DNA of 64,000 bases, taken from Thermodesulfobacteriota bacterium (GTDB taxonomy: Bacteria; Desulfobacterota; BSN033; UBA1163). The DNA is taken from positions 21,669 through 85,668 of the forward strand of contig JBEKWN010000008.1 of assembly GCA_049513055.1 (NCBI GenBank). Direction: 5' to 3'. Below the pieces are notes generated by a model. It saw only the letters and a program-made list of their open reading frames with translations. It did not search any database and was not told the DNA's origin. A program made the translations under genes and the position numbers. Positions 1 through 64,000 of this stretch are shown one piece after another (the stretch's first letter is position 1; every line of letters begins with the position of its first letter).

Positions 1-5
1 TCTCA

Positions 6-599
6 TCAAATTTTTTTGTTCTTAAAGTACTTATAAACAATCCATCCGGTGAGCAAGATGACAAGAATAAGAATTCCGATATGCTCAATTCTTTTCACAT
101 CCTTTTGTAAAATCTGGATGCTATTGCCTCCTAAAAAACCTATTCCAACCATTAGAGTGATCGTTAGAATCGCTGAAGCCGCATCAGCCATAAGAAACTT
201 TAGAGCGGACATTTTCATTACTCCTGCTGCGAGGAAGATCTGGGCCCTTATCCCTAAAAAATGCCTTCCGACGAAGACGGCGAAGATGCCCCATTTCTTA
301 AACTTCTCTTCAAGTCTTGAAAGCTTCTCAGCGGATATGATTCGGCGAAATCTTTTATGTTCAACCACCCTTCTGCCGTATTTCTTGCCAACCCAGTAGA
401 GGGAAAAGTCAGTCAGTAGGAGACCAGAATAGACAACCAGAAGCGTTGGTAATAGCTTTGTCACTTTTTGAGCAATTTAAAATCCACTCAATATAAGCGT
501 ACCATCTTCTGGAAAGGGTAATCCAATATCTCCGAGAACCAAGAGAAGAAAAATGCCGATGTATGGAAAATGTTCTATGAAAGCAGTTGCCTCAAACAT
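6..599 (-). pseudogene. DedA/TVP38 (SNARE-associated) family membrane protein interrupted by an in-frame TAA at 477..479. The track ORF 6..464 is the C-terminal 152 aa. The first 40 aa (MFEATAFIEHFPYIGIFLLLVLGDIGLPFPEDGTLILSGF) continue in the same frame at 480..599.
   Basis: Manual translation of the minus strand across 465..600 gives one continuous DedA-like sequence (GDIGLPFPED...LILSGF-stop-IAQKVTKLLPTLLVVYSG...YWVGKKYGRR) with a single TAA inside. Confidence 0.55.
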
Positions 600-670
600 C
601 AAATAAATTATATCAAGCCTTTTTCAAAAATACAGTGTTTACTTTTGTAGAACAAATGATTAACTTTTTT

Positions 671-1987
671 TCAATTTTGAGTGGGTATCTTTATTTCCGA
701 TTTTTCTGAAAGGATGCCCTTTCTTATGTAGATTGGGCGAACCATTGTCCTCAATGAAGGAAGTATTTTCATGAACATGAACGAGCCTAAAATACATGAA
801 ACCCCGCCTATTATCAGAGTATTCGGAGCGCCAATCTTGCTCGCTAGGCTCCCCGCTAATAAGCTTCCGAAAGGGGCCATCCCCATAAATGCCATTGCAT
901 AGAGGCTCATTACCCGACCACGTTTATCATCCTCAACAATTGTCTGCAAAATAGTATTACTCGATGCCATTTGCACCATCATTCCAAAACCGGTAAATAC
1001 CAATAGGAACAAAGATAACCATAAGACATGAGATAGAGAAAAAGTAATGAGTCCACTTCCGAAAATAATGGAAGCGGCTACTATGATTCTGCCCAATCCC
1101 AATACACTTTTCCTTGATGCCAGAAAAATGGCACCGGCCACAGCACCCATCCCTGAAGCTGCCATAAGAAAACCGAGTGTATGAGGGCCGCCATGAAGAA
1201 TATCTTTGGCAAAAATAGGCATTAGGACTGTGTAAGGCATTCCCATTAGGCTGACCAGACCAAGGAGAAATAGAATAAACCGGATGGGGGCAAAACCAAA
1301 GGCATAAGTAAATCCTTCTTTCAAACCATGCCAAACCCGGGTCCTCTGGATTTCTTTTTTTTTAAATGTGGTTTTCATTGCTAGGAGAGCCACAATCACT
1401 GCAAGAAAACTCAGCCCATTGAGAAGAAAACATAGTCCTTCCCCCAGGATCGAAATCACGATGCCTCCGATGGAGGGCCCAACCAATCTGGCACCATTAA
1501 ACAGGAAGGAGTTCAAGGCAATGGCGTTTGATAAGTCTTCTTTTTTTTCTACCATGTCCACGACGAATGCTTGGCGAGCCGGTGCATCAAAGGCATTCAC
1601 AAAACCAAGGAATAGGATGAGGATGATGAGATGCCAAACATCGATCATGCCGGTCAAATCCAGAATAGCTAAGACAAAGGCTTGTATCATAGCCAGTGTT
1701 TGTGTAATGACGAGGATGCGATGGCGATTCAATCGGTCAGATAGAAGACCCGAAAAAGGAGCTAAAAGAAAGGTGGGAATCAGACCTAAAAATCCTGCCA
1801 TACCCAATAAGAAGGCTGAATTGGTTAAACGATAGACCAACCAGCTCATTGCAATCTGCTGCATCCAGGTGCCGATCAGAGAGATGCCTTGACCCCCAAA
1901 AAAAAGGCGATAGTTTCTATGGGTGAGAGCTCGAAAGATCAGCTTTAGACCTTTCGCATCAACAGAGCGGGATTTATCTGATTCCAT
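671..1987 (-). CDS. MFS transporter (major facilitator superfamily, about 12 TM)
   Basis: 438 aa hydrophobic ORF with typical MFS loop motifs (GLLSDRLNRHR). Confidence 0.8.
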   Translation of the reverse strand: MESDKSRSVDAKGLKLIFRALTHRNYRLFFGGQGISLIGTWMQQIAMSWLVYRLTNSAFLLGMAGFLGLIPTFLLAPFSGLLSDRLNRHRILVITQTLAMIQAFVLAILDLTGMIDVWHLIILILFLGFVNAFDAPARQAFVVDMVEKKEDLSNAIALNSFLFNGARLVGPSIGGIVISILGEGLCFLLNGLSFLAVIVALLAMKTTFKKKEIQRTRVWHGLKEGFTYAFGFAPIRFILFLLGLVSLMGMPYTVLMPIFAKDILHGGPHTLGFLMAASGMGAVAGAIFLASRKSVLGLGRIIVAASIIFGSGLITFSLSHVLWLSLFLLVFTGFGMMVQMASSNTILQTIVEDDKRGRVMSLYAMAFMGMAPFGSLLAGSLASKIGAPNTLIIGGVSCILGSFMFMKILPSLRTMVRPIYIRKGILSEKSEIKIPTQN

Positions 1988-2040
1988 TTTTTGAAGGAGT
2001 CCTCTTCAGAAACTTAAAGAGTCTTTTTACTCGATTTGCT

Positions 2041-2496
2041 CTATTTGATTAACTCTTCAACCTCCTTTTTCTCTCTCTTGTAAAACATCTTCTTCGCCAT
2101 TTCCGCTGCAACAATGTAGAGAACCATAATCACACCCAGTGCGATAAAGAATGGAATTGGCAGGGGACGAAATTCAAAAAGGCCTCGTAAGGGGCTGAAA
2201 GGAAAAGCAAGCGTCACCCCTACCATGAGCAGAGTTGCAGTCAGCAAATATTTTCCAGACCTGCTCTGGAAGAAAGGTCTGCGTGTACGAATGACGAGAA
2301 CAATCACCGAAGCCGAAATCACAGATTCCAGAAACCAGCCGGTTCTGAACGAATCCGGTTGAGCATGAAGAATGAGCAGAAGCACGCCAAAGGTGAGAAA
2401 GTCGAAGACCGAACTTACTGGACCAAAGGTGATCATAAAGTTGCGGATGAACTTGATGTCCCAGCGACGAGGAGAATATCGACACTGTTTCCTCAT
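2041..2496 (-). pseudogene. mgtA: Remnant of the C-terminal ~150 aa of a Mg2+-importing P-type ATPase (MgtA, cation_ATPase_C region). No upstream catalytic domains are present.
   Basis: Strong similarity to the E. coli MgtA C-terminus: FMI(T/F)FGP(V/I)SS(V/I)FD(F/I)LTF...IRTRR(P/V)(F)FQS...ALPFSPL. A complete MgtA is about 900 aa. Here only 151 aa exist, and the upstream 4 nt overlap a different gene. Confidence 0.6.
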
Positions 2497-2855
2497 TTAG
2501 CCAATATCATCTTCAGCGCAATCAGAAGCAATGCGACCCCAAATATCCTTTCTAAAATTACATTGGACAAATGAGTCGCGAGCTTAGCACCCAGCAGACC
2601 ACCGAAAAAGAAACCGATGCAGATCAAGGCGGCTATATGCAAGTCTACATACCCCTGTTTGTAATATGTCCATGCAGCAAGTATTCCAATTGGTGGAACT
2701 AGTAAGGCCAATGTTGTGCCTTGGGCGAGATGTTGAGAAAATCCAAATAAAAAGATTAAGGCGGGCACAATAATCGTTCCACCACCAATCCCAATCAATC
2801 CACTAAGGATTCCAGCGACTAAACCCAAGAGCAAGTAAAGTGAGATATTCATCAT
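2493..2855 (-). CDS. Half-size TauE/SafE (DUF81) family membrane protein, a single 4-TM repeat
   Basis: LVAGILSGLIGIGGGTIIVPALIF motif. Good RBS (GGAGG) 8 nt upstream. Only 120 aa, against about 250 aa for canonical TauE. Confidence 0.6.
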   Translation of the reverse strand: MMNISLYLLLGLVAGILSGLIGIGGGTIIVPALIFLFGFSQHLAQGTTLALLVPPIGILAAWTYYKQGYVDLHIAALICIGFFFGGLLGAKLATHLSNVILERIFGVALLLIALKMILAK

Positions 2856-2922
2856 ATCTAAACCTCCCCTAGCTTAAAATATAACACTTATCGGGTCGTT
2901 TATAGAGAAAAACTTAATTGGC

Positions 2923-3408
2923 TTATCTCACCTCCACTTGGACCTTACCCATATTCCCGCTTCGGTGATCAAGGGCAAGTAAGGTTATTTTCTGTTTCGG
3001 CTTTAATGAACCCGCCAGGTCAATAAAGCTCTCCAAATTTTCGATGGGCTGATTCTCAATTCCCAGGATGATATCCCCTACTTCAAAGCCTGCTTCTCCT
3101 AAAGGTCCTTTAGAATCTACCCAGGTAACGACAACCCCCTGTTTATTATTGAGGCCATACTTGTTGACTTCTCTAGACGATACCACACGCACCTCTACTC
3201 CCAACCGTTCTTTGACAGCGGTAGCCAAGACTTTAGTTGACGATTCGAGATTTCCAATCCTGATGCTAAGTTCTTCCCTTTTACCATTTCGAAGAATGGT
3301 GACCTTCACTTCCTGACCAATCGGAGTAGCAACCACTTCATTTCGCAGCGTGCTAGAATCGGGAATCTCTTTTCCTCGATAAGCAATCACCACATCGTTC
3401 TGCCTCAT
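2923..3408 (-). pseudogene. HtrA/DegP-family fragment holding only partial PDZ1 plus PDZ2. The trypsin-like protease domain is absent.
   Basis: GDIILGIENQPIENLESF and related PDZ motifs. Upstream 280 bp has no protease-domain coding potential in any frame. Confidence 0.5.
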
Positions 3409-3688
3409 CCTTAATTTTTTTGTGGTCTGGTTGGTATTCAGTCAATCCCATTCGATCATGCGACTCATAAAAGAAGGGGGAGCCAAAGGGATCGGGAAGG
3501 TCTCTTCCTTTTACTGGCTGCCTTTGCCAGGATGATGATTCGAAAGGGATTAGAAGGATGGATGGATTTATTTAACCAGTCCCCATAACCCAACAACGGG
3601 AATATATTTTTTATTGGACTAAATAAGGGCGACTCGTTTTGAGAAGATTCATTTACCTTCTCATATAAAAACTTTAAAGGACAAATGA

Positions 3689-4114
3689 TTAAGTACATCG
3701 AACTAGAAAAATGGGCTTTGTTGCATGGCTGAGCAACTTTTCCGCAACACTCCCAAGGAGCCAACGTTTGACTCCGCTGCGACCATGTGTAGACATGGCT
3801 ATCAAATCTATATCCTTTTGGGCGGCGTGGTCCAGAATCTCTCCTGCCTCATCTCCGTATCGAACATGGCTTTCCACTCTGAATCCTTTGGCTTGAAGCC
3901 GCTTTCCTATTCCTTGTAGATATTTCTCTGCCTCCCGAACGACCTTAACCTCTGCCTCGGTAGGGTCAACTCCTGGAAAGGTATGAGCATAGGCTACTCG
4001 CAACAGGGCAATGCTGACTTTTAAGTCAGTAGCCAACTTCTCAACCGTGGAAAGAATATTCTCTGCACACTCTGATCCGTCTAGAGGGACAAGGATTTTT
4101 TCATACTTCTCCAT
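3689..4114 (-). CDS. Universal stress protein (UspA family)
   Basis: KILVPLDGSE...DLIAMSTHGRSGVKRWLLGSVAEKLL, typical Usp ATP-binding fold motifs. Confidence 0.8.
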   Translation of the reverse strand: MEKYEKILVPLDGSECAENILSTVEKLATDLKVSIALLRVAYAHTFPGVDPTEAEVKVVREAEKYLQGIGKRLQAKGFRVESHVRYGDEAGEILDHAAQKDIDLIAMSTHGRSGVKRWLLGSVAEKLLSHATKPIFLVRCT

Positions 4115-4174
4115 AATCTCCTCCCTTATATTTTTTATTAAAAAATTTTAAAGCTCTCAGATAATCGCCGGGGA

Positions 4175-4351
4175 TTACGTCCTCCGATTTCTCATATTGG
4201 TTGCCAGCCCTGCCCTTGAAGATAGTCGATTCTCCAAAATCAATTGGTCAATAATCTCTCCACAAAAGATGCATCTCCATCCGAAAAATTCTTCACATAT
4301 ACCGTAGAATTTTTCGAAGACCATGGTTCCACCACAACGACAACACTTCAT
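4175..4351 (-). CDS. YgiT-type Cys4 zinc-finger small protein of 58 aa (MKCCRCGGTMVFEKFYGICEEFFGWRCIFCGEIIDQLILENRL...)
   Basis: Below the 60 aa ORF-track cutoff. GGAGG RBS. MKCxRCGG...CIFCGE matches the YgiT/MqsA N-terminal zinc-ribbon pattern. A near-identical paralog lies at 28100..28243. Confidence 0.5.
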   Translation of the reverse strand: MKCCRCGGTMVFEKFYGICEEFFGWRCIFCGEIIDQLILENRLSSRAGLATNMRNRRT

Positions 4352-4394
4352 ATGAGCCTCCAGATTAAATTTTATTAAACATCAATTATTGACT

Positions 4395-4850
4395 TCATAC
4401 CTCTTCGAGCATCGTGGTAAAGAGATCGTGGTGCTCTTCTTCATCTTCGAGAATTTCTTTAAAGATAAAAGCCGTTGTCACATCCCCTTCTTTTTGAGCG
4501 AGCTCAATGATCTTCTTGTAGAGCAGGATGGCTTCCTCTTCGGCCTTTGTGTCCAGTTCGAGAAACTCCTTTAGACTTACCCCGACCTTGATGGGTGCGG
4601 GTTTGATAGTCGGAGTTCCCTCGAGATACCAAAGCCTCTCGGCAATCTTTTCTGCATGCTTCATTTCTGTGATAGCCGTCTGCTTGAACTGGTCCTGTAC
4701 GGCAATTCCCTTCACCCCGATCGCCTGTACGTGTTGCCACATGTATTGAATGCCAACGGCCACTTCTCTTGCAATAGCATCGTTTAACATTTCCTTGAGT
4801 TTGTCACTTACCTTCGTTGCCGGTTTTAATGAAACGGCCATGTCCTTCAC
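4395..4850 (-). CDS. Bacterioferritin/ferritin-like diiron four-helix-bundle protein
   Basis: Bfr-like E..Y/H and ExxH spacing (VGIQYMWQH; EMKHAEKIAERL). Confidence 0.65.
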   Translation of the reverse strand: MKDMAVSLKPATKVSDKLKEMLNDAIAREVAVGIQYMWQHVQAIGVKGIAVQDQFKQTAITEMKHAEKIAERLWYLEGTPTIKPAPIKVGVSLKEFLELDTKAEEEAILLYKKIIELAQKEGDVTTAFIFKEILEDEEEHHDLFTTMLEEV

Positions 4851-4863
4851 CTCCTTATAGAAT

Positions 4864-5574
4864 TTACCTCATCCTTCCTTCTACGACTTTCCAATTGATA
4901 TTCTTGAAAAAGGCCTCAATGTAATCAGCCCTCTTCAACCCGTAGTCGATCATAAAGGCATGTTCAAAGACATCCAAGATCAAGACAGGGGTGCAACCAG
5001 CAGGATGCCCTACATCATGCTCATTGATCCAGAAGTTGACCAACCTTCCTGTAAGAGGATCCTCATAGAGAATAGCCCAACCAATTCCCCGCATCGCTCC
5101 TACCCCTTTAAACTCTTTCTCCCAGACTTCAAAACTTCCAAACTCTTCAGAGATCTTTTTGAACAACTTTCCTGTTTTTTCTAAACCTCCTTTGCCACCG
5201 AGATTTTCGAAATAATATTCATGAAGTTTCATCCCATTGAATTCCCATCCGAATCTCCTCTTCAATTCAGAAAATTCAGGCGTGCCCACTTTTCCCTCTT
5301 TGAGCATCTGACCGAGGATTTCGATGAGTTTATTGGTATTCGCGACGTACCCTTGATAGAGGGTGAAGTGGTTTTTCAGGAGTGTTTCACTGAATCCCTC
5401 CATTCCCAAAAGTCGGCTGTAATCTTTTGCAATATAGGTCATCTTTTCCTCCTTTCTTGTCTGGGCCAAAGAGGTCTTGGGTTTACTGGATAGGAAAAAT
5501 AATCCTCCAAGACCAGATAGGGTTAGAAACTGGCGTCGATTAAAAATCAAAGCTTTCAGAATCTCCTTTTTCAT
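4864..5574 (-). CDS. Fe/Mn superoxide dismutase with an N-terminal twin-arginine (Tat) signal peptide
   Basis: SOD signatures LHEYYF and DVFEHAF. RRQFLTLSGLGG Tat motif at the N-terminus. Confidence 0.85.
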   Translation of the reverse strand: MKKEILKALIFNRRQFLTLSGLGGLFFLSSKPKTSLAQTRKEEKMTYIAKDYSRLLGMEGFSETLLKNHFTLYQGYVANTNKLIEILGQMLKEGKVGTPEFSELKRRFGWEFNGMKLHEYYFENLGGKGGLEKTGKLFKKISEEFGSFEVWEKEFKGVGAMRGIGWAILYEDPLTGRLVNFWINEHDVGHPAGCTPVLILDVFEHAFMIDYGLKRADYIEAFFKNINWKVVEGRMR

Positions 5575-5808
5575 TATCCAATGACCCCTCCTGTTTCAAC
5601 ACACTGAAAAAGTCTCCCCTTTGTATCACATCCATGTTTCGTCTTGGTTATAGGTGAAGGTGTGTTCTTGAGAACAGATGATCATTATGAGCCCTTCTTA
5701 AGAGGGAAAAAGGCTGCAATTCTCGGTGGTTCGTTACCTCCTGATTTTGCCATCTCCCCAAGGGATTAGAAAGACAGGCAAATAGCAACGGGGAACCTGG
5801 AGTAATTG

Positions 5809-6606
5809 CTAATTCCACGGAAGTGTAAATACAAAGTTCGAACCATTTTCTTTGGCTTCGTACCATATGTCACCCCCATGTTTCTGAATGATCGTTTTAA
5901 TAAGGTATAGACCAAGCCCCATAGCATCCAAAATTCCATTTCCATTGCCGTTATTTCCAAAACGCATAAACTTTGTAAAAAGTTTGTCACGGTGATCTTC
6001 TGGGATGGGCTTTCCGCTGTTAAAGACATTCAACCGGCAGCATGAACCGTAATTTTCAAAACCAATGGCGATCGTGCTCCCTTTGTCACCATACTTAATG
6101 GCGTTTTTAAGAAGATTCCTGAAAACTATCTTCAACCAGATCTTGCTTCCCTTAATGGGAATTTCGTTGGAAGAGATTGTACTCAGACAATTGTCGATCA
6201 GGATATGTCGGTCCTTTATCTCTGCAGCAAGTTCTTCCAAGACCGGGTTTATAATATCCTGCCTCAAATCCCATGTTTCGCCCTCCATCTCTAAATCATC
6301 ATTGAGTGAAAAGGTTCGGCCAAAATATTCTTCGGTTATGCCAATTAAGCTGATAGTTTTTGAAAGCAGGTCTTTCAGATTCTTCGCCACCCCCTCATCC
6401 ATTTTTCCGTAATAACCACGGCTCAGCAGCTTCAGGGTTGCCGACATAGAAATAAGGGATCCTCTGATATCGTGCGACATTATCCTCACCATATTCAGAA
6501 CCCTCTCATCGAGGTTAGGTTTCTCCGATTCTAATTGGGAATTCCTTCGTTCTTCATGAAGGCTTTGTGGATCCCTGTCCGCTATTAAGATTTGATAGCC
6601 TCCCAT
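5809..6606 (-). CDS. Soluble sensor histidine kinase (HisKA plus HATPase_c), with no TM or recognizable sensor domain
   Basis: H-box MSHDIRGSL and G-box motifs (GLGLYLIKTIIQKHGGDIW). Confidence 0.75.
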   Translation of the reverse strand: MGGYQILIADRDPQSLHEERRNSQLESEKPNLDERVLNMVRIMSHDIRGSLISMSATLKLLSRGYYGKMDEGVAKNLKDLLSKTISLIGITEEYFGRTFSLNDDLEMEGETWDLRQDIINPVLEELAAEIKDRHILIDNCLSTISSNEIPIKGSKIWLKIVFRNLLKNAIKYGDKGSTIAIGFENYGSCCRLNVFNSGKPIPEDHRDKLFTKFMRFGNNGNGNGILDAMGLGLYLIKTIIQKHGGDIWYEAKENGSNFVFTLPWN

Positions 6607-6746
6607 TTTTTGCCTCCTTAGAAGAGGTCTTAGTTTAAAGGAATTACAAATTTTTTTATATAAAATGGTATAAAAAGTAAATCAGGTGAATCTTGTATTT
6701 CAAAAAGAGAAATACTGTATTTTTTACTTGATTTCCCCTCACCCAC

Positions 6747-7208
6747 CTATGGATTTTCACTTTTTGAGCCGCTATGATCTATGCGCCGATCTGATAAAAT
6801 GGAATCGACCAATGTCAAAATATTCTCTTTGGAGGCCAGCCCTTTTGAGAGAAAATAGTTGGCTTTTGCTTGAACCGCTGCCTCTCGATATTCCGGGGTA
6901 TCGTAAGCTGTAAGAATGATAATGATCATATTGGGATATTGGGTTTTTATTTTTTTGGTTAATTCAAGGCCGCTTTCCCCGGGCAATTTAATATCCATAA
7001 AGACGAGCTCAGGGAGGAAAGTTTCTATTTTTCGTAAAGCCGCCTCTCCATCTGCAGCCTCAAAAAGTTCCATCGATGGAAATCGAGAGAGCAAAGCTTC
7101 TTTTAATAATTGCCGATAAAAAGCACTATCCTCAACGATCAATACTTTGGGCACGGTAATTTTGCCTCCTCTAAGATGGTTCCTTGCGATATGAATCATC
7201 CTGATCAA
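6747..7208 (-). CDS. Single-domain response regulator (REC only). The start is probably internal to the track ORF.
   Basis: VLIVEDS...FMDIKLPGESGLEL...ILTAYDTPEY receiver motifs. Confidence 0.7.
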   Translation of the reverse strand: MIRMIHIARNHLRGGKITVPKVLIVEDSAFYRQLLKEALLSRFPSMELFEAADGEAALRKIETFLPELVFMDIKLPGESGLELTKKIKTQYPNMIIIILTAYDTPEYREAAVQAKANYFLSKGLASKENILTLVDSILSDRRIDHSGSKSENP

Positions 7209-7602
7209 TATTTCGATCCGCTAAAATGGGTTTTAACATTCTTAGAAAGGAATCCTTTGAGAGAAAATGATCTGCCCCGCATTGATAGGCAGCCTCTCGA
7301 TATTCCGGTAAATCATAATTTGTAATAATGACGACGATGATGTCAGGATATTTAGCTTTTATCTTTTTAGTTAATTCAAGGCCATTTTCCCCAGGCAATC
7401 TGAGGTCCATAAAAATGGCGTCGGGCGGGAGAGTCTTTATTTTCTGCATCGCCTCCTCTCCGTTGGCTGCTTCAAGAATATCTATTGAAGGGAATCGGGA
7501 ACGAAGAGTCTCTTTGAGAAATTGCAAGAACAAGGCATTATCCTCAACAATTAATATGCGTTCCATATCTATTCTGATTGACTTTCCTTCCATACCCATC
7601 AT
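7171..7602 (-). CDS. Single-domain response regulator (REC only), tandem paralog of 6747..7208. The likely start is MERILIVED at 7566.
   Basis: About 65 percent identical to the adjacent RR across the REC domain. Confidence 0.7.
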   Translation of the reverse strand: MMGMEGKSIRIDMERILIVEDNALFLQFLKETLRSRFPSIDILEAANGEEAMQKIKTLPPDAIFMDLRLPGENGLELTKKIKAKYPDIIVVIITNYDLPEYREAAYQCGADHFLSKDSFLRMLKPILADRNIDQDDSYRKEPS

Positions 7603-7748
7603 GTCTCCACTTTACTAGTGTTTACAAACATGGTAAATAGGGTATACACTGTAGTTTGGGGGTTCTTAAACAGTATTTTTTAAGATGAAACCAGGAAGGA
7701 TTTTTGCCGGTAGGGTGGTTAGGTAGGAATGGAGGTGAGTTGAAAATC

Positions 7749-8408
7749 ATGAGCCAAAAATTTCGAATCGTTATCGCTGAAGACCATACAATCCTCAGGG
7801 AGGGATTACGGTCACTCCTTTCCTCAAATCCAAGTTTCGAAATCGTAGGGGAGGCAGAAGACGGCCGAGAAGCCATCAAGTGTGTTGAGAAATTCAAACC
7901 TGACCTCATCCTAACGGACCTTTCTATGCCAAGGATGAACGGTATGGAAGCCATTAAGGAAATCAAGAGGGAATCCCCAACGATTAAGGTCCTGGTCTTG
8001 ACAGTTCACAGGGCTGAGGAATATATCCTTGCCACCTTCCGGGCTGGAGCCGATGGATATCTCTTAAAGGATTCCACACACGCCGAGTTAGTGATGGCAG
8101 TTAAAAAAGTTTTAAGCGGTAAACATTATATTAGTCCTGAAATTTCAGAAAAGGTAATTGAAGGATACTTAGATGGGAGAAGAACTTTAAAAACCAAATC
8201 CTCATGGGAAACCCTGACCCAACGCGAGAGAGAGATCCTGAAATTGATTGCTGAAGGATACAAGAGCAAAGGAATTGCCGATGACCTTTGTATCAGTGTC
8301 AAGACAGTTGAAAAACACCGGGCCAACCTCATGGAGAAATTGGACCTTCATAGCATCCAAGCCCTAACCGCCTTTGCCATAGAAAGGGGACTAGTTACCC
8401 AAGAATGA
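7749..8408 (+). CDS. NarL/FixJ-family response regulator (REC plus LuxR-type HTH)
   Basis: ATG at 7749 has a GGAGGTGAG RBS. DLSMPRMNG receiver motif and the C-terminal LTQREREILKLIAEGYKSKGIADDLCISVKTVEKHR helix-turn-helix. Confidence 0.85.
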   Translation: MSQKFRIVIAEDHTILREGLRSLLSSNPSFEIVGEAEDGREAIKCVEKFKPDLILTDLSMPRMNGMEAIKEIKRESPTIKVLVLTVHRAEEYILATFRAGADGYLLKDSTHAELVMAVKKVLSGKHYISPEISEKVIEGYLDGRRTLKTKSSWETLTQREREILKLIAEGYKSKGIADDLCISVKTVEKHRANLMEKLDLHSIQALTAFAIERGLVTQE

Positions 8409-8409
8409 A

Positions 8410-10959
8410 TTAACTAATGGGCCATTCCGCTCGAATCGTTGTCCCTTTCCCTGCTGTAGACTCAATCACAAAAGTCCCTCCCGAAAGTTCGGTTCGTTCT
8501 CGCATACTGTTAAGCCCCAGTCCTCTTTTAGACCTTTCCGGAGAAAGAATTTCTTCCAAATCGAATCCCATCCCAGTATCTTTAATTGTCAATTCAATCT
8601 TGTTCTCTTTTTTTCTTAAGGAGAGATAAACGAGGTCAGCCTTGCTGTGTTTGGCGATATTGTTCAGGGCTTCCTGCATCACCCGGTAGATCACGGTTTT
8701 AAGAGGGGTAGAAACTTCACTCTCCTGGTGGTCAATCTCTTTTTGGACACGGATACGGGAATAGATTTTTTGATATTCACGGCAGAACCACCCAAGGGTA
8801 GCCAAGATCCCTAGGTCATCCAGGGTGGAAGGGCGCAAATCCATCTGGATCCTTCGAACCTCTTCAACGCTTTCTTTAACCATTGGAATGATAGCCTCTA
8901 ATGATTCTTCTTTTGCCTTAGCCTTTCCCTTACCCTTTACTTGGAGGATACTCTCTACTTTGAATTTGACAGCGGTCAACAATTGTCCAATTCCATCATG
9001 GAGTTCCATGGCAATACGTTTTCTTTCATTTTCCTGGACGGTTAAGAGCTGCGAAGAGAGGGAGCGGAGCCGATTCTCTGATTCTCTCAGTGCCTCCTCT
9101 GCTCGTTTCCGTTCGGAGATGTCCCGTGCAGCAGCAAAGATGCCCTGCATTTCTCCAACTTCATTCTTATATAGTGCGGCATTGTATAACACATCGGTGG
9201 TTCGTCCCGATGTGTGCCGAATGGAAAGAGGGTAGTCCCTCACAAACCCCTTCAGGAGAACCTCCTTGTATCCTTCTTTCGCTTTCTCGGGTTCAGTGAA
9301 GTAATCCGAAAAATCGCTTCCAATGAGATGGTCGCGGGAGAGGCCAGTAACCAGTTCGGTTGCACTGTTCACATCCATGATCTTCCCACCCCTACTGATG
9401 GTGACCAGAGGGTCAAGACTTGCTTCAATTAGACTCCGAGCATATAAAGATATGTCTCGCAGCTCTTCCTCTGTTTGCTTGCGCTCAGCCATTTCGTCTT
9501 GCAATGCCTCAACAACGCTCATGAGCTCTGCGGTTCGCTCCTGAACCCGTATTTCCAATTCGTCACGGGATTTGCGGAGTTCCTCCTCCATCCGCTTGCG
9601 CTCGGTGATGTCACGGAGGATTCCTGTGAAAAAAATTTCTTCCCCTGCTCCCCAGGTTGCCAGTGAAAGTTCCAATGGAAATTCATTGCAATCCTTCTTA
9701 AGCCCAGTCATTTCGATTGTTTTTCCGATAAGGTTTGATTTATCTGTCGAAACTACCTGATGGATTGCCTTTTGATGAATTTGGCGGAATCGTTCGGGTA
9801 TAATGAAGGTAACAGGTTTGCCGGTTACCTCATTAGTCGAATAACCAAAAACATTTTCTGCTGAGTTATTCCAGAAAATGATATTACCTTGTTTGTCAAT
9901 GGAGATAATGGCGTCATTTGCGGTTTGAACAACAGAACGAAAATGCTTTTCACTTGTCTCAAGGGATTCGAGTGTACGGCTGTTATGAAGAGCAACGGCG
10001 GCCAGCTCACCCAATGCCGACGCCATCCGGGCATCGTTCTCAGTGAACCCTCTCGGTTTATTGGCAAGGCCGAGTAAACCGATTACCTTCCCACTGATCG
10101 CCAGAGGAGCAAATAAAACATTATTGAGGTTTACGTGTCCCTCCGGCATATATTTCATATACCCACTGCTGGGAAAGTCATTATGAAAAACTGCCTTGCC
10201 AGTCCGGTATGCTTCTTCGCGTAGTCCACGGATAGGCATTGGGAGGTTTGGGTCAACCGTGCAACGAAGTCCCCCTGAGTCTAAAAATAGCACTTCATTT
10301 TCAGTACCATCTTTAGTCAATAAAGCAACATATCCAGCGTTGGCTCCAATTAGATTTTTACAAGAATCGAATATGGCTCTTGCTGCATCCTTAAACTTAC
10401 GGTTTTCCAAGACGGCTCTGGAGGCTTCCAGCAAGGCTGAGATCTCTGCCCTGCGCTGGTCTGTTTCTTTCAGCGCATTCTGAAGGGTTTCGTCAGTGCG
10501 CTTGCGGTCGGTAATGTCACGGCCATAGATGCGTAGGCGATTGTTCTCCGAAACATAGTAAATGGCCTGTTCGTACCAGGAGTCATTGATTTTTAGCTCG
10601 CGGATGATCGAACTTTTTCCCTGGTGTTTAAACATTTCGATCAACGACGACAAATCACTCAACGATGGATGGTGGGGCCCGGTTGTCTGGAGGTCTGGGA
10701 ACAATTGTTTCGCTGCCGGATTTAGATAGTAGACATTTCCAGCTAAATCGATCTCCATGATGGGGTTTGGGTTCAGTTCAGGAAAGGATGCAAGTTGCGC
10801 GAAGGTTTCATTAGCCTTCTTGAGGTGGGCGATCTCCTTCAGCGTCACCTTATCGCCTCCCTGGAGGGTACGCAATGTCTCTTCAGCCACTTCAAGGCGG
10901 GTTCGGAGTTCGTCAATCTCGAGTAGAAGCTGGGTTTTTGTCTTGGCATTTTTTTTCAT
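8410..10959 (-). CDS. Multidomain sensor histidine kinase: coiled coil, PAS, GAF, 2x PAS, HisKA_3 and HATPase_c (NarX/LiaS-type dimerization domain)
   Basis: 849 aa. HisKA_3 H-box ELHDGIGQLLT. Convergent with the NarL-type RR, with a 1 nt gap. Confidence 0.85.
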   Translation of the reverse strand: MKKNAKTKTQLLLEIDELRTRLEVAEETLRTLQGGDKVTLKEIAHLKKANETFAQLASFPELNPNPIMEIDLAGNVYYLNPAAKQLFPDLQTTGPHHPSLSDLSSLIEMFKHQGKSSIIRELKINDSWYEQAIYYVSENNRLRIYGRDITDRKRTDETLQNALKETDQRRAEISALLEASRAVLENRKFKDAARAIFDSCKNLIGANAGYVALLTKDGTENEVLFLDSGGLRCTVDPNLPMPIRGLREEAYRTGKAVFHNDFPSSGYMKYMPEGHVNLNNVLFAPLAISGKVIGLLGLANKPRGFTENDARMASALGELAAVALHNSRTLESLETSEKHFRSVVQTANDAIISIDKQGNIIFWNNSAENVFGYSTNEVTGKPVTFIIPERFRQIHQKAIHQVVSTDKSNLIGKTIEMTGLKKDCNEFPLELSLATWGAGEEIFFTGILRDITERKRMEEELRKSRDELEIRVQERTAELMSVVEALQDEMAERKQTEEELRDISLYARSLIEASLDPLVTISRGGKIMDVNSATELVTGLSRDHLIGSDFSDYFTEPEKAKEGYKEVLLKGFVRDYPLSIRHTSGRTTDVLYNAALYKNEVGEMQGIFAAARDISERKRAEEALRESENRLRSLSSQLLTVQENERKRIAMELHDGIGQLLTAVKFKVESILQVKGKGKAKAKEESLEAIIPMVKESVEEVRRIQMDLRPSTLDDLGILATLGWFCREYQKIYSRIRVQKEIDHQESEVSTPLKTVIYRVMQEALNNIAKHSKADLVYLSLRKKENKIELTIKDTGMGFDLEEILSPERSKRGLGLNSMRERTELSGGTFVIESTAGKGTTIRAEWPIS

Positions 10960-11020
10960 AAAACCACCTTCTTATTGTGATGACTAACTCATTTTTTAAG
11001 ATCTGTTGGTTCTTACATGC

Positions 11021-12022
11021 CTATTCCCTCAGAAATTGGGCCGTCTCTTCAGGAAAAGAGACATTGATATAGATGCCAGATCCCATTTCAAATCCTGCCG
11101 GGGTGGTCAGTCGGGGAATAATTTGAAGATGCCAATGGTAGTAATCTTCCTCTTCGTCTTTAATGGGAGCGGTATGGATGACAAAGTTATAATCCGGATT
11201 GTTCAATTTGGAATAAAGCCTGAATAAGGTTTCCTTTAAGACCTTTGCAAATCTTTTAGAATCCTCCACAGAGATTAAACCGAACGAGGCCTGATGCTCT
11301 TTTGGAATGATCCAGGTTTCGAAGGGAACTCGAGATGCAAAGGGCTGAAGGACGATAAACTTCTCCGTATCTATCACAATCCTCTTTTTAAAATTGAGTT
11401 CCTCCTGAATCGAATCGCAATAAACACACCTCCCATGGTCATCATAGTAGCGGGCTGCCTCTTCCAATTTCTTTCGAATATTGGAAGGGACGACCGCTGT
11501 TCCGACGATTTGAGAATGGGTATGCTCCAGCGATGTTCCAGCGGCTTTACCATGGTTTTTAAAGATGATGATCAATTTGATCCTTGGATCTTCCCTCAAG
11601 GCAAGATACCTCTCTCGATAGGCGAGGAGAACCTCTTCCACCTGTTTATCCTCCGTTAAAGGAAAGAGTTGATTATGGATAGGGCTTCCAATGACCACCT
11701 CATGGATCCCTACTCCATCCATCATTCTGAAAAATCCCTTCTCCTCTTTTCTCTCCAGACTCCCTTCTGGAGAAAGGGCAGGAAATTTATTGGGAATAAC
11801 CCTGACCCACCATCCTTTACTATCTGCCGGACCGCCCTTTCGATATGCAAGGGTTTCATGGGGGGTGAGGTGTTCGTTGCCAGGACAAAAAGGACAGTCC
11901 TCTTTATAAGCAGGTTTTTCTATGGCAGGTTCGATCTTTTTAAAATCGTGAGGTCTCTTTGAACGCTCCATTGCAATGATGACCCACTCTTTGGTGGTCG
12001 GATCTTGTCTTAATTGGGGCAT
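11021..12022 (-). CDS. galT: Galactose-1-phosphate uridylyltransferase (GalT)-like HIT-superfamily enzyme
   Basis: CPFCPGNE zinc motif and HTHSQI active-site HxHxQ motif. Confidence 0.7.
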   Translation of the reverse strand: MPQLRQDPTTKEWVIIAMERSKRPHDFKKIEPAIEKPAYKEDCPFCPGNEHLTPHETLAYRKGGPADSKGWWVRVIPNKFPALSPEGSLERKEEKGFFRMMDGVGIHEVVIGSPIHNQLFPLTEDKQVEEVLLAYRERYLALREDPRIKLIIIFKNHGKAAGTSLEHTHSQIVGTAVVPSNIRKKLEEAARYYDDHGRCVYCDSIQEELNFKKRIVIDTEKFIVLQPFASRVPFETWIIPKEHQASFGLISVEDSKRFAKVLKETLFRLYSKLNNPDYNFVIHTAPIKDEEEDYYHWHLQIIPRLTTPAGFEMGSGIYINVSFPEETAQFLRE

Positions 12023-12140
12023 GGTGACCTCCCTATCAATTTCGGTGTGTGAATTGCAGTATTTGGCCTTAACCTAAGGCCAAGAGTAACCCCACTAAAG
12101 CACCCAAAGGGATGGAAATGTAGGGGTTACAGGTGATCGC

Positions 12141-12230
12141 TCAGGAACTTCCAATGCTTCGGAAGAGAGTGCTTCCGCCAAATCCCACAGAGCCACCTAT
12201 TATGATACCCAATAAAATCTTCAGAATCAT
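12141..12230 (-). CDS. Candidate 29 aa hydrophobic glycine-rich peptide (MILKILLGIIIGGSVGFGGSTLFRSIGSS)
   Basis: Strong SD (AAGGAGGA) 6 nt upstream of the ATG. Not in the ORF track because it is too short. Confidence 0.25.
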   Translation of the reverse strand: MILKILLGIIIGGSVGFGGSTLFRSIGSS

Positions 12231-12363
12231 AAAGTCCTCCTTTTAAAAAATATCATTCCATTGCGAATAATTCAAGGAGATGATTTTTGAGATGAAAAGG
12301 CTTGTGTTTATGAAAAAGGGTGAGTATAATTTTTTTAATTTAAGATGGAGAAGGAGGATCAAA

Positions 12364-12759
12364 ATGAAAAAGTTGCTTTGGGTCGTCATGTTAGGTTCTT
12401 TCTTCCTTTTTTCTTCATGGGGTCAAACATTAGGTGAATCAAAAGCCCCGCCTAAAAAGACACCTGAATTATTGACACAAGGTAAAAAACTTTATGAACA
12501 GAATTGTGTGACCTGCCATGGCCCCAAAGGGGATGGGAAAGGTCAACTTAGAGCAGCTCTCACACCGCCGCCCTCAGACTTCACCAAGCCTTTTAATCAA
12601 TGGGCGAATGGCAAAGGAGACCTCAAGAAGGTTTTTGATGTGATCACAAAGGGAATTCCTAACACCTCCATGGTTAAATGGGATCAATTCTCTGAGCAGG
12701 AGCGCTGGGCATTGGTCTATACAGTTGTAGGATTTGCAGTTCCTCCGAAAAAGAAATGA
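12364..12759 (+). CDS. Monoheme class-I cytochrome c with a signal peptide
   Basis: ATG at 12364 preceded by a GGAGAAGGAGGA RBS. Single CVTCHGPKG heme-binding site plus a distal Met. Confidence 0.8.
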   Translation: MKKLLWVVMLGSFFLFSSWGQTLGESKAPPKKTPELLTQGKKLYEQNCVTCHGPKGDGKGQLRAALTPPPSDFTKPFNQWANGKGDLKKVFDVITKGIPNTSMVKWDQFSEQERWALVYTVVGFAVPPKKK

Positions 12760-12783
12760 AAATCGCCTGCCAACCGCAGACAG

Positions 12784-12819
12784 GCATAGCGCAAAGAGCA
12801 AAACGCATAGAGCATAGCG
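12784..12819. repeat. Copy of the short intergenic repeat family built from GCATAGCG units (gcatagcgcaaagagcaaaacgcatagagcatagcg)
   Basis: Shares GCGCAAAGAGCA plus GCATAGCG with the copy at 18065..18097. Confidence 0.4.
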
Positions 12820-12849
12820 GAAAAAGACATACCAAATAGACAGGATCAA

Positions 12850-13542
12850 GTGAAAGAGATGACATCTGAAGAATTATTATCGTTTAACGGAAAGGATGGA
12901 AGACCCGTCTATATTGCCTTTCAAGGGAAGGTTTATGACGTCTCCAAAAGCCCTCTCTGGTCTAAAGGTCTTCACATGAATAGGCATCCCTCAGGCAAGG
13001 ATCTTACTGGAGAGATCTCTGCGGCTCCTCATGGAACAGAAGTATTTGAGCGATATCCACAGGTGGGGGTTTTGAAAAAAGGAGCACCTGAGGAATTGAA
13101 ACACCTTCCTCCTGTACTTCAGAATCTTCTCCAAAAGTTTCCAATGGCAAGACGCCATCCTCACCCCATGGTCGTTCATTTTCCTATTGCCCTTTTGATG
13201 GCCTCAACCCTCTTTATCCTTCTCTATCTTATCTTTAAAAATCCTTCCTTCGAGATCACCAGTTTTTACCTCCTCATTCTGGGAGCAATCGCCTCTCCTT
13301 TTGCTATGGCCACGGGACTCCTCACTTGGTGGGTGAATTATCGATTGAAGCTCACCCTTTTTGTGAAGAGAAAGATTCAGTTTTCTATCCTCCTTCTTAT
13401 TTTCGAGATCATCCTCATCCTCTGGCGTAGTTTTCAATCACATATATCCAATCCCATCTATTTCATCATGGTCATTATCCTCCCTCCCATCGTTTCTATC
13501 CTGGGTTACTATGGAGGTCAGATGACCTTCCCCACTGAATGA
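12850..13542 (+). CDS. Cytochrome b5-like (MAPR-type) heme/steroid-binding domain fused to a DUF2231-like 4-TM membrane domain. The start is possibly at 12859.
   Basis: FNGKDGRPVYIAFQGKVYDVS...HPSGKDLT matches the cyt-b5/MAPR signature. HPHPMVVHFPIALL resembles DUF2231. Confidence 0.6.
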   Translation: MKEMTSEELLSFNGKDGRPVYIAFQGKVYDVSKSPLWSKGLHMNRHPSGKDLTGEISAAPHGTEVFERYPQVGVLKKGAPEELKHLPPVLQNLLQKFPMARRHPHPMVVHFPIALLMASTLFILLYLIFKNPSFEITSFYLLILGAIASPFAMATGLLTWWVNYRLKLTLFVKRKIQFSILLLIFEIILILWRSFQSHISNPIYFIMVIILPPIVSILGYYGGQMTFPTE

Positions 13543-13633
13543 AGAAAAAATTGGGGAGTTGAGGAGATAGGGTGATGGGGTAAAAGTCTTTATATCTTTT
13601 TCTCCCCAACGCCTCATCCCCCCATCTCCCTAT

Positions 13634-14875
13634 CTATTCTTTCTTGGAGAAAGCATAGAAGATCAGGCTAGCTGCCATTCCAATAAAGCAGATGAGGAAG
13701 GAGAGATGATAAGCCTCAGCTGGATAAGAATGATCGGTGCGGGGGAACCATTCAATAACTTTTCCTAATGCCGGCATGAAGACGGCCCCACCAGCCATGG
13801 TAAAGAAATTGATCCATGTCATCACGGTGCCCGAGATGCCGATGGGAAAAAGTTCTTTAGCGTGGGCGTAAATCACCATCCCGAAGCTGCAGAAAAAACC
13901 GATGAAGAAGAAGATGAGACCGAACCAGATTGGGCTCTGAATCTTTAAAACTCCAATCAGAGGAAACAGACTCAGACAATAAAGACTTAATCCCCCTAAG
14001 ATAACTCCTTTCCTAGAATGGAAGGTCCGATCAGAGAGCCGCCCTGCAATGGGAGCGCCCACAATGATTCCAATGGCTAGTAAGATGATTAGATTACCTG
14101 CTTGAACAGGGGAATATCCTTTGATATCTATGAGATAAGGTCCCAACCACAAACCCTGAAGGCCTACAAAAGTCCCGTATCTAAAAAAGGCAACAAAGCC
14201 TATCTGCCAGAAAGCAAGGGACCCGAGAATCAGACGAATCGATGGGAGAACTCCTATTTGAGGCTTAGAAGAGGTGGGAGAAAAAACTTCCCCATCCCCC
14301 ATCTTTTTTCCTCCTAAAACTCTGTATGCCGTAATGGTAAGGATGGCTGTCACCACACCGGCAATAACGAAAGCCATTCTCCATCCTATCGTGGAAGTGA
14401 GAAAGGCTAGAGGAGAAGCAGCAAAAATATTTCCCAACGTCCCAACTGCTTGAAGGAGGCCTACGAGGGTGACAAACTTATCAGGAGAGAACCTTAATAT
14501 GAAGACCTTCATTGAACCCATTAGCACTGAAGCCATCCCTACTCCAATTAGAATCCTTCCTAGAAGGGCTACAAGGAATGAATTCGCAAAGGCAAACACA
14601 AACGCTCCCAACGCCCCAATCATTAAAAAAGAGGTCATCACGATGCGTGGCCCAATTCGATCAAGCATGGGCCCCATTGGAATCTGAAGCAAGGCGAAGG
14701 AGTAGAAGAAAGCTCCCCCAAGAATGCCGAGGGTTTCCGCATCGAGTCCCAGATCTTTGATGAGGTTGGGAGCGATGACCGCGTTGGAGACTCGGTAAAA
14801 CATGGAAAGGATGAAGAGGGCTGAAAGAGTTGAGAAGATTAAAAAGAGTTTGGTGGATTGAGATGTCTCTGTCAT
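13634..14875 (-). CDS. MFS transporter
   Basis: 413 aa, 12 predicted TM, MFS loop motifs (GRLSDR). Confidence 0.8.
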   Translation of the reverse strand: MTETSQSTKLFLIFSTLSALFILSMFYRVSNAVIAPNLIKDLGLDAETLGILGGAFFYSFALLQIPMGPMLDRIGPRIVMTSFLMIGALGAFVFAFANSFLVALLGRILIGVGMASVLMGSMKVFILRFSPDKFVTLVGLLQAVGTLGNIFAASPLAFLTSTIGWRMAFVIAGVVTAILTITAYRVLGGKKMGDGEVFSPTSSKPQIGVLPSIRLILGSLAFWQIGFVAFFRYGTFVGLQGLWLGPYLIDIKGYSPVQAGNLIILLAIGIIVGAPIAGRLSDRTFHSRKGVILGGLSLYCLSLFPLIGVLKIQSPIWFGLIFFFIGFFCSFGMVIYAHAKELFPIGISGTVMTWINFFTMAGGAVFMPALGKVIEWFPRTDHSYPAEAYHLSFLICFIGMAASLIFYAFSKKE

Positions 14876-15009
14876 TTTACATCCCTGTGTAGTGAATAAT
14901 CACCTCCCTTTCTCTAAAAATGATTAAGGATAAATTCTATGCGAGACAGACCCAAAATATCCCCCTTGCATGGGATCTTTGGATCAGGGTTGAGGTTAGG
15001 TGTGTGATG

Positions 15010-15168
15010 CTAAGCCTTTTCAAACATATCTTTGGGAGCGCCGCACACGGGGCAGACCCATTCGTCCGGGAGTTTGTCAAAGGGTGTGTTTGGAGGGATA
15101 TTACCGTCAGGATCGCCTTTTTCGGGATCGTAAATATAACCGCAGACATTACATTTCCATTTTTCCAT
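15010..15168 (-). CDS. Rubredoxin of 52 aa ([52 protein letters not shown])
   Basis: Canonical CxxCG...CPxCG rubredoxin. Missed by the ORF track (under 60 aa) and hidden under two spurious overlapping ORFs. Confidence 0.85.
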
Positions 15169-15213
15169 CTCTATCTCCTATTCGAATTGAAATTCTAAGA
15201 AAGCAAGGAGCCT

Positions 15214-15231
15214 AAAGCATAACGCATAGCG
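15214..15231. repeat. Copy of the GCATAGCG intergenic repeat (aaagcataacgcatagcg), immediately followed by the GC hairpin
   Basis: Seen directly. Confidence 0.35.
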
Positions 15232-15235
15232 TCCA

Positions 15236-15275
15236 CCCCCTTCCCCCCTCAGGGGGGAGGATTGGGTGGGGGCGC
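15236..15275 (-). other. Strong nested GC hairpin between the ferritin-like and rubredoxin genes (CCACCCCCTTCCCCCCTCAGGGGGGAGGATTGGGTGG)
   Basis: No U-tract follows on the coding (minus) strand. Possibly an intra-operon processing or attenuation element. Confidence 0.3.
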
Positions 15276-15289
15276 CATGTGCTTTGGGA

Positions 15290-15736
15290 CTATTTCAGAA
15301 TCTCGTCGTCATAGATTTTTTCCAGTCTTAGTTTGTGCTTGGCTTCCTCATTGGACAAAAGGCTAAAGACTTTTTTCAAATTTTCATCTTGATTCGATTG
15401 ATTCATATTGTTGTAAAGTTTGAGAGCCCTCTCTTCCATTTTGATCGCCATTCGAAGGATGTCAGCATAGGGCATATCCGGCTTAAATTCTGCATCCACA
15501 ATATAGTCGCTGATCTTGAGATCAGGAACCTTCTCAATCTTTGCCTGGGCAATTTTTTTCAGGTCGAGCTTTTCGAGCATTTTCCGATGGCCCACCTCTT
15601 GCTGAGCCAGGTCGGAGAAAAGATCTTTAGCACCCGAATATTTTGCCACCTGACTGGCATTCGTATAAAAATTGTAAGATTTAATCTCTTTATCAATGGC
15701 AAACTTGATGATCTCCTTAAATTTCTTCTCGTCCAT
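15290..15736 (-). CDS. Ferritin-like / rubrerythrin-family diiron protein with no rubredoxin domain
   Basis: Two E...ExxH half-sites (QQEVGHRKM; NEEAKHKLR). Confidence 0.6.
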   Translation of the reverse strand: MDEKKFKEIIKFAIDKEIKSYNFYTNASQVAKYSGAKDLFSDLAQQEVGHRKMLEKLDLKKIAQAKIEKVPDLKISDYIVDAEFKPDMPYADILRMAIKMEERALKLYNNMNQSNQDENLKKVFSLLSNEEAKHKLRLEKIYDDEILK

Positions 15737-15852
15737 AACTACTCCTTTCTATTCCTGCTTCCTTTGAATAATTTCCCCCACTCAGATCCTAACCCCGCTT
15801 CATTTTACGAGATGCCTTCTCCATGGTCAAGACAAAATTGATAAAGTTTTTT

Positions 15853-15946
15853 AGTTCGTAGTAGGTAGTTCGGAGTATTTCAGAATTAATAAATCGTTAC
15901 TTATCATTGAAAATCTCCGAACTCTGAACTCATTACTCCGAACTAT
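15853..15946 (-). promoter_or_regulatory. Cluster of AGTTCGG/CCGAACT repeats forming an inverted repeat, upstream of the ferritin-like/rubredoxin operon
   Basis: gtagttcggagta (15865..15877) pairs with tactccgaactat (15934..15946). Extra half-sites agttcgtagta and ctccgaactctgaact. Confidence 0.3.
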
Positions 15947-18048
15947 GTTCTTTTTAACAGCCTCATTGAACTAAGGATGACAAGGAGTGAGCTGGCTTGG
16001 TGCATGACGGCACCCAGGATCATGGTGACCCATCCCTGGGCTGATAGAATAACCAAAACTGCATTAAAAAAGAGGGCGAAGATAAGATTTTCCCTGATCA
16101 CCCGAAGGGCCTTTTGGGAGAGTCGAATGACCGTGGGAATCTTTTCGAGCTCATCGGTCATCAGGGCAATGTCGGCTGTCTCGATGGCCACATCCGTTCC
16201 CACAGCTCCCATGGCGATGCCGATGTCGGCAGCAGCCAGGGCTGGGGCGTCATTCACACCGTCACCGACCATGGCCACTGTCTGACCCTGTTTTTTCCAT
16301 TCCTTTACCCTCATCACCTTCTCTTCGGGAAGAAGTTTTGCTTCGTACCTTATGCCTAATTGTTTTCCAATGCGGTCGGCAACCAGCTCACTGTCACCCG
16401 TGAGCATCCAAATTTCCGATACCCCTTGCTCCCTGATCTTATCAATAGCCTCCTTGGCTCCTTCCCTCAAGGTATCGGCAATGGAAATGATTCCCAGGAG
16501 ACGACGATCCAATGTGACGAGGAGGGAGGTCATCCCTTCCGATTGCTTTAGCTCCAACGACCCTTTTGCCGATTCCGGAATATCAACCCCTTCGCTTTTC
16601 ATCATTTCAGAACTCCCCACGATAATGGTCTTGGAGTTCCACTGAACCTTCACGCCTTTCCCTCTAAAATTTTCGAAGGACTGGGGATGAGGGATGCTCA
16701 GACCTAACTCTTCTGCTTTCTCCGTGATGGCTCTCGCCAAAGGGTGTTCAGAACGTTTCTCCGCAATCGCTGCCCAATAAAGGACTTCTTTTTCATCCAT
16801 TCCATCTAAAACATTTAACTCTACAACTTTTGGTCTTCCGTGTGTCAAGGTTCCGGTTTTATCCATCAAGAGGGTCTTCAATCTTCCCATCTGTTCCAGA
16901 TAAGCTCCTCCCTTGATCAGTATCCCCTGCCGGGCTGCATTTCCAATGGCCGCCACCACGGCGGTAGGTGTGCCCAGAACGAGAGCACACGGGCAGGCCA
17001 CGATGAGGATGGTGATCGCCCGGATGATCTCCCCTGTGACAAGAAAAGTGGCGAAGGCAATCAGGATAATGGCTGGGATGAAGTATCTCGAGAAACGGTC
17101 CATCACTCTTTGTGTGGGCGATTTCTCCGCTTGGGCTTCCAAAATCAGCCGTTTGATCTGGGCTAATTTCGTATCGTCAGCGACCTGTGTCGCTTCAATT
17201 TCGCAAGAGCCAGACTCATTGAAGGTTCCGCAGTAAACCTTATCCCCAGTCTCTTTTTCGATCGGAATCGACTCTCCAGTCAAAGTGGACTGATTGATCG
17301 AGCCACAACCAGAGATAATTTTGCCATCCACGGGGATTCTCTCTCCAGGCCTGACAATCACAACCTCCTTGGGCTTCACGTCCTCAATCGGAACCTGAAC
17401 TTCTTTATCCTCTCTTCTCACCCAGGCTGTTTTTGGAGAAAGTTGAATCAGGGAGGCAATTGCCTTCCGAGCTTTTCCCACAGTGACCCCTTCTAAGAAT
17501 TCACCCAGAAGCATAATGAAGATGACCGTTGCTGCTTCTCGATAGGCACCCACTGCCGTGGCTGAGATGGCAGCAATGGAAACAAGGGTATCCACATTTA
17601 AATCCGGAATGAGGAGCGTCTGGATAGCACTCTTCACAATCGGGTAACCGCCAAGAATCAAGGAAGCGATGGCAAGAACAGTCGGGAGGTAGAAGGGACC
17701 CAAACCAATCCACCCGAAAATCCAGGAGAGGCCAAGGGTAACTCCTGAGAGGGTTAGAAAGATGAAAGACCTTTTCTTGTTCCAGAAGGTCCGAGTTCTT
17801 TCTGCGAAGGTCTCCCTGACCGCATAACCGGGTTTGGTAATCGCTTTTTTGATTCGATCTTCTTCCACCCGATGAGGGTCGTAGTAAATAGTGGCAGAAG
17901 AGAGGACATAACTTACCTCTGCAGAGAGGACTCCAGGGACATGTTCTACCGAGCGTTCAATATTCAGGGCGCAATCGCCACAATGGATGTTCTCAATATT
18001 GACGACGATCTTAGATTTACCTTCAAACTTCTTTTCTTTCTCTTCCAT
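15943..18048 (-). CDS. Heavy-metal-translocating P1B-type ATPase (CopA/ZntA-like) with an N-terminal HMA domain
   Basis: N-terminal CGDC metal-binding motif, TM CPC, DKTGTLT, GDGVNDAPAL. 701 aa. Confidence 0.9.
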   Translation of the reverse strand: MEEKEKKFEGKSKIVVNIENIHCGDCALNIERSVEHVPGVLSAEVSYVLSSATIYYDPHRVEEDRIKKAITKPGYAVRETFAERTRTFWNKKRSFIFLTLSGVTLGLSWIFGWIGLGPFYLPTVLAIASLILGGYPIVKSAIQTLLIPDLNVDTLVSIAAISATAVGAYREAATVIFIMLLGEFLEGVTVGKARKAIASLIQLSPKTAWVRREDKEVQVPIEDVKPKEVVIVRPGERIPVDGKIISGCGSINQSTLTGESIPIEKETGDKVYCGTFNESGSCEIEATQVADDTKLAQIKRLILEAQAEKSPTQRVMDRFSRYFIPAIILIAFATFLVTGEIIRAITILIVACPCALVLGTPTAVVAAIGNAARQGILIKGGAYLEQMGRLKTLLMDKTGTLTHGRPKVVELNVLDGMDEKEVLYWAAIAEKRSEHPLARAITEKAEELGLSIPHPQSFENFRGKGVKVQWNSKTIIVGSSEMMKSEGVDIPESAKGSLELKQSEGMTSLLVTLDRRLLGIISIADTLREGAKEAIDKIREQGVSEIWMLTGDSELVADRIGKQLGIRYEAKLLPEEKVMRVKEWKKQGQTVAMVGDGVNDAPALAAADIGIAMGAVGTDVAIETADIALMTDELEKIPTVIRLSQKALRVIRENLIFALFFNAVLVILSAQGWVTMILGAVMHQASSLLVILSSMRLLKRT

Positions 18049-18064
18049 TGCTCTTCACTACTAA

Positions 18065-18097
18065 AATCGCAAAGCGCAAAGAGCATAGCGCATAGCG
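18065..18097. repeat. Copy of the GCATAGCG intergenic repeat (aatcgcaaagcgcaaagagcatagcgcatagcg)
   Basis: Seen directly. Confidence 0.4.
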
Positions 18098-18177
18098 AAA
18101 TAATATTTCCTTTAAAGTTTTATAGAAAAAAACACTTTATTCTGCGCCGAGATTCCGCATTCCGCAATCTGCAATAC

Positions 18178-18969
18178 TTAGTCTCCCCAGCTCCATACAC
18201 CTGTGTTGTGAAGACTATAATACTGGTCGTTGAGCAGCTTCTCATGAAGAGCCTCTTCATCGGCTAATCGTTTATACATATCCTTTCCACAGGGGTCCTT
18301 GGTCAACTCAGCCATAGATCGATAGTAAGCCCGCGCCTTCTTCTCTTCTCGGACAGCTATTTTCAAAGCATCCATGTCCGTCAACTGCTCTTGACCTTTG
18401 GGCTTCTGTGTCTTCAAGGAAATGGCCTTCTTCTTAAGAGTGGTCCCTTCATAGAGAACCCACTCTCCTTTTTCCTGAAGCGATTTGAGGAGTTCTTTTA
18501 ATTTCTGGTAATGGTTCATCTCGAATTCAGAGAGTTGTTGAAACATATCCCTCCCTTTTGGGTTTTTCGTATTCTTCGCAGCCTTCGAATAGGACTGATA
18601 AGCATTCTTTTCAGCTTCCATGGCTATCTTGATCGCTTCTATATCCTCCCTCTTTGTCCATGGAACCTCCTTCCCACATGTTTTACAGAGAAGTTTCTTC
18701 TCCCTTTGGATCACATCTGCTACACTCTCAACGCCCTCGAGCGTCATGTCTGCCTCAGCACTGCAATGATGACAGGCAAAGGCTTTTTTTGAACTCGTTT
18801 TCATCTCTATCTCCTGCCCGCAGGTCTTACATATCACTTTTTTCTCTCTTTTGATGACATCCTCCACTTTTTCAAATCCTTCGAGAGTGATATCTGCTTC
18901 AGCACCGCAGTGTTGACAGGTGAAAGTCTCTTTTTTACTCATTTCTATCCTCTTCTCCTTTCCTCTCAT
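18178..18969 (-). CDS. Rubrerythrin-like diiron protein with two tandem N-terminal Cys4 rubredoxin-like zinc ribbons
   Basis: Duplicated 40 aa unit C(Q/H)HC(G/S)AEAD(I/M)TLEG...CKTCG. C-terminal half has two ExxH half-sites (EFEMNH; DEEALH). Confidence 0.6.
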   Translation of the reverse strand: MRGKEKRIEMSKKETFTCQHCGAEADITLEGFEKVEDVIKREKKVICKTCGQEIEMKTSSKKAFACHHCSAEADMTLEGVESVADVIQREKKLLCKTCGKEVPWTKREDIEAIKIAMEAEKNAYQSYSKAAKNTKNPKGRDMFQQLSEFEMNHYQKLKELLKSLQEKGEWVLYEGTTLKKKAISLKTQKPKGQEQLTDMDALKIAVREEKKARAYYRSMAELTKDPCGKDMYKRLADEEALHEKLLNDQYYSLHNTGVWSWGD

Positions 18970-19027
18970 CGGTCATTTGGTGAACGCCTCGATCGGTCGT
19001 TAGGACGGATGGATCGTTTTTGAAAAA

Positions 19028-19213
19028 TTACTCATTAAGGGGCTTATCCTTTTTGCCCACGAGCCTCGGGTCAATATTGCCTGATCCTCCGCAATCAGGA
19101 ATATAGCAAGTCACATCACTGAAGGTGCAGGCCTGCTTACAGGAAGGACATCGCTCAGGCACTGGATCGGCTCCAAATGTGTAACCACAATTTGAACATT
19201 TCCATTGAGTCAT
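19028..19213 (-). CDS. Rubredoxin-like Cys4 zinc-ribbon protein of 61 aa ([13 protein letters not shown]...CPSCKQ...)
   Basis: Strong RBS AGGAGGTGAG. The track ORF 19028..19333 is over-extended. Confidence 0.55.
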
Positions 19214-19233
19214 TGATCTCACCTCCTCTATTC

Positions 19234-19653
19234 CTAAAGAAAAAATGTAAGGAAAATCACACCCAGGACGATTTGAATCAAAACAAAGATAAAAGTACTG
19301 TAATTGATGACCATATGAATCAGGGCAAGGCAATTCGTTCCCTTTCCTTTAGAAAGCTTTCTTCCCAGGGCGACCCCGATGGAGAAGAGAAGGAGAATGA
19401 GAATCGCCAAATAGGCGTGGAGGCCCGAAGTAAAAATTTCCCCCTTCAGATAGAATAGAGCCCCGCCCCCCAATAAAAAGCCAATCCAGAGAAGGATATA
19501 AAATCTTTTGCCACATCGAATATGCTTCTGCCACGGGAAGTCCGAAGCGGATCCACGGCCCCTTCTGAATTGGAATCGTTTCCAACCCAAGTAACCGGTA
19601 TAGGCTCCTGAGAGGATCGCCAATAGGATGATGATGGGGTGAATGAACGCCAT
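19234..19653 (-). CDS. Small integral membrane protein, possibly DUF4079-like. Translationally coupled to the upstream cytochrome (TGAGATG).
   Basis: Likely start [11 protein letters not shown] at 19653. 4 TM helices. Confidence 0.45.
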
Positions 19654-19654
19654 C

Positions 19655-20596
19655 TCATTTCCCTCCCTCAATTTCTCCATTCCAACTGGCGACCGATTGG
19701 TCGGGCCTTCCCTCCATCTTGTAGAGAAGACTTGAATTCACCTTATATCGTTTTCCCGTTTCCAGAGAGATGGGGTATTCGGAGGTAACAGCTTTTTGGG
19801 GAGGCACCCCATTTTTCTTAAGGGTCGAGAAGATCTCTTCCTTGGAGAAGATTGTTTTTCCATCCGACTCCTTCACCTGAGTATTGAGGACAAACCGATC
19901 ATCCCCATATTTTCCAGTGGGCATGTTATGATCTGCCCCTCGGTTCGTGAGGGATATTTTAACCGACCCCTTTCCTGCCTCACCCGTGATCAGGGCTGCC
20001 TCTTTGAGGAGTTTCTCGTAACTTTGCATATGTTGGCCGACCATCCTATTCGACACAAACATAGAAATGGGAAAACCTTGTACTACTTTCCGCTCCACCC
20101 TTGGCATATGGCATTCCTGACAGGTCTTTTTTGAACCGCTTGCCTGCCATTCCTGAAAGGTCGGCATGTGGCATCCTGCGCAGAATTCGGATTTGAGCAT
20201 CGATTCATCCTGCTCGGATTTGTGCTTGGCCGTGAGCTTATAAGGGCCATAGATCATATTATTTTTGAGGTGGCAGGCAGTACAGTTGATCCCTTCCTCC
20301 TTATGGACTGGCCTGGTCTTTAGATTCTTTTCATCGGCAATCCCCTGAGCAGTATGGCAAATGATACACTCTTCGGCTCCATAGCTCTTCGATCCCTTTT
20401 TAAATGGGTCATTGATAAAAGCCTTGGCATGGAAGTCCTTCGACCACTCCTCATAGATCAGTTTATGACATTTGTTACACTCTGAGGACTTCACCGTCTT
20501 TTCACCCATCTCAAGAAGGTAATCGTATTTAGCCGCCACCAAGAATAACGAAACCAAAATCAATCCTAAAAAAACCAATTTTTTACTTCTTATCAT
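19655..20596 (-). CDS. Pentaheme c-type cytochrome with a signal peptide
   Basis: Five CxxCH motifs (CNKCH, CIICH, CTACH, CAGCH, CQECH). Confidence 0.8.
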   Translation of the reverse strand: MIRSKKLVFLGLILVSLFLVAAKYDYLLEMGEKTVKSSECNKCHKLIYEEWSKDFHAKAFINDPFKKGSKSYGAEECIICHTAQGIADEKNLKTRPVHKEEGINCTACHLKNNMIYGPYKLTAKHKSEQDESMLKSEFCAGCHMPTFQEWQASGSKKTCQECHMPRVERKVVQGFPISMFVSNRMVGQHMQSYEKLLKEAALITGEAGKGSVKISLTNRGADHNMPTGKYGDDRFVLNTQVKESDGKTIFSKEEIFSTLKKNGVPPQKAVTSEYPISLETGKRYKVNSSLLYKMEGRPDQSVASWNGEIEGGK

Positions 20597-20622
20597 TTTT
20601 CCCTCCTTTAAAAGTGTTGATA

Positions 20623-21105
20623 TTAATCTTCGTAAAGATTGAGATCATAACCCAATCGAATCGCCTTCAAATTCTCTTTGAGATAGGATTTGGGCAAAAG
20701 TTTTTCCAGCTCGACATGAGAGATGTCGAGATCGATCAATCGAAAGAGCCTCCCCAGGGCGATCATGTTACCGAAGATCGCCTGACCGAACTTTTCAATC
20801 CCCATCATGCCAAAAGGAACCTCCTCATCGGTGCAGAGCCCAGTGTCACAGATGGTTTTCTGGGCAATGAGTTGATCTCCTTTTTCGTGGAGACGGATGA
20901 GAATGTCTGCCTCATCGGTCATCGGATTTTCGATAGGCTTTTGATCATAAGTGAGGTAGGCGCTAATCCGTGTATGGCGAATGGAGGCGTCGTAGTCAAA
21001 GAGCAGAGCCACCTCATAACCCAACTCCTTCAATGCCATGGCAAGGACATGGGAGATGACCCTAACCGATTGCCCTCCCACTCCTGTGAAGACAATTCGT
21101 TTCAT
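20623..21105 (-). CDS. 2-oxoacid:ferredoxin oxidoreductase gamma subunit (Por/Vor/Kor C family)
   Basis: 160 aa. Family-typical N-terminus MKRIVFTGVGGQSV. Confidence 0.8.
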   Translation of the reverse strand: MKRIVFTGVGGQSVRVISHVLAMALKELGYEVALLFDYDASIRHTRISAYLTYDQKPIENPMTDEADILIRLHEKGDQLIAQKTICDTGLCTDEEVPFGMMGIEKFGQAIFGNMIALGRLFRLIDLDISHVELEKLLPKSYLKENLKAIRLGYDLNLYED

Positions 21106-21285
21106 AAAGATTTCTCTCCACCAATAGGAGACAGGTGTGCTGAAAAAAATTTTATAGCGACACCTCTTTAAGTCTCATATCCCAAGGTTGAAAATCCCTC
21201 TAACCCCTTCATTGGATTCCGACTGATCACCCAGTATTCTCTTTGATATTCGCTTTATAAAATTTTTTGAAGTATACCTGTCTGC

Positions 21286-22320
21286 CTATTCTATCCTCCC
21301 CACCCAAGAAAATTTAAAGACGAGATCTTCTCCATGCGGTGCCATGTCAATATCTTTAGTCAGATCCTTACCTGCAATATGACACCGCATCCTTTTCTCT
21401 CCCTGGAAGAGAGGGCTTGCCGAAATATCGTAGACTTTTCCCTTATAGGCAATGTAAATAGGTTTTCCTCCTGTGCCATCGAAATGTTGGAGTTCCTCGA
21501 GGGTGAAGGGTTTTAAACTCTCCATCGGGATCTCAGGTTTTACCTCCACCTTCTCCACTGGCTGGATCACTTCTTCTGCCGTTGCTTTGACGATCCCCAA
21601 TTCATCCTCTTGGAGATGGTCTCTTTCGCCCTCGACGATATGGAATCGTTCATCAAACCATTTGAACATCTGATGAGCTGTTTTGAAACCTAACCTTCTT
21701 CCGTTCAGCTCAATGCAGTCACTGATGATATCTACAAAACTGAAACCTTTCCAGAGAAGGGCTTCACGAATACAGGTTTTAAAGTGGTTGAGGTGATAGA
21801 CGGTTGTCCGGGCATAAAAATAGGGAGCTTGTTGGGTGAGGATGCAACCCAATCGAAGGGGCAGATACGTTTCTCCATGAGGTGAGGTGATGGTTTTCGT
21901 TCCCTTGGGTGTGGTCGGTCCGGCTTGGCCACCTGTCAATCCATAGATCTCGTTATCGTTACAGAAGACCGTGATGTTAGGATTTCTCCGGGAGGTGTGA
22001 AGGAGGTGGTTTCCTCCAATGCTTGCCAGATCGCCATCTCCGGAGAGGACAATGACATTGAGGTCTGGACGGACGGTCTTGATGGCCTCAGCCGAAGTCA
22101 GCGCTCGACCATGGGGAGTGTGAATCGCATCTAAGTTCATATATCCGGACATTCTTCCTGAACAACCAATTCCAGAGACAGCAACGGTATTTTGATAGTT
22201 CCAACCGAGTTCTTTGATGGCCATGGCCACATTCTTTAATACAGCACCAATGCCACAACCAGGGCACCAGGTGTGAGGGAACCGCCTCATCTTTAAGAGT
22301 TCTTTATAAGAACGATCCAT
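21286..22320 (-). CDS. 2-oxoacid:ferredoxin oxidoreductase beta (TPP-binding) subunit with a C-terminal cytochrome b5-like domain fusion
   Basis: True start MDRSYKE at 22320 overlaps the alpha stop (TGATG). CPGCG and GDGD TPP motifs. Last about 70 aa FDGTGGKPIYIAYKGKVYDISASPLF...HIAGKDLT are paralogous to the domain at 12859..13070. Confidence 0.85.
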   Translation of the reverse strand: MDRSYKELLKMRRFPHTWCPGCGIGAVLKNVAMAIKELGWNYQNTVAVSGIGCSGRMSGYMNLDAIHTPHGRALTSAEAIKTVRPDLNVIVLSGDGDLASIGGNHLLHTSRRNPNITVFCNDNEIYGLTGGQAGPTTPKGTKTITSPHGETYLPLRLGCILTQQAPYFYARTTVYHLNHFKTCIREALLWKGFSFVDIISDCIELNGRRLGFKTAHQMFKWFDERFHIVEGERDHLQEDELGIVKATAEEVIQPVEKVEVKPEIPMESLKPFTLEELQHFDGTGGKPIYIAYKGKVYDISASPLFQGEKRMRCHIAGKDLTKDIDMAPHGEDLVFKFSWVGRIE

Positions 22321-23366
22321 CACCTTCCCGCTCCCTTCAAACACTCCTCGATCTGACTCTGAATCCATTTGAGCTTGAACCCTCCCCCTAAACAGGGGAC
22401 TTTCATCACCTTTCGGCAAATGGCGCATTCCACCCAACTCGCATACTGCCCATCACTCCCTTCGACCACAATGATGTGTCGATAGGATTGAGTCATCTCC
22501 CTTAATTCCTTCTCCAGGACAGGATAGATGCGGATGGGTCGAAATATGGAGAAACGATCTTTTAAAGATGAGATGATCCTCGAGGTGATTCCAAAGGCGA
22601 TGAGCAGAGTTTCAGAATTCTTACAGGGAAGATATTCGAAAAGAGGATACTTCTCGGCAACACGATCATGACGGTCTTTCAATTCCCAGAACCATCCCCG
22701 ATAGATCTCTGGATCATTGGTTTTCACATTTCCCAACTTATCATGGGCAGTCCCAGTAAAGAGCCGCTGGCCTCTGCCCAAAGGTTCTTTGGAGCGGGGA
22801 ATGACTTCTATGGCTATCCTTTCAAGATCTACCATCTCATAGAGGTGGGAAAGGAAGGCATCGGCAAGGAGGATGACCGGTGAGAGGGAATCTTCTGCTG
22901 CATTGAAGGCTTTGGCAGTTAGGCAAAAACATTCCTCCACCGAATTTGGATAGAAGGCGATAGGATAACAATCGCCTGCACTTCCTGCCTTAATCTGAAG
23001 AAGATCCGATTGAGCGGGCTGAGTGGGCATCCCCGTGGATGGCCCCACCCTCATGGAATTGACGAAGACGCAGGGAGCCTCCACCACATGACCCCATCCC
23101 AAGGCCTCCTGCATCAGAGAAAATCCTGGTCCAGAAGTGGCGGTAAAAGCTTTGGCACCTGCCAAGGAAGCAGAGATGGTGGCGATAGCTGCTGCAATTT
23201 CGTCCTCAGCCTGGAGAAATCGAAATTCTTTGTTTTCCTCTGAATAGAGGGCGGCCTGTTGTAAAATCTCAGAGGTCGGACTGATCGGATAACCAGCAAA
23301 GTAACTGGCGCCGGCCCGAATGGCTCCTTGTAAGATGGCTTCATTTCCGGAAACGAGGCGCTTCAT
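22320..23366 (-). CDS. 2-oxoacid:ferredoxin oxidoreductase alpha subunit
   Basis: GYPISPTSEI and FTATSGPGF motifs typical of Por/Kor A. Confidence 0.85.
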   Translation of the reverse strand: MKRLVSGNEAILQGAIRAGASYFAGYPISPTSEILQQAALYSEENKEFRFLQAEDEIAAAIATISASLAGAKAFTATSGPGFSLMQEALGWGHVVEAPCVFVNSMRVGPSTGMPTQPAQSDLLQIKAGSAGDCYPIAFYPNSVEECFCLTAKAFNAAEDSLSPVILLADAFLSHLYEMVDLERIAIEVIPRSKEPLGRGQRLFTGTAHDKLGNVKTNDPEIYRGWFWELKDRHDRVAEKYPLFEYLPCKNSETLLIAFGITSRIISSLKDRFSIFRPIRIYPVLEKELREMTQSYRHIIVVEGSDGQYASWVECAICRKVMKVPCLGGGFKLKWIQSQIEECLKGAGR

Positions 23367-23632
23367 TATGTTCCCTTCTTATCTTCCATCATCTCATTGG
23401 CCATCACCTCGATGGCGATGTCAGGGCAATAGCGTTCACACTGGTAACACCGGATACATCCATCTTTCTCCATGATCTCATTCCTCTCGAGAGAGAGGAC
23501 CTGAACCGGACAGACCTCTACGCAGAGGAGGCACCGTTTGCAATAGATTTCATTCCAGATCACATTTAACCTTGGCTTCATACTCGTATAGGCTATTATA
23601 TCAATTTCCAATGACCAAATTCCAAACATCAA
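23366..23632 (-). CDS. 2-oxoacid:ferredoxin oxidoreductase delta subunit (2x[4Fe-4S] ferredoxin)
   Basis: CKRCLLCVEVCP and CIRCYQCERYCP clusters. ATGA overlap with the alpha start. Confidence 0.8.
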   Translation of the reverse strand: MMFGIWSLEIDIIAYTSMKPRLNVIWNEIYCKRCLLCVEVCPVQVLSLERNEIMEKDGCIRCYQCERYCPDIAIEVMANEMMEDKKGT

Positions 23633-23726
23633 ATAAACTCCAATTTCCCAATGTTCAAACTATTAAAACCTGTGTTTGCGTTTTGGTGATTATATGATTA
23701 TTGGTGCTTGGAATTTGGTCATTGAA
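23606..23726 (-). promoter_or_regulatory. Inverted repeat of 20 bp with an 80 bp spacer in the promoter region of the 2-oxoacid:ferredoxin oxidoreductase operon
   Basis: ttccaatgaccaaattccaaa ... tttggaatttggtcattgaa. Related caaatttcaaatgtcaaatttcaaa motifs at 25940..25975. Confidence 0.35.
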
Positions 23727-23742
23727 AGAGATCTTGGTGAGA

Positions 23743-24345
23743 TCAATTCAATTTTCTCCATTCTAAAACCAATTTCCTTCCTGCCTCATAGGCCTGTTGG
23801 AGTGCCTCTGGATGGTTTAAAATATCGCCCTTGGCCTCCACGCCTCGGAAGACCAGTTCGCCCGCATATTCTGCGTTGAGGACATCAAAAAAATACTTGA
23901 CCGTGAGGATGGCCCCTTCAAAAACTTTCTGTCCTTTTGTCGCTCCCACAGAAATAAAGAACCCTTTTCTCTTTTTTCCTTCTTTCCCTAAAGAAGAATC
24001 TTTGAGAAGATATTTCCTTGCCCAGAGGGCTTGACTTCGATCGATCAGGGCTTTGGCCCAGGCGGTGACGCCGTAGAAAAAGATCGGTGAGGCGAGGATT
24101 ACCACATCTGCCTCCAGCAGTTTGGGATAGATTTTTTCCATATCATCGAGAATGATACAATTTCCGGTGTCGTCACATCCGTGGCATTCTTTACAGGGGG
24201 TGATGGTGAAGTCACTGAGATAAAGACGCTCTACCTTTGCTCCTTCCTTCTCGGCTCCCTTGAGGGCTTCTTCCAAAAGGAGTTCTGTGTTGCCTCCCCT
24301 TCGCGGGCTGCCGAAGAGGCCAAGAATTTTTACTACCTCTGCCAA
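23743..24345 (-). CDS. Iron-sulfur flavoprotein (Isf)-like NADPH-dependent FMN reductase / flavodoxin-fold protein
   Basis: FMN_red motifs plus the compact Cys cluster CKECHGCDDTGNC (CX2CX2CX5C). Confidence 0.7.
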   Translation of the reverse strand: MAEVVKILGLFGSPRRGGNTELLLEEALKGAEKEGAKVERLYLSDFTITPCKECHGCDDTGNCIILDDMEKIYPKLLEADVVILASPIFFYGVTAWAKALIDRSQALWARKYLLKDSSLGKEGKKRKGFFISVGATKGQKVFEGAILTVKYFFDVLNAEYAGELVFRGVEAKGDILNHPEALQQAYEAGRKLVLEWRKLN

Positions 24346-25544
24346 TTTCGAGCCTCCTCTTCGGAAATGGGCCAGGGAATTGAACCGAGATCTCTTAAAC
24401 CATCCAATTGGGGCTGATCAATTCCCTTATGTTGAATCAATACCTTAAAGACTTCACCCATTCCCATCTCTGGTTCAATCAGATGCTTTAATGAAAGCCT
24501 CAATTGAAGTGCGTCCATTTCAGACATCGTTCTTCCCAGAGACTCCATCTCCTGGAGGAGACCCAACGCAATGAGGAATTGATATTGGGGGACGAGACCT
24601 GTGAAGCGGAGGCCTACTTCCTCTCCTTTCTGGATCAGACTGGAGAAGTTGACATGAGAGGTAATGTCCTGTTCTCCCAATCGCTCATAAGGATTATCTG
24701 AAGTCTGATGCTGGGTATAACAGAGAAGCGTTCCTTCTCTTCGATGGGGACCGTAGAGTTCTTTCGCAAGATAGCCATAATCAATGGTCAGGACGAATCC
24801 CTTCTTCAAACACCGAGCCACCTTTTCCATCCAATCCAAGGCCTTAAGATTCACCTCAGCACGCTGGCTCTCTTGGAGGGTGATGTCCATGGATTGGAAA
24901 TAGGAAGCGATCCTTGGATCCGAGAGTTCCCCCCATTGTTCTTTCAAATGGCCATGATCTTGGGTGATATGGATCTCTTTTAGATTCCCGTGATCGAAAA
25001 TGACTTGGTGGACAGGAAAGGCATCCACCAGTTCGTTGGAAAGAAAGCAACCTTCCATCAGATTCTTTTCTTCTTCGAAGGCCTCTGGGTCTATCCAAAA
25101 GACCTTTCCTTCTTTTTCGTGTTCTACAAGCTTTTCTCTCTGCTCCTTTAATAAAAAGGGAGATGTCTCGATAAGGTGATATCGAAGGTGTTGATAGAAG
25201 ACCGAGGAATTCTTCTTCGCCCATTGGAGGACATCCTCACAGAGAAATCCTCTGTCCCCTCCTTGCTCCACGACATCAAAGAATGCCCCTCCCAATTGTT
25301 CTGACATCTGAGAGAGTTGCTTAGCGATCAAGCCTCCGAAAAGGGGATGAACACATGGGCTGGTATAAAAATCCCCATTCCTTCCGATGCTCATCCTTTC
25401 CGACCGATAGTAGCCGTATTCAGGATGGTAGAGACACCATTCCATAAATTGAGAAAAGGGAATGAAACCTCTTTTTTCAATTTGAGAGAAAATAAATCTC
25501 CTCAGCTTTTCTCCCCGGCTTTTTTTCTCTTCTTCCATATACAA
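24333..25544 (-). CDS. MidA/NDUFAF7-family class I SAM-dependent methyltransferase
   Basis: FMEWCLYHPEYGYYR and GDFYTSPCVHPLFG motifs. Confidence 0.7.
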   Translation of the reverse strand: MYMEEEKKSRGEKLRRFIFSQIEKRGFIPFSQFMEWCLYHPEYGYYRSERMSIGRNGDFYTSPCVHPLFGGLIAKQLSQMSEQLGGAFFDVVEQGGDRGFLCEDVLQWAKKNSSVFYQHLRYHLIETSPFLLKEQREKLVEHEKEGKVFWIDPEAFEEEKNLMEGCFLSNELVDAFPVHQVIFDHGNLKEIHITQDHGHLKEQWGELSDPRIASYFQSMDITLQESQRAEVNLKALDWMEKVARCLKKGFVLTIDYGYLAKELYGPHRREGTLLCYTQHQTSDNPYERLGEQDITSHVNFSSLIQKGEEVGLRFTGLVPQYQFLIALGLLQEMESLGRTMSEMDALQLRLSLKHLIEPEMGMGEVFKVLIQHKGIDQPQLDGLRDLGSIPWPISEEEARNWQR

Positions 25545-25765
25545 AGGAGTTCCCTGTTATGGTATCCGGATTGAACCAACTCCCAGCCTTCCTTTCCTTT
25601 CTCACGAAAGAGATCCTGTAGCCATTCAATGCCTCCTTGAAAGACATCGTGGACAAAACAGAGGCCATTCTGATCGCATTCGATGGTACGCTTCTGTTTT
25701 TCGGCCTTTGGTTCTGGCAGTTCGTGGATTGTAATCTGATATTCCCATTGGATCATAAATTTCAC
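25502..25765 (-). CDS. DUF4177 domain small protein
   Basis: WEYQI...GKEGWELV hallmark. Overlaps the annotated MidA start by about 40 nt. Confidence 0.45.
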   Translation of the reverse strand: MKFMIQWEYQITIHELPEPKAEKQKRTIECDQNGLCFVHDVFQGGIEWLQDLFREKGKEGWELVQSGYHNRELLCIWKKRKKAGEKS

Positions 25766-26057
25766 CTTCTTTTTTGTTCTTCAGATATTTCTATGAAGCA
25801 TATCCTGAAGGGGGCCGTTCATAGATCCGAAATCCTAATATCGAAATCTTTACCCTGTTAAGTAATTTTGGATGATGTTACTTTTTCAAAGGCATCGTCA
25901 GAATCAAACCTAAAAGTGACTCAACATACTTAACAGGGCAGGCAAATCCCAATTTCAAATGTCAAATTTCAAAACTTTTTCTTTAGAGCATTTATATTTT
26001 GAACCTTCGATATTGTTTTGAATTTTGTATTTCGGATTTAGAATTTTTTCTTTATGT

Positions 26058-26270
26058 CTATGTTTCATAAGTCAAGACCCGGATCAATCCAATGGTAGCT
26101 CCAGTGTTGTCCGTGGTGGTCGTATCGCTGACCGAGACAACCTTTTTCACTTTGTTTTCAGCGAGGAAACGATTTACCTTGTCATCCAAGATCTCTAACT
26201 CTTTTATCGTTTGAAAGATTTTCAACTCTGTCGTAAAGGTTTTGACTTTCCAATTCTTTTTCTCTGCCAT
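26058..26270 (-). CDS. Hypothetical 70 aa protein (KVKTFTTELKIF...), possibly Cse60-like
   Basis: ORF with a GGAAGGAGAAAGG RBS. No confident family. Confidence 0.35.
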   Translation of the reverse strand: MAEKKNWKVKTFTTELKIFQTIKELEILDDKVNRFLAENKVKKVVSVSDTTTTDNTGATIGLIRVLTYET

Positions 26271-26289
26271 TTTGGAATCCTTTCTCCTT

Positions 26290-26370
26290 CGCCCCCCTGC
26301 CTACCGCAGGCAGGCAATAAATGGGGGCGCTACATTTTTAAAGAGTAGCGTTCCGGCAAATGCCGGAACG
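26290..26370 (-). terminator. Two consecutive GC-rich hairpins between the AhpD-like gene and the downstream small gene
   Basis: CGCCCCCCTGCCTACCGCAGGCAGG..ATGGGGGCG and CGTTCCGGCAAATGCCGGAACG. No strong U-tract, so the terminator assignment is tentative. Confidence 0.35.
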
Positions 26371-26381
26371 AAGCTTCTTCT

Positions 26382-26729
26382 TTAATCGCCTCTGCGATGT
26401 TTAATGGGACCCTCCTCAAAGGCCTCATGGACCCAATTCAATGCGGCGATCATTTTTGGAAATCCAATGGTGGTCAGCCCAAGAAGGGCGGCATGTCGAA
26501 TCTCATCCCGAGTGACCCCGATAGCCAGAGCTCTTCGTGTATGAGATTTGATTGCCCCCTCTGATTCCGAACCGATAGCGATCCCCAGCTTGATCAGCCT
26601 TCGCATCTTTTCGTTAAGAGGTCCAGAGGCATGACATTTCTTGGCGAGACGATCATACTCCTTTTCAATCTCTGGGAATTCTTTCTTCAGACGCTTGTAG
26701 GAAAATGGTAGAAAATCCTTCTTTGGCAT
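26382..26729 (-). CDS. Carboxymuconolactone decarboxylase (AhpD-like) family protein
   Basis: AhpD-core motif with the catalytic region IKSHTRRAL. Confidence 0.65.
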   Translation of the reverse strand: MPKKDFLPFSYKRLKKEFPEIEKEYDRLAKKCHASGPLNEKMRRLIKLGIAIGSESEGAIKSHTRRALAIGVTRDEIRHAALLGLTTIGFPKMIAALNWVHEAFEEGPIKHRRGD

Positions 26730-26746
26730 TTTCCCCTCCTCTCTCC

Positions 26747-27661
26747 TTACCCCAACGTAATGGTATATTTATTAACCAGGTGGTGAGGGAAATAAGACTC
26801 CTTTGCCTTTCTCAAACCCTCTTCCCCTAAATCCTGTTCCCGATTGACATAGGTATATCCTGACCATTGATGTTCTAAAAAGGTCTGATTGATCGTAGGG
26901 TAGAGTCCCTCATAAGCCGGATTTGCCTTTTCAATGTGGATGACAACTGTTTCCGGATTAAGCGGATCTCCCATTGTAAAAGCTTCCACTTTTCCATTGA
27001 TCAGGATGGCTCCTCCCTTCACTCCTAACTCCCCAAAGTGGGTAAAGGCCTCTTTGATGGCGAAGGATTCGTTGAGCAAACCTGGGCTGGCCTCACAATG
27101 TCGGAGATCACACCACTCCGCTTCCAATTGAAGGCATTGTGGAATCCATTCAGGAGTGAGGGGGATATATTGATAGGAATATTTTTCCTGAAATTGTTTG
27201 ATATGATTCCTTTTCCGATGATATTTTCTGCCCTTCAATTCAATCAAGTCCAGGGTAAGGTAGACATAATCGCATTGATTTCGATCCAGTTCGGCCTTCA
27301 TACCCGATGTCTTCCAATCGATCTGAGTCACCCCGGCTTCAGGGACACGGACGATTTTAGGAAGCGTTACTTTTCGACCAAGATATTGAAGCAAACTCTG
27401 GTAACATTCTATCACATCTCCCTCTCCGATAGGAGGAAAGAAAAAAGAACTCTCTCCCTGCTCAGAGAGGAGGCATAGGAAATTTTGAAGACGACTGATT
27501 TTGATCTGATAGGCATGACGCCAGATGAAAAGATTGGTAAAGGTAAATTCTGAAATCTGAGGAGGGAATTGGGTGAAGAGTTGATCACAGAGAGGTTTGT
27601 CTTTGAGGGTTAAATCTTTTAACTGAGGAAATTCTGGCACACCACTCCATAATTCGTCCAT
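26747..27661 (-). CDS. DUF2156-like protein (MprF C-terminal lysyl-PG synthase-like GNAT-fold domain)
   Basis: About 300 aa. Resemblance is by composition only, not verified. Confidence 0.4.
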   Translation of the reverse strand: MDELWSGVPEFPQLKDLTLKDKPLCDQLFTQFPPQISEFTFTNLFIWRHAYQIKISRLQNFLCLLSEQGESSFFFPPIGEGDVIECYQSLLQYLGRKVTLPKIVRVPEAGVTQIDWKTSGMKAELDRNQCDYVYLTLDLIELKGRKYHRKRNHIKQFQEKYSYQYIPLTPEWIPQCLQLEAEWCDLRHCEASPGLLNESFAIKEAFTHFGELGVKGGAILINGKVEAFTMGDPLNPETVVIHIEKANPAYEGLYPTINQTFLEHQWSGYTYVNREQDLGEEGLRKAKESYFPHHLVNKYTITLG

Positions 27662-27690
27662 AAATGATTAGACTCCTTCCCTTACATGGA

Positions 27691-28047
27691 TCACCGGGTC
27701 AAATGGTCGACCATCGCGCAGACTTCCTTGAGATTAAAGGGTTTATGAATAAAACCATAAACGCCTGCCTCGATGGCCTCTTTGAGGAAGGGGTCCCCCC
27801 TTTCTGAAACAATTAGAAGGATTCTTGGTCGGCAGGGGTTCTGAATCTCGAACAGTAGCCCCTTTTCTTTAACCCCGGGACTATCTATATTTAAGATGAG
27901 GATATTGAGATGTTCTTCAGAAAGGTAAGGTTTGATCTGATAACCGCTATCTAATGTGATAACCTGGTGACCTTCTCTCTCTAAACATTCCCTTAAATAA
28001 CCTCGACTGGCTAGTTCGTGGTCGACAATACAAATCTTGCTTGTCAT
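27691..28047 (-). CDS. Single-domain response regulator (REC)
   Basis: CIVDHE...ILNIDSPG...KP receiver topology. Confidence 0.65.
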   Translation of the reverse strand: MTSKICIVDHELASRGYLRECLEREGHQVITLDSGYQIKPYLSEEHLNILILNIDSPGVKEKGLLFEIQNPCRPRILLIVSERGDPFLKEAIEAGVYGFIHKPFNLKEVCAMVDHLTR

Positions 28048-28099
28048 AATTATCCCCTTCTAAGTTGAGTGCACTCAGTTAGTCTTTGGGAAGGGGATA

Positions 28100-28243
28100 T
28101 TACCTTTTCTGTTCGAGTCGATTCTCCATAATCACTTTATCGACGATCTCGCCACAGAAAATGCATCTCCATCCGAAAAACTCTTCACATATACCGTAGA
28201 ATTTTTCGAAGACCATGGCTCCACCACAACGATAACACTTCAT
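28100..28243 (-). CDS. YgiT-type Cys4 zinc-finger small protein of 47 aa (MKCYRCGGAMVFEKFYGICEEFFGWRCIFCGEIVDKVIMENRLEQKR), paralog of 4175..4351
   Basis: First 40 codons nearly identical at the DNA level to the copy at 4175..4351. GGAGG RBS. Confidence 0.5.
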   Translation of the reverse strand: MKCYRCGGAMVFEKFYGICEEFFGWRCIFCGEIVDKVIMENRLEQKR

Positions 28244-28281
28244 AATAATAAACCTCCAATGTTTAAGTTATTTGAATTAAA

Positions 28282-28298
28282 AGCAATTTTTATACCAA
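28282..28298 (-). promoter_or_regulatory. Candidate sigma-54 (-24/-12) promoter TTGGTAT-N5-ATTGCT about 30 nt upstream of the YgiT-2/RR pair
   Basis: The minus strand reads ttTTGGTATAAAAATTGCTTt. GG-N10-GC spacing matches the TGGCAC-N5-TTGC(A/T) consensus. An NtrC-family activator gene lies immediately upstream. Confidence 0.4.
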
Positions 28299-28487
28299 AA
28301 ATTAGATTTTCTCAGGATATCGATAAGTTAGCGATTTTCAAGAAGTTGAGGATTGGTAGGGAATATGGTTTGGATAGAAAATTTGTATAATTTTAAACAA
28401 AAAATTTTTAGATTTTAAGTTTATTGATTAAAAAATATTTATATTTTAATAAGTTACAAATATGTCTATTTTTAGACATTTATTGTA

Positions 28488-29906
28488 TCAATTTTGGTCC
28501 TTTTCCAACCCATACCGTTTCATCTTTCCATAAAGGGTAGAACGATTAATGTTAAGTATTTTCGCTGCCTTATGCTTATTCCAATTCGTTTCTTGTAAAG
28601 TTTTTAAAATTAGGCTCTTTTCATAATCTTGAAGGGTTGTGGATTCCTGTGTGGGCAAAGGCCTTTGGAGAAGGAATTGAGGAAGGTCTTTTGTTAATAT
28701 CTTATTCTGTTTGGCGATGATGATCGCATGGTCAATGGCATTCTCTAATTCACGTACATTTCCAGGCCAAGAGTGTGCGAGGAGAATCTCCATGACTTCA
28801 GGAGAAAAACTGGTAACTTCTTTTCCCCTCTCATGGATGAATTTTTGTAGGAAATGAGAGGCCAGAACTGGGATATCATCTTTTCTCTCACGAAGGGGTG
28901 GGACGAAAATGGGAATGACATTGAGTCGATAATAGAGGTCTTCTCTGAAGGTACCCTTCTTCATCTCCTCGGTCAGATTTTTGTTCGTCGCAGCGATCAC
29001 CCGGACGTCCACCTCCAGGGTCTCCTCTCCACCGACCCTCTCAAAACGGTGATCTTGCAGGACCCGAAGGAGCAGGATCTGGGTGGGAGGAGAAACCTCA
29101 CCAATCTCATCGAGGAATATCGTTCCTCCATTCGCCATTTCAAACCGGCCAATCTTTCGCCGGATGGCCCCAGTGAAAGACCCTTTTTCATGACCGAAGA
29201 GTTCACTTTCCAAAAGGTTCTGAGAATAGGCTGAACAATTAGCGACGACAAAGGGTTTGTTTTTCCGATGGCTGTTAAAATGGATCGCCCTTGCGATCAA
29301 TTCCTTTCCTGTACCGCTTTCACCCTGGATGAGGACGGTTGAATCTGTGTTCGCAATATCCGAGATCAACTCAAAGATTTCTTGCATTCGGGTATTTTTC
29401 CCGAGGATGTTTCCGAAACTGTATCGTTTCTCCAATGCCTGGGTGAGGAGAATATTTTTATCCTTCTCCCTCTTCAGTTCATCATGGAGATCTTTAATCC
29501 GCAGCATCACTCTCACCTTGGCCAGCAATTCTTCATTAATAAATGGCTTGGTGAGGTAGTCATCCGCTCCCAGATTGAGGCTGTTGATCTTATCCTGAAG
29601 GCTTGATCGAACGGTGAGGATGATGACCGGGATGAATTTCAGTTTTTCATCCTCCTTGATCTTGAGGCAGATATCTCTTCCATCTACATCGCCCAGCAAG
29701 ATATCGAGGAGGATCAGATCGACTGGCGTCTCCGATTCTGGAACTTTTTGACTTTCCACCTCTAAGATTCTCAGCGCTTCATCCCCGGAGAGGGCAGGGA
29801 GGACTTGATATCCTTCCAATTCCAGGAGCGCAGTGATCATCCCCACGGTATCCATCTCATCATCGACAACCAATATTTTTTTCGCCTCTCTATCTTTCAT
29901 TCCCAT
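28488..29906 (-). CDS. Sigma-54-dependent transcriptional activator (NtrC family: REC, AAA+, Fis-type HTH)
   Basis: GESGTGKE Walker A, GAFTGA-like ESELFGHEKGSFTGA, C-terminal HTH. The probable start is internal (MGMKDRE). Confidence 0.85.
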   Translation of the reverse strand: MGMKDREAKKILVVDDEMDTVGMITALLELEGYQVLPALSGDEALRILEVESQKVPESETPVDLILLDILLGDVDGRDICLKIKEDEKLKFIPVIILTVRSSLQDKINSLNLGADDYLTKPFINEELLAKVRVMLRIKDLHDELKREKDKNILLTQALEKRYSFGNILGKNTRMQEIFELISDIANTDSTVLIQGESGTGKELIARAIHFNSHRKNKPFVVANCSAYSQNLLESELFGHEKGSFTGAIRRKIGRFEMANGGTIFLDEIGEVSPPTQILLLRVLQDHRFERVGGEETLEVDVRVIAATNKNLTEEMKKGTFREDLYYRLNVIPIFVPPLRERKDDIPVLASHFLQKFIHERGKEVTSFSPEVMEILLAHSWPGNVRELENAIDHAIIIAKQNKILTKDLPQFLLQRPLPTQESTTLQDYEKSLILKTLQETNWNKHKAAKILNINRSTLYGKMKRYGLEKDQN

Positions 29907-30129
29907 TTCCAAGATCCAAATTGTACGATCTCTTGATCGAAGACAATATCGCTGAAAGATCATTGAATGTCAATCGTAATTTGGGATCCACCTCCATTTG
30001 ACATAGAGATGGGTAAATTGTATCATGGCTTATCTGGTGCATAAATCCGATAGGCATATTATCGTATTACTTGGTGAGCGTTCCGTGAACAAGAGGCTCA
30101 CTTTTTTTTAACCCCCATCCAGAGGAGGA

Positions 30130-31737
30130 TTGGAGAATTCAGCAATGTCACGCAAAGGATGTAGCATGATTCGTGATAGGAGGCTTTATCCCCTAGTGCT
30201 CGCCATTATTTTTCTCCATTGCGGATGCGCCGTTGGACCTGATTTCACTCGTCCTCCGGTAAATGTTTCGCAAACCTGGCTGGATGCAGGTGATCAGCGT
30301 GTGAAAACAGAACCGGCAGACTACCGCAACTGGTGGCGGGCATTCAATGATGCGGTCCTGGACCGGCTCATTGACAGGGCTTATCGGGAGAACCTATCTC
30401 TTAGGATCGCGGGTGTCCGGGTACTGGAAGCCAGGGCCCAGCTCGGCATCGCCGTTGGAGGACTTTTCCCTCAGATCCAGCAGGCCTTCGGTTTCCTGCA
30501 GTATAACCGGACGAGCGAACGTGCCCCCAACTTTACCTCTTCTCTTTTGAACTTCCGGCAATCCGAGCTTGGGTTTCAAGCCGCCTGGGAACTCGACTTT
30601 TGGGGGAAGTTCAAGCGGGCGATTGAGTCCGCCGATGCCAGTTTACTCGCAACGGTCGCCGACTATGACAACGCGCTAGTGAGTCTTACGGCGGATGTAG
30701 CGAATTCTTACGTCTTGATAAGGACCCTTGAGAAGCGGCTCGATATTGCCCGTCAAAACGTAGAGACGCAGAAGGAGAACCTGAAGATCGCGGACGCCCG
30801 GTTCCGTTACGGCACAACCTCGCAATTGGATGTGGAGCAAGCAAAAACGGTGCTGAACAATACCCTGGCTTCCATCCCTGCCCTCGAAACCCAACTGCGG
30901 CAGGCTAAGAACGCCCTTAGCGTATTGCTGGGTTTGCCGCCGAGCGGTTTGGCGGACATTCTGGAAGGCTCTTTGGAGATTCCTGTCTCACCACCTGAAG
31001 TAGTAGTGGGCATCCCTGCCGACCTCCTTCGACGGCGGTCGGATATTCGGAGTGCAGAACTTCGGGCAGCGGCTCAATGCGCCCAAATCGGTGTGGCCAA
31101 AGCGGATCTCTATCCCGCTTTTTCACTCACAGGAACTTTTGGATTTCTCTCGAGTGATGTTGGGAAATTTAATTTGAGCGACATGTTTCAGTGGAAGAGC
31201 CGTACTGCACAGGCTGGGCCTTCCGTCCAATGGAATATCCTCAATTATGGGCGGATCACGAACAATGTTCGGGTCCAGGATGCCAGGTTCCAGGAGTTGC
31301 TTATCACTTATCAGAACACTGTTCTCACAGCCCAACAGGAGGTGGAGGATAATCTGGTAGCTTTTCTAAGGGCTCAGGAGCGGGCCGAATTTTTGGCCCG
31401 GAGCGTAGCAGCCGCCAAGCGTTCTCTCGATCTCGCAGTCCTGCAGTATCGAGAAGGCACTAAAGATTTTACGACCGTCCTGATCGCCCAGCAAGCTCTT
31501 TTGAATGAGCAGGACAATCTAGCAACCACCCTGGGCAATGTTTCAAGCAGTCTTGTGGGAGTTTACCGGGCCCTGGGTGGCGGTTGGGAGATTAGAGGAG
31601 GAAAGGACTTGGTGCCCTCTGAGATCAAGGGGGAGATGGCAAAGCGCACCAGTTGGGGGAAATTGCTCGCTCCGGCATCATATAATCCGCCAGTCTCCGA
31701 GGAGCCCAAATCCCTGATTCGGCCTCCCGATTGGTAG
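30130..31737 (+). CDS. RND efflux outer-membrane factor (NodT/OprM/TolC family lipoprotein)
   Basis: Lipoprotein-like N-terminus (HCGC). Two OEP repeats. Confidence 0.85.
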   Translation: MENSAMSRKGCSMIRDRRLYPLVLAIIFLHCGCAVGPDFTRPPVNVSQTWLDAGDQRVKTEPADYRNWWRAFNDAVLDRLIDRAYRENLSLRIAGVRVLEARAQLGIAVGGLFPQIQQAFGFLQYNRTSERAPNFTSSLLNFRQSELGFQAAWELDFWGKFKRAIESADASLLATVADYDNALVSLTADVANSYVLIRTLEKRLDIARQNVETQKENLKIADARFRYGTTSQLDVEQAKTVLNNTLASIPALETQLRQAKNALSVLLGLPPSGLADILEGSLEIPVSPPEVVVGIPADLLRRRSDIRSAELRAAAQCAQIGVAKADLYPAFSLTGTFGFLSSDVGKFNLSDMFQWKSRTAQAGPSVQWNILNYGRITNNVRVQDARFQELLITYQNTVLTAQQEVEDNLVAFLRAQERAEFLARSVAAAKRSLDLAVLQYREGTKDFTTVLIAQQALLNEQDNLATTLGNVSSSLVGVYRALGGGWEIRGGKDLVPSEIKGEMAKRTSWGKLLAPASYNPPVSEEPKSLIRPPDW

Positions 31738-31794
31738 CAGCGTAAAAGTCAGGATGGAAGCCTTTAGAGTGACAGAAGATATGGAGATATAGTA

Positions 31795-32997
31795 ATGGTT
31801 TGCCTAAAAAGAGAGACCTATCGCCCAATTCAAGAAGTTTTAGCTTGCGTAATATGTCTGATGCTCCTTGTTTATGTGGTGGCATGCAAAGAAAAAACCT
31901 CCCCCCCACCGCCTCCGCCCACTGTCACGGTCGCTCAACCCGTCCAACAGACAGTGACGGACTACCTCGAACTAACCGGTAATACACAGGCCATCAAGAC
32001 GGTGCAACTGGTCGCCCGGGTCTCGGGTTACCTGGAAAAGGTCTTCTTCCAAGACGGGCAACTGGTAAAAGAGGGTCAATTGCTCTTTCTCATTCAGCAG
32101 AACACGTACCAGGACAACCTGCGGCAAACCGAGGCAGCAATTTTACAGCAGAAGGCCCAGCTGGAGTATGCCGAAATTCAATTGGCCCGTTATTCTAAGT
32201 TGGTTCAGGAGAAGGCGGCTTCTCAAACCGACGTAGACAACTGGCGGTATCAAAGGGATTCCGCCCAGGCCAACCTGCAGGCGGCGGAAGCGCAACATGA
32301 CCTGGCCAAACTCAATTTGGGCTATACGGAGGTCAGATCTCCTTTTGATGGAAGGATCGATCGGAGGCAGAAAGATCCTGGTAACCTGGTAGGGTCAGGT
32401 GAAAATACGGTCCTGGCAGAGATCAACCAGATCAATCCCATCTATGTCTATTTCAACATCAGCGATGCGGATGTAGCCCGCCTGATAGGAGAGGCTCATT
32501 GGACGCCAGGCCAGGCTCGTGCCATAAAATGGCCGGTCTTCGTGGGCCTCCTTACCGAAAAAGAGTATCCTCACAAAGGCCAGCTCGATTTTGCATCCAT
32601 TAGCCTCACCCCCACCACCGGTACCTTGCTGATGCGCGGAGTCTTCTCAAACCCTGACGGGAAGATCCTGCCGGGACTCTATGCCCGGGTGCATTTGCCT
32701 GTTAAGGAAGGACCTGCTTTTCTGGTGCCTCAGGAAGCTATCGGATATGACCAGCGCGGATCATATGTGTTGGTGGTGAACGAAAATAACGTGGTGCAAC
32801 GTTCCAGCGTCAGAATTGGCACACTGGTGGACCATCTGCGTGTCGTCGAAGAAGGTCTAACGGGAAAGGAATGGGTTGTCATAAGGGGCGTGCAGAAAGC
32901 CATTCCCGGACGACCCGTGACCCCGGAAAAGCAGGATTTACGGGCCTCCGGCGGAAGTTTTGCTCAATCCCCAAATCCGAAGAGGGCGTCACCATGA
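31795..32997 (+). CDS. RND efflux periplasmic adaptor (membrane fusion protein, AcrA/MexA family)
   Basis: Signal anchor, coiled-coil hairpin and beta-barrel motifs typical of MFPs. Confidence 0.85.
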   Translation: MVCLKRETYRPIQEVLACVICLMLLVYVVACKEKTSPPPPPPTVTVAQPVQQTVTDYLELTGNTQAIKTVQLVARVSGYLEKVFFQDGQLVKEGQLLFLIQQNTYQDNLRQTEAAILQQKAQLEYAEIQLARYSKLVQEKAASQTDVDNWRYQRDSAQANLQAAEAQHDLAKLNLGYTEVRSPFDGRIDRRQKDPGNLVGSGENTVLAEINQINPIYVYFNISDADVARLIGEAHWTPGQARAIKWPVFVGLLTEKEYPHKGQLDFASISLTPTTGTLLMRGVFSNPDGKILPGLYARVHLPVKEGPAFLVPQEAIGYDQRGSYVLVVNENNVVQRSSVRIGTLVDHLRVVEEGLTGKEWVVIRGVQKAIPGRPVTPEKQDLRASGGSFAQSPNPKRASP

Positions 32998-35900
32998 TTT
33001 CTAAGTTCTTTATCGAGCGGCCGATCCTCGCTAATGTCGTCGCTTTTGTCACCATCGTTATCGGGATAGTAAGCTACTACCACCTGCCGGTAGAGCAGTA
33101 TCCTCCGATTACGCCGCCGACGATTCAGGTAACCACCAGTTATCCGGGAGCGAGTGCCGCAGTCATTGCAGACATAATAGGAGTACCCATCGAACAGGCG
33201 GTCAACGGTGTTGAGCATTCCATTTACATGTCCTCCAAAAGCAGTAGCGACGGCTCCTATACTCTGACCATTACCTTTGACGTGGGGACCGATCTTAATA
33301 CATCTCTTGCCCTCGTCCAAAATCAGGTCAACACCGCACTGGCACAGCTGCCGCCAGCCGTTGCGCAGCAAGGGGTTAATGTAAGGAAAGTTTCCACTAA
33401 CATCTTGCTAATTGTCAGTTTATACTCCGATGACAACCGGTTTGACGAAGCCTTTCTCTCCAACTACGCCATCATCAATATGCAGAATCCACTGGCCCGG
33501 CTGGAAGGCATTGGCCAGGTAAGGGTTTTCGGGGCTGGCCCTTATAGTATGCGAGTCTGGTTGGACCCAAAGAGACTCCAGGATTTCAACCTTACCACCC
33601 AGGATGTCCTGAGCGCCATCGGAGGCCAGAATATTCAGGTCGCGGCAGGAAAACTGGGTGCTCCTCCTGTACCAAGGGATCAGGTCTTTCAGTTTACCAT
33701 TAACAGCCTGGGCCGGCTGTCCGATGCCGAACAGTTTGAAAACGTCATTGTCAAGAGCGGTCGCGGCGTGACTGCCCAGATTGTACGCTTGCGCGATATT
33801 GGGCGCGTTGATCTGGGCCAACAGTATTACTCAAACTTTGCTAATATGCGCGGACTCAGCTCAGCCCAGATCCCCATCTTCGCCCTTCCCGAGGCCAACG
33901 CCATCGCCGTCGCTAACGAAGTTTACAAGGCCGTGAAAGAAATGTCCAAGGATTTCCCCGAAGGTCTGAAGTACACGATCCGCTTCGACACCACCACGTT
34001 CATCCGTCAGGCAGTATCCAAGGTGTATGAAACGCTTTTCGAAGCGGGCATTCTGGTCCTTATCGTGATCATGGTATTTCTGCAGAGTTTCCGGGGAATG
34101 CTTGTTCCCGCCACTACTGTGCCGGTGACCATTATCGGCGGTTTTGCTGCTATGATCGCGCTCGGATTCACCATCAATCTAATGACCTTATTCGCTTTGA
34201 TTCTGACCATTGGCATCGTGGTCGACGACGCCATCGTCATTGTGGAAAACAGCGCCTATTATATCGAGAAGGGTCTATCTCCAAAAGACGCTGCGATTAA
34301 GGCGATGAGCGAGCTGACCGGCCCGATTATGGGCATTACCATGGCACTGGTCTCGGTTTTCCTGCCTGCGGCCTTTTTACCCGGCATCACAGGACAGATC
34401 TTTCGGCAATTCGCCCTGGTGATTGCTTCGACTGCGGTGATCAGCGCCATTAATGCCCTGACCTTAAAACCGGCCCAGTGTGCCCTGTGGCTCCGGCCCA
34501 GGGGGGAGAAGCAGTTAAATTGGTTTTATCGTGGCTTCAATAAAGTTTATCAGGATATGAAGGATCCCTACATGGGGATGGTTCGCTGGATGGTAAAACG
34601 GGCGGGACTTATGGTCGTGTTTTTTCTCGTCATCATCGCCATTTCTGGCTGGCTATTTGCTCGTTGGCCCACTGGCTTTCTTCCTACCGAGGACCAGGGC
34701 TATGGCATTCTCTTCACCCGTCTGCCGGACGGGGCCGCTCAGCCGAGGGCACGGGAGGTATCAGAGAAAATCGACGATATCCTCAAGAAAACCCCCGGTG
34801 TCGCCAACTGGATTACGATCGGTGGTTATTCCTTCCTGGACGCGGCCAATGTCTCCACGATTTCAAGTACTTTTGTCACTTACAAAGACTGGAGTGAACG
34901 CGGCTCCGCCCTAAGTCAGGATAAGATCATCGCCCGTCTTAACCGCGACCTTTCTGCCATCCAGGAAGCGGTGGCGTTTGTGGTGATTCCACCGCCCATC
35001 AGAGGGTTAGGCCAGACGGGGGGCTTTCAGATGATGGTGCAAGACCGGAAAGACATCGGTCCCCAGGAACTCCAGAGGGCCACAAATGACCTTATCCAGG
35101 CGGGCAACTCCCAGAAGAGTTTACAGAACCTCACCACCACCTTTAACATCAACAGCCCCCAACTCTACCTGGACATTGATAGGACGAAGGCTCAGTCCTT
35201 TCAAGTTCCGCTGAATAACGTGTTTGAGACGCTCCAGGCCTACCTGGGCTCCTCCTTCGTCAATCTCTTCAACAAGTTCAATCAGGTGTACCAGGTCTAC
35301 ATCCAGGCAAACGACAGCTACCGGGTGAAACCAGAGGACATTAAGAACCTATATACCCGAAATGCCAATGGGGAAATGGTACCCCTCGGCAGCGTTGTAG
35401 AGGTCAGACGTTCCCAGGGCTCCGAATTGATCACTCGCTACAACCTTTATCCGGCAGCCGCCATCTTTGGATCCGTTGCTCCAGGATTCACCTCGGGACA
35501 GGCCCTCAAACTGATGGAAGAACTGGGGACGAATGTTCTGCCGCGGGGAGCCGGCTATGAGTGGACCGCTACGAGCTATCAGGAAAAGAAGGTTGGCCAT
35601 CAGGCATACTTCATTTACGCCCTCTCCGTCACCTTGGTCTTCATGGTGCTGGCCGCACTGTATGAGAGCTGGACATCTCCAGCGGCTGTCATTCTGGCAG
35701 TACCCATGGCATTGGTCGGGGTTCTCCTCGGTCTCATCATTCGAGGACTTGACAACAATCTCTACACACAGATAGGCCTGGTGCTGATGATCGCCCTGGC
35801 CAGTAAGAACGCCATCCTCATTGTTGAGTTTGCACGGGACCTGCAACGGGAAGGCATGTCTGTGACCGAGGCGGCCATCGAGGCAACGAGCCGGCGCTTT

Positions 35901-36170
35901 CGCCCCATCGTGATGACTTCCTTTGCCTTCATCCTGGGAGTGGCTCCCCTGCTATTCGCAAGGGGCGCTGGCGCTGCCAGCCAGCAGGCGATCGGCACAG
36001 TCGTCTTTGGGGGCATGATCGCGTCTACATTACTTGCCATCCCATTTGTGCCTGTTTTCTACGTGATCACGCAACGCCTGACCGAACGACGAAGAAAAGG
36101 CAAAACCTCTTCACTGCCAACCGGAGATACTGAGTACCCAAGGCGGGAAGACAAAGGAATGAAGCGGTGA
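32994..36170 (+). CDS. RND efflux permease (AcrB/MexB-like, HAE1 family)
   Basis: Start MISKFFIERPILANVVAF at 32994 (ATGA overlap with the MFP stop). About 1058 aa, 12 TM. Confidence 0.9.
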   Translation: MISKFFIERPILANVVAFVTIVIGIVSYYHLPVEQYPPITPPTIQVTTSYPGASAAVIADIIGVPIEQAVNGVEHSIYMSSKSSSDGSYTLTITFDVGTDLNTSLALVQNQVNTALAQLPPAVAQQGVNVRKVSTNILLIVSLYSDDNRFDEAFLSNYAIINMQNPLARLEGIGQVRVFGAGPYSMRVWLDPKRLQDFNLTTQDVLSAIGGQNIQVAAGKLGAPPVPRDQVFQFTINSLGRLSDAEQFENVIVKSGRGVTAQIVRLRDIGRVDLGQQYYSNFANMRGLSSAQIPIFALPEANAIAVANEVYKAVKEMSKDFPEGLKYTIRFDTTTFIRQAVSKVYETLFEAGILVLIVIMVFLQSFRGMLVPATTVPVTIIGGFAAMIALGFTINLMTLFALILTIGIVVDDAIVIVENSAYYIEKGLSPKDAAIKAMSELTGPIMGITMALVSVFLPAAFLPGITGQIFRQFALVIASTAVISAINALTLKPAQCALWLRPRGEKQLNWFYRGFNKVYQDMKDPYMGMVRWMVKRAGLMVVFFLVIIAISGWLFARWPTGFLPTEDQGYGILFTRLPDGAAQPRAREVSEKIDDILKKTPGVANWITIGGYSFLDAANVSTISSTFVTYKDWSERGSALSQDKIIARLNRDLSAIQEAVAFVVIPPPIRGLGQTGGFQMMVQDRKDIGPQELQRATNDLIQAGNSQKSLQNLTTTFNINSPQLYLDIDRTKAQSFQVPLNNVFETLQAYLGSSFVNLFNKFNQVYQVYIQANDSYRVKPEDIKNLYTRNANGEMVPLGSVVEVRRSQGSELITRYNLYPAAAIFGSVAPGFTSGQALKLMEELGTNVLPRGAGYEWTATSYQEKKVGHQAYFIYALSVTLVFMVLAALYESWTSPAAVILAVPMALVGVLLGLIIRGLDNNLYTQIGLVLMIALASKNAILIVEFARDLQREGMSVTEAAIEATSRRFRPIVMTSFAFILGVAPLLFARGAGAASQQAIGTVVFGGMIASTLLAIPFVPVFYVITQRLTERRRKGKTSSLPTGDTEYPRREDKGMKR

Positions 36171-36203
36171 TATGCCCGGGTAAGGGAATCCTCCTCAGAG
36201 AAG

Positions 36204-36683
36204 TTAGCTGGTTTCACACGGTGGGACTTTTTCAGTAAGTTTCTTCTTCTTTGCTGGCGTCAGTTCCTCTTTGACCTCCCAGCCCTTTTTAGCAAAGGAG
36301 TCCTGTCCCTTAATCAGAAGCCAGTTCTTCCTGGTTCCTCTCCCTTTCATTAAAATGAGAGAAAAGCCACCCTTTAATTTTTTCCCATTTAAGGTGAAGC
36401 TGAGTCTTCCCTTTTTCAGAGCGGATTCTGGATCTCCTTCCGGTTGAAACTCACCTGAGTCCCAGATGAGAACCGCTCCAGCTCCATAGTGTCCCAGAGG
36501 AATGATTCCCTCAAAATCTCCATATTCAAAAGGATGATCATCTACCATGACAGCAAGCCGCTTATCGGATGGGTTCATAGAAGGGCCCTTGGGAATGGCC
36601 CAAGATTTAAGAACCCCGGAGATCTCCAGTCGAAAATCGTAATGGAGACGTGTGGCATGATGTTCATGGACGACAAATCTCAT
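36204..36683 (-). CDS. Stand-alone DNA ligase D 3'-phosphoesterase (LigD PE) domain protein
   Basis: FVVHEHHATRLHYDFRLE...WAIPKGPS...DHPFEYGDFEGIIP...YGAG, the LigD_N/PE signature. Confidence 0.75.
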   Translation of the reverse strand: MRFVVHEHHATRLHYDFRLEISGVLKSWAIPKGPSMNPSDKRLAVMVDDHPFEYGDFEGIIPLGHYGAGAVLIWDSGEFQPEGDPESALKKGRLSFTLNGKKLKGGFSLILMKGRGTRKNWLLIKGQDSFAKKGWEVKEELTPAKKKKLTEKVPPCETS

Positions 36684-36750
36684 GTTTTTTATCCACCTCC
36701 CAGCTATATCATTCTATAAAAAAAATTTAAAATAAATTTTTTAAAATTGC

Positions 36751-37644
36751 TCAGGGTTTAAAAGTCTTTTTCAGGGCGATCAAAATTCCTGCGAAGATGG
36801 AAACCCCTCCAAGAATTTTCCAGGTCGTCAATCCTTCACCCAAAATAAAATAAGCTAAGATGCTGGACCCCACAGGTTCTCCTAAGATAGAGACCGCTAC
36901 CATGGATGCAGGAAGGTATTTCAGAGCCCAGTTAAAGGTTGTGTGACCAATCAATTGAGGGATCAAAGCTAAAAGGAAGAGAAAGAAATAAGTGGAGGGT
37001 GAATATCCAAAAAATGATTTTTGAAAAATAAGAGACAGTAGAATCAAGATCAATCCAGCCGTTGAATAAACAGGAAAGATGTAAGAGAAAAGATCCTGCT
37101 CCTTTCTCATCTTTCTTCCTACAAACAAGTATCCTGATGCAGCGATTGCACCCAGAAGGGCAAATCCATCTCCCATCAATGCTTCTTTTGAAAGACTCAT
37201 ATCTCCATAACTGATCAATCCACTCCCCAAAACGGAGAGAGCAATCCCTAAAACTAAATTCATCCCTATCCGTTCTTTTAAAAAGAGCCAACCCCCTATC
37301 CCGACAAAAATGGGATGGGTAGTCACCAGAACCACAGAACTGGCTACCGAAGTATATTTCAGAGAAGCGATCCAAAAGGCAAAATGGAGGCTTAGGAAAA
37401 GCCCGGAGAGAAAAACCCATCCCATTTCACTCCTCTTCCATCCTCTCCATGTTTTTTTATAACAAGCAAAAGGCATCAAGATGAGGGAGGCGAGCATCAT
37501 CCTGTAGGTGGCGATGATCAACACCGGCGCCTCACAGAGTTTAATAAAAATCGAAGCGGTGGAGATCGCTACGATTCCAATAGGAAGGAATATATAAAGA
37601 CGAAACATCTCGATTAACTTATCTGAATTCAAAAGGCTCTTCAA
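36751..37644 (-). CDS. EamA/DMT-family transporter (10 TM)
   Basis: Two EamA repeats. Confidence 0.75.
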   Translation of the reverse strand: MKSLLNSDKLIEMFRLYIFLPIGIVAISTASIFIKLCEAPVLIIATYRMMLASLILMPFACYKKTWRGWKRSEMGWVFLSGLFLSLHFAFWIASLKYTSVASSVVLVTTHPIFVGIGGWLFLKERIGMNLVLGIALSVLGSGLISYGDMSLSKEALMGDGFALLGAIAASGYLFVGRKMRKEQDLFSYIFPVYSTAGLILILLSLIFQKSFFGYSPSTYFFLFLLALIPQLIGHTTFNWALKYLPASMVAVSILGEPVGSSILAYFILGEGLTTWKILGGVSIFAGILIALKKTFKP

Positions 37645-37680
37645 GTCTCATTAAGAGTGTTTTGAAACAAATTTTTACAC

Positions 37681-37708
37681 TATGCTCCATGCGCTATGGG
37701 CTATGCAA
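37681..37708. repeat. Inverted-orientation copy of the GCATAGCG repeat (tatgctccatgcgctatgggctatgcaa)
   Basis: Reverse complement reads gcatagcccatagcgcatggagcata. Confidence 0.35.
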
Positions 37709-37871
37709 TTTATCAAAATTGACAGGTGGATGAAAAGGTGGTATTTTTGATAAACTCCGTTAAGCCATTGTTAAAAAGAAATTCCAGAAAGAATGGGGAA
37801 ATAAAAAGTTTAAGCATTAAGGGTTATGAGGTGAGCGTTGTAATTAAGGCATTGAAAAAAAGAATTTCATT

Positions 37872-38867
37872 ATGTCGAAAAAACTACGCTCTATTTCGAT
37901 CCTATTACTCATTATCTCCCCTGCCATCTCCTTTGCCCAGGAAAAAACATCTAAGAAGATCATACCCAGAATCGGCGTGACCCAGACTGTCTCCTATCCG
38001 GACTTCGATACAGATGCCAAGGGGTTTGAGAAGGCTCTGGCCGAGGCCGGATTCAAAGAAGGCATCCACGTTATTTATGACCGGCAATATGCACAGGGAG
38101 ATATAAATCATACTCAGACCATTGCCCAGAAGTTCTTAAATGCAAAAGTAGATCTGGTCCACAGCATTGCCACCCCTTCTTCACGGGCGGTGATGAAGAT
38201 CATCAAAGATATTCCTATCGTCTTCTCCTCTGTTACTGACCCTGTCTATGCTGGACTCATACCTAAAACAAGTCCCCTTGGAACAAAAACCGGAACGAAT
38301 GTAACAGGCGTCAGCGATCGCTGGCCTGTGTTTCTGCAGTTTGAGATGTATACCAAATTTTTTCCCAAGGCGAAGAAATGGGGGACGATTTATAACGCGG
38401 GAGATCCCAGATCCATCCTTTATATCAAAGAGATGCGGGAGGCTGCCAAAAAGTTGAAAGTGGAACTGATTGAAGTAACAATCTCTAATAGTGATGAAAC
38501 CCTACCCGCTGCTCAATTTCTTGTAGGAAAAGCTCAGACCATTGATATCACATATGATCATATAGCCCTCTCTTCTTTTGATACAATCGTGAAGGTCTGC
38601 AATGAAAAGAAAATCCCTCTATTTGGGGGTGATCTCAAATGTGTATCGAAAGGTGCGATGGCTGCTTATGGATGGGATTATTTTCAAATCGGCCATTCTG
38701 CAGGGAGAAAAGCTGTTCAGATTTTGAAAGGGGAAAAACCGGGAGATATCCCCTGGGAACTTGGAGAAAAATTGCTTCTTATGATCAACGAGAAAGCCGC
38801 GAAGACCCAAGGAGCCATTATCTCTCCTGAGCTATTAAAAAAAGCAGATAAGGTAATCACGGAATGA
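37872..38867 (+). CDS. Orphan periplasmic ABC-type substrate-binding protein (ABC_sub_bind/PF04392-like) with a signal peptide
   Basis: Signal peptide. Periplasmic-binding-protein fold motifs. No adjacent permease or ATPase. Confidence 0.6.
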   Translation: MSKKLRSISILLLIISPAISFAQEKTSKKIIPRIGVTQTVSYPDFDTDAKGFEKALAEAGFKEGIHVIYDRQYAQGDINHTQTIAQKFLNAKVDLVHSIATPSSRAVMKIIKDIPIVFSSVTDPVYAGLIPKTSPLGTKTGTNVTGVSDRWPVFLQFEMYTKFFPKAKKWGTIYNAGDPRSILYIKEMREAAKKLKVELIEVTISNSDETLPAAQFLVGKAQTIDITYDHIALSSFDTIVKVCNEKKIPLFGGDLKCVSKGAMAAYGWDYFQIGHSAGRKAVQILKGEKPGDIPWELGEKLLLMINEKAAKTQGAIISPELLKKADKVITE

Positions 38868-38922
38868 GGGGTTGGAATATTCATAAGGAGAGTTTGTAAT
38901 TTGTGATTTGATATTTTAAACT

Positions 38923-39594
38923 TTGGCCATGCGAGAAGAAGTCTCTCTCCACATCACGGATATTTATCGTCAAGGGTTCCCGAGTCTCGCTTTTGGAATT
39001 GGGACGGTCCAGTCCTGCACCTATTTTGAGAAGAGCGAATCATTCAAACTTTCCAAAAGAGAACTCCTCCGTAAGATGCGGAGGAGGGCTAACCTTGCCC
39101 AACTTGAAGAGCGGATCAATCTCTACGATCAATTTTTCAAAGAATGGGGATATCCATGTCCCCTTCCCAGTCATTTTAAGCGAACCATTGAAATGGGATT
39201 TCCGATTGTCAACCTGTATATCGATACGCATATCATTGCAGAGATGTGTCATGGAATTCTCATGGCTATTCAGGATCTAGATCGTTTCCAAGGCGAATGG
39301 AAGCTCGACCTCGCTCAAGAAGGAGAGACATTTCAGGGAGTCTCAGGAAAGATGATCCGTTGTAAAGATGATGAAATTGTTCTTCGTGATGGAAAAGGGA
39401 TTGTTTGTTCCCTTTTTCAAGGTCCGGATTTCAAAACGAGAGTGGAACCAGCAAGTAAAAATATTGTGGTCTATATTTTTACAGCACCAGGGATTCAGGA
39501 GGAACATGTCTCAAATGGATTACAGTTAGCCCTCGAACTCCTGGAAAAATTAGGTCATGGAAAAGATCCATGGTGGAAAATCTTCAGACCATAA
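38923..39594 (+). CDS. B3/4 domain-containing protein (PheT-related)
   Basis: Size and pattern are consistent with a B3_4 domain. Weak. Confidence 0.4.
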   Translation: MAMREEVSLHITDIYRQGFPSLAFGIGTVQSCTYFEKSESFKLSKRELLRKMRRRANLAQLEERINLYDQFFKEWGYPCPLPSHFKRTIEMGFPIVNLYIDTHIIAEMCHGILMAIQDLDRFQGEWKLDLAQEGETFQGVSGKMIRCKDDEIVLRDGKGIVCSLFQGPDFKTRVEPASKNIVVYIFTAPGIQEEHVSNGLQLALELLEKLGHGKDPWWKIFRP

Positions 39595-39597
39595 ACA

Positions 39598-39697
39598 TCG
39601 TGATTCGTGTCACGTGTCGCGTGTCCGAAGCATTGAAGAAAAACTAAAAATTAGAGATTTACGGGCACGGAGCACGGACACAGAACACGTTATTTTC
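39598..39697 (+). terminator. Imperfect inverted repeat of about 28 bp rich in CGTGTC 7-mers, followed by TTATTTT. A likely terminator after the B3/4 gene, or an operator before the tautomerase gene.
   Basis: cgtgattcgtgtcacgtgtcgcgtgtccg ... cgggcacggagcacggacacagaacacg, then ttatttt. Confidence 0.35.
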
Positions 39698-39716
39698 CGA
39701 AGGAAAGGAAACGGAA

Positions 39717-39908
39717 ATGCCTATTGTTCAAATCAGTATGGTTGCAGGAAGGACACCGGAGAAGAAGGAACAGCTGATTAAGAAAGTGACGGAAGCCATT
39801 GTCGAGGTCCTTCAGATTCCAGCGGATCGAGTCCGAATTGTCCTCAATGAAGTTCCAAAAGATAATATTGGGTACGGAGGAATTCCTTTCTCTAAATTGG
39901 GTTCCTGA
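39717..39908 (+). CDS. 4-oxalocrotonate tautomerase family protein
   Basis: MPIVQI (Pro1 catalytic), 63 aa, tautomerase fold pattern. Confidence 0.75.
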   Translation: MPIVQISMVAGRTPEKKEQLIKKVTEAIVEVLQIPADRVRIVLNEVPKDNIGYGGIPFSKLGS

Positions 39909-39910
39909 TT

Positions 39911-40000
39911 GGAATGATGGAATGTTGGAATAATGGAATACTGGGTTTAAGGAATTATGTTTTTTCCCAATATTCCACTTTTCCATTATTCCACTATTCC
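39911..40000. terminator. Long imperfect GGAAT-rich hairpin (35 nt arms) between convergent genes, a likely bidirectional terminator
   Basis: ggaatgatggaatgttggaataatggaatactggg ... cccaatattccacttttccattattccactattcc. Confidence 0.4.
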
Positions 40001-40083
40001 TTTTCTTCTCTCAGTCTTTTCGAGACTTCTGCTGTCAACTGACAGACCCTCTCTGCCAACGGGATGGCAAGAGAGGCTGTTCC

Positions 40084-41034
40084 TCAGCTAGGGGTGAGAA
40101 TCGCTCTCTGAAGGAGGGTTTGATCGATTCCCTTTTTAGAAAGCGTCTCCACTCCTTCTTTAAAACGTTTGACCAGACTTTGAGCCTCCTCTTTTAGCAC
40201 ATCCTCATTCGTTGGAACAATGCCCCAAGCCAAGATACCCCCTCTTTCTAAGAATGCTTTTAACTCCTTTGGATAAAGAGAAAGCGTCTCCAGATATCCA
40301 TAAGCATCGAAGCTGAGGATATCGAGATTCGTCGAAAGAAGCACGCTCCAGTCCGTATTCCCACAGCAGTGAATTCCCTTTAATCCTTTCATGGCGTCAA
40401 AACATTCATTTAAAGAGTGAACGACGTCCTCCCGATTCAGGCTTGAAAAGGCAGAACCAAATGAGGAGAGGGAGGGTTCGTCAAAAAAGATAATTGTCGG
40501 AATCCCGGGAAAAAGATCATTGAACTTCTTTTCCATCCAACGGGCTTTCATTGAAAGGTGTTTGACGAGGATGTCCCTCAAGGTAGGGTCATAAAAGATG
40601 GGCTTCCGCTCCTGATCCGTTAAGGCGAGGCCAAAGGTGATGGGTCCTGTAATCTGGCCCTTGATGTATTTTATCTTCTTTCGGTGGTTCTTTGGAGAGA
40701 GGTCTTTTAAAATCCGGAGCCCCCTTGCAAAATCTTCTGTGATTTGAAAAGGCTCAAGTTCATTCCCCTCCAAACGTTGGTAAAATTTCTCAATTTCTTT
40801 ATCAAATCCAAGAGAGGTATCCACCCAAACCCTTTGTTCCTTTTCATTCCATCTTAAGGAGGGAAACCCCTCAGAATATTGAACGACCATACCTTCCAGA
40901 AAAGACCTTTTTGGCAGTTGGGGCCAAAATGGAATTTCGGGGAAGTTTTTGAGTATGAGTCGGAAGACTTCTTTCTCGTCCTGATGGGGGAAGGATCCGA
41001 TTCCAGTAGTCATGAAAGCGTATTGAAATTCCAT
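40084..41034 (-). CDS. Cobalamin-independent methionine synthase (MetE) C-terminal catalytic-domain-like protein (core-MetE)
   Basis: IGSFPHQ N-terminal motif, IIFFDEPSL (like MetE IQIDEPA) and GIHCCGNTDW (putative Zn ligands). Confidence 0.5.
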   Translation of the reverse strand: MEFQYAFMTTGIGSFPHQDEKEVFRLILKNFPEIPFWPQLPKRSFLEGMVVQYSEGFPSLRWNEKEQRVWVDTSLGFDKEIEKFYQRLEGNELEPFQITEDFARGLRILKDLSPKNHRKKIKYIKGQITGPITFGLALTDQERKPIFYDPTLRDILVKHLSMKARWMEKKFNDLFPGIPTIIFFDEPSLSSFGSAFSSLNREDVVHSLNECFDAMKGLKGIHCCGNTDWSVLLSTNLDILSFDAYGYLETLSLYPKELKAFLERGGILAWGIVPTNEDVLKEEAQSLVKRFKEGVETLSKKGIDQTLLQRAILTPS

Positions 41035-41190
41035 AGCTTTTCATAAAGCCATTCTATACAAAAAGTCAAGGACATTTTGCCACGCCCTTTATAACCATTT
41101 GATTACAGGTATAAAACTTGACAACTGAAGGTTCGATGATTATCTATTTGGTTAAAATTTTAATAGAAGGGAGGTCTGTCTTTATGACAG

Positions 41191-41472
41191 GTGAGGCCAC
41201 TTCATGATCAGGTCATTGTCCAGAGATTGGAGGAGGAAGAAAAGACAAAAGGAGGGATCATCATCCCTGATACGGGTAAGGAAAAACCGATTGAGGGAAA
41301 AGTGATCGCCGTCGGGGCAGGAAGGATCAAAAAGGATGGGACAAAGATTCCCCTTGAGGTCAAAAAGGGCAATCGGGTCCTCTATGCCAAATATGCAGGA
41401 ACCGAAGTGAAGATTGATGGGGAAGAGTATCTCATCATGAAAGAGGATGATATCCTCGCCATCATTGAATAA
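41191..41472 (+). CDS. groES: Co-chaperonin GroES (GTG start)
   Basis: [11 protein letters not shown]...GGIIIPDT...GKVIAVGAG... Confidence 0.9.
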
Positions 41473-43110
<1,638 letters not shown>

Positions 43111-43127
43111 TGAACGCCTCTCACTCG

Positions 43128-43155
43128 CTCCCTCTCCCCGCGGGGGAGAGGGGAA
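43128..43155 (+). terminator. Near-perfect GC palindrome CCTCTCCCCGCGGGGGAGAGG just after the groEL stop
   Basis: Seen directly. No immediate U-tract, so it may act as an attenuator before the next gene. Confidence 0.35.
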
Positions 43156-43202
43156 GGGTGAGGGGATTGAAAATTTTCTTCACTAGATTCCTTGGTTCTA
43201 CA

Positions 43203-44924
43203 ATGGTTGATTCCCTACCCATGACTTTACCCGAAGATCCTAAGGAAGCCCAAAAAGTCTTTAACTCCCTTCCTATTAAAAATCAATTGGATATTGTTTT
43301 AAAGGTTCGAGGAAAAGAACGACTCCATTACCTATTCCTTTCAGAACATTCAGAAGAGTTGGTTCAACAACTTCCAGAACTGGAGGTCTTTTTAACCGTC
43401 AAGGAGATTGGGGAAAGGGATAGCCTTGAGTTAATCTCCCTCACCACACCCGAGCAGTTCCTGTATCTCCTCGACCTCGATTTCTGGAAAAGGGATCAGT
43501 TGGACCCAGAGAAGATACTTAACTGGATGGAGATTCTCCTTGAATCGGGGGAAAAGAAAGTCACCCAATTTATCCAATCTACGGATCCTGAATTCATCGC
43601 CCTTCTTCTAAAAAAATTCCTTCATGTCACAACGCTGGAGAGGGAACACTTGGAAGGGATGGACAGAATTCCTCTTTTTACTTTAGATCAATTTTACTTC
43701 GTTGATTTTAAGGGAAAGAAGACCGGAGAGGTTTTCGAACCTTTTTTAAGAATCCTTTACCGCATCAAGGGGGAGGGTTATCGAAAATTGATGGAGTCTC
43801 TTGTCTGTGAAATCGAACCGGAACTTGAGGAAGCAGGATACCGTTTAAGGAATAGCCGCTTGAGTGACTATGGATTCCCTGATTTTGAAGAGTCTTTAGA
43901 AATTTATCATTTTGTCAACCCTGAATCTCTAATTCTTGAAGAAAGACCTCTGAAGGTCAGGGCTCAGGAAGAAATAGAGAAAGGAAGTTCAATCTTCTAT
44001 CTCACCCACCAAAATGAAGGTCCTTTTTTCTCCTCTATCCTCTCTAAGATTGATGATCCTCATGAGCAGGATCGATTGAAACAAGAAATAACAGCTCTCT
44101 GTAATAAAGCAATCGTGGCAGAGGCCATAGACCTTTCCAATATTGCCGCCATGGAGAGGGTTGTAAAAAAAGTCTACCATACTCTAAATCTTGGCCTTCA
44201 GTATTTAAGCAAGGGAGATGAAATAAAAGCCTTTGAGATCCTTCAATCTCTTCCCATACAAAGACTATTTCAATGCGGTGTAGGCACCACACTACTTCTG
44301 AGAAAAAAGGCAGAATCCATTTTAAAAGGGACATGGTTTTTAGATGACCAGGAGAATCTCGTTTTTTTAGACCCTCCTCATTTCGAAAAATTCGAAGGGA
44401 TTTTGAGGAAAAGGCCTGCTTTTTATCGAGATTGGATTTATGAGGACTTCAAGAACCTTCAGGATTTAAAAGAGGCGGATGCCTTTTTGGAATTCATCGA
44501 AGTGATTATCGATTTTTTGGGAAGGGGATTGAATGTTTCCCCTCGTTACCTAAAGGAACTGGATTTGAGCGGTTTCCCTGAAGAGTGGCGGGAAATAACT
44601 CTCTCTACTATCTTTTTCACCTCTTTAGCAAACCAGATTCTCAGAGGGACTTTTCAATTTGAAGCCATTAAGCAGGGTCAGGTAAAAGATTTTCTCTACA
44701 GGGTTTTTGAAAGCGATGCCCAAGGGAAGGGGGTTATAAAGATGGAGGTCAAAAACGGATTAAGAGACTGGTACTATTCCATCGAAGGGGAGGAAATTAA
44801 GCGGCAACATCTTCTCGCTTTTCAGGATTTCTGTTTGGACCTATTTGAAGAGGAATATGGGAAGATACCTCCAGAAGAGAAGGTGGACCCCCGATTTGTT
44901 AAAGGACTTCTTATCCGAAAATAA
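43203..44924 (+). CDS. Hypothetical 573 aa soluble protein downstream of groESL, with no confident family
   Basis: Long ORF with a start at MVDSLPMTLPED after the groEL hairpin. No recognized catalytic motif. Confidence 0.5.
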   Translation: MVDSLPMTLPEDPKEAQKVFNSLPIKNQLDIVLKVRGKERLHYLFLSEHSEELVQQLPELEVFLTVKEIGERDSLELISLTTPEQFLYLLDLDFWKRDQLDPEKILNWMEILLESGEKKVTQFIQSTDPEFIALLLKKFLHVTTLEREHLEGMDRIPLFTLDQFYFVDFKGKKTGEVFEPFLRILYRIKGEGYRKLMESLVCEIEPELEEAGYRLRNSRLSDYGFPDFEESLEIYHFVNPESLILEERPLKVRAQEEIEKGSSIFYLTHQNEGPFFSSILSKIDDPHEQDRLKQEITALCNKAIVAEAIDLSNIAAMERVVKKVYHTLNLGLQYLSKGDEIKAFEILQSLPIQRLFQCGVGTTLLLRKKAESILKGTWFLDDQENLVFLDPPHFEKFEGILRKRPAFYRDWIYEDFKNLQDLKEADAFLEFIEVIIDFLGRGLNVSPRYLKELDLSGFPEEWREITLSTIFFTSLANQILRGTFQFEAIKQGQVKDFLYRVFESDAQGKGVIKMEVKNGLRDWYYSIEGEEIKRQHLLAFQDFCLDLFEEEYGKIPPEEKVDPRFVKGLLIRK

Positions 44925-44976
44925 TGTTAAACATAACATTTTTTGTTGTCTGATATCTTGAAGTACTGGGGGAGTT

Positions 44977-45156
44977 TTAATCCAATTTCGTTTCTTCTTT
45001 GGTTTCGGTCCACTTTTCTCCACAATCCTTGCATTCATAAAGTATTTCATAGGTGGTCGTCGTTACGGTTGCGGCGTAGGCACATGGTAATTCTTCTTCG
45101 GCAAACTTTGTCTTTTCCAGAGTTTTCTTTGATTTGTGTTCACACTTGTCTGGCAT
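44977..45156 (-). CDS. Candidate 59 aa zinc-ribbon-like small protein (MPDKCEHK...YECKDCGEKW...)
   Basis: C,H...C..C pattern. Not in the ORF track. Weak RBS. Coordinates are within about 1 nt. Confidence 0.25.
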   Translation of the reverse strand: MPDKCEHKSKKTLEKTKFAEEELPCAYAATVTTTTYEILYECKDCGEKWTETKEETKLD

Positions 45157-45679
45157 AAATTAACCCCCGTTAAATTAAAATTAGGCCAACTTTTTTAGTA
45201 CATTAAGCATAGGACAAGTGTGTTTTTGTGTCAACCGGAGAGGTCAGAAGATAGGCTATTTGGGGACATAGGGTTGGTGGCTCTGGGGTATTTTAACAAT
45301 TGATTTTTGAAAGCCGGTCCCTCTTCACTTTGCATTTCTTCGAATTAATAACTTATTACGATGGCCTGAACCCGATTCATTGAGAAGGCCTACCCGTTTT
45401 TAAATATTCGATAACAAGTACACCTAATCCTCACTCTAAGACTACTTTGAAAGGTAACGATTACTATTAGAAACATACATAACAAAAGGGATCGGGGGGA
45501 CGTTTATTTTTTGCCGAATTTTGATGATCTTTGGTAGGTTTTCAATAATCAATCCTATTCCAGTTCAAAATTTGAATGATTATATTTCAACTTTTTCAAT
45601 GGACCTTTTTCAATTGATGGGTTCAACCACCACTACAAAATATTTATTACGTTTGTATTAGCCAAAGAAGATCAATCTA

Positions 45680-46792
45680 TTAGGACTTTGTTTTTATACG
45701 AAGATTGGAGGCGTCTTTCTCAAAAAGGTGCATCTTGTCGAGGTCTAAGACAAGCTCAATCTCCTGATGAACCCGTACCGACGTCTGTACATCCACCACC
45801 GCCACGAAATTGTGCCTCCCCGATGTCACATTCAAATGAATCTCTGACCCTAAGGGCTCGATCACATCCACCACCGCCTTAATGGTATCCCCCTTGAGCC
45901 TCTCCGGTGCATACTGCAGATGATAGATGTCATTGGGCCGTAACCCAAAAATGACCTCCGACCCTGCCATCGATTTATAATACGGAACCTTCTTCTCCGG
46001 TATGGGTAACTGAAACGCCTCTGCATCGATGAAGAGACCACCCTCTTTCGAAATCAACCGCGAGGGGAAAAAGTTAATCACCGGACTCCCTATAAATCCT
46101 GCCACAAACATATTTACCGGATAATTATAAACCTCCAGCGGATTCCCCATCTGCTGAATCAACCCATCCTTCATCACGACAATCTTCGTCCCCATCGTCA
46201 TCGCTTCCACCTGATCATGGGTCACATAAATGATCGTCGTCTGAAGCCGATCATGCAGCTTGGAGAGTTCTGCCCGCATCTGCACCCGTAACTTTGCATC
46301 CAGATTCGATAAGGGCTCATCAAAGAGAAATACGGCTGGTTTCCGGACAATGGCTCTTCCTACCGCTACTCTCTGACGTTGTCCTCCCGAAAGCTGCTTC
46401 GGCTTCCGGTCCAGTAGATTCTGAATCCCCAAAATCTCCGAAGCCCATCTCACCCTCTCATCAATCTCATCCTTCGGAAACTTCCTTAGCTTCAGGCCAA
46501 AGGCCATGTTCTTATACACCGACATGTGGGGATAGAGAGCATATTCCTGAAAGACCATGGCAATATCACGGTCCTTGGGAGGCAGATCATTGACCGCACG
46601 GTCTCCAATGTAGATCATCCCTTTGGTGGGCTCCTCCAGTCCGGCGATCATCCGGAGGGCCGTCGATTTCCCGCACCCCGAGGGTCCCACCAGGATGACA
46701 AACTCCTTGTCATCCACAGTCAGGTCGAAACTCTTCACTGCCTCCACATTGCCAAATGTTTTTGAAACATTCTCCAGAACAACTTTGGCCAT
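45680..46792 (-). CDS. Sugar ABC transporter ATP-binding protein (MalK/UgpC family with a C-terminal TOBE domain)
   Basis: Walker A GPSGCGKST, signature LSGGQRQR, Walker B LFDEPLSNLD. Confidence 0.9.
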   Translation of the reverse strand: MAKVVLENVSKTFGNVEAVKSFDLTVDDKEFVILVGPSGCGKSTALRMIAGLEEPTKGMIYIGDRAVNDLPPKDRDIAMVFQEYALYPHMSVYKNMAFGLKLRKFPKDEIDERVRWASEILGIQNLLDRKPKQLSGGQRQRVAVGRAIVRKPAVFLFDEPLSNLDAKLRVQMRAELSKLHDRLQTTIIYVTHDQVEAMTMGTKIVVMKDGLIQQMGNPLEVYNYPVNMFVAGFIGSPVINFFPSRLISKEGGLFIDAEAFQLPIPEKKVPYYKSMAGSEVIFGLRPNDIYHLQYAPERLKGDTIKAVVDVIEPLGSEIHLNVTSGRHNFVAVVDVQTSVRVHQEIELVLDLDKMHLFEKDASNLRIKTKS

Positions 46793-46908
46793 TATTCAGC
46801 CTCCTCAATCACTTGACTCACCTCTGATGATTAAACAAGCTTTCATGTCAACCTCTCCTGCCGATAATGTTTATGCAAACCTTAACCTCTTTACCTTCCC
46901 GTTGTATC

Positions 46909-47754
46909 TTATCGTTTCACTGCTCCGGCTGTAAGGCCCGAAACATAGTACTTCACGAAGAAAGAATAGAGGAAGGCAATCGGAAAGGATCCCAATACAG
47001 CCGAAGCCATGAGGGATCCCCAGAACAGAGTGTCCGCCTTGATCAGGTCGCTCACGGTTCCCACGGGAATGGTCTTCATCGATCCAGAGGACATGAAGAT
47101 CAGGGCATACAGGAACTCGTTCCAGCAAAGGGTGAAGCAGAAGATGCCCGCCGAGATTAGGCCAGGCGTAGATAGGGGCAGTATGATCTTCAGTAACGTT
47201 TCCATCCGCGTGCAGCCGTCGGCCATGGCACACTCTTCGATCTCTTTCGGGATCGTCCGGAAGTAACCCATGAGCAGCCACGAAGCAAAGGGGATAAGCT
47301 GAGTCGGATAGGTCAGGATAAGGGCCCAGTATGTGTTATACAGGTTCAGTTTGGCAATGACTTGAGCCAGCGGCAAAAAGAGGAGAGTGGGCGGTACGAG
47401 GTAGGCCAGAAAGATCCCCACTCCCAGAAAGTTGCTTCCAGGAAACCGGAGCCGAGCCAGAGCGTAGCCGATCAAGATGCTGCACAGCAGGGAGATGGCT
47501 GTTGAGATCACTGATACGATGAGGGTGTTCTTCACCCATTCGGGAAAGGCCGTATTTTGGAACAGATAAAGATAGTTCTCCAGCGTGAAGCGTTGAATCC
47601 AGAAGGGGTTAAACTTCATTTCGAAGAGATCGTTCGTAGGCTTAAAGGAAACGATGCTCATCCAGTAGAACGGAAAGAGTAGAAAGACCACAAACAACGC
47701 CAGCGGCAGGTAGATATTCAAAATTTGGCGTCCGGGGGTCCTGCTCCCAACCAT
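46909..47754 (-). CDS. Carbohydrate ABC transporter permease (MalG/UgpE-like)
   Basis: 6 TM with an EAA loop. Confidence 0.85.
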   Translation of the reverse strand: MVGSRTPGRQILNIYLPLALFVVFLLFPFYWMSIVSFKPTNDLFEMKFNPFWIQRFTLENYLYLFQNTAFPEWVKNTLIVSVISTAISLLCSILIGYALARLRFPGSNFLGVGIFLAYLVPPTLLFLPLAQVIAKLNLYNTYWALILTYPTQLIPFASWLLMGYFRTIPKEIEECAMADGCTRMETLLKIILPLSTPGLISAGIFCFTLCWNEFLYALIFMSSGSMKTIPVGTVSDLIKADTLFWGSLMASAVLGSFPIAFLYSFFVKYYVSGLTAGAVKR

Positions 47755-47755
47755 C

Positions 47756-48691
47756 CTACTCCCTCCTCAAATACTTTAGAAGCAATATCGCAAACACTGA
47801 AAGAATGGGGAACATGTAGAGGGCGATCGCGGCCCCCTGGCCGATATCCGTGGCAGCGAGGCCGATCTGGTAGGCATAGGTCCCGAAAATGTGCGTCATG
47901 TTGGCCGGCCCGCCCTTCGTCAAAATATAAATGAGCTGGAAATCGGCGAAGGTCCAGATAATCGATAGAAGGGCGGCGATCAGGACCACACCGCGTATTG
48001 CCGGGATCGTGATATGGAGGAATCGGTGCCAGGCGTTGGCGCCGTCGATGGCTGCTGCCTCGTGCAGCTCATGGGGGACGGCCTGGAGTCCAGCCAGGAT
48101 CGTAATGCCAAAGAATGGAACACCACGCCAGATATTGGCCAGGCAAACCGATGCGATGGCCAGGTTGGGATCACCCAGAAAGTTGACGTTCTTTGTGATT
48201 ACTCCCATGGACTTCAAAAGCCACGAAATGGGGCTGAAGATCGGGTCAAAGATCATGTACCAACCGAGCGCCGATAGGGCTGTGGGGACAATCCAGGGCA
48301 TCATTACCGCAGCCCGGATCGGGTTACTGAAGCGCATGCGGTTTGTGAGAATCAATGCAAGCCCTAGCCCTAGCATCGCTTTGAAAGGCACGGTCACCAT
48401 GGCATAGACGAAAGTATTGCGAACGGTTTGGTGGAAGATGGAATCGTGAAGTAGGTCGATAAAGTTACGAAATCCGATGAAATGGCCTATGCGGCCGATC
48501 ATGCTATCGGTGAGGGACAACCAGATGCCGAGGAAGAAGGGATAGGCCATGAAGAGCATCAGCAGGAATGCACCCGGAAGCATGAGGATGATACCCAGGC
48601 TGGACTCACGTTCGAGAAGCCGCTTCAAAGACCAGCGGCCATACCTCTTAACCGTTCCTCTACTGCTGGAAAGAGTTTCATGTCCGGTCAT
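47756..48691 (-). CDS. Carbohydrate ABC transporter permease (MalF/UgpA-like)
   Basis: EAAAIDGA EAA motif. Confidence 0.85.
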   Translation of the reverse strand: MTGHETLSSSRGTVKRYGRWSLKRLLERESSLGIILMLPGAFLLMLFMAYPFFLGIWLSLTDSMIGRIGHFIGFRNFIDLLHDSIFHQTVRNTFVYAMVTVPFKAMLGLGLALILTNRMRFSNPIRAAVMMPWIVPTALSALGWYMIFDPIFSPISWLLKSMGVITKNVNFLGDPNLAIASVCLANIWRGVPFFGITILAGLQAVPHELHEAAAIDGANAWHRFLHITIPAIRGVVLIAALLSIIWTFADFQLIYILTKGGPANMTHIFGTYAYQIGLAATDIGQGAAIALYMFPILSVFAILLLKYLRRE

Positions 48692-48703
48692 GTCTCTCTC
48701 TAG

Positions 48704-48740
48704 AAAGAGGGCAGCCGCTGAATTCGCAACTGCCCTCTTC
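48704..48740 (-). other. Intercistronic stem-loop between the SBP and permease genes (AGAGGGCAG...CTGCCCTCT)
   Basis: 9 bp perfect stem. Typical position for differential mRNA stabilization of SBP transcripts. Confidence 0.4.
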
Positions 48741-48820
48741 GCATTTGCAGAAAACAGAAACGACGCCCGGATGACACAGCCTTTTGTAATCGCTGCTATC
48801 CAAAGCGCTGTTCATTACGA

Positions 48821-50092
48821 TTAGACACCGTATATCCGCTTAAGTTGCTCGGCACCCCACTCAATCGCTGCCTTCGCATCACCACTTTGAACTGCGCGCG
48901 CAAGGGTATCCACGACGATGTACTTGGACGAGGCAAGCCCTGCTTTTTCGTTCGCCGGCCCGGCATAACCTAAATCGCGACCGTACTTCGGCTGAAGCTG
49001 GTAGCCTTCCTGAAGGCGAAACCACTCGCCGTATTGCTTATCGTCGAACCACCACTTCAGGAACTCCCTGGCGGCCGGAATATTCTTCGAGCTCTTGAGG
49101 ATGCCGAAAGTCCGGGTACCCAGCAGATAGAAACGCCCGGCCGGTCCCTTGGGCATGAGCATGTGGTTCATATCTTTGGCAATATGCGGCTTGTCTTTTT
49201 TGGCGGCGAAGTAGATGCTCGAGGCGTTTAAGGTGCTGCATATCTGCTCCGATAGGAAAGCGCGGTTGTTGCTGCTGTCGTCCCAGGAGGTGCCGGTTTC
49301 ATCATAGCCGTCCTTCCAGGCCTGGATGAATTTCCGCATTCCCTCAACGAACTCCGGTTTGTTGAAAAGAATGTTCTTACCGTCCTTGCTGATTTCCATC
49401 GCCCCGTAAGACCACATGAAGGAATAGCAGAAGCAAGGTGGGTCGCTCGTACTGTGCCCCAGGGCCTGGCCAAACGGGTGGCCATTCGCTTTGCATTTCT
49501 TGGCCACGGCATGGTACTCATCCCAGGTCATGTCCAGTTTGGTGCCATCTTCCGCATTAGCAACTCCGGCTTCCTTGAACCAACTAATCCGGTAGTTCAT
49601 AGAATGATTGTTCTGACCAGAAGGAATCCCCAGAAACTTCCCACCTACCTTTCCTGAGTTCAGCACGTAGGTCTCGAACCCGCCGCCACGGCGGCCAACC
49701 TCCTCAGCCTCCTTCGTCAAATCGATGAGACTTTCCCTGTAAAGATAGTTCCACGCCGGCCAGAGCTCCACGATGTCCAAGCCGCCGGCCTGGACAGCCG
49801 CAGCGATCTTGGGCTGAAGGTCCGGCCAATTGAGGAAGTCAGTGGCTACTGTCACGCCGTTCGCCTGGCCCCATTCCTGAGCCTGCTTCTTGTAGAGTTC
49901 CTGTGCGGGCGCAATGAAGTAGGTACCTTGAAGAATGGAGAGCTTCGTTCCCTTGATGATAGCGGGACCCTGACCGAAGACCCGATGGGGAAGTCCGCCC
50001 ACGGCGGCCACACCCAGCCCGGCCACCCCGGCTTTAATAAACTCCCGGCGACTCAATTTCCTCTTTGTTTGCCTTTTCGAATCGTTCTTCAT
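48821..50092 (-). CDS. Sugar ABC transporter substrate-binding protein (family 1) with a Tat-type signal
   Basis: SRREFIKAGVAGLGVAA twin-arginine motif. SBP_bac_1-like. Confidence 0.85.
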   Translation of the reverse strand: MKNDSKRQTKRKLSRREFIKAGVAGLGVAAVGGLPHRVFGQGPAIIKGTKLSILQGTYFIAPAQELYKKQAQEWGQANGVTVATDFLNWPDLQPKIAAAVQAGGLDIVELWPAWNYLYRESLIDLTKEAEEVGRRGGGFETYVLNSGKVGGKFLGIPSGQNNHSMNYRISWFKEAGVANAEDGTKLDMTWDEYHAVAKKCKANGHPFGQALGHSTSDPPCFCYSFMWSYGAMEISKDGKNILFNKPEFVEGMRKFIQAWKDGYDETGTSWDDSSNNRAFLSEQICSTLNASSIYFAAKKDKPHIAKDMNHMLMPKGPAGRFYLLGTRTFGILKSSKNIPAAREFLKWWFDDKQYGEWFRLQEGYQLQPKYGRDLGYAGPANEKAGLASSKYIVVDTLARAVQSGDAKAAIEWGAEQLKRIYGV

Positions 50093-50534
50093 AAATCATC
50101 CTCCTTTCCCAAGATTTCCGTTAAGGGTTAAAGCCTTGTAAAAAATTCGATCCAGCAAATTCCTTATCAAGAACCATCGCATTTGTCAATCAAACAATTG
50201 GAATGGTTTAAGACATCAACTCGTACAATGAGGTTTATCAATTTCACCTTCTTATTCAGGAAATAATTTCGCTTGCCACTATACCACAGATTGCAGTGTT
50301 CTACAGTTAGTAATTCTGAATTGATTTCCACCTGAAATGTCGTATGACGAACCTGTGTCATAGAATCGATCTTTCATGAGGGAAGAGGATGACAAGACAC
50401 GGATCACAAAGACTTAGCCTTCACCTACCTCACCGATCTTGAAGCCTTAGCAGGGAATCGACTAGAGGGTCTTGATTTATTGGGAAGGAATGTGACAGAT
50501 TTAGACATCACGCTTTCTAAGAAAGGAGACTCAG

Positions 50535-50888
50535 ATGAGTGAATACTTTTATCCCCTTGACGGCCGGAAGCATTACAAAGACTTGGAGGAAGCCCAGAAG
50601 GGCATGTTCCAAGCTTTCAAAAACTTTAACAATGAGATCTTTGAGAAGGAGAGCGCTCTTTCCAGGAAAGTGAAGGAGCTCATAGCGATTGGCGTCGCTC
50701 ACACGACCCAATGCCCGTATTGTATTGAAGGCCATGTCAAAGCTGCTAAAAAAGCAGGAGCGACTGACCAAGAGATTGCGGAGGCCATTTTTGTCGCCGC
50801 TGCGTTGAGGGCAGGGGGCGCTTTTGCTCACTCGACTATCTCCATGGGCGTGCTCAAGGAAATGGACAGGTTAGAAAAGGAGAAATAG
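50535..50888 (+). CDS. Carboxymuconolactone decarboxylase (AhpD-like) family protein
   Basis: CPYCIEGH CxxC..H motif. Confidence 0.7.
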   Translation: MSEYFYPLDGRKHYKDLEEAQKGMFQAFKNFNNEIFEKESALSRKVKELIAIGVAHTTQCPYCIEGHVKAAKKAGATDQEIAEAIFVAAALRAGGAFAHSTISMGVLKEMDRLEKEK

Positions 50889-51169
50889 AAATCTCTGATC
50901 TAGGGGAAGAACATCGTAGACTGGCTCACAGTGTATATCTACCATCGACCAGCCTTCGACCTATTAACCAACGATGATGACTTAAAATCTACACAATGAT
51001 GTCAAATTTTCTTGGTGAGACTTTCCAGGAAGAAGTTCTCAAGAAATGGAATTATCGACTTCACCTCCAAGTCATTACTGGCAACCATATTCAAGAATCG
51101 AAGATTACGGGTAAAGATCAGCTTGAAAGTGCGTATCCTCGGGACAGGATAGGGGATGTTCCGATCAAT

Positions 51170-52261
51170 TTATTTATTATTGAGAATGGCCTCCCTGATC
51201 GCATTACCGACTTCATGGGTTTTATTTGTTCCCCCCATATCAGGGGTCTTAACCTTCCCCAAGGCTAGGGTTTTCATCACAGCCCTTTGTATATCTAAAG
51301 CGGCCTGCTCTTCTCCCAGATGATCCAGCATCATCCGAATTGATTCAATCGATGCAATTGGATTGACAACTGCCTTTCCGACATACTTAGGGGCCGATCC
51401 ATGAATTGGTTCGAACATAGATGGGTAGATTTTTTCTGGATTGATGTTCCCACCGGCGGCAAACCCCATCCCTCCCTGGAGCATGGATCCGAGATCCGTG
51501 ATGATGTCTCCGAAGAGATTAGAGGCCACTATCACATCGAAATATCCGGGATTCTTTACAAACCACATGGTCAAAGCATCTACCATTGCCATATCGGTCT
51601 TTATGTCCGGATATTCTTTTGCCACCTTTTGATACACGGAGTCCCAAAAAACCATGGAATAGTTGAGTGCATTGGATTTGGTACAGTTAGTTACCATCCC
51701 AACGGGGGCTTTTTCGCCAAACTTTTTCCGCTTTCGGGCAAGCGCAAAAGCGTAGCGAATCGCTCTTTCACACCCTTTTTGGGTAAAAATACTTGTCTGA
51801 ATAGCAAATGCATCAGGACTTCCCGGTTTGAAAAAACCCCCTGTAGCTGAATATTCTCCTTCGGTATTTTCTCGGATTACCAACATATCGATAGTTTCAG
51901 ATGTTGCAGTTTTCACCGGCGATTCAACTCCAGAATAAAGTTTAATGGGTCGTAAATTGATGTATTGATCAAACCCCTTGCGGATTGTGAGAAGTAGGGT
52001 CAGGGAGATGTGGTCAGGAACTTTATTGGCATCCCCAATACATCCTAAAAAAATGGCATCAAATTTTTGCAGTCTCTCCAGAGCATTGTGGAGCATCATG
52101 ATTCCATTACTTAAATAGTAGTCACACCCCCAGTTAAAATTTTCTGTCTCGACATTGAACTTGTGTTTATCCGCGACGGCCCTTAGAATCTTGGTAGCTT
52201 CTAACGCTACCTCGTTTCCAACCCCATCTCCTGGTATGAATGCAATTCGATAAGAAGACAT
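51170..52261 (-). CDS. Tartrate dehydrogenase/decarboxylase-like (D-malate DH) member of the isocitrate/isopropylmalate dehydrogenase superfamily
   Basis: YRIAFIPGDGVGNEV...DAIFLGCIGD...VPDHISL...VIRENTEGEYS aligns closely with TtuC-type enzymes. Confidence 0.75.
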   Translation of the reverse strand: MSSYRIAFIPGDGVGNEVALEATKILRAVADKHKFNVETENFNWGCDYYLSNGIMMLHNALERLQKFDAIFLGCIGDANKVPDHISLTLLLTIRKGFDQYINLRPIKLYSGVESPVKTATSETIDMLVIRENTEGEYSATGGFFKPGSPDAFAIQTSIFTQKGCERAIRYAFALARKRKKFGEKAPVGMVTNCTKSNALNYSMVFWDSVYQKVAKEYPDIKTDMAMVDALTMWFVKNPGYFDVIVASNLFGDIITDLGSMLQGGMGFAAGGNINPEKIYPSMFEPIHGSAPKYVGKAVVNPIASIESIRMMLDHLGEEQAALDIQRAVMKTLALGKVKTPDMGGTNKTHEVGNAIREAILNNK

Positions 52262-52347
52262 GTGATCTCCTTCCTATATATTATTCGTACCCCTCCTATG
52301 TAAATTCCACATTTTCCGAACCTCTTGTATTAGGGATCATTCACTTC

Positions 52348-53811
52348 CTACCACAATCCGAGAACTTTCCACCAGGGGAAGCCGATGCCTATCCATATAA
52401 CAATGTTGACGAAAGAGATAATTAGCCCCAATTTCCACCAAGTTTTTTGATCCAAATAACCGGCGTTAAAATAGATAGGCGCAGGTCCGGTTCCGTAATG
52501 GGTGATCCCAGCATTCAGGGCGGAGAAGAACCCGAAAGTCAGGGCGGACAGGTAAGGTGGGGCCTTTACAGCTACAGCTACAGCCAGAAAAGCTGGAAAC
52601 ATGGCTGTTACGTGTGCAGTGGTACTGGCAAAACCATAATGGCTATAGAAATAAACCAGCATGAGAATGATCAGCGCCGAGATCCACATCCATCCGGCCA
52701 GACTATTTCCTACTGTGGTGGCAAACCATTTCATGAACCCGAGCTGGTTCAAGTAACTGGCCATCATGACCAGCCCTCCGAACCAAAAGAGGGCATCCCA
52801 GGCTCCTTTCTCGGAAAGCACATCGTCCCAGCGGATCACCCCCGTCAATAGCATGATGGATACGCCCATTAAGGCAACAACTGTGGCGTCGATCTTATTC
52901 CATTCTGAAGTTGCCCAGAGAGCCAGAATGAGGATGAAGACGAAGAGCATGACCTTTTCCGTTCGTTTCATGGGCCCCATCTTTTCAAGCTCGTTCTTGG
53001 CCATTTCCGCCGCCTGAGGCGTGGCTTTGATCTCAGGCGGATAAATCTTGTAGAGAATGAGAGGAACGATGATGAGCGAAATCATACCGGGAACTATGGC
53101 TGCTAAGGCCCACATCCCCCAAGAGATCGAAATATTGGCAGTCTTCTTAGCCAGCTCAGCGACTAGCGGGTTCGGAGCCATGGAGGTCATGAACATAGCT
53201 GACGTAATAACCGTAGCCTGATACTCCATCGTCATCATGAAGGCGCCGATCTTCCTGGCCGTTTCCCCCGGCTCGGACCCAAAGGTCAGTGCAAGCGACC
53301 GAACAATAGGATAAATGACTCCTCCGGACCGGGCTGTGTTTGAGGGCGTGGCTGGAGCGAGAATCAGTTCGGTGGCCACGACCGAATAGGCTAAACCCAG
53401 CGTCTTTCGGCCAAAAGCCCGGATGAAAATGTAGGCAATCCTCTTCCCCAGGCCCGTGCTGATGAACCCTCGAGCGATCAAAAAAGCGGTTACAATCAGC
53501 CAGACCGTGGAGTTGGCAAATCCCAAAAGCGCCTCACCAATCTTGAGGATTCCGGTGAAGGTGGTCATCATCACTCCGAAGATGACCACAGCCCCCATCG
53601 GCAAAGGAGTCAGGATTAAACCTACGATGGTGGCCACAAAAATGGCCAGAAGGTGCCAGGCTTCTTTCTTAACCCCGGCTGGTACAGGCGAGTACCAAAT
53701 GAGGACTCCAATGATAACGACAATGACCCCGCGTACTATCCGTGCCCCCACGCTACGTTCTTGACCATTCATCTCTCTCCCCCTTCTCCAGACATTGCTT
53801 AATTCATGCAT
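52348..53811 (-). CDS. DASS-family (SLC13-like) Na+/anion symporter, a di/tricarboxylate transporter. The start is probably MNGQERS at 53772.
   Basis: SNTARSGG hairpin motif and repeat architecture. Confidence 0.8.
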   Translation of the reverse strand: MHELSNVWRRGREMNGQERSVGARIVRGVIVVIIGVLIWYSPVPAGVKKEAWHLLAIFVATIVGLILTPLPMGAVVIFGVMMTTFTGILKIGEALLGFANSTVWLIVTAFLIARGFISTGLGKRIAYIFIRAFGRKTLGLAYSVVATELILAPATPSNTARSGGVIYPIVRSLALTFGSEPGETARKIGAFMMTMEYQATVITSAMFMTSMAPNPLVAELAKKTANISISWGMWALAAIVPGMISLIIVPLILYKIYPPEIKATPQAAEMAKNELEKMGPMKRTEKVMLFVFILILALWATSEWNKIDATVVALMGVSIMLLTGVIRWDDVLSEKGAWDALFWFGGLVMMASYLNQLGFMKWFATTVGNSLAGWMWISALIILMLVYFYSHYGFASTTAHVTAMFPAFLAVAVAVKAPPYLSALTFGFFSALNAGITHYGTGPAPIYFNAGYLDQKTWWKLGLIISFVNIVIWIGIGFPWWKVLGLW

Positions 53812-54286
53812 TCAAAAAAGAATACTTTAGGTTAAAAATTCCACGAAGTGAACCTTAACCCACCCAATAACTTGCAATCATTGTTTTGAGGAAAGACACC
53901 TGTTTCGGTCCTTTCGCCTTTATGCTCCCTTTGTGTATGTGAGGACCAATAGTAATTTTTCAATAGATTAATGTTTAAAAGGCAATCATAAAGTCTATTT
54001 TTTGTCAATATAAAAAACGAAATTATGAAAATTATCTTTTAAAGGTTATTTCTTGAAATCTTGAGTAGGAAGACAAACTTCGGGAATCACAACTTCAGGA
54101 AGTAGTTCTTTGTCGGAAGTCTGGTCGGGGGCAACCCACACTTGCTTAACAAACTTAACTATGTCCCTGGGCACTTACCATTTCCTCATTCCTCGACGTT
54201 ACCTCCATGAATGGTTATCTTAATATTAAGAGGGACTTAGATAGTCTGGAAATGCGGTAAGACTAAGAGATAAAGGAGGGATAAGA

Positions 54287-54817
54287 ATGAAAAGGATCAC
54301 ATATATATTGATTGTTTTCGCATGCTTGCTACTTGTTGGTTCGTTTATGGCATATGCGGGGGAGGGGCGAGGAGCTCCATATTCTGGTTCCAAAGAGTAT
54401 GAATGCATGAAACAGCTTATGGGTGTATGGGAAGGTACTTCCAACATGGGGAAAGAGGGGCAACCGGTAAGGGTGGAGTATCGCCTGACAGCTGGGGGCA
54501 GCGCAATTGTCGAAACGCTCTTCCCGGGTACTCCCGAAGAGATGATTTCAGTTTACCATGATAATAAGGGGAAACTTTCAATGACTCACTATTGCATGCT
54601 CCAAAATCAACCTTCCATGAAGCTCGTAAAGGCCAGTGCAGACACACTCGATTTTGTGTTTGCTGGAGGGAGTGGCATTAATCCGAAGAAGGACCCTCAT
54701 ATGCATGCTTTAACCATTTCATTTGTCGATAAGGATCACATCGTCCAAAATTGGAGTTTGTTTGAAGATGGCAAAGAAAAGGAAGTGACGAGACTGAATC
54801 TATCTCGTGTGCGTTAA
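54287..54817 (+). CDS. Secreted hypothetical protein (signal peptide), possibly a DUF1579/lipocalin-like beta-barrel
   Basis: Signal peptide MKRITYILIVFACLLLVGSFMAYA. Confidence 0.4.
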   Translation: MKRITYILIVFACLLLVGSFMAYAGEGRGAPYSGSKEYECMKQLMGVWEGTSNMGKEGQPVRVEYRLTAGGSAIVETLFPGTPEEMISVYHDNKGKLSMTHYCMLQNQPSMKLVKASADTLDFVFAGGSGINPKKDPHMHALTISFVDKDHIVQNWSLFEDGKEKEVTRLNLSRVR

Positions 54818-54859
54818 ACGTTAGATAGAACGCGGAAGGAGATTATCAATGTCAAATTT

Positions 54860-56857
54860 TTAATTTGGACTCTGATCTTTGGAATTTGACATGAGGTTCG
54901 TCATTTTCAGTTCTTCCAATTCTATAGCGAGGAATTCCCAGAGTTGGGTAAGTTCTCTCACCTGCTCTTTAACTTGTTTATGAGTCTGAACGGTTTCGTA
55001 AGTCTCTTGCTGATTTAAGTAGAGATTGGGGTCAGAAAGTCTTTGATTAAGATGATCCAGTTTTTGGGTAGCCTCATGCAAAGATTTTTCTACTTCCTGA
55101 AATCTCTTTTCAAGACCGGAGAGTTGCCTTTTAAGTTGATCCATCTCCTGAGCTTTTTTTCGCTTCTCCTCTTTTGTTTTGTATGGAGATTTCTTTTTTA
55201 GAAGAGAGGGCGATGCAAGCGTCGCCCCTACATCTTTTGGGGTCTCTTCCAATTGGACTTGCTGTTTTTTATAAAGGTAATAGTCGTAATTTCCAGGATA
55301 GAGATGAGGGATTCCGCGATCGATTTCGATTATTTTATTGGTGATCTCATTGATCAGATGGCGGTCGTGAGTGATTAGACAGATCGTCCCTTGAAATTGT
55401 TTCAGTGCCATCTCCAAAACATTTCGAGAAGGGATGTCGAGATGACTGGTTGGTTCGTCAAAGAGAAGAAAATTGGCGGGCTTGAGGAGCATCTTTGCCA
55501 AAATCAGTCGGCTCTTCTCGCCACCGCTCAATACAGAGACTTTCTTTTCAATTTCATCTCCGCCGAAGAGAAAAGTTCCCAATAGGGTCCGGAGTTCGGT
55601 CTGGCTTTCATCTGTTGCAACTGAGAGGAGTTCTTCAAAGACTGTATTTTCTGGACGTAGGATGTCGAACTGATGCTGGGCAAAGTAGGCGTGGGTCACA
55701 TCCTTTCCTAAAATTACCTCACCTTCTTCAAAATCGAGAACACCGGCCAGGATCTTGAGAAGGGTAGATTTGCCTGCTCCATTGGGACCCACTAAAGCCA
55801 CTTTGTCTCCCCGGTAGAGATTAAGATCAATCCCTTGATAGACGACTGTTTCGCCATAACTTTTGTGAAGATTTTTAACCTCCACCACTTTATGACCACT
55901 TCTTTTAGGAGCAGGGAAGTGGAATCGAATCTCTTTCTTTCCCTCCGGAAGTTCAATCCGCTCAATTTTTTCGAGCATCTTGATTCGGCTCTGAACCTGG
56001 CTCGATTTGGTGTTTTTAGCCCGGAATCGCTCGATAAACCTTTCAGTTTGCTCAATTTTCCTCTGCTGGGTTTTATAAGTAGCCTCGAGGATTTGCCTTC
56101 GGGCTTCTTTCTCCTCTAAATAATGGTCGTAGTCACTGTAATAGAGGTCGATCTTTTGAGCTTCAATCTCTGCAATCCAATCAATGAGGTGATTGAGAAA
56201 GACACGATCGTGTGAGACGATCACCATGGCGCCAGGATAACTGATTAAAAATTCCTCCAACCAGATGAGGGAGGTAAGATCTAAGTGGTTGGTCGGCTCA
56301 TCGAGAAGAAGAAGGTCAGGAGATTGAAGAAGGATTTTTGCCAAGGCAATTCGCATCAGCCATCCACCGCTCAGTTCATCGGTCGCCCGGTCAAAATCCA
56401 TTTCTTTAAATCCTAATCCTTGAAGGATACGCTTCGCCTCAGCCTCCAAACCATATCCTCCGAGGAGGGTATACCGCTCCTGGAGTTTTCCATATTCCTT
56501 TGCCAGCTTTTCCTGTTTTTTCGGATCATCGATGGATGAAAGTTCTTCCTCCAGAATCTTCATCTTGTCCTGAAGGGAAGTGATGTTTGTCAAACTTTTT
56601 AAAACCTCATCCAGAACACTATTGCCTCTGAAAGAAATGACTTCCTGAGGGAGATAGCCGATCTTTACCCCTTTGGCAATGAGGATCTCCCCTTCGTCAA
56701 TGGATTCCTCTCCTAAGATCATTCTAAAGAGGGTCGTCTTCCCGGAGCCATTGGGGCCGATGAGGCCCACTCGATCCCTCACTCCAATCTGAAGGGAGCA
56801 GTCCTTGAAGAGGACCTTGCTTCCAAACTGTTTCTGAACATGGTTGAGCGTGATCAT
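54860..56857 (-). CDS. ABC-F family ATPase (two ABC cassettes, Uup/EttA-like, C-terminal coiled coil)
   Basis: Two Walker A and signature motif sets. No TM domain. Confidence 0.85.
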   Translation of the reverse strand: MITLNHVQKQFGSKVLFKDCSLQIGVRDRVGLIGPNGSGKTTLFRMILGEESIDEGEILIAKGVKIGYLPQEVISFRGNSVLDEVLKSLTNITSLQDKMKILEEELSSIDDPKKQEKLAKEYGKLQERYTLLGGYGLEAEAKRILQGLGFKEMDFDRATDELSGGWLMRIALAKILLQSPDLLLLDEPTNHLDLTSLIWLEEFLISYPGAMVIVSHDRVFLNHLIDWIAEIEAQKIDLYYSDYDHYLEEKEARRQILEATYKTQQRKIEQTERFIERFRAKNTKSSQVQSRIKMLEKIERIELPEGKKEIRFHFPAPKRSGHKVVEVKNLHKSYGETVVYQGIDLNLYRGDKVALVGPNGAGKSTLLKILAGVLDFEEGEVILGKDVTHAYFAQHQFDILRPENTVFEELLSVATDESQTELRTLLGTFLFGGDEIEKKVSVLSGGEKSRLILAKMLLKPANFLLFDEPTSHLDIPSRNVLEMALKQFQGTICLITHDRHLINEITNKIIEIDRGIPHLYPGNYDYYLYKKQQVQLEETPKDVGATLASPSLLKKKSPYKTKEEKRKKAQEMDQLKRQLSGLEKRFQEVEKSLHEATQKLDHLNQRLSDPNLYLNQQETYETVQTHKQVKEQVRELTQLWEFLAIELEELKMTNLMSNSKDQSPN

Positions 56858-56906
56858 AGATATTTTAAAGGAGGAACATTTTAAATATCAGGGATTGTCG
56901 AAAGGT

Positions 56907-57251
56907 TTAAGTATCGTACTTATCAAAATTATAACCCGCTTTCCTGTAATCCTCCAAGGCACGGTTCTTCAAATCCTCTCGCTTCGTTTTTTCTGCTTCC
57001 TTATCGGCTAATTCAGCCGCATGGCTCCATTTCCCCTCTTTTTCGTAATCCCTGATTTTCCGATCTGTTTCTGTGAGCGGACGTCCTTTGATCACTACGG
57101 TAGGAGCGAAGAGAACTCGGGAAATAGGATTTTTACATTGGGGGCAGAAGGTTAAGACAGATTCAGTCATCCTCTGGATTATCTCAAAACCTCGCCTGCA
57201 GTAATTACAACTTTTTTCTGAATCAATAGCTTTGTATGCGTACGTTGGCAT
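56907..57251 (-). CDS. FmdB-family zinc-ribbon regulatory protein
   Basis: MPTYAYKA...C..C...CPQC, the FmdB N-terminal signature. Confidence 0.6.
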   Translation of the reverse strand: MPTYAYKAIDSEKSCNYCRRGFEIIQRMTESVLTFCPQCKNPISRVLFAPTVVIKGRPLTETDRKIRDYEKEGKWSHAAELADKEAEKTKREDLKNRALEDYRKAGYNFDKYDT

Positions 57252-57282
57252 TATTAAAACCGTGTCTCGTGTCCGGAAAAGG

Positions 57283-58107
57283 ATGATTCCCTACCCAAAC
57301 CTTTATATTTACGAGATTTCTGGAGCGATTTCAGATTCAAAGAATTTTTTCAAGGAAGACTTCATCGGCTGTTGGAATGAAGGGGAGGCCTCCTTCCTTT
57401 TCTTTTCTCAACCCCACGATGAGGAGGTGGAGTCATTTGTCGAAAAGAAGTGATACCCTCTTGTCTCAAGAAATGTCCTTGACTACAAGGCCTGGCAGGC
57501 CGGTGAAGAATTGAAACCTTTTAAAGTGGGTAATCTTGTCATCTCTCCCCCTTGGGAAAATGGAAGAGTCGAAGAAGGGGAGGTCTTGGTTCATTTAGAT
57601 CCCTGTGTTGTCTTTGGTACAGGTTATCACCCAACAACTCGAACCTGCCTTAAAGCCCTTTGGGAGATTTATCAAAAAGAGAGGCCGAAAAAAGTTTTGG
57701 ACCTTGGAACAGGCTCAGGGATCCTTGCCCTGGCTGCTGCAAAATGGGGAGCTGAAAAGGTGCTTGCCATTGACTGTAATGAGCTGGCTGTGGAGACGGC
57801 GTTACGTAATGTATCGTACAATGGAGAATCTCAACGGATTGAGGTGAGGATGGGAAAAGCGGAGGGTTTTATTGAAGAGGAAGCAGATTTAGTTTGTGCC
57901 AATATCCATCTTCAGGTCATTGAGTCTCTATTAAAGAAAAGGGCCTTCTTCAAGAAAAGATGGTTTATCCTTTCAGGGATCTTTGAAAAAGATGCGAAAA
58001 AGATTGAGAGGCGATTGATCCAAAGATCCGTTGAAATCGTTCAGAGGGTACAAGAGAAAAACTGGTTGACCTTGGTTGGTTTAAACAGGAAGGGAAAGTT
58101 GAATTAA
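57283..58107 (+). pseudogene. prmA: Ribosomal protein L11 methyltransferase PrmA interrupted by an in-frame TGA at 57451..57453
   Basis: Track ORFs 57232..57453 and 57511..58107 are in the same frame, separated only by TGA. The joined sequence matches PrmA (GCWNEGEASFLFF ... LDYKAWQAGEELKPFKVGNLVISPPWE ... DPCVVFGTGYHPTT ... LDLGTGSGILA). Confidence 0.65.
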
Positions 58108-58260
58108 AATGCTATTGACTTCGATTTTTCATTGTGTTAAAAAAATCACATTTTATCCTCACTTAAATCCCAAAAATTTAAATTTTCTTTAAATTTTGAC
58201 AAAATAACCCTCATTCTCATCGTAAGAGGGAGGAGTAATTTTTAAAATTTTGGGGGAACT

Positions 58261-60231
58261 ATGAAATCGAAGTTCAAAAGATTATATCTTATTTGTCTCA
58301 TCATCTCTGTCTCGCTCTTTTTAGGTTCAGGAGTGTTGCGGGCAGCAACACCCGCTCCTGAAAAAGAAGGTGCCAAGTCCGCAGAGGTGACCAAACCTTC
58401 TGAACCTGTGAAGAAAGGGGAAAAATTTGTCGTCAAGGGTCGAGAATATTGCTATGAGTGTATTGACAACTCTGAATGTATGGGTTGCCATAGAAAAATC
58501 AGCGAGAGGAGGTTTGCCCAGTCCGTTCATGGAGCCAACTCCTGCAACAGTTGCCACTGGGATATCACGGATGTCAAGGCCCATGCCAAAGCGAGAGGGG
58601 CAAGCATTTATGCAGAACCCGTCACCTGTCATCGATGTCATAAGAAGGAAGGGGCAGAACATTATGCAAGCGCCCATTTCATCAATGACATTCAATGCAA
58701 AGACTGCCATAAAGACATCCACGAGATGACTCCGTGGAAAGGGGATAAAGTCCGAGTCATCCAAAAATGTACGACCTGCCACTCCGATGATGGTTATGCT
58801 GAGAGCGTCCACGGCAAAGCCGTCCTCGATGGAAATCCAGATTCAGCCACCTGCAGCGATTGCCACGGCCTCCATAAGATTCCCTTATTAAAAGGGGACG
58901 AACCCAAGACAGTGGCATTCCGGAAGGAGTTTCATACAGAAGTTTGCCAGAAATGTCATGCAGACAAGGAGATGATGGAGAGAAACAAGGTTTTTCTCAT
59001 CGCCACTCAGACCTATTACGAAAGTTATCATGGAAAGGTTGAGCATCTGGGCTACCCAAAATTAGTAGCGGGTTGTGCTGACTGCCACGGGTTTCACAAC
59101 ATTCTGCCTCAAGATAATCCAAAGTCTCTCATCTCTGATAAAAGGTTGGTAGAGACCTGCGGCAAATGCCACCCAGGAGCCAATGCCAACTTCGTCCAGT
59201 TCATCACCCATGCCACCCATACCGATCCAGAAAGAGAGCCAGTGCTTTATGGAACCTTCGTCCTGATGACCGGCCTCCTCGTTTCTGTCTTTGGAGTATT
59301 CTGGTTCCATGCCTTCCTCTGGTGGCGAAAGGACTTCTGGGAAAAGAGGGAGTTGAGGGCCAAAGGGATCTTTTTCCCGCAACACGTGAGACCCGATGAA
59401 GCAGGGCACATCTATCGTCGATTTAGCTTATTCGACATTGTGCTCCACTTTACGATGATGGTGACCTTTATCTGCCTTGTCCTGACCGGACTGCCATTGA
59501 AATTTTCCCATGCCCCTTGGGCCAGTGGTTTGATGCACTTTTTAGGAGGAGCTAGGATGGCTGGCTTGATCCATCGCATTTGTGCAGGCATTACTTTTGC
59601 TTATTTCGGAACGACCATGGCCTACATCTTCTATTTCCTCTTCTTTAAAAAGATCCATGGGAATCCCAATCCCTTGCAGAGACTTTTCGGCCCGGATTCA
59701 CTCTGCCCACGATGGAAAGATGTTCAAAATATCGTCGGGATGATCCAATGGTTCTTTAACAAAGGGCCGAAACCCCAGTTTGACCGATGGACCTATTGGG
59801 AGAAATTCGATTTTCTTGCTGTCTTCTGGGGAATGTTCGCCATCGGGCTTTCGGGATTGATGCTCTGGCTTCCAGAATTCTTCACCATCTTTTTACCCGG
59901 ATGGATTCTCAACATCGCCACGATCGTCCACTCGGATGAAGCGCTCTTGGCTTCCGGCTTCATCTTCACGGTTCATTTCTTCAACACCCATTTTCGACCT
60001 TCGAAGTTCCCGATTGATACAGTGATCTTCACAGGAAGGTTCCCGAAATATGAACTGGTGGAGGAACGGCTGGAACAGTATAATCGTCTGCTGGCGGAGA
60101 AGAAGTTGGAGACCTATCGGGATAAATACCCCAGCGTGGCGGCAGACCTCTTCTCAACGATTATGGGATTTGCCATGCTGGCCATTGGGCTTTTCTGCGT
60201 CTTCCTGATTGCGTGGGAATTCTTGGTATAA
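58261..60231 (+). CDS. CbcL-like quinol-oxidizing cytochrome: N-terminal periplasmic nonaheme c-type domain fused to a C-terminal dihaem cytochrome b membrane domain (FdnI/HydC-like)
   Basis: Nine CxxCH motifs in residues 60-350. A 5 TM His-rich C-terminal half follows ([26 protein letters not shown]). Confidence 0.8.
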
Positions 60232-60338
60232 AAATGTCTTTGCATCGTTGAGTCATAGAGTCAAAATTACGTCTTTGGGTCATGGCGTCTTTTATTTTTA
60301 AATTAAGACCCACGACTCTAGGACACTAAGATGTTTTT

Positions 60339-61922
60339 TTAGTTGGAAATTTTGCAGCCGATCTTTTCGAGATAAGCCATATAGTTAAAGGTGGGGCTTT
60401 GATCTTTGGTATGGCAGTTTCGGCAGATACCAAGGGTCACTTTCCTCTCTAAACTTCCCCTTCCCGGATGTCCCTTCCCTTCTCCGTGACAGGCTTCACA
60501 CTGCACCCCTTGAAGGTAAAAAGGGATTTCCATCACGGTTGCATACTCTCCAATCTTCCCATAGCCTGTGGAGTGGCACAACAGGCACTCCTCTTGAGCA
60601 TATTTGGGGGAAGCAGCGATGGTCTGGGAGGCCTTGGCATGTTTGGTCTTGAGCCAATTTCTGTAGTTCACTTCGTGGCATTTTTTGCAGGAGATCGCTC
60701 CAGCAAAAGGACTCGTTTTAGGAATTCGGGCGATCATCTCTTTCTCCGGTAAGTCCTTTCCAACTTCGACTGCCACTTTTGGTTTGTATAGCTTTGCCGA
60801 CTCAGCACGATATGTCTCCAGTTCCTTGATAATTTTTGGATCATCTGCCACAGCGAGTTGAACAGGGATGGCGATATGTTTGTAAAAATTTTTGTCTTCA
60901 GAGGCAAGAAGCACCTTCTCCAATTCTTTCTGTTTGGACTCCAAGATTCTCAGCTCCTTCAGCTTCATCTCATCCTGTTTTCCTGATTTTGCCATCTCCA
61001 TTTTAATTTGTGTTGAATGGGAGATCAGTCTTTCCAATTTCTTCTCTATCTCTTCCCGTTCACCAGAAATCATAAATTTAATAGGTCTTTTGGTATCCAC
61101 CAGAGAGTAATCCACTCGGCCCAAATATCCTCCTCTGGGCTCCAATCGATAAATAGCGGTTCCATCCACTCTTTCCATAACCACCCTTTTGGATTCGCCC
61201 CCTCCTCCTAAGATCAGATCGATGTCGCGATTTTCCCTGGCCAGCTTCTTATCTTTTGATTCGCCCAATTGAGAGAGGCAGGCGATTAAATCGCAATATT
61301 CCCGGAGGCTTTTGGTAAGGGTTTTTGATGTTGAAAAAGGGTCGAGAATAGATAATCCGGGATCCCTCTCCTGAAGGGTTGAGTTGAAAGTATCATCTAA
61401 GAGTCCAAATATCCCAATCTTTAGCCCTGCGATTTCTTTGATCACATAAGGTTTGAAGACACCCTTTCCAGTTTTTTTGTCCACGAGGTTGGCTGAGACA
61501 AAGGAGAACTTCGCCTTTTGGCTCACTTCAGAGAGGAATTTAAGCCCCATCATCAAATCTTTTTCGCCCACATTGACCGCATCGTATCCCATTTCGTTAT
61601 AGGATTGGACGAGGAGGTCAACACGAAGAAGGGCATCCCTGCGCTTGGTTTCTGTTTGAGGAGGTTTTCGAAAAAGAAGATTTCCGGTGTCGAGGAGAAG
61701 GATCTTTCTGCCTTCTTTCTTTATCTGATTGATGAGCGTCGATTTCTTGGCGACACCGCCAAGAGGGTTTCTGAATCACCCACAGGGCTCGACCTCACCC
61801 ATTACATCATTGGTATAAAGGATGCTGAATTGATTTTTGGGGTTGGCCTGAACAAGAGGGTTTTGGGTTAGCATTAGAATTAAAGTTGAAATGAAAAGAA
61901 AATATACTTTTCTCAATTTCAA
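60339..61922 (-). pseudogene. Secreted calcineurin-like metallophosphatase (5'-nucleotidase/UshA-like N domain) fused to a C-terminal tetraheme cytochrome c. The N-terminal region is disrupted by an in-frame TGA (61777..61779) and a frameshift near 61650..61675.
   Basis: Track ORF 60339..61592 starts mid-domain (MGYDAVNVGEKDL). Upstream, manual translation gives a TTG start with a GGAAGGAG RBS, a signal peptide, ILYTNDVMGEVEPCG-TGA-FRNPLGGVAKKSTLINQIKKEGRKILLLDTGNLLF, then a frame switch into KPPQTETKRRDALLRVDLLVQSYNEMGYDAV. C-terminal CKKCH, CLLCH, CEACH, CRNCH. Confidence 0.6.
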
Positions 61923-62025
61923 AACAAACTCCTTCCTTAAGAGATTGTATTTATTTAACCAATGGTTTTTCCGAAAGCAAGTCCATGAACGAATCTTTTC
62001 GGAGGCTTTTAGAGGGGAAACAGGG

Positions 62026-64000
62026 ATGACCCTTGAAATAATTTTGAAACTTTGTAAGAATAAGCCGTCGGGGGGAATCCGGGGGTTCCTTATGGAAACG
62101 TTAAAAGATTTTTATGATTTGGTAAAAACCTTTTGGATTGATGTTTTCAATGCTTTCAGGAGGGGAACTGAAACTCACCTTAAGGCCATAAAGATTTTCC
62201 TTGTTTTTTGCATCATTGTTTTTGTTATCCTCCTCGGAGTTCTCCTAAAATTTACAGAGTCCTCCACTTTCTGCGGCCTCTGTCACCAGATGAATGCCTA
62301 TATGGAGTCGTGGAGGACTTCCAGCCACAAGCATGTGGTATGCACAAAATGTCACTATGAACCTGGATTTATCAATCATTTGAGAGGGAAGTGGGTGGAT
62401 GGCCAGGTATCGCTGGCCTATTTTCTTTCCGGTAAAAGGCCAAACACGCCTCATGCACAGATCAGCGATGCAAGCTGCCTTCAGAAGGGTTGCCATCAGA
62501 CCGATGATCTGAAGGGAAATATGATTTACAAGAATGTGGCCTTCTCACACGGAAAACATTTAGGTGAGTTGAGAAGGGGGATGAATCTCCGTTGCACAAG
62601 CTGCCACGCTCAACTTGTTCAAGGATTGCATCTCACCGTTCATGAAATCAACTGTTTCATCTGTCACTATTACAAGGCCGGTCCGAAAGGAGAGGAAGAG
62701 TGCATTTCATGTGCCATCGGAGGGTGTACCTCCTGCCATGTCGAGCCTAAAGGGGATATCAAGGTCAAAGGTTGGAGCTTCAATCACAGAAAGTATATTG
62801 CAAGAGGGGTCGCCTGTGAGAAGTGCCATCTCAGTGTGGTTCAGGGAGATGGCCATGTCCCTGAAGGAAAGTGTCTGGAATGTCATAATGAACCTGTCCT
62901 CCTGAGTACGAAATATACCTCTCAATTTATGCATAAGAAACATGTCACCGACCACAAGATCGAATGCTCAAGTTGCCACACTCCTCTCCGCCATGAGATT
63001 GGGCAGATCCCCACCAGCACCCACGTTCCATCCAATTGTGATAAGTGTCATAACAAGGAGATGCATTTAGGACCCAGAGATTTTTACAGGGGGAGCGGAG
63101 GGATTGGCGTTCCAGACTCCCCCAGCCTCATGTTTACAACCAATGTCGACTGTATCGCCTGTCATCGAAGGGCCGAAGAAAGCAAGGCTGCACTCCACAC
63201 GACGAGATATGCGGAAAGGGTGATCGGCGAAGCCTGTGTAGACTGCCACGGGGAGGGATTCGATGATACCTTGAAGCAATGGAAAGCCCTCCTTTCCAAA
63301 TCAGAGAATGAGACGAATCAGAGGATTTTCAATGTTCAGAAAGTATTATATGAGTTTGAAAAGGCCAATGGAAGCACGGCCACCTTCAAAAAAGCCCAAA
63401 ACCTACTCAATGAAGGCCGCCATAATTACAGCTTTGTCCTTTTGGGGCAAGGCGTTCACAATGTTGAATATGCTTTCCAACTTCTCAATGCAGCGAACAA
63501 TAAGACAGAGCAGGTTTTAGCAATCATCGATAAAGGTTACAAACCTCAGGAATTTAGAACCCGCATGACCTGTACCACGCTGTGCCATGTTGGGATAGAG
63601 AAGCGGACCGTTCCTTTTAATGACATCAAATTTTCCCATGAAACCCACATTGCAGGCAATGGACAGAAGTGCTCGGATTGCCATTCTTCTCGTGAAAATC
63701 ACGGCAAAACGTTAATGAAAAATTGTGCACAATGCCATCACGGGAAGGAAATTAAGAAAGTGAAATGCGAGGATTGTCATGCCTCCATCAAAAAGCTCAT
63801 TCAAGGGAAAGGAGGCATTGGCGTTCAAGAGAGACCGAGTAATAAGTTGGATGTGGTCGAATGCATTGATTGCCATCGGGGTGTATTGGCGAAAAAGAAA
63901 GACACTTTTGATGCGATTAAGAAACGTTGCATTGAATGTCATGACCAGAGTTATGGGGAGATGGTGGTCCGATGGAAAGCGACCTCTGAAGATTTGTTGA
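62026..64000 (+). CDS. Large membrane-anchored multiheme cytochrome c (NapC/NirT/NrfH-like N-terminal quinol-dehydrogenase module plus a long multiheme extension, at least 16 CxxCH). Partial: it runs off the window end.
   Basis: Manual translation shows an open frame from ATG 62026 to position 64000 with no stop. It is absent from the ORF track for that reason. N-terminal TM helix, then CGLCH...CTKCH...CTSCH NrfH-like spacing, then many further CxxCH. Confidence 0.8.
   Translation, partial: MTLEIILKLCKNKPSGGIRGFLMETLKDFYDLVKTFWIDVFNAFRRGTETHLKAIKIFLVFCIIVFVILLGVLLKFTESSTFCGLCHQMNAYMESWRTSSHKHVVCTKCHYEPGFINHLRGKWVDGQVSLAYFLSGKRPNTPHAQISDASCLQKGCHQTDDLKGNMIYKNVAFSHGKHLGELRRGMNLRCTSCHAQLVQGLHLTVHEINCFICHYYKAGPKGEEECISCAIGGCTSCHVEPKGDIKVKGWSFNHRKYIARGVACEKCHLSVVQGDGHVPEGKCLECHNEPVLLSTKYTSQFMHKKHVTDHKIECSSCHTPLRHEIGQIPTSTHVPSNCDKCHNKEMHLGPRDFYRGSGGIGVPDSPSLMFTTNVDCIACHRRAEESKAALHTTRYAERVIGEACVDCHGEGFDDTLKQWKALLSKSENETNQRIFNVQKVLYEFEKANGSTATFKKAQNLLNEGRHNYSFVLLGQGVHNVEYAFQLLNAANNKTEQVLAIIDKGYKPQEFRTRMTCTTLCHVGIEKRTVPFNDIKFSHETHIAGNGQKCSDCHSSRENHGKTLMKNCAQCHHGKEIKKVKCEDCHASIKKLIQGKGGIGVQERPSNKLDVVECIDCHRGVLAKKKDTFDAIKKRCIECHDQSYGEMVVRWKATSEDLL

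What the first reader, a model, noticed from the sequence alone, without database searches (positions are those of the whole stretch)
28100..29906. NtrC-type activator, then a candidate sigma-54 promoter, then a YgiT zinc-finger mini-protein and a CheY-like RR. The mini-gene is duplicated in the SOD/bacterioferritin operon at 4175..4351.
Two about 50 aa Cys4 proteins (MKC(C/Y)RCGG(T/A)MVFEKFYGICEEFFGWRCIFCGEI...) are about 88 percent identical, with near-identical DNA over 120 nt. One sits between the bacterioferritin and usp genes. The other is the first gene after a 240 bp AT-rich gap containing a well-spaced -24/-12 element (TTGGTAT-N5-ATTGCT), and a sigma-54 activator gene lies directly upstream. 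The conserved mini-protein could be a redox or metal-sensing zinc ribbon, an anti-sigma or adaptor, or an RNA-binding factor tied to stress regulation. Both copies are below the ORF-track cutoff, so they would be missed by default annotation.
Basis: partly seen in the sequence, partly recalled or inferred. Interest (0 to 1): 0.55.

Follow-up and report, generated by a model that had tools for sequence, protein, structure and literature searches.

The report
Sigma-54-driven small zinc-ribbon gene family
Two real, conserved genes for about 50-residue four-cysteine zinc-ribbon proteins belong to an unnamed multi-copy family of anaerobic Thermodesulfobacteriota, and one heads a well-supported sigma-54 operon beside its NtrC-type activator; it is not a YgiT/MqsA protein and its function is untested.

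Summary
The order is NtrC-type activator (28488..29963), a 244-bp gap at 20.5% GC, a 47-aa Cys4 mini-gene (28100..28243), then a CheY-like receiver (27691..28047). A 58-aa paralog (4175..4351) lies between a ferritin-like gene and usp.

The sigma-54 promoter is supported. TGGTATAAAAATTGCT is the only exact match in the window. It sits 39-73 nt before the ATG in all but two of 47 non-redundant relatives. Two TGT-N10-ACA dyads about 79 bp apart lie upstream of it.

The mini-genes are real coding genes: pN/pS is about 0.16 and synonymous sites vary freely. AlphaFold2 gives a confident zinc ribbon plus C-terminal helix (pLDDT 89).

The YgiT label fails. There is no hit to TIGR03831, Pfam, PDB sequences or MqsA, no HTH domain and no toxin neighbour. 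The family has no name in any library searched. It has 1919 clusters at 50% identity and at least 3-4 copies per genome.

Copies recur beside receiver-domain genes and oxidative-stress genes. My best inference, which is untested, is a small stress-circuit regulator working with receiver proteins. Public annotations already call these genes "hypothetical protein".

The parts
28488..29963 (-). NtrC-type bacterial enhancer-binding protein with REC, AAA+ sigma-54 interaction and HTH_8 domains. The likely true start is at about 29900-29906.
   Evidence: Pfam finds Sigma54_activat at E 1e-71, plus AAA_lid_14, Response_reg and HTH_8. The best NCBIfam hits are AtoC, ZraR and NtrC, all below equivalog cut-offs. 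Walker A GESGTGKE and the GSFTGA loop are read directly from the sequence. The protein is 79-96% identical across 30 species.
28463..28478 (-). Candidate enhancer site UAS1, the dyad TGTCTAAAAATAGACA (TGT-N10-ACA), starting 10 nt after the activator's stop codon.
   Evidence: It is conserved in more than 30 species. Its centre lies about 173 nt upstream of the -24 element.
28384..28399 (-). Candidate enhancer site UAS2, the dyad TGTTTAAAATTATACA (TGT-N10-ACA).
   Evidence: Its centre lies 94 nt upstream of the -24 element. The 77-81 bp spacing to UAS1 is kept in other lineages even where the distance to the promoter differs.
28282..28297 (-). Sigma-54 -24/-12 promoter TGGTATAAAAATTGCT, with GG-N10-GC spacing.
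   Evidence: It is the only exact match in the window, against 0.12 expected. The motif lies 39-73 nt before the ATG in 45 of 47 non-redundant relatives; the other two matches lie at 158 and 553 nt. The one exception to the exact motif, L044, has TGGAAC...TTGCT.
28253..28257 (-). Ribosome-binding site GGAGG of mini-gene A.
   Evidence: Read from the sequence. It is invariant in alignment A3.
28100..28243 (-). Mini-gene A: a 47-aa Cys4 zinc-ribbon protein and the first gene of the sigma-54 operon.
   Evidence: Shown. Family pN/pS is 0.16. AlphaFold2 gives pLDDT 88.9 with strands 9-16, 21-27 and 33-35 and a helix at 36-46.
27691..28047 (-). CheY-like single-domain receiver, 52 nt downstream of mini-gene A.
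   Evidence: Pfam Response_reg at E 3e-13, covering positions 1-110 of 111. D55, S81 and K102 are read from the sequence. It lies directly downstream of the mini-gene in nearly all A-type loci; REC is missing in L029, L030, L037 and L054.
26747..27661 (-). DUF2156 / LPG_synthase_C-domain protein, 29 nt after the receiver gene.
   Evidence: Pfam context in relatives and phmmer classification.
26382..26729 (-). CMD (AhpD-like) protein, the probable last gene of the operon.
   Evidence: Pfam PF02627 in relatives. A terminator-like hairpin follows it.
26349..26370 (-). Terminator-like hairpin with a 9-bp stem (7 G-C pairs), placed after the CMD gene.
   Evidence: The T-run that follows is weak, so this is only a candidate.
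4175..4351 (-). Mini-gene B: a 58-aa paralog with the same zinc-ribbon core and an Arg-rich tail. It lies inside the SOD / ferritin-like / mini / usp string.
   Evidence: Shown. An identical protein (P0038) was read on 22 public contigs, and all six places shown share the same synteny.
4395..5574 (-). Fe/Mn-SOD (4864..5574) and ferritin-like gene (4395..4850), directly upstream of mini-gene B.
   Evidence: Pfam Sod_Fe_C at E 6e-27 and Ferritin at E 6e-27. Synteny is shown.
3689..4114 (-). Universal stress protein gene, 60 nt downstream of mini-gene B.
   Evidence: Pfam Usp at E 8e-30.

Best explanation
Shown here:
- Both mini-ORFs are real protein-coding genes of one unnamed family. The proteins are about 47-60 aa. 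They have a Cys4 zinc ribbon (Cys3/6 and Cys27/30), a short C-terminal helix and the motif M-K-C-x-R-C-G-G-x-M-x-[FY]-E-K-F-Y-G-x-x-E-x-F-x-G-W-R-C-I-x-C-G-E-I-x-D-x-V-I-x-E-N-R.
- The family is multi-copy in Syntrophaceae, Syntrophorhabdus-type and other Thermodesulfobacteriota genomes.
- Copy A is the first gene of an operon mini-REC-DUF2156-CMD. The operon is driven by a conserved sigma-54 promoter. The adjacent NtrC-type response regulator most likely activates it through two TGT-N10-ACA enhancer dyads about 79 bp apart.
- Copy B is probably co-transcribed with SOD, a ferritin-like gene and usp. It lies three genes downstream of a block of two-component genes.

Inferred, not tested:
- The mini-proteins are small metal-stabilised regulatory partners ('connectors') in stress-responsive two-component circuits.
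- When an unknown kinase phosphorylates the activator, the mini-protein and the CheY-like receiver are made together.
- The ribbon then binds a conserved partner, most plausibly a receiver-domain protein, to tune or feed back on the response.
- Its four cysteines could make that binding sensitive to oxidants.
For: Real gene:
- 83 distinct DNA versions give mean pS 0.83 against pN 0.135. Every codon shows synonymous variation, while 11 residues are invariant in the first alignment of 42 sequences.
- The RBS is conserved.
- An exhaustive profile search finds 1919 clusters at 50% identity with E<=1e-3, of which 387 have E<=1e-10.
- The species-representative genome scan found 445 loci, with at least 3-4 per MAG.

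Fold: AlphaFold2 gives pLDDT 88.9. The core superposes on Rpb9-type ribbons at TM 0.6 and rmsd 1.4-2.0 over about 35 residues.

Operon and promoter:
- The synteny activator - gap - mini - REC - LPG_synthase_C - CMD is seen in about 45 species.
- The sigma-54 motif is present at a near-fixed distance in nearly all of them.
- The paired dyads keep their spacing.
- The activator carries the GSFTGA loop and an HTH_8 domain.
- A hairpin follows the CMD gene.

Link to receiver domains:
- REC is the commonest Pfam family among the immediate neighbours of non-A paralogs, at 8 of 73.
- REC genes flank or lie near the mini-gene in A, B/E, D and F contexts, and in a distant 105-aa subfamily that sits divergent to REC and REC-HD-GYP genes.

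Stress theme: neighbours include SOD, ferritin, Usp, AhpC, thioredoxin-DsbH, FUR, cytochrome bd, Flavodoxin_2, CMD, DJ-1 and rubrerythrin.
Against: - There is no experimental or structural evidence for any partner.
- About 15 of about 25 distinct paralog contexts have no REC gene nearby. Two-component genes are abundant in these genomes, so I estimate the enrichment at only about 2-3 fold, and that estimate rests on an assumed background frequency.
- REC is absent from some A-type operons (L030, L054, L055, L061).
- The mini-protein is not more conserved than its activator: 74-98% against 79-96%. Its conservation therefore does not point to a special partner.
- The metal is unknown.
- The Arg-rich tails of the B/E types would suit nucleic-acid binding equally well.
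Confidence: 0.4

Rival explanations
1. The protein is a zinc-ribbon factor that binds the transcription or translation machinery or nucleic acid. It would act on RNA polymerase/sigma-54, the ribosome or RNA rather than on receiver domains.
For: The best structural superpositions are Rpb9/TFIIS-type ribbons of RNA polymerase II and ribosomal zinc-ribbon proteins. The top hit is the small zinc-finger protein ZifS of Thermus (probability 0.92, TM 0.53). B/E-type paralogs carry Arg-rich tails such as ...NGRTRRR and ...MRNRRT. Some paralogs lie next to HU-like genes. A conserved surface on a multi-copy protein fits a universal partner.
Against: All Foldseek E-values are >=0.3, and the zinc ribbon is a generic fold. 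Copy A has a net charge of about +1 with many conserved acidic residues. There are no significant hits to RpoP, S27e or TFIIB models.
Confidence: 0.2
2. The protein is a rubredoxin-like Fe(Cys)4 electron carrier that feeds oxygen-defence enzymes (SOD, rubrerythrin or flavoprotein partners) in a strict anaerobe.
For: Both knuckles are CxxCG. The second knuckle, GWRCxxCGxxxD, resembles the first rubredoxin knuckle (E 0.1-0.2). Oxidative-stress genes recur in the neighbourhood.
Against: The resemblance is below significance. No rubredoxin Pfam or NCBIfam hit reaches a cut-off. The knuckle spacing is 20 residues, against 29 in the genuine rubredoxin in this same window at 15010..15168. Foldseek returns zinc ribbons, not rubredoxins. 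Placement as first gene after a regulator and beside a receiver suits a regulator better than a carrier.
Confidence: 0.15
3. The protein is a YgiT/MqsA-type zinc-finger antitoxin or a remnant of one.
For: Only a superficial resemblance supports this: the protein starts MKCxxCG and has two CxxC pairs.
Against: There is no HMM hit at E<=1. MqsA was not retrieved from PDB by profile or by fold. There is no HTH domain and no MqsR-like neighbour. There are no plasmid, phage or defence-library hits.
Confidence: 0.02
4. The conserved element is really an RNA, such as a leader or sRNA structure, and the ORF is incidental.
For: The mRNA folds better than shuffles (z -2.4). It has a 14-bp hairpin in CDS nt 34-70 that can pair in 85% of cells across 83 sequences.
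Against: The hairpin follows from the peptide palindrome FEKF...EEFF. No pair shows compensatory change, and several pairs are broken freely. Synonymous sites are saturated while amino acids are fixed. There is no Rfam match at E<=1.
Confidence: 0.02

Closest known systems
Generic Cys4 zinc ribbons (Rpb9/TFIIS C-terminal ribbon, archaeal RpoP, ribosomal S27e/L33-type; small zinc-finger protein ZifS TTHA0897, PDB 8yoz)
   Same: It has two CxxC knuckles and a three-stranded sheet. The predicted core superposes on Rpb9 ribbons at TM about 0.6 and rmsd 1.4-2.0 A. ZifS is likewise a free-standing small bacterial zinc-finger protein with a helix.
   Different: There is no significant sequence or profile match to any of them. 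The family has its own motif, EKFYG...GWRCxxCGEIxDxVIxENR. The ZifS match has rmsd 6.3 A and E 0.3. I found no paper on ZifS function.
YgiT/MqsA N-terminal zinc-finger domain (TIGR03831)
   Same: It is a small N-terminal MKCxxC... domain with two CxxC pairs.
   Different: There is no HMM match, no C-terminal Cro/C1-type HTH, no MqsR toxin partner, and a different spacing and motif.
Rubredoxin
   Same: It has CxxCG knuckles, a W-x-C-x-x-C-G-x-x-x-D motif, and neighbours involved in oxygen defence.
   Different: Similarity is below threshold, the inter-knuckle spacing is shorter, and the predicted fold is a ribbon with an extra helix. A true rubredoxin is encoded elsewhere in the window.
Classical NtrC/NifA-type sigma-54 operons (activator gene next to its target, tandem upstream dyads, -24 GG / -12 GC)
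   Same: The activator has REC, AAA+ and HTH_8 domains with a GAFTGA-type loop. The promoter has exact GG-N10-GC spacing. The two dyads have the TGT-N10-ACA form known for NifA sites (my recollection of the literature), and they lie about 100-200 bp upstream.
   Different: The signal and the kinase are unknown. The target operon (zinc ribbon, CheY-like REC, DUF2156, AhpD-like) is not a described regulon. The -24 element reads TGGTAY rather than TGGCAC.
Small 'connector' or anti-adaptor proteins that act on response regulators (for example PmrD and IraP/IraM/IraD acting on RssB)
   Same: This is a working analogy only. Those are small stress-induced proteins, encoded within regulons, that bind receiver-containing proteins.
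   Different: There is no sequence or fold relationship, and binding has not been tested here.

Membership tests
YgiT-type zinc finger (TIGR03831 / MqsA N-domain) | A match to the family HMM above its cut-off. | tested here: not met
   hmmscan against NCBIfam and Pfam at E<=1 lists no TIGR03831 or MqsA model for either copy. None appears among the 25 most-matched families listed (58 families matched in all) for 66 family members.
YgiT-type zinc finger (TIGR03831 / MqsA N-domain) | A C-terminal Cro/C1-type HTH domain, or an MqsR-type toxin partner. | tested here: not met
   The proteins are 47 and 58 aa with no further domain. The neighbours are REC, ferritin and Usp. MqsA was not retrieved from PDB by profile or by fold.
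Zinc ribbon (Cys4) | Two CxxC knuckles that are conserved across the family. | tested here: met
   C3, C6, C27 and C30 are invariant in 83 of 83 DNA versions. They are invariant or >=90% conserved in the wider alignments A2 and A4. Cys19 is not conserved.
Zinc ribbon (Cys4) | A three-stranded antiparallel sheet that carries the knuckles. | tested here: met
   The AlphaFold2 model has pLDDT 88.9 with strands 9-16, 21-27 and 33-35. The best superpositions are Rpb9-type ribbons (TM 0.6), although Foldseek E-values are not significant for so small a domain.
Zinc ribbon (Cys4) | Bound zinc. | not testable with these tools
   This needs metal analysis of purified protein. Iron cannot be excluded.
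Sigma-54-dependent promoter | -24 GG and -12 GC separated by 10 nt within a TGGCAC-N5-TTGCW-like sequence. | tested here: met
   TGGTATAAAAATTGCT at 28282..28297 (-) is the only exact match in the window.
Sigma-54-dependent promoter | Conservation at a fixed position in orthologous regions. | tested here: met
   The exact motif is present in all but one of the non-redundant activator-to-mini loci, and that one (L044) has a one-base variant. It lies 39-73 nt before the ATG in 45 of 47 non-redundant loci, and the flanking sequence has diverged.
Sigma-54-dependent promoter | A cognate enhancer-binding protein and upstream binding sites. | tested here: met
   The adjacent activator has a GSFTGA loop. 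Two conserved TGT-N10-ACA dyads lie upstream, 77-81 bp apart. Binding itself has not been tested.
Sigma-54-dependent promoter | A transcript 5' end about 12 nt after the -12 element, dependent on rpoN. | not testable with these tools
   No expression data are available.
NtrC-family response-regulator activator | REC + AAA+ sigma-54 interaction + Fis-type HTH architecture. | tested here: met
   Pfam finds PF00072, PF00158, PF25601 and PF02954 in that order. No NCBIfam equivalog cut-off is reached, so no specific orthologue (AtoC, ZraR or NtrC) can be named.
CheY-like single-domain receiver | A full-length REC domain with an acceptor Asp and no output domain. | tested here: met
   PF00072 covers positions 1-110 of 111 in a 118-aa protein. 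D55, S81 and K102 are read from the sequence. The acidic pair is D9-H10, not DD.
Rubredoxin | A match to rubredoxin models and knuckle spacing of about 29 residues. | tested here: not met
   There is no rubredoxin family hit. PDB rubredoxins score only E 0.1-2 over 12 residues. The spacing is 20 residues.

The most novel reading that the evidence does not exclude
The family could be a previously unrecognised class of small Cys4 zinc-ribbon 'connector' proteins. They would dock onto receiver domains (CheY-like, NarL-type or NtrC-type) and make two-component signalling in strict anaerobes responsive to oxidants or metal status. Paralogs would be dedicated to different circuits: sigma-54/NtrC for copy A and the SOD-ferritin-Usp circuit for copy B.
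Probability: 0.15. Interest if true: 0.6.

Novelty: new member of a known kind. Interest (0 to 1): 0.35.

Why it matters
The regulatory part is ordinary sigma-54 biology: activator, tandem enhancer dyads and a -24/-12 promoter. It is unusually well supported by comparison across relatives, and it gives a clean test system in a poorly studied, mostly uncultured group (Syntrophaceae, Syntrophorhabdus-type and other Thermodesulfobacteriota).

The mini-protein is more interesting. It is a large family (about 1900 clusters at 50% identity) with several copies per genome. It has no Pfam or NCBIfam model and no name, and it repeatedly sits beside receiver-domain and oxygen-defence genes.

Defining the family would improve annotation of thousands of metagenome genes. 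If it proves to be a redox-sensitive partner of response regulators, it would add a new small-protein layer to two-component signalling in anaerobes.

Tried and rejected
- **YgiT/MqsA membership.** Rejected after HMM, PDB-profile and fold searches.
- **Mobile element, defence or toxin-antitoxin origin.** There are no tblastn hits in plasmids or phages and no PADLOC hits for the mini-proteins or their operon partners.
- **RNA element.** There is no Rfam hit. The stable hairpin in the CDS is a by-product of the peptide palindrome and shows no covariation.
- **Fusion partners.** Longer 'members' of two 90% clusters (P0236, P0256) are unrelated sequences, that is, clustering artefacts. N-terminal extensions in many database entries look like mis-called starts, because the conserved Met aligns in all of them.
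- **Sigma-54 promoters before other paralogs.** They were found only for A-type genes and a few others (L053, L055/L061, L062, L073/L074). None was found for copy B or its orthologues.
- **The dyad elsewhere in the window.** A search for further regulon members found nothing beyond chance: 7 hits at <=3 mismatches against 4.6 expected, and only the two intergenic sites are good.
- **Literature.** I found no paper on this family or on ZifS/TTHA0897.
- **Exceptional conservation as a clue to a universal partner.** The mini-protein is no more conserved than the neighbouring activator.
- **A canonical IHF site (WATCAANNNNTTR) in the gap.** No match was found. Only a conserved AATCAAT core is visible.
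Full report
**1. What is in the window**

Everything in the finding lies on the minus strand. Reading 5' to 3' on that strand:

- An ORF at 28488..29963 with REC, sigma-54-interaction AAA+, AAA-lid and Fis-type HTH domains (Pfam E 1e-71 for PF00158). Homologues are 468-470 aa, so the real start is probably M20 or M22, at about 29906/29900. Walker A (GESGTGKE) and a GSFTGA version of the GAFTGA loop can be read in the sequence. No NCBIfam equivalog cut-off is reached, so it is an NtrC-family activator without a specific name.
- A 244-bp gap at 20.5% GC.
- A 47-codon ORF at 28100..28243, with GGAGG 9 nt before its ATG.
- After 52 nt, a 118-aa receiver-only protein at 27691..28047 (PF00072, E 3e-13).
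- After 29 nt, a DUF2156/LPG_synthase_C gene at 26747..27661.
- After 17 nt, a CMD/AhpD-like gene at 26382..26729, followed by a 9-bp G+C-rich hairpin.

The second mini-ORF (4175..4351, 58 aa) lies 43 nt after a ferritin-like gene, which is itself preceded by an Fe/Mn-SOD gene. It lies 60 nt before a usp gene. tblastn finds only these two copies in the 64 kb.

They are 80% identical over 46 residues and 94% over the first 33. Thirteen of the first 126 nt differ.

**2. The mini-ORFs are real genes of a large unnamed family**

- A word-indexed search found 60 relatives at 72-96% identity.
- An exhaustive profile search of 1.84 billion representatives found 1919 clusters at E<=1e-3, of which 387 are at E<=1e-10.
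- A scan of one genome per GTDB species found 445 loci. The best 80 all come from Syntrophaceae, Syntrophorhabdus or otherwise unclassified Thermodesulfobacteriota ('delta proteobacterium') MAGs, with at least 3-4 copies in many genomes.

Across 83 distinct DNA versions the first 42 codons align without gaps. Mean pairwise pS is 0.83 against pN 0.135, and every conserved codon shows free synonymous variation. That is selection on a protein, not on DNA or RNA.

Cys3, Cys6, Cys27 and Cys30 are invariant in those 83 versions, and the fifth cysteine of the window copies is not conserved. In the first alignment of 42 sequences the invariant residues also include M10, K14, F15, G24-W25-R26, G31-E32 and D35; N41 is invariant and R42 nearly so in the 83 DNA versions.

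AlphaFold2 with a 66-sequence alignment gives pLDDT 88.9. The model has three strands and a C-terminal helix at residues 36-46.

All database names are 'hypothetical protein', plus a few automatic JGI labels such as RpoP, S27E or TiaS that reflect only the zinc knuckle.

**3. It is not a YgiT/MqsA protein or any other named family**

- hmmscan of both copies at E<=1 against Pfam and NCBIfam gives only sub-threshold knuckle matches (Desulfoferrodoxin_N, NrdR ribbon, RpoP) and no YgiT/MqsA model.
- Scanning 66 diverse members shows the same scatter of generic zinc-ribbon families, none better than E 7.7e-5 (one member, Spin-doc zinc finger) and the commonest no better than 1e-3.
- A family profile against all PDB sequences at E<=10 returns Tob1, rubredoxins and Cmr2, but not MqsA.
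- Foldseek against PDB has no hit below E 0.3. The top hit is the small zinc-finger protein ZifS (TTHA0897) of Thermus (probability 0.92, TM 0.53, rmsd 6.3 A). Next come ribosomal and Rpb9-type ribbons, which superpose well on the 35-residue core (TM 0.6, rmsd 1.4-2.0 A).
- I could find no paper on ZifS.
- There is no HTH domain and no toxin neighbour.
- There are no plasmid or phage hits and no defence-system model hits.

**4. The sigma-54 promoter and its enhancer**

TGGTATAAAAATTGCT (28282..28297) has the exact GG-N10-GC spacing. It is the only exact match to TGGYAY-N5-TTGCW in the window, against 0.12 expected. Eleven of 100 shuffles reach one match, so alone it is weak evidence. With one mismatch allowed the window shows no excess.

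The decisive evidence is comparative:

- In an alignment of eight diverged intergenic regions, the motif, the RBS and the ATG are almost the only invariant blocks.
- Among non-redundant loci with the activator-to-mini arrangement, all but one carry the exact motif. The motif lies 39-73 nt before the ATG in 45 of 47 non-redundant loci.
- The exception, L044, has TGGAAC...TTGCT.
- By my estimate, the chance of an exact match in a 300-nt stretch is of order 3e-4.

Directly after the activator's stop codon lies a perfect dyad, TGTCTAAAAATAGACA (28463..28478). A second dyad, TGTTTAAAATTATACA (28384..28399), lies 79 bp downstream. Both have the TGT-N10-ACA form that I recall as the NifA-type upstream activator sequence.

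Their centres lie 173 and 94 nt upstream of the -24 element in most relatives. Where the gap is longer, the pair moves together: 264/185, 150/72 and 166/89. Paired sites at a conserved spacing, next to an HTH_8 activator gene, are what an enhancer for hexamer assembly looks like. Binding itself is inferred.

No canonical IHF site was found. No Rfam family matches the region.

**5. Context of the family**

The module activator - promoter - mini - REC - DUF2156 - CMD, often followed by two small conserved ORFs, a Methyltransf_28 gene and a Flavodoxin_2 gene, recurs in about 45 species. Identities to the window are 74-98% for the mini-protein, 79-96% for the activator, 59-92% for REC and 65-90% for DUF2156. 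REC is missing in a few cases (L030, L054, L055, L061), but the mini-gene always comes first.

Copy B's arrangement, SOD - ferritin - mini - usp, downstream of a block PAS-kinase / NarL-type regulator / REC / REC / HATPase, is identical in all six places shown, and the identical protein was read on 22 contigs. The arrangement is partly kept in more distant genomes.

Other paralogs sit in varied places. Among 73 immediate neighbours of non-A paralogs the commonest Pfam family is Response_reg (8), followed by MFS (4), HU (3) and isochorismatase (3).

A REC map of all loci shows receiver genes adjacent or within a few genes in the A, B/E, D and F classes and several singletons, but not in about 15 other contexts. 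A distant 105-aa subfamily (GWHC...LHRLSQDADLQIPEEEE) lies divergent to a REC gene and a REC-HD-GYP gene in both long contigs examined.

Redox and metal genes are also frequent neighbours. They include AhpC, thioredoxin-DsbH, FUR, cytochrome bd, PNPOx and Flavodoxin_2. In the window itself there are also rubrerythrin-like and rubredoxin genes.

**6. How it most likely works**

Shown: a sigma-54 operon headed by the mini-gene next to its activator, and a second copy embedded in an oxygen-defence gene string.

Inferred: an unidentified kinase phosphorylates the NtrC-type regulator. The regulator assembles on the two dyads and opens the sigma-54 promoter. The zinc ribbon and the CheY-like receiver are then produced together with a DUF2156 protein and an AhpD-like protein.

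The family recurs beside receiver genes in several independent arrangements. It is a tiny protein in which almost every surface residue is conserved. I therefore favour a protein-binding 'connector' role in two-component stress circuits, possibly switched by oxidation of the Cys4 site (confidence about 0.4).

The main rivals are:

- A polymerase-, ribosome- or nucleic-acid-binding ribbon, favoured by the Arg-rich tails of B/E types and by the fold neighbours (0.2).
- A rubredoxin-like iron protein, favoured by the CxxCG knuckles and the oxygen-defence context, but disfavoured by spacing, fold and the presence of a true rubredoxin (0.15).

An antitoxin reading and an RNA-element reading are effectively excluded.

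**7. Novelty and verdict**

The regulatory architecture is textbook. The mini-protein is a new, unnamed member of the zinc-ribbon small-protein world: large, lineage-restricted, multi-copy and uncharacterised.

The finding is real and modestly interesting (0.35). Its YgiT label should be dropped. The promoter prediction is strong enough to use as annotation, and function needs experiments.

Noticed in passing
window 4175..4351 versus 28100..28243: Copy B looks chimeric, with an A-type core (codons 1-33) and a B/E-type Arg-rich tail. Only 7 of the first 99 nt differ from copy A, which is closer than any A orthologue from another species (at least 8). In another genome the A and B copies differ at 30 of 99 nt (L041 versus L072). 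This suggests gene conversion from A into B in this lineage.
   Followed up: partly
window 28384..28399 and 28463..28478: Two TGT-N10-ACA dyads lie 79 bp apart. The first starts 10 nt after the activator's stop codon. The pair keeps its spacing in lineages where the distance to the promoter changes, so it is probably the enhancer of the NtrC-type activator.
   Followed up: yes
window 15010..15168 (-): A canonical 52-aa rubredoxin ([22 protein letters not shown]...[16 protein letters not shown]) is encoded here. A rubrerythrin-like gene (18178..18969) and another WKCSNCGY knuckle at about 19142..19204 lie nearby.
   Followed up: partly
window 25502..25765 and 26058..26270 (-): Two small ORFs (87 and 70 aa) have no Pfam or PADLOC hit. 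They are kept in the same order (70 aa, then 84 aa, then Methyltransf_28) in loci from distant relatives (L001, L014). They are conserved unknown genes.
   Followed up: no
window 2923..3408 (-): This 161-aa PDZ-only ORF is highly similar to the C-terminal third of a 483-aa HtrA-type protease. In another genome (L087) that protease sits directly before a mini-gene paralog and a TauE gene. In the window only the PDZ part remains, before TauE (2493..2855). It is either a truncation or a free-standing PDZ protein, and it is conserved in L005-L010.
   Followed up: no
window 5809..10959: A block of two-component genes lies upstream of copy B: an HATPase_c protein with no HisKA hit (5809..6606), two overlapping REC-only paralogs (6747..7208 and 7171..7602), a NarL-type regulator (7704..8408, +) and a PAS/GAF kinase (8410..10959). 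The same RR-REC-REC block lies 3-5 genes upstream of B/E-type mini-genes in other genomes (L064, L087, L091, L105).
   Followed up: partly
window 28174..28210 (CDS nt 34-70 of mini-gene A): A 14-bp hairpin in the mRNA arises because the peptide FEKF...EEFF is encoded by self-complementary codons. It can pair in 85% of cells across 83 sequences but shows no compensatory changes, so it is likely a by-product.
   Followed up: yes
L106 5001..5288; L107 5001..5327: A distant subfamily of about 105 aa has the same ribbon (GWHC variant) plus an acidic helical extension. It is itself highly conserved (401 database hits at E<=1e-3; the best 120 are 77-100% identical). It lies divergent to a REC gene and a REC-HD-GYP gene.
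   Followed up: partly
L076 4734..5180: Two mini-gene paralogs lie in tandem, downstream of a sigma-54 activator gene and a 122-aa gene, in Syntrophaceae UBA2208.
   Followed up: no
window 30130..36170 (+): An RND efflux set (outer-membrane factor, MFP and RND pump) is transcribed divergently from the activator gene. This neighbour varies among relatives, so it is probably not part of the module.
   Followed up: no

What the first reader, a model, noticed from the sequence alone, without database searches (positions are those of the whole stretch)
57283..58107. prmA (ribosomal L11 methyltransferase) contains an in-frame TGA
The two track ORFs 57232..57453 and 57511..58107 are in one frame and separated only by TGA at 57451..57453. 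The residues on both sides align with the PrmA N-domain and the linker. TGA is used as a normal stop elsewhere in the window (korA, the RND gene), so this is a nonsense mutation, a sequencing error or a read-through event. A selenoprotein is unlikely: no Cys-pair context and no SECIS-like hairpin were noted.
Basis: seen in the sequence. Interest (0 to 1): 0.55.

Follow-up and report, generated by a model that had tools for sequence, protein, structure and literature searches.

The report
Real nonsense mutation inactivating prmA
The in-frame TGA is a genuine G-to-T nonsense mutation (Gly57 to stop), seen in many independent assemblies of this uncultured Thermodesulfobacteriota strain, that breaks the dispensable ribosomal-protein-L11 methyltransferase gene; it is ordinary gene decay, not recoding.

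Summary
TGA at 57451-57453 interrupts a 274-codon PrmA reading frame (57283-58107).

- **Derived change:** ten ~99% identical contigs, and more than 120 intact orthologues, carry GGA (Gly) or another sense codon at this position. None carries Cys.
- **Not a sequencing error:** contigs from at least six other sample accessions match the window exactly over 9.6 kb and carry the same TGA. The truncated products are on record from about 26-48 contigs.
- **No sign of recoding:** TGA ends 16 of 46 long ORFs in the window. There is no SECIS-like hairpin, no Rfam match, and the site is variable across the family.
- **Stepwise decay:** intact (GGA57, Asp195), then TGA57, then TGA57 plus Asp195Gly. The window alone also lacks 105 nt of upstream DNA holding a conserved promoter-like block.
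- **Repeated loss in the clade:** sister lineages carry their own lesions: AGA63 to TGA, TAC68 to TAG, a 2-nt deletion near codon 20, and an A6-to-A7 frameshift at codons 135-137. Neighbouring genes stay intact, and intact prmA alleles show dN/dS of 0.12-0.17.

Best reading: a recent, real loss-of-function allele of a gene known to be dispensable, in a clade where it is lost repeatedly. Low interest. A functional split of the enzyme is not excluded but is unsupported.

The parts
57283..57453 (+). 5' remnant of prmA: 56 sense codons (most of the N-terminal L11-recognition domain) ending in the premature TGA
   Evidence: The identical 56/59-aa product is on record from 26 contigs and as NCBI MGA2315348.1. 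In the AF2 model of the intact orthologue the stop falls after the N-domain helix and before its last strand.
57451..57453 (+). Premature opal stop; a G>T change at 57451 converts GGA (Gly57) to TGA
   Evidence: All ten ~99% identical contigs L001-L010 have G at this base. L016-L019, L031 and L032 share the T. The lesion is visible in alignment A3.
57454..58107 (+). Rest of the prmA frame: end of the N-domain, linker helix and class-I SAM methyltransferase domain (FGTGYHPTTR, DLGTGSG, CANI motifs), ending in TAA at 58105-58107
   Evidence: Pfam PF06325 covers residues 64-266. PDB sequence and fold matches are to T. thermophilus PrmA.
57511..58107 (+). ORF that gene callers report for the 3' part (198 aa from TTG 57511; 193 aa from GTG 57526). 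These are the only candidate restart codons. GGTGA at 57502-57506 lies 4 nt before the TTG.
   Evidence: Products P0285-P0287 and P0291 are on record from about 48 contigs, including NCBI MGA2315349.1. Actual restart is untested.
57866..57866 (+). Second derived change: A>G, GAT to GGT (Asp195Gly)
   Evidence: L031/L032 have TGA57 but still Asp195. Asp is invariant in 25 close orthologues. In 114 diverse family representatives the site is only D 41, E 21 and G 5, so it is not proven to be damaging.
57275..57276 (.). Junction of a 105-nt deletion (111 nt relative to L001-L009) in the Zn-ribbon/prmA intergenic region. It removes the upstream ATG (MKR...) and a conserved TTGTCA-N18-TGcTATAAA block.
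   Evidence: L016-L018 match the window exactly on both sides but keep the segment. The block is conserved in relatives sharing 82-87% amino-acid identity. The consensus promoter scan did not call it, so promoter function is inferred.
56907..57251 (-). Divergent neighbour, a Zn_ribbon_8 (FmdB-type) gene. It is intact, but only 24 nt of its native upstream DNA remain.

Best explanation
A single G>T transversion at 57451 changed Gly57 (GGA) of prmA to an opal stop. Translation therefore ends after 56 residues. The product lacks the last strand of the L11-recognition domain, the linker and the whole SAM-dependent catalytic domain, so this strain most likely no longer trimethylates ribosomal protein L11. 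The allele is real and is carried by a natural population recovered in many metagenomes. It arose very recently on a background identical to intact sister alleles. It was followed by Asp195Gly and, in the window's assembly only, by loss of 105 nt of upstream DNA holding a conserved promoter-like block. The same gene has been broken independently in sister lineages, which fits a gene under weak selection. Shown: the lesion, its derived state, its presence in independent assemblies, the order of changes, and the independent lesions elsewhere. Inferred: loss of enzyme activity, promoter function of the deleted block, and relaxed selection as the cause.
For: - **TGA and frame:**
- **Orthologues:** they have Gly (or R/E/A/D) at codon 57, and all ten ~99% identical contigs have GGA.
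- **Independent assemblies:** L016-L018 are 100% identical to the window over 2,910 + 6,725 nt, including the TGA. These come from ENA ERZ27249708 and JGI 3300025409 (one contig seen in 7 samples), 3300009614 and 3300018020.
- **Truncated products on record:** 26 contigs for the N fragment; 21+19+7+1 contigs for the C fragment, including an NCBI MAG.
- **Order of changes:** L031/L032 carry TGA57 with Asp195.
- **Neighbouring genes:** private differences are 28 synonymous to 8 non-synonymous, versus 0 to 2 in prmA.
- **Intact alleles:** dN/dS is 0.12-0.17.
- **Independent lesions:** L021 AGA63>TGA, L022 TAC68>TAG, and L023-L030 a 2-nt deletion near codon 20. An A7 frameshift at codons 135-137 appears in nine protein variants.
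- **Specific to prmA:** the ABC-F, Zn-ribbon and cytochrome neighbours are intact in those contigs.
- **Normal stop usage:** TGA ends 16 of 46 long ORFs.
- **Known biology:** PrmA is non-essential in E. coli and T. thermophilus, and its N-domain provides substrate recognition (PMC10293735, citing Vanet 1994, Cameron 2004 and Demirci 2007).
Against: - No expression, proteomic or L11-methylation data exist, so loss of function is inferred.
- The broken gene shows almost no further decay: dS is 0 against the intact sister allele. A still-functional arrangement therefore cannot be excluded on sequence grounds.
- Gly195 occurs in some family members, so that change may be neutral.
- The 105-nt deletion is seen only in the window and could be an assembly artefact.
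- The 'independent' assemblies may partly re-use the same read sets (JGI, ENA and Logan).
- No raw reads were inspected.
Confidence: 0.85

Rival explanations
1. Functional split: after termination at UGA57, ribosomes restart at TTG 57511 or GTG 57526 and make a free-standing catalytic domain, with or without the 56-aa N fragment. That domain keeps some methyltransferase role, and stops in this region are tolerated or even selected.
For: Three independent nonsense mutations (codons 57, 63, 68) fall within 12 codons at the N-domain/linker boundary. A GGTGA lies 4 nt before TTG 57511. The downstream 198 codons are still open, and the TGA genotype is found on more contigs than its intact sister. 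A stand-alone catalytic domain of a PrmA has been crystallised (3GRZ, 205 residues).
Against:
- Other lineages carry frameshifts at codons ~20, ~112, 135-137 and ~225, which destroy or remove the catalytic domain.
- The putative restart context encodes invariant residues (AGEELKPF), so it is not evidence of selection for restart.
- The N-domain is what docks L11.
- The TGA lineage went on to acquire Asp195Gly and, in the window, lost its upstream region.
Confidence: 0.08
2. Translational recoding: UGA57 is read through (near-cognate Trp, a suppressor Gly, or selenocysteine), giving full-length PrmA.
For: UGA is the leakiest stop codon in bacteria (general knowledge). The ancestral codon is GGA, and UGA means Gly in genetic code 25. 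The frame is open on both sides.
Against: - TGA ends 16 of 46 long ORFs.
- No homologue has Cys at the site, and the site is variable: G/D/E/N/A/K.
- The nearest downstream hairpin is only -2.5 kcal/mol. The 50-nt downstream segment folds no better than 12% of random window segments (z = 0.31).
- Rfam finds nothing.
- The base after the stop is U, the efficient-termination context in E. coli (own knowledge).
- Sister lineages are broken by TAG and by frameshifts, which recoding of UGA cannot explain.
Confidence: 0.04
3. Sequencing or assembly error: the true genome has GGA.
For: It is a single-base difference from close relatives. The window's own assembly has an unexplained 105-nt gap nearby. 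Exact-pattern scans of two collections did not find the TGA allele.
Against: The same base is present in contigs from several samples and three assembly pipelines, with 100% identity over 9.6 kb. It also occurs on a second haplotype (L031/L032). The truncated products are recorded on dozens of contigs. No indel or other frame-breaking difference separates the window from relatives in the flanking 6 kb.
Confidence: 0.03

Closest known systems
PrmA, ribosomal protein L11 methyltransferase (T. thermophilus 1UFK/2NXC/3CJT; E. coli prmA)
   Same: Two-domain layout: a small N-terminal substrate-recognition domain, a linker helix and a class-I SAM methyltransferase domain. Pfam PF06325 scores 173 bits. 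The fifteen best PDB fold matches of the intact orthologue's model are all T. thermophilus PrmA. The FGTGxHxTT, DLGTGSG and ANI motifs are present.
   Different: The window's copy is cut by a stop at codon 57. It scores below the NCBIfam equivalog cut-off (154.7 against 183.15). It shares only about 25% identity with the solved structures. Activity on L11 is untested.
Bacterial unitary pseudogenes made by point nonsense or frameshift mutations in dispensable genes
   Same: A derived lesion in an otherwise conserved gene. Intact orthologues are under purifying selection. Further degenerative changes follow, and independent lesions occur in related lineages.
   Different: It is very young, with no silent divergence from the intact allele. 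It occurs in a free-living uncultured Thermodesulfobacteriota population rather than a host-restricted pathogen undergoing genome-wide decay. Neighbouring genes are untouched.
Bacterial selenoprotein genes (in-frame UGA plus a SECIS hairpin, e.g. fdhF)
   Same: An in-frame UGA inside a conserved enzyme gene.
   Different: No Cys or Sec homologues at the site, which is a variable surface position. There is no stable hairpin at the required distance. The UGA is absent from relatives that are 99% identical.
Genetic code 25 (UGA = Gly; Gracilibacteria / Absconditabacteria)
   Same: TGA stands where relatives have a Gly codon (GGA).
   Different: TGA is used as a terminator for a third of the genes in the window. 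Coding density under table 11 is normal. The lineage is Thermodesulfobacteriota by the names that sources give to the homologues.

Membership tests
PrmA (L11 methyltransferase) family | Match to Pfam PF06325 above the gathering score | tested here: met
   173.2 bits against a cut-off of 22, covering residues 64-266 and profile positions 90-293 of 296.
PrmA (L11 methyltransferase) family | NCBIfam equivalog score (TIGR00406 / NF001785) | tested here: not met
   154.7 against a cut-off of 183.15, and 126.3 against 188. The N-domain is not matched by these profiles. This supports family membership but not a curated equivalog call.
PrmA (L11 methyltransferase) family | Two-domain fold: N-terminal L11-recognition domain plus class-I SAM methyltransferase domain | tested here: met
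   Sequence alignment to 1UFK residues 24-250 spans the stop. The AF2 model of intact orthologue P0001 has pLDDT 74. Its top 15 Foldseek PDB hits are all T. thermophilus PrmA over about 270 columns, with E about 3e-13.
PrmA (L11 methyltransferase) family | SAM-binding and substrate motifs (DxGxGxG; FGTGxHxTT; (A)N-I/L) | tested here: met
   DLGTGSG, FGTGYHPTTR and CANIH are present in the window frame and invariant in close orthologues. D164 and N207 are conserved in 109 and 112 of 114 diverse representatives.
PrmA (L11 methyltransferase) family | Trimethylates ribosomal protein L11 | not testable with these tools
   Needs biochemistry or proteomics.
Selenoprotein gene | Cys (or Sec) aligned with the UGA in homologues | tested here: not met
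   Gly, Arg, Glu, Ala or Asp in 25 close orthologues. In 114 diverse representatives the eight commonest states (G 32, D 15, E 11, gap 8, N 7, A 6, K 6, T 4) do not include Cys.
Selenoprotein gene | SECIS-type stem-loop just downstream of the UGA | tested here: not met
   Only a 5-bp hairpin of -2.5 kcal/mol lies 12 nt downstream. The 50-nt downstream fold of -12.6 kcal/mol is matched by 12% of window segments. The z-score is 0.31. Rfam finds nothing.
Selenoprotein gene | selA/selB/selC/selD present in the genome | not testable with these tools
   Only the 64-kb window is available, and it contains no tRNA gene.
Stop-codon reassignment (codes 4 / 25) | TGA not used as a terminator; genes fragmented under table 11 | tested here: not met
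   16 of 46 long ORFs end in TGA, and long ORFs alone cover 78% of the window. No other split genes were found.
Pseudogene by nonsense mutation | The lesion is derived, and intact orthologues are under purifying selection | tested here: met
   GGA in L001-L010; dN/dS of 0.12-0.17 among intact alleles.
Pseudogene by nonsense mutation | The lesion is real (reproduced in independent data) | tested here: met
   Raw reads were not inspected.
Pseudogene by nonsense mutation | No functional product is made | not testable with these tools
   Needs transcript, protein or L11-methylation data.

The most novel reading that the evidence does not exclude
prmA is not just drifting. It is being inactivated or split repeatedly, and possibly adaptively, in this Thermodesulfobacteriota clade. 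Nonsense mutations concentrate at the N-domain/linker boundary (codons 57, 63, 68), so that a free catalytic domain, restarted at TTG 57511, survives with altered targets. Alternatively, loss of L11 methylation itself is favoured.
Probability: 0.08. Interest if true: 0.45.

Novelty: new member of a known kind. Interest (0 to 1): 0.15.

Why it matters
Mostly as a clean negative. An in-frame TGA in a conserved gene could suggest selenocysteine, read-through or a variant genetic code. Here it can be shown to be a real, very recent nonsense allele. For annotation, the two ORFs should be joined and flagged as one prmA pseudogene rather than listed as 'hypothetical protein' plus 'L11 methyltransferase'. 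The one wider point is that natural populations of this clade lose prmA again and again while keeping neighbouring genes intact. That is field evidence for the laboratory finding that L11 methylation is dispensable, and the function of that methylation remains unknown.

Tried and rejected
1. **Selenocysteine or read-through.** Folding of the downstream RNA and Rfam at gathering and at E<=10 gave nothing.
2. **Variant genetic code.** Rejected by stop-codon usage.
3. **Exact-pattern scans.** Scans of genome contigs and metagenome contigs for the TGA allele and for a strain-specific 28-mer found only a 91-95% identical relative (L011). For a time this wrongly suggested the allele was unique. The exact-protein look-up of the neighbouring cytochrome then recovered contigs identical to the window.
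4. **'Three private lesions' view.** I first read the TGA, Asp195Gly and the deletion as all private to the window. Searches corrected this: the first two are shared with other assemblies, and only the deletion is private.
5. **Asp195 as an invariant catalytic residue.** Rejected after sampling 114 diverse representatives (D 41, E 21, G 5).
6. **191/196/208-aa fragments as more linker stops.** These fragments in the P0094 lineage looked like further linker stops. DNA showed a 2-nt deletion near codon 20 instead, which weakens the linker-hotspot idea.
7. **Promoter scan.** The consensus scan found no promoter in the deleted segment or in the window's remaining intergenic DNA. The promoter reading rests only on conservation of a TTGTCA-N18-TGcTATAAA block.
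8. **Second prmA copy in the window.** None found.
9. **Primary PrmA structure and genetics papers.** Not held in the library. A review was cited instead.

Full report
**1. Observation**

The sequence shows TGA at 57451-57453. The ORFs 57232..57453 and 57511..58107 share a frame. Translating 57232-58107 gives one continuous reading frame with a single internal stop...VESFVEKK*YPLVSRNVLDYKAWQ.... From ATG 57283 the read-through product is 274 residues.

- It matches Pfam PrmA (PF06325) at 173 bits over residues 64-266.
- It stays below the NCBIfam equivalog cut-offs (TIGR00406: 154.7 against 183.15).
- It aligns with T. thermophilus PrmA (1UFK and related entries), residues 24-250, straight across the stop.
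- An AlphaFold2 model of the intact orthologue P0001 (pLDDT 74) finds T. thermophilus PrmA structures as its 15 best PDB fold matches over about 270 columns.

In that model the stop falls after the N-domain helix and before the last N-domain strand and the linker helix.

**2. What the relatives have at this codon**

A protein search returned 951 homologues. The best 120 are all uninterrupted proteins of about 274 residues and 80-99% identity, which their sources name L11 methyltransferase from Thermodesulfobacteriota MAGs.

- In an alignment of 25 of them, the position of the stop holds Gly (most), Arg, Glu, Ala or Asp.
- Among 114 diverse family representatives it holds G 32, D 15, E 11, N 7, A 6, K 6 and T 4. 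Cys is not among the eight commonest states.
- Ten contigs carrying the 99%-identical orthologue were fetched. All have GGA where the window has TGA, so the lesion is one G>T change at 57451.

A variable surface position without Cys homologues is not what a selenocysteine site looks like. The RNA downstream is also unremarkable:

- The nearest hairpin is 5 bp at -2.5 kcal/mol.
- The 50-nt downstream fold of -12.6 kcal/mol is equalled by 12% of window segments.
- The z-score against shuffles is 0.31.
- Rfam finds nothing at the gathering threshold or at E<=10.
- The window holds no tRNA gene.

**3. Is it an error? No**

Exact-pattern scans for the TGA allele in the genome and metagenome collections found nothing. 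A strain-specific 28-mer found only a 91-95% identical relative.

Looking up the exact product of the neighbouring cytochrome gene (58261-60231) changed the picture. That look-up returned contigs from ENA ERZ27249708 and from JGI 3300025409 (one contig seen in 7 samples), 3300009614 and 3300018020. The index lists this product in 43 blocks of the collection.

- L016-L018 are 100% identical to the window over 54366-57275 and 57276-64000, including the TGA.
- The truncated products are on record independently. The 59-aa N fragment is on 26 contigs. The 193/198-aa C fragment is on 21+19+7 contigs.
- An NCBI MAG annotates a 56-aa 'hypothetical protein' (MGA2315348.1) next to a 198-aa 'L11 methyltransferase' (MGA2315349.1). 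This MAG is probably the window's source.
- In the compared 6 kb the window shows no frame-breaking difference in the ABC-F, Zn-ribbon or cytochrome genes.

A base-calling or consensus error would not recur across samples and three assembly pipelines. The TGA is a real allele. One caveat: some JGI, ENA and Logan assemblies may draw on the same read sets, and no reads were inspected.

**4. A stepwise series**

| Stage | Contigs | Codon 57 | Residue 195 | Upstream segment |
|---|---|---|---|---|
| Intact | L001-L010 | GGA | Asp (GAT) | present |
| Nonsense | L031 (ERZ27250117), L032 (SRR7027740) | TGA | Asp | present |
| Nonsense + missense | L016-L019 | TGA | Gly (GGT, A>G at 57866) | present |
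| Window | window only | TGA | Gly | 105 nt missing |

- L031 and L032 differ from L001 in prmA at 57451 only. L016-L019 are covered.
- The window's missing 105 nt lie between 57275 and 57276 (111 nt relative to L001-L009).
- That segment holds the upstream ATG (MKR...) and a block, AAATTGTCAAGAGAGAAAACCTTATGCTATAAAT. This block stays conserved in relatives sharing only 82-87% amino-acid identity, while the rest of the spacer diverges.
- I read the block as a -35 / extended -10 promoter. The consensus scan did not call it, so this is an inference.
- All relatives have a spacer of at least 100 nt here; the window has 31 nt.
- Asp195 is invariant in close orthologues but not across the family (D 41, E 21, G 5 of 114). 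Its loss may be neutral.
- Of the window lineage's differences from L001-L010 in the neighbouring genes, 28 are synonymous and 8 non-synonymous. In prmA the ratio is 0 to 2.

**5. The same gene is broken elsewhere in the clade**

Cluster look-ups showed many shortened PrmA products. DNA for some of them shows independent lesions:

- L021: AGA63>TGA.
- L022: TAC68>TAG.
- L023-L030 (eight contigs from eight samples, themselves diverged): a 2-nt deletion near codon 20. This lineage also carries replacements in the otherwise invariant FGTGYHPTTR motif.
- Nine protein variants end in ...ERPKKSFGPWNRLRDPCPGCCKMGS. That is exactly what one extra A in the A6 run at codons 135-137 produces.
- Other products point to frameshifts near codons 112 and 225.

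In the contigs with a broken prmA, the ABC-F, Zn-ribbon and cytochrome neighbours are intact. The only loci with broken neighbours are L012, L013 and L020, which come from visibly error-prone assemblies. Intact prmA alleles give dN/dS of 0.12-0.17, so the gene is functional where it is whole. There is only one prmA in the window.

**6. Interpretation**

The best-supported reading is a recent, genuine loss-of-function allele. Termination at codon 57 leaves a 56-residue fragment without the catalytic domain.

According to the review PMC10293735, the N-domain provides substrate recognition and the C-domain catalysis, and deletion of prmA is tolerated in E. coli and T. thermophilus. Repeated independent lesions in natural lineages fit that dispensability.

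Two rivals remain at low probability.

- **A split but working enzyme (about 0.08).** Three nonsense mutations sit within 12 codons, and a GGTGA lies 4 nt before TTG 57511. But the clustering is only about p = 0.05 after allowing for how the alleles were found. Other lineages are hit elsewhere in the gene. The restart context simply encodes invariant residues.
- **Read-through or recoding (about 0.04).** This has no positive evidence and cannot explain the TAG and frameshift alleles.

Sequencing error (about 0.03) is effectively excluded.

**7. Comparison and verdict**

The gene is a PrmA-family member by Pfam score, motifs and fold. It is not certified by the NCBIfam equivalog cut-off, and its activity is untested. 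The feature itself is an ordinary young pseudogene. It is not a selenoprotein gene, not a code change and not an artefact.

It is a new instance of a known kind of event, of low general interest. It has two practical uses. The two annotated ORFs should be merged and flagged as one pseudogene. The recurrent loss of prmA in the wild adds population-level support for the dispensability of L11 methylation.

Noticed in passing
window 57275|57276: The window lacks 105 nt of the Zn-ribbon/prmA intergenic region. Contigs otherwise 100% identical over 9.6 kb (L016-L018) and all relatives have this segment. It holds a conserved TTGTCA-N18-TGcTATAAA block and the upstream ATG. No repeat flanks the junction. 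It could be a real sub-population deletion or an assembly artefact.
   Followed up: yes
L021:1-178; L022:227-442; L023-L030 upstream of the 191-aa ORF: Independent prmA lesions in sister lineages: AGA63>TGA, TAC68>TAG, and a 2-nt deletion near codon 20. An A6-to-A7 frameshift at codons 135-137 is seen in nine protein variants (P0370, P0374, P0376-P0378, P0380, P0381, P0273, P0275). Three of the lesions lie within 12 codons at the domain boundary.
   Followed up: partly
window 21286-22437 (-): The 2-oxoacid:ferredoxin oxidoreductase beta-type subunit (TPP_enzyme_C) carries a C-terminal cytochrome-b5-like haem-binding domain (Pfam Cyt-b5, E = 3e-6). It sits next to the POR_N subunit gene 22320-23366.
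   Followed up: no
window 58261-60231 (+) and 60339-61592 (-): Directly downstream of prmA lies a 656-aa fusion of a multihaem c-type cytochrome with a cytochrome b561-type membrane domain. It is followed by a cytochrome c554-like gene. The arrangement Zn-ribbon / prmA / cytochrome is conserved in all relatives examined.
   Followed up: no
L012, L013 (ENA ERZ25039515) and L020 (GCA_017885465.1): These related contigs show many split genes (ABC-F, c554 cytochrome, NrfD, molybdopterin oxidoreductase). L020 also has an NN gap inside prmA. These are error-prone assemblies, so broken genes there are not evidence of decay.
   Followed up: partly
search collections (against 45, 47): Exact-pattern scans of metagenome contigs and genome contigs returned no hit for sequences that are present verbatim in JGI and ENA contigs retrieved by exact-protein look-up. 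A negative pattern scan is therefore not evidence of absence.
   Followed up: yes
L023-L029, Zn_ribbon_8 gene: In the lineage with the codon-20 frameshift, the divergent Zn-ribbon gene is called at 176-179 aa instead of 114 aa. Either it has a 5' extension or the caller chose a different start.
   Followed up: no
window 19028-19333 (-) and 19234-19680 (-): A small rubredoxin-like ORF (RUBY_RBDX motif) and an overlapping 148-aa membrane ORF lie in the same frame series as the upstream cytochrome gene 19655-20596. I checked them as a possible second split gene; they are separate genes.
   Followed up: yes

Follow-up and report, generated by a model that had tools for sequence, protein, structure and literature searches.

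A UshA-like tetraheme cytochrome, predicted to be a selenoprotein, lies beside a CbcL-like cytochrome in a heme-dense locus of a Syntrophaceae-type bacterium

A locus of three adjacent cytochrome genes

The window, a 64-kb stretch of DNA from an uncultured Syntrophaceae-type (Thermodesulfobacteriota) bacterium, contains 40 CxxCH motifs in six-frame translation, 30 of them between positions 58,261 and 64,000. Three adjacent genes (Table 1) account for 29 of these 30, with 9 in gene 1, 4 in gene 2 and 16 in gene 3, exactly the minimum counted by the initial annotation and a density far above chance. A further cytochrome gene, at 19,655–20,596, holds 5 of the 10 motifs outside this region. The sequence past position 64,000 was read from contigs that match 58,261–64,000 with 0 mismatches in 5740 nt; including the part of gene 3 that lies there, the three proteins together carry 31 predicted hemes, and hydropathy predicts all three to be periplasmic or inner-membrane-anchored. 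Gene 2 occupies the minus strand; it converges on gene 1 and diverges from gene 3, and thus the three genes do not form one operon.

Table 1. Features of the three-gene locus (positions in the window)
Feature	Position	Strand	Details
Gene 1, CbcL-like inner-membrane cytochrome	58261..60231	+	656 aa; ORF, heme motifs
Gene 2, UshA-like tetraheme protein, predicted selenoprotein	60339..61922	-	527 aa from TTG 61922
Tetraheme cytochrome c554-like domain of gene 2	60342..60698	-	CKKCH, CLLCH, CEACH, CRNCH
SECIS-like hairpin, (U)CUUGGCG-GUGU-CGCCAAG(A)	61745..61764	-	RNAalifold, folding
In-frame TGA, read as Sec codon (…GEVEPCG-U-FRNPLGG…)	61776..61778	-	Conserved codon
Gene 3, NrfH/NapC-like membrane-anchored cytochrome	62092..64000, past window end	+	719 aa from ATG 62092

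Gene 1 consists, in order, of a signal/anchor segment (residues 5–29), nine CxxCH motifs (residues 73–304) and a cytochrome b domain (residues 328–651). The C-terminal half has about six transmembrane segments by hydropathy and scores 32.9 bits with PF01292 (cytochrome b561/FdnI-like; gathering score 30.1); profile searches also returned c7/c3 families. Homologues of about 650 aa number more than 4000; among 13 of them, histidines 396, 438, 557, 572 and 577 of the membrane part and ten distal histidines of the c-heme domain are invariant. Under the family definition of PMC6295460, these sequence features assign gene 1 to the CbcL-type architecture, in which nine c-hemes are joined to a dihaem cytochrome b, as initially proposed.

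The initial description of gene 3 as an NrfH/NapC-like N-terminus with a very heme-dense extension running off the window is likewise borne out. The gene stops 251 nt beyond position 64,000, and this extension adds no heme motifs; alternative starts lie at 62,026 and 61,892. All 16 CxxCH motifs, inside the window and in the frame of 61,402, together with one CX4CH (CLQKGCH) and one CX3CH (CTTLCH), bring the total to 18. A single transmembrane helix (residues 33–51, hydropathy) is accompanied by an N-terminal match to PF03264 (26.9 bits, gathering score 24.1); the score against TIGR03153 (NrfH) is 51 bits, with a cut-off of 134. Residues 244–474 align with OcwA (PDB 6I5B, E = 2.8e-13), and the protein repeats internally (27% identity, E = 9e-25), its OcwA/NrfA-type module being duplicated and each copy closed by a GVHNxEY helix. 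A motif scan found no CxxCK.

The reading frame and fold of gene 2

In the list of open reading frames, gene 2 is only 417 aa long (60,339..61,592) and lacks the part upstream of an in-frame TGA that lies inside a fuller frame. The initial annotation had read through this TGA without remarking on the stop; its description is corrected here in this respect and as to the strand. The TTG start at 61,922 has a AAGGAAGGAG ribosome-binding site 6 nt upstream and opens a signal-peptide-like N-terminus (residue numbers below count from TTG 61,916, giving 525 aa). More than 100 database homologues were called at 461, 471 or 417 aa, cut short just past the TGA site.

In 16 species-representative genomes, the TGA occupies the same codon as in the window. 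Across all loci compared, 65 distinct Sec-type sequences, spanning 24–87% protein identity, invariably have TGA, never TAA or TAG, though synonymous sites nearby vary, and 24 Cys-type sequences have TGT or TGC. In 32 Cys-type relatives, the column aligned with the TGA is an invariant Cys (EPCGC), and the protein shows sequence conservation both before and after the codon. A hairpin follows at bSECIS-like spacing, its 7-bp core stem 12 nt past the UGA, with an optional eighth U-A pair 11 nt past it and an apical loop that opens with G. RNAalifold on 17 sequences recovered 7 pairs, with 13/13 variant cells exchanging GC and GU and 1 break; in 50/51 cells, three four-fold-degenerate third positions of the stem carry C or T, either of which can pair with G. 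The region folds at -22.2 kcal/mol as a single sequence (z = -2.5), and Sec-type relatives have a lower downstream minimum free energy than Cys-type ones (p = 0.002). Neither Sec-insertion genes nor tRNA-Sec were found within the window. Two lineages have Arg in place of Sec, P0021 (C-E-R) and P0428–P0430 (S-G-R, locus L024); both retain the rest of the protein, P0428–P0430 with all four heme motifs and P0021 with one degraded (CEARH), so that the gene can persist without the Cys/Sec pair. Judged from sequence, gene 2 is a UGA-encoded selenoprotein with a SECIS-like hairpin, and we are highly confident of the Sec codon and of the identity of the parts of the locus taken jointly.

Gene 2 matches NCBIfam NF041198 (UshA_like_PCGU; E = 3.5e-147, 491 bits, cut-off 275) over model positions 2–518 of 519. 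Selenoproteome surveys have listed this family since 2008 (PMC2398784, PMC13188914), under the name "COG0737 UshA-like, CxU" (PMC2398784, PMC9312934, PMC13188914); it is known from computational prediction alone, the surveys offering neither a function nor a structure nor a partner for it. The initial suggestion that part of the locus lacks a described counterpart hence does not apply to the family as such, but does apply to its function, which is undescribed, as is its partnership with a membrane quinol oxidase; in the literature searched, we found no report of a conserved pairing of gene 2 with a CbcL-type gene in this clade.

The protein opens with a signal peptide and a 5'-nucleotidase-type domain that is degenerate and carries the P-C-G-U motif; a helical hairpin then leads on to the c554-like tetraheme domain. 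In the AF2 model and alignment, the TGA falls inside the 5'-nucleotidase-type domain, with the signal peptide and the first beta-strand before it and the remainder of that domain after it. Foldseek aligned the model with E. coli UshA (E about 1e-19), the model being unreliable in the CGU loop and heme domain (pLDDT < 50), and HMM scores are alike for UshA (68 bits) and SoxB (66 bits). The heme domain matches PF13435 and c554 (PDB 1bvb, E = 5.8e-7); in the scaffold of c554 and OcwA, heme 2 is open and serves as an active-site heme (PMC6703420). Within the N-terminal domain, no side chains other than C45 and U47 are invariant among 33 diverse members; there are four hemes, yet just two non-motif histidines, H426 and H483, are invariant family-wide. 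The phosphatase ligand motifs are altered (DxH to DVM, GD to GN, GNHE to GEKD, GHxH to GGGE); a canonical relative in locus L022 retains every one. Of the metallophosphatase–tetraheme fusion initially proposed, the fold and the c554-like fusion stand, but an active metallophosphatase was rejected because the dinuclear-metal ligand motifs have changed though the fold is retained, and phosphoesterase activity would not be expected.

Gene neighborhood and candidate functions

Genes 1 and 2 are adjacent in every related locus with enough flanking sequence, down to 46–48% identity of gene 2, and gene 3 followed by rex, the gene for an NADH-sensing repressor, accompanies them in most. Downstream of gene 3 lie rex and then 2-hydroxyacid dehydrogenase and aminotransferase genes; a search for a Rex operator found none. 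In sister loci L006, L028, L033 and L024, one partner is replaced by Psr/Phs/Ttr-like molybdoenzyme, FeS and NrfD genes or by a DsrP-like gene, with all molybdoenzyme matches far under curated cut-offs. Distant members of the gene 2 family (24–33% identity) are solitary, without recurrent neighbors and almost without nearby cytochromes, which confines the CbcL link to one clade.

In our preferred reading, to which we assign a probability of roughly 0.5, the locus encodes a periplasmic module that is linked to quinol and has a Cys-Gly-Sec site, wired to hemes, as its end point. The three genes would constitute a conserved block that moves electrons between the inner membrane and the periplasm. 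Gene 1, as a CbcL-type menaquinol:cytochrome c oxidoreductase, would exchange electrons with the quinone pool through its dihaem b domain and conduct them into the periplasm through its nine c-hemes. Gene 2, a secreted tetraheme cytochrome, would be the putative redox-enzyme terminus of the chain, passing quinol-oxidase electrons through its four hemes to the Cys/Sec pair (Cys-Gly-Cys in relatives), which would reduce a small periplasmic substrate. The likeliest substrate class may be a chalcogen compound (polysulfide/S0, disulfide/trisulfide or selenite), a proposal modelled on CxU/CxxU redox selenoproteins and on MccSep, an unrelated multiheme selenoenzyme that acts as a periplasmic polysulfide reductase (PMC13510729). 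Gene 3, with an NrfH-like anchor and two OcwA/NrfA-like multiheme modules, would provide a second, independent quinol-linked branch. This mechanism is tentative, with chances somewhat short of even: we infer the direction of electron flow, the feeding of gene 2 by gene 1, the catalytic role of the Cys/Sec pair and the substrate class. The constant adjacency of genes 1 and 2, the sulfur-type genes in the four sister loci and the precedent that MccSep sets for Sec catalysis on sulfur compounds fed by hemes count in its support; the convergent arrangement of genes 1 and 2, which are not co-transcribed, the low scores of the molybdoenzyme matches, the lineages with Arg in place of Sec and the solitary distant relatives count against it.

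The three cytochromes might instead make up a conduit, whether periplasmic or extracellular, that serves respiration of metals, minerals, humic substances or electrodes or else direct interspecies electron transfer, with gene 2 as one more heme carrier. Geobacter needs CbcL for low-potential extracellular acceptors and homologues are reported from Syntrophus (PMC6295460), the gene 3 modules are homologous to OcwA, a terminal extracellular reductase of Thermincola (PMC6703420), the predicted hemes over the three proteins are many, and the host is apparently of a peat/sediment syntroph lineage. Nonetheless, the extracellular route envisaged by the initial annotation lacks contextual support: no porin, outer-membrane beta-barrel, porin-cytochrome or outer-membrane cytochrome gene was found within 10 kb upstream or downstream of gene 1, and all three proteins are predicted to remain at the inner membrane or in the periplasm. 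An invariant Cys-x-Sec/Cys in an enzyme-like domain would moreover be superfluous for a simple carrier, and the gene 2 family is mostly solitary and distant from genes of extracellular electron transfer, so that we consider a conduit unlikely. It is, we hold, very improbable that the locus is an ordinary operon for reduction of nitrite, hydroxylamine or sulfite (Nrf/Hao/Mcc/Dsr-associated), its NrfH-like protein working for a separately encoded catalytic subunit, although gene 3 weakly matches NrfH and has NrfA-family-like modules and DsrO/DsrP-like genes occur in one sister locus. The NrfH match falls far short of its cut-off, CxxCK is lacking, nrfA, hao, mccA and dsr are absent from the window and from the 10 kb after gene 1, and the gene next to gene 3, where the initial annotation had said that a catalytic partner would contradict it, is rex, with the 2-hydroxyacid dehydrogenase and aminotransferase genes beyond.

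Two further alternatives concern gene 2 itself. Its Cys-Gly-Sec could ligate a metal in a remodelled phosphoesterase pocket, or a heme (His/Cys(Sec)), rather than act as a catalytic dithiol-like pair; gene 2 would then be a metal-center enzyme, or else a sensor or carrier whose low-potential heme is unusual. Acidic residues of the former active site are for the most part still conserved, with D76 and D120 unchanged throughout an 8-member alignment, the family consensus includes LDxGD and GExD, many Cys-type relatives retain the H and GH ligand positions, there are but two invariant distal histidines to four hemes, and MccSep and TsdA have Cys-ligated hemes (PMC13510729). We nevertheless find ligation doubtful, as most ligand positions are now non-ligands (M, N, K, Q, G) in this clade, the S-G-R and C-E-R lineages still retain the gene and the CGU loop is modelled at low confidence. 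We give next to no credence to a true stop, by which gene 2 would be truncated or decaying, or would comprise a short N-terminal peptide and a separate 417–461 aa cytochrome. Gene callers in public collections all annotate the downstream part only, and Sec machinery was not seen within the window, but the exclusive use of TGA amid varying synonymous sites, its alignment with an invariant Cys, the single domain that straddles it, the conserved hairpin and the curation of NF041198 by NCBI as a selenoprotein family all argue for readthrough.

Comparison with known systems

Gene 1 is likened by architecture to CbcL of Geobacter sulfurreducens (GSU0274): domain order and counts are identical, with nine CX2CH in the N-terminal half. 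With the CbcL/MtrH/MtoC family of inner-membrane quinol oxidases/quinone reductases (PMC6295460) it shares a HydC/FdnI-type cytochrome b half, the approximate number of transmembrane helices and conserved histidines, and its length fits the family span of 416–1034 aa. Other members adjoin Mtr/Mto conduit or c-type cytochrome genes, whereas gene 1 neighbors a predicted selenoprotein and an NrfH-fusion cytochrome. Gene 3 has the lone N-terminal transmembrane helix and first heme motifs of NrfH/NapC/CymA, and its modules align to the NrfA-like pentaheme half, helical bundle and GVHNxEY helix of OcwA (Thermincola potens, PMC6703420). Unlike NrfH or OcwA, it joins anchor and reductase-like modules in one 719-aa, 18-heme polypeptide; the OcwA-like module is doubled, CX4CH and CX3CH are atypical, CxxCK is missing, and the cut-off of no curated family is attained.

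Gene 2 fits the NF041198 model along its full length, from the UshA-like domain with P-C-G-U, its Sec encoded by UGA, to the tetraheme domain at the C-terminus. From E. coli UshA/5'-nucleotidase and SoxB, calcineurin-like dinuclear metallophosphoesterases, it keeps the N-terminal fold and is likewise periplasmic, but its metal-ligand motifs have given way to other residues, motif I is followed by an inserted Cys-Gly-Sec motif, and a helical hairpin and tetraheme domain stand in place of the UshA C-terminal nucleotide-binding domain. The profile of MccSep (ExtKL, GSU2937-2936, Geobacter), NF040886, does not match gene 2, and MccSep differs in having five hemes, in carrying its Sec close to the C-terminus (…DGUP…) and in lacking a UshA-like domain (PMC13510729). 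Both are nevertheless periplasmic multiheme c-type cytochromes of Desulfobacterota with one UGA-encoded Sec each, both occur as Sec-type and Cys-type relatives and both are split or truncated by annotation, a likeness that would be one of working principle only, between non-homologous proteins.

Heme motifs and architecture of the flanking cytochromes

The 5.7-kb stretch at 58261-64000 is taken up by three genes, as delineated from open reading frames and their translations (see table). Six-frame translation of the whole window yielded 40 CxxCH motifs, 30 of which lie inside this stretch and 29 of those in the three genes: 9 in gene 1, 4 in gene 2 (in the minus-strand ORF 60339..61592) and 16 in the part of gene 3 inside the window, with CLQKGCH and CTTLCH as non-standard extras in the latter. 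These counts, which agree with the minimum of 29 sites in the initial annotation, are genuine and well in excess of background. At least 23 public contigs carry the exact gene 1 protein; one of them, L001, shows no difference from the window through all 5740 nt of the stretch. The contigs of the block come from the JGI samples 3300025409, 3300009614, 3300009641 and 3300018020. Read from L001, gene 3 does run off the window, as had been noticed, with its stop 251 nt past the end, and the extension adds no heme motif.

Features of the window and of related loci (window coordinates unless a locus is named)
Sequence	Position	Strand	Feature
Window	12850-13542	+	Cytochrome b5-like heme-binding domain fused to DUF2231 membrane domain
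Window	18178-18969 and 21286-23366		Rubrerythrin-like gene and two 2-oxoacid:ferredoxin oxidoreductase subunits, beside the pentaheme gene
Window	19655-20596	-	Pentaheme c554-like cytochrome, 313 aa, five CxxCH
Window	30130-36170	+	OEP/HlyD/AcrB-type RND efflux operon, GC 0.53-0.54 (about 0.44 elsewhere)
Window	41476-44924	+	Cpn60/TCP-1-family chaperonin gene (544 aa), then directly a DUF6178 gene (604 aa)
Window	57232-58107	+	PrmA-like methyltransferase gene, apparently interrupted by in-frame TGA at 57451-57453; 198-aa ORF at 57511-58107
Window	58261-60231	+	Gene 1, CbcL-like nonaheme-c/dihaem-b cytochrome, 656 aa
Window	60339-61922	-	Gene 2, UshA-like tetraheme protein; TTG start at 61922; in-frame TGA at 61778-61776 (predicted U47, partner C45)
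Window	62092 to past window end	+	Gene 3, NrfH/NapC-like multiheme cytochrome; most probable start ATG 62092, 719 aa
L006	1-6700		Gene 3 replaced by several genes
L028	1-7900		Gene 3 replaced by several genes
L033	1-4200		Gene 3 replaced by several genes
L024	8521-10107		Gene 2 homologue P0428
L080	8001-10331		Two Sec-type gene 2 family copies in adjacent tandem, TGA at 8088 and 9510
L065	1-6462		Two Cys-type gene 2 family copies about 3.7 kb apart, two ORFs between

The nine heme motifs of gene 1 occupy residues 73-304, in its N-terminal half. Pfam scores PF01292 (prokaryotic cytochrome b561/Ni-hydrogenase cytochrome b) at 32.9 bits, above its gathering threshold of 30.1, and finds c7/c3-type heme domains as well; the score against the FdnI equivalog TIGR01583 is 28 bits (cut-off 116), as expected of a distant relative. 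Across 13 homologues (61-82% identity), ten non-motif (distal) histidines of the c-heme half and the transmembrane histidines 396, 438, 557, 572 and 577 are invariant. Hydropathy points to a signal or anchor at the N-terminus, with clear Kyte-Doolittle transmembrane segments at 328-346, 390-408, 519-545 and 633-651 and two probable ones, assigned by eye, at about 438-460 and 547-570. The published architecture of Geobacter CbcL comprises nine CX2CH motifs, six transmembrane helices and a HydC/FdnI-like dihaem b domain; homologues have been reported from Syntrophus, and in the CbcL group of Geobacter, Desulfuromonas and Syntrophus identity to GSU0274 is at least 57.6% (PMC6295460). Gene 1 shares with it the nine heme motifs and the HydC/FdnI-like cytochrome b half and, by this architecture, is securely assigned as a CbcL-type quinol-linked cytochrome, in line with the initial annotation. 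More than 4000 homologues match at E<=1e-10, which makes this a very large family.

For gene 3, ATG 62092 is favoured as the start because homologue alignments begin there. The NrfH/NapC-like N-terminus recognized earlier is borne out by a single transmembrane helix (residues 33-51) and a weak but significant match to PF03264 (NapC/NirT/NrfH; 26.9 bits, gathering score 24.1), with 51.4 bits against the NrfH equivalog TIGR03153, under its cut-off of 134.2. Residues 244-474 align with OcwA (PDB 6I5B; E=2.8e-13) over the NrfA-like pentaheme half and helical bundle, taking in the motifs GGIGVPDSPS…C..CH and GVHNxEY, and the C-terminal third duplicates this OcwA-like module internally (27% identity, E=9e-25). 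Gene 3 contains no CxxCK motif and matches no curated family at cut-off. From its sequence it is securely predicted to be an 18-heme cytochrome anchored by its NrfH-like N-terminus and carrying OcwA-like modules.

Elsewhere in the window, one of the two 2-oxoacid:ferredoxin oxidoreductase subunits near the pentaheme gene carries a fused cytochrome b5-like domain, and the Cpn60/TCP-1-family chaperonin is of a type unusual in a bacterium. The GC-rich island is the RND efflux operon and not rRNA.

A predicted selenocysteine in a degenerate phosphoesterase-like domain

The gene 2 frame is open upstream of the 417-aa ORF, across the in-frame TGA (…ILYTNDVMGEVEPCG-TGA-FRNPLGGVAKK…), to a TTG start with the ribosome-binding site AAGGAAGGAG 6 nt upstream, and the resulting N-terminus, MKLRKVYFLFISTLILMLTQNPLVQA, resembles a signal peptide. 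Database annotation gives more than 100 homologues (75-90% identity) a length of 461, 471 or 417 aa, and each of these begins just past the TGA. The codon at this position is TGA in 16/16 species-representative genomes of uncultured Syntrophaceae/Thermodesulfobacteriota (69-87% identity), in which the protein is conserved on either side of the codon and adjacent synonymous sites vary. A profile search with the gene 2 alignment returned mostly close relatives again; the wider family, at 24-83% identity, was reached by a metagenome locus scan built on an 8-sequence alignment, the 33-sequence alignment having no sufficiently conserved stretch. Among all loci, 65 distinct Sec-type sequences all carry TGA, and 24 Cys-type sequences have TGT or TGC there, with the motif EPCGC in representatives and its column aligned with the TGA. 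Invariant across 33 diverse members are C45, the Sec/Cys column, two glycines, the four CxxCH motifs and two further histidines, these last being the only invariant non-motif histidines for the four hemes. A real stop or a pseudogene at the gene 2 TGA is effectively excluded.

Gene 2 matches NCBIfam NF041198 (UshA_like_PCGU, "UshA-like (seleno)protein") at 491.1 bits (cut-off 275, E=3.5e-147) over model positions 2-518 of 519, i.e., at full length, and contains its P-C-G-U motif, with the UGA aligned to the Cys of Cys-type members. The family, for which about 340 clusters at 50% identity were found (E<=1e-30), was catalogued as "COG0737 UshA-like, CxU" in a 2008 ocean selenoproteome survey and listed again in reviews of 2022 and 2026, all three giving no function (PMC2398784, PMC9312934, PMC13188914). 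Arg takes the place of Sec in two lineages of gene 2 relatives, P0021 with C-E-R (E-P-C-E-R-F) and P0428-P0430 with S-G-R (D-P-S-G-R-F), a one-step change from TGA to CGA or AGA; P0428-P0430 keep all four heme motifs and P0021 has CEARH instead of CEACH. These Arg variants argue against absolute dependence on the Cys/Sec pair. No selA/selB/selD-type gene was found within the 64-kb window, nor any RNA gene by Rfam at gathering thresholds or ARAGORN, hence no tRNA-Sec there; the Thermodesulfobacteriota are described as selenoprotein-rich (PMC13188914). Gene 2 is securely predicted to encode a periplasmic UshA-like tetraheme selenoprotein.

A scan of the window for further selenoprotein genes gave spurious candidates and the interrupted PrmA-like gene only. 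The 198-aa ORF of the latter covers PrmA profile positions 106-293 only, with a 73-aa ORF upstream in the same frame; there is no Cys near its TGA, and a pseudogene, a split gene or read-through is possible.

Twelve nucleotides after the gene 2 UGA lies a SECIS-like hairpin, CUUGGCG-GUGU-CGCCAAG, with a stem of 7-8 bp and a GUGU loop. In 17 sequences, 13/13 variant cells are GC<->GU exchanges, with one break, and the three four-fold-degenerate third positions of the stem are C or T in 50/51 cells. Other Sec-type clades have their own hairpins of different sequence in the same place, and the mean fold energy of the 45 nt downstream is -15.3 kcal/mol for Sec-type against -12.0 kcal/mol for Cys-type sequences (p=0.002). 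RNAalifold on 20 diverse Sec-type sequences recovered a family-wide consensus of 4 weak pairs only, because the register of the hairpin shifts between clades; the case for a SECIS element therefore rests on the within-clade hairpin and the fold-energy contrast.

An AF2 model of P0021, a full-length relative, is confident over the N-terminal domain (pLDDT 80-95, residues about 64-390); it drops under 50 in the CGU loop and in the heme domain, so that Sec-to-heme geometry is unreliable. The N-terminal domain matches E. coli UshA (1ush/1oid) by Foldseek at E about 1e-19 and probability 1.0, gene 2 matches 2z1a by phmmer (E=1e-11), and the modelled fold is the alpha/beta sandwich of calcineurin-like metallophosphoesterase/5'-nucleotidase type. 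Pfam Metallophos gave no match in gene 2 at E<=0.01, and the 5'-nucleotidase C-terminal substrate-binding domain is absent from its Pfam matches. At the metal-ligand and catalytic motifs (DxH, GD, GNH[ED], H, GHxH) gene 2 reads NDVMG, TGN, GEKD, SQLG and GGGGE, i.e., DxH is altered to DVM, GD to GN, GNHE to GEKD and GHxH to GGGE; a canonical Bacteroidales relative (at locus L022) keeps all ligand motifs, e.g., NDCHS, AGD and GNHE. The place of the nucleotide-binding C-terminal domain is taken by a helical hairpin (model residues 294-349) followed by a c554-like tetraheme domain (PF13435). The metallophosphatase-tetraheme fusion proposed initially is thus upheld in its fold and its tetraheme domain, but the canonical metal-ligand motifs of such an enzyme are lost. 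In the c554/OcwA scaffold, heme 2 is an open active-site heme (PMC6703420).

Gene order and alternative readings

Genes 1 and 2 lie side by side and convergent in all related loci whose flanks are long enough, to gene 2 identities as low as 46-48%, and most of these loci also have gene 3 and rex. The three genes are securely kept together by conserved synteny within one clade. At three loci (L006, L028, L033) gene 3 is replaced by genes for DUF1684, a hypothetical protein, an FeS protein, NrfD and a Psr/Phs/Dms-like molybdoenzyme, bounded by the gene 2 homologue on one side and an NrfH-like cytochrome of six hemes on the other; at L006 the molybdoenzyme and NrfD genes are frameshifted, possibly through long-read assembly errors. 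The locus of the S-G-R lineage (L024) is without a CbcL-like gene and has DsrO-like, DsrP-like and Ttr/Phs/Arr-like genes instead, together with two gene 3 paralogues. Distant members of the gene 2 family stand alone, without recurring neighbours. Neighbourhood clustering of 37 diverse loci brought up no neighbour that recurs beyond the close clade, and an operon partner common to the whole family was rejected. In distant genomes, two loci (L080, L065) carry two family copies each.

The genes upstream of gene 1 (PrmA-like, Zn-ribbon, ABC-F and a transporter) are unrelated, and gene 3 is followed by rex (NF003993 at 271 bits, against 217), a 2-hydroxyacid dehydrogenase, an aminotransferase and further genes, with an isocitrate-type dehydrogenase also among the neighbours within 10 kb. 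Control by the adjacent rex was considered, and a scan with the Rex operator TTGTGAAnnnnTTCACAA at <=3 mismatches gave 3 matches against 4.6 expected, none intergenic, which leaves such regulation unsupported. Promoter and terminator searches over 57900-62300 returned fewer sites than in shuffled sequence.

This neighbourhood bears on two alternative readings of the block. An extracellular electron-transfer conduit, as suggested initially, is possible, and CbcL-type quinol oxidases are almost exclusively read as entries to that process; however, the neighbourhood lends it no contextual support, as no outer-membrane beta-barrel, decaheme conduit or other porin-cytochrome/Mtr-type partner gene was found within 10 kb upstream of gene 1 or downstream. 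An ordinary Nrf/Hao/Dsr operon, in which gene 3 would serve a separately encoded enzyme, is effectively excluded, since no catalytic partner of that type (nrfA, hao, nap or similar) was found near gene 3.

A candidate heme-wired reductase and its relation to known systems

The suggestion that part of the block has no described counterpart does not hold for family membership, as each protein falls in a known or catalogued family and nothing is categorically new. What appears undescribed is the conserved association between a CbcL-type gene and the UshA-like selenoprotein, the gene 3 fusion of NrfH with duplicated OcwA-like modules, and any function for NF041198. Our literature search found no paper linking CbcL to a selenoprotein and no description of a nucleotidase-tetraheme fusion, a follow-up preprint also being without mention of the latter.

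In the mechanism inferred for the block, quinol would donate electrons to the hemes of gene 1, from which they would move by way of the four gene 2 hemes to the Cys-Gly-Sec site; this site would reduce a periplasmic, probably chalcogen-type substrate, with gene 3 as a putative parallel branch. A more far-reaching proposal, at a probability of roughly one in four, is that the UshA-like PCGU tetraheme protein is a heme-wired selenoenzyme of a second, independent class, acting as a terminal periplasmic reductase for a chalcogen-type acceptor and fed directly by a CbcL-type quinol oxidase in this Syntrophaceae clade. The scaffold would be a dead phosphoesterase rebuilt around Cys-Gly-Sec, possibly facing an open heme 2 of the c554-type domain, and candidate acceptors are polysulfide/S0, organic di- or trisulfides, or selenite.

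If correct, this would give CbcL-family proteins a respiratory role unrelated to extracellular electron transfer and provide a function for a selenoprotein family orphaned since 2008. The periplasmic multiheme selenoprotein is the only constant partner of gene 1, in relatives to about 46% identity, and the pairing thus offers a testable candidate electron acceptor for CbcL-like proteins of non-Geobacter anaerobes. In the Sec-type clade, all public gene calls inspected for this protein are cut at the UGA, so it is mis-described in censuses of the heme proteins and selenoproteomes of peat and sediment metagenomes.

UshA-like CxU selenoproteins are widespread, and the pairing is a biochemical handle on this orphan family, timely after the 2026 publication of MccSep, a multiheme selenoenzyme of polysulfide reduction and the long-sought sulfur reductase of Geobacter (PMC13510729). 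Gene 2 was considered as a member of MccSep/ExtKL and rejected, since the architecture differs and NF040886 is not among its NCBIfam matches: MccSep/ExtKL has five conserved CxxCH motifs (PMC13510729), whereas gene 2 has four, with the predicted Sec in its N-terminal UshA-like domain. Both are multiheme selenoproteins, yet non-homologous, and the precedent of MccSep makes the enzyme hypothesis for gene 2 plausible and open to experiment.
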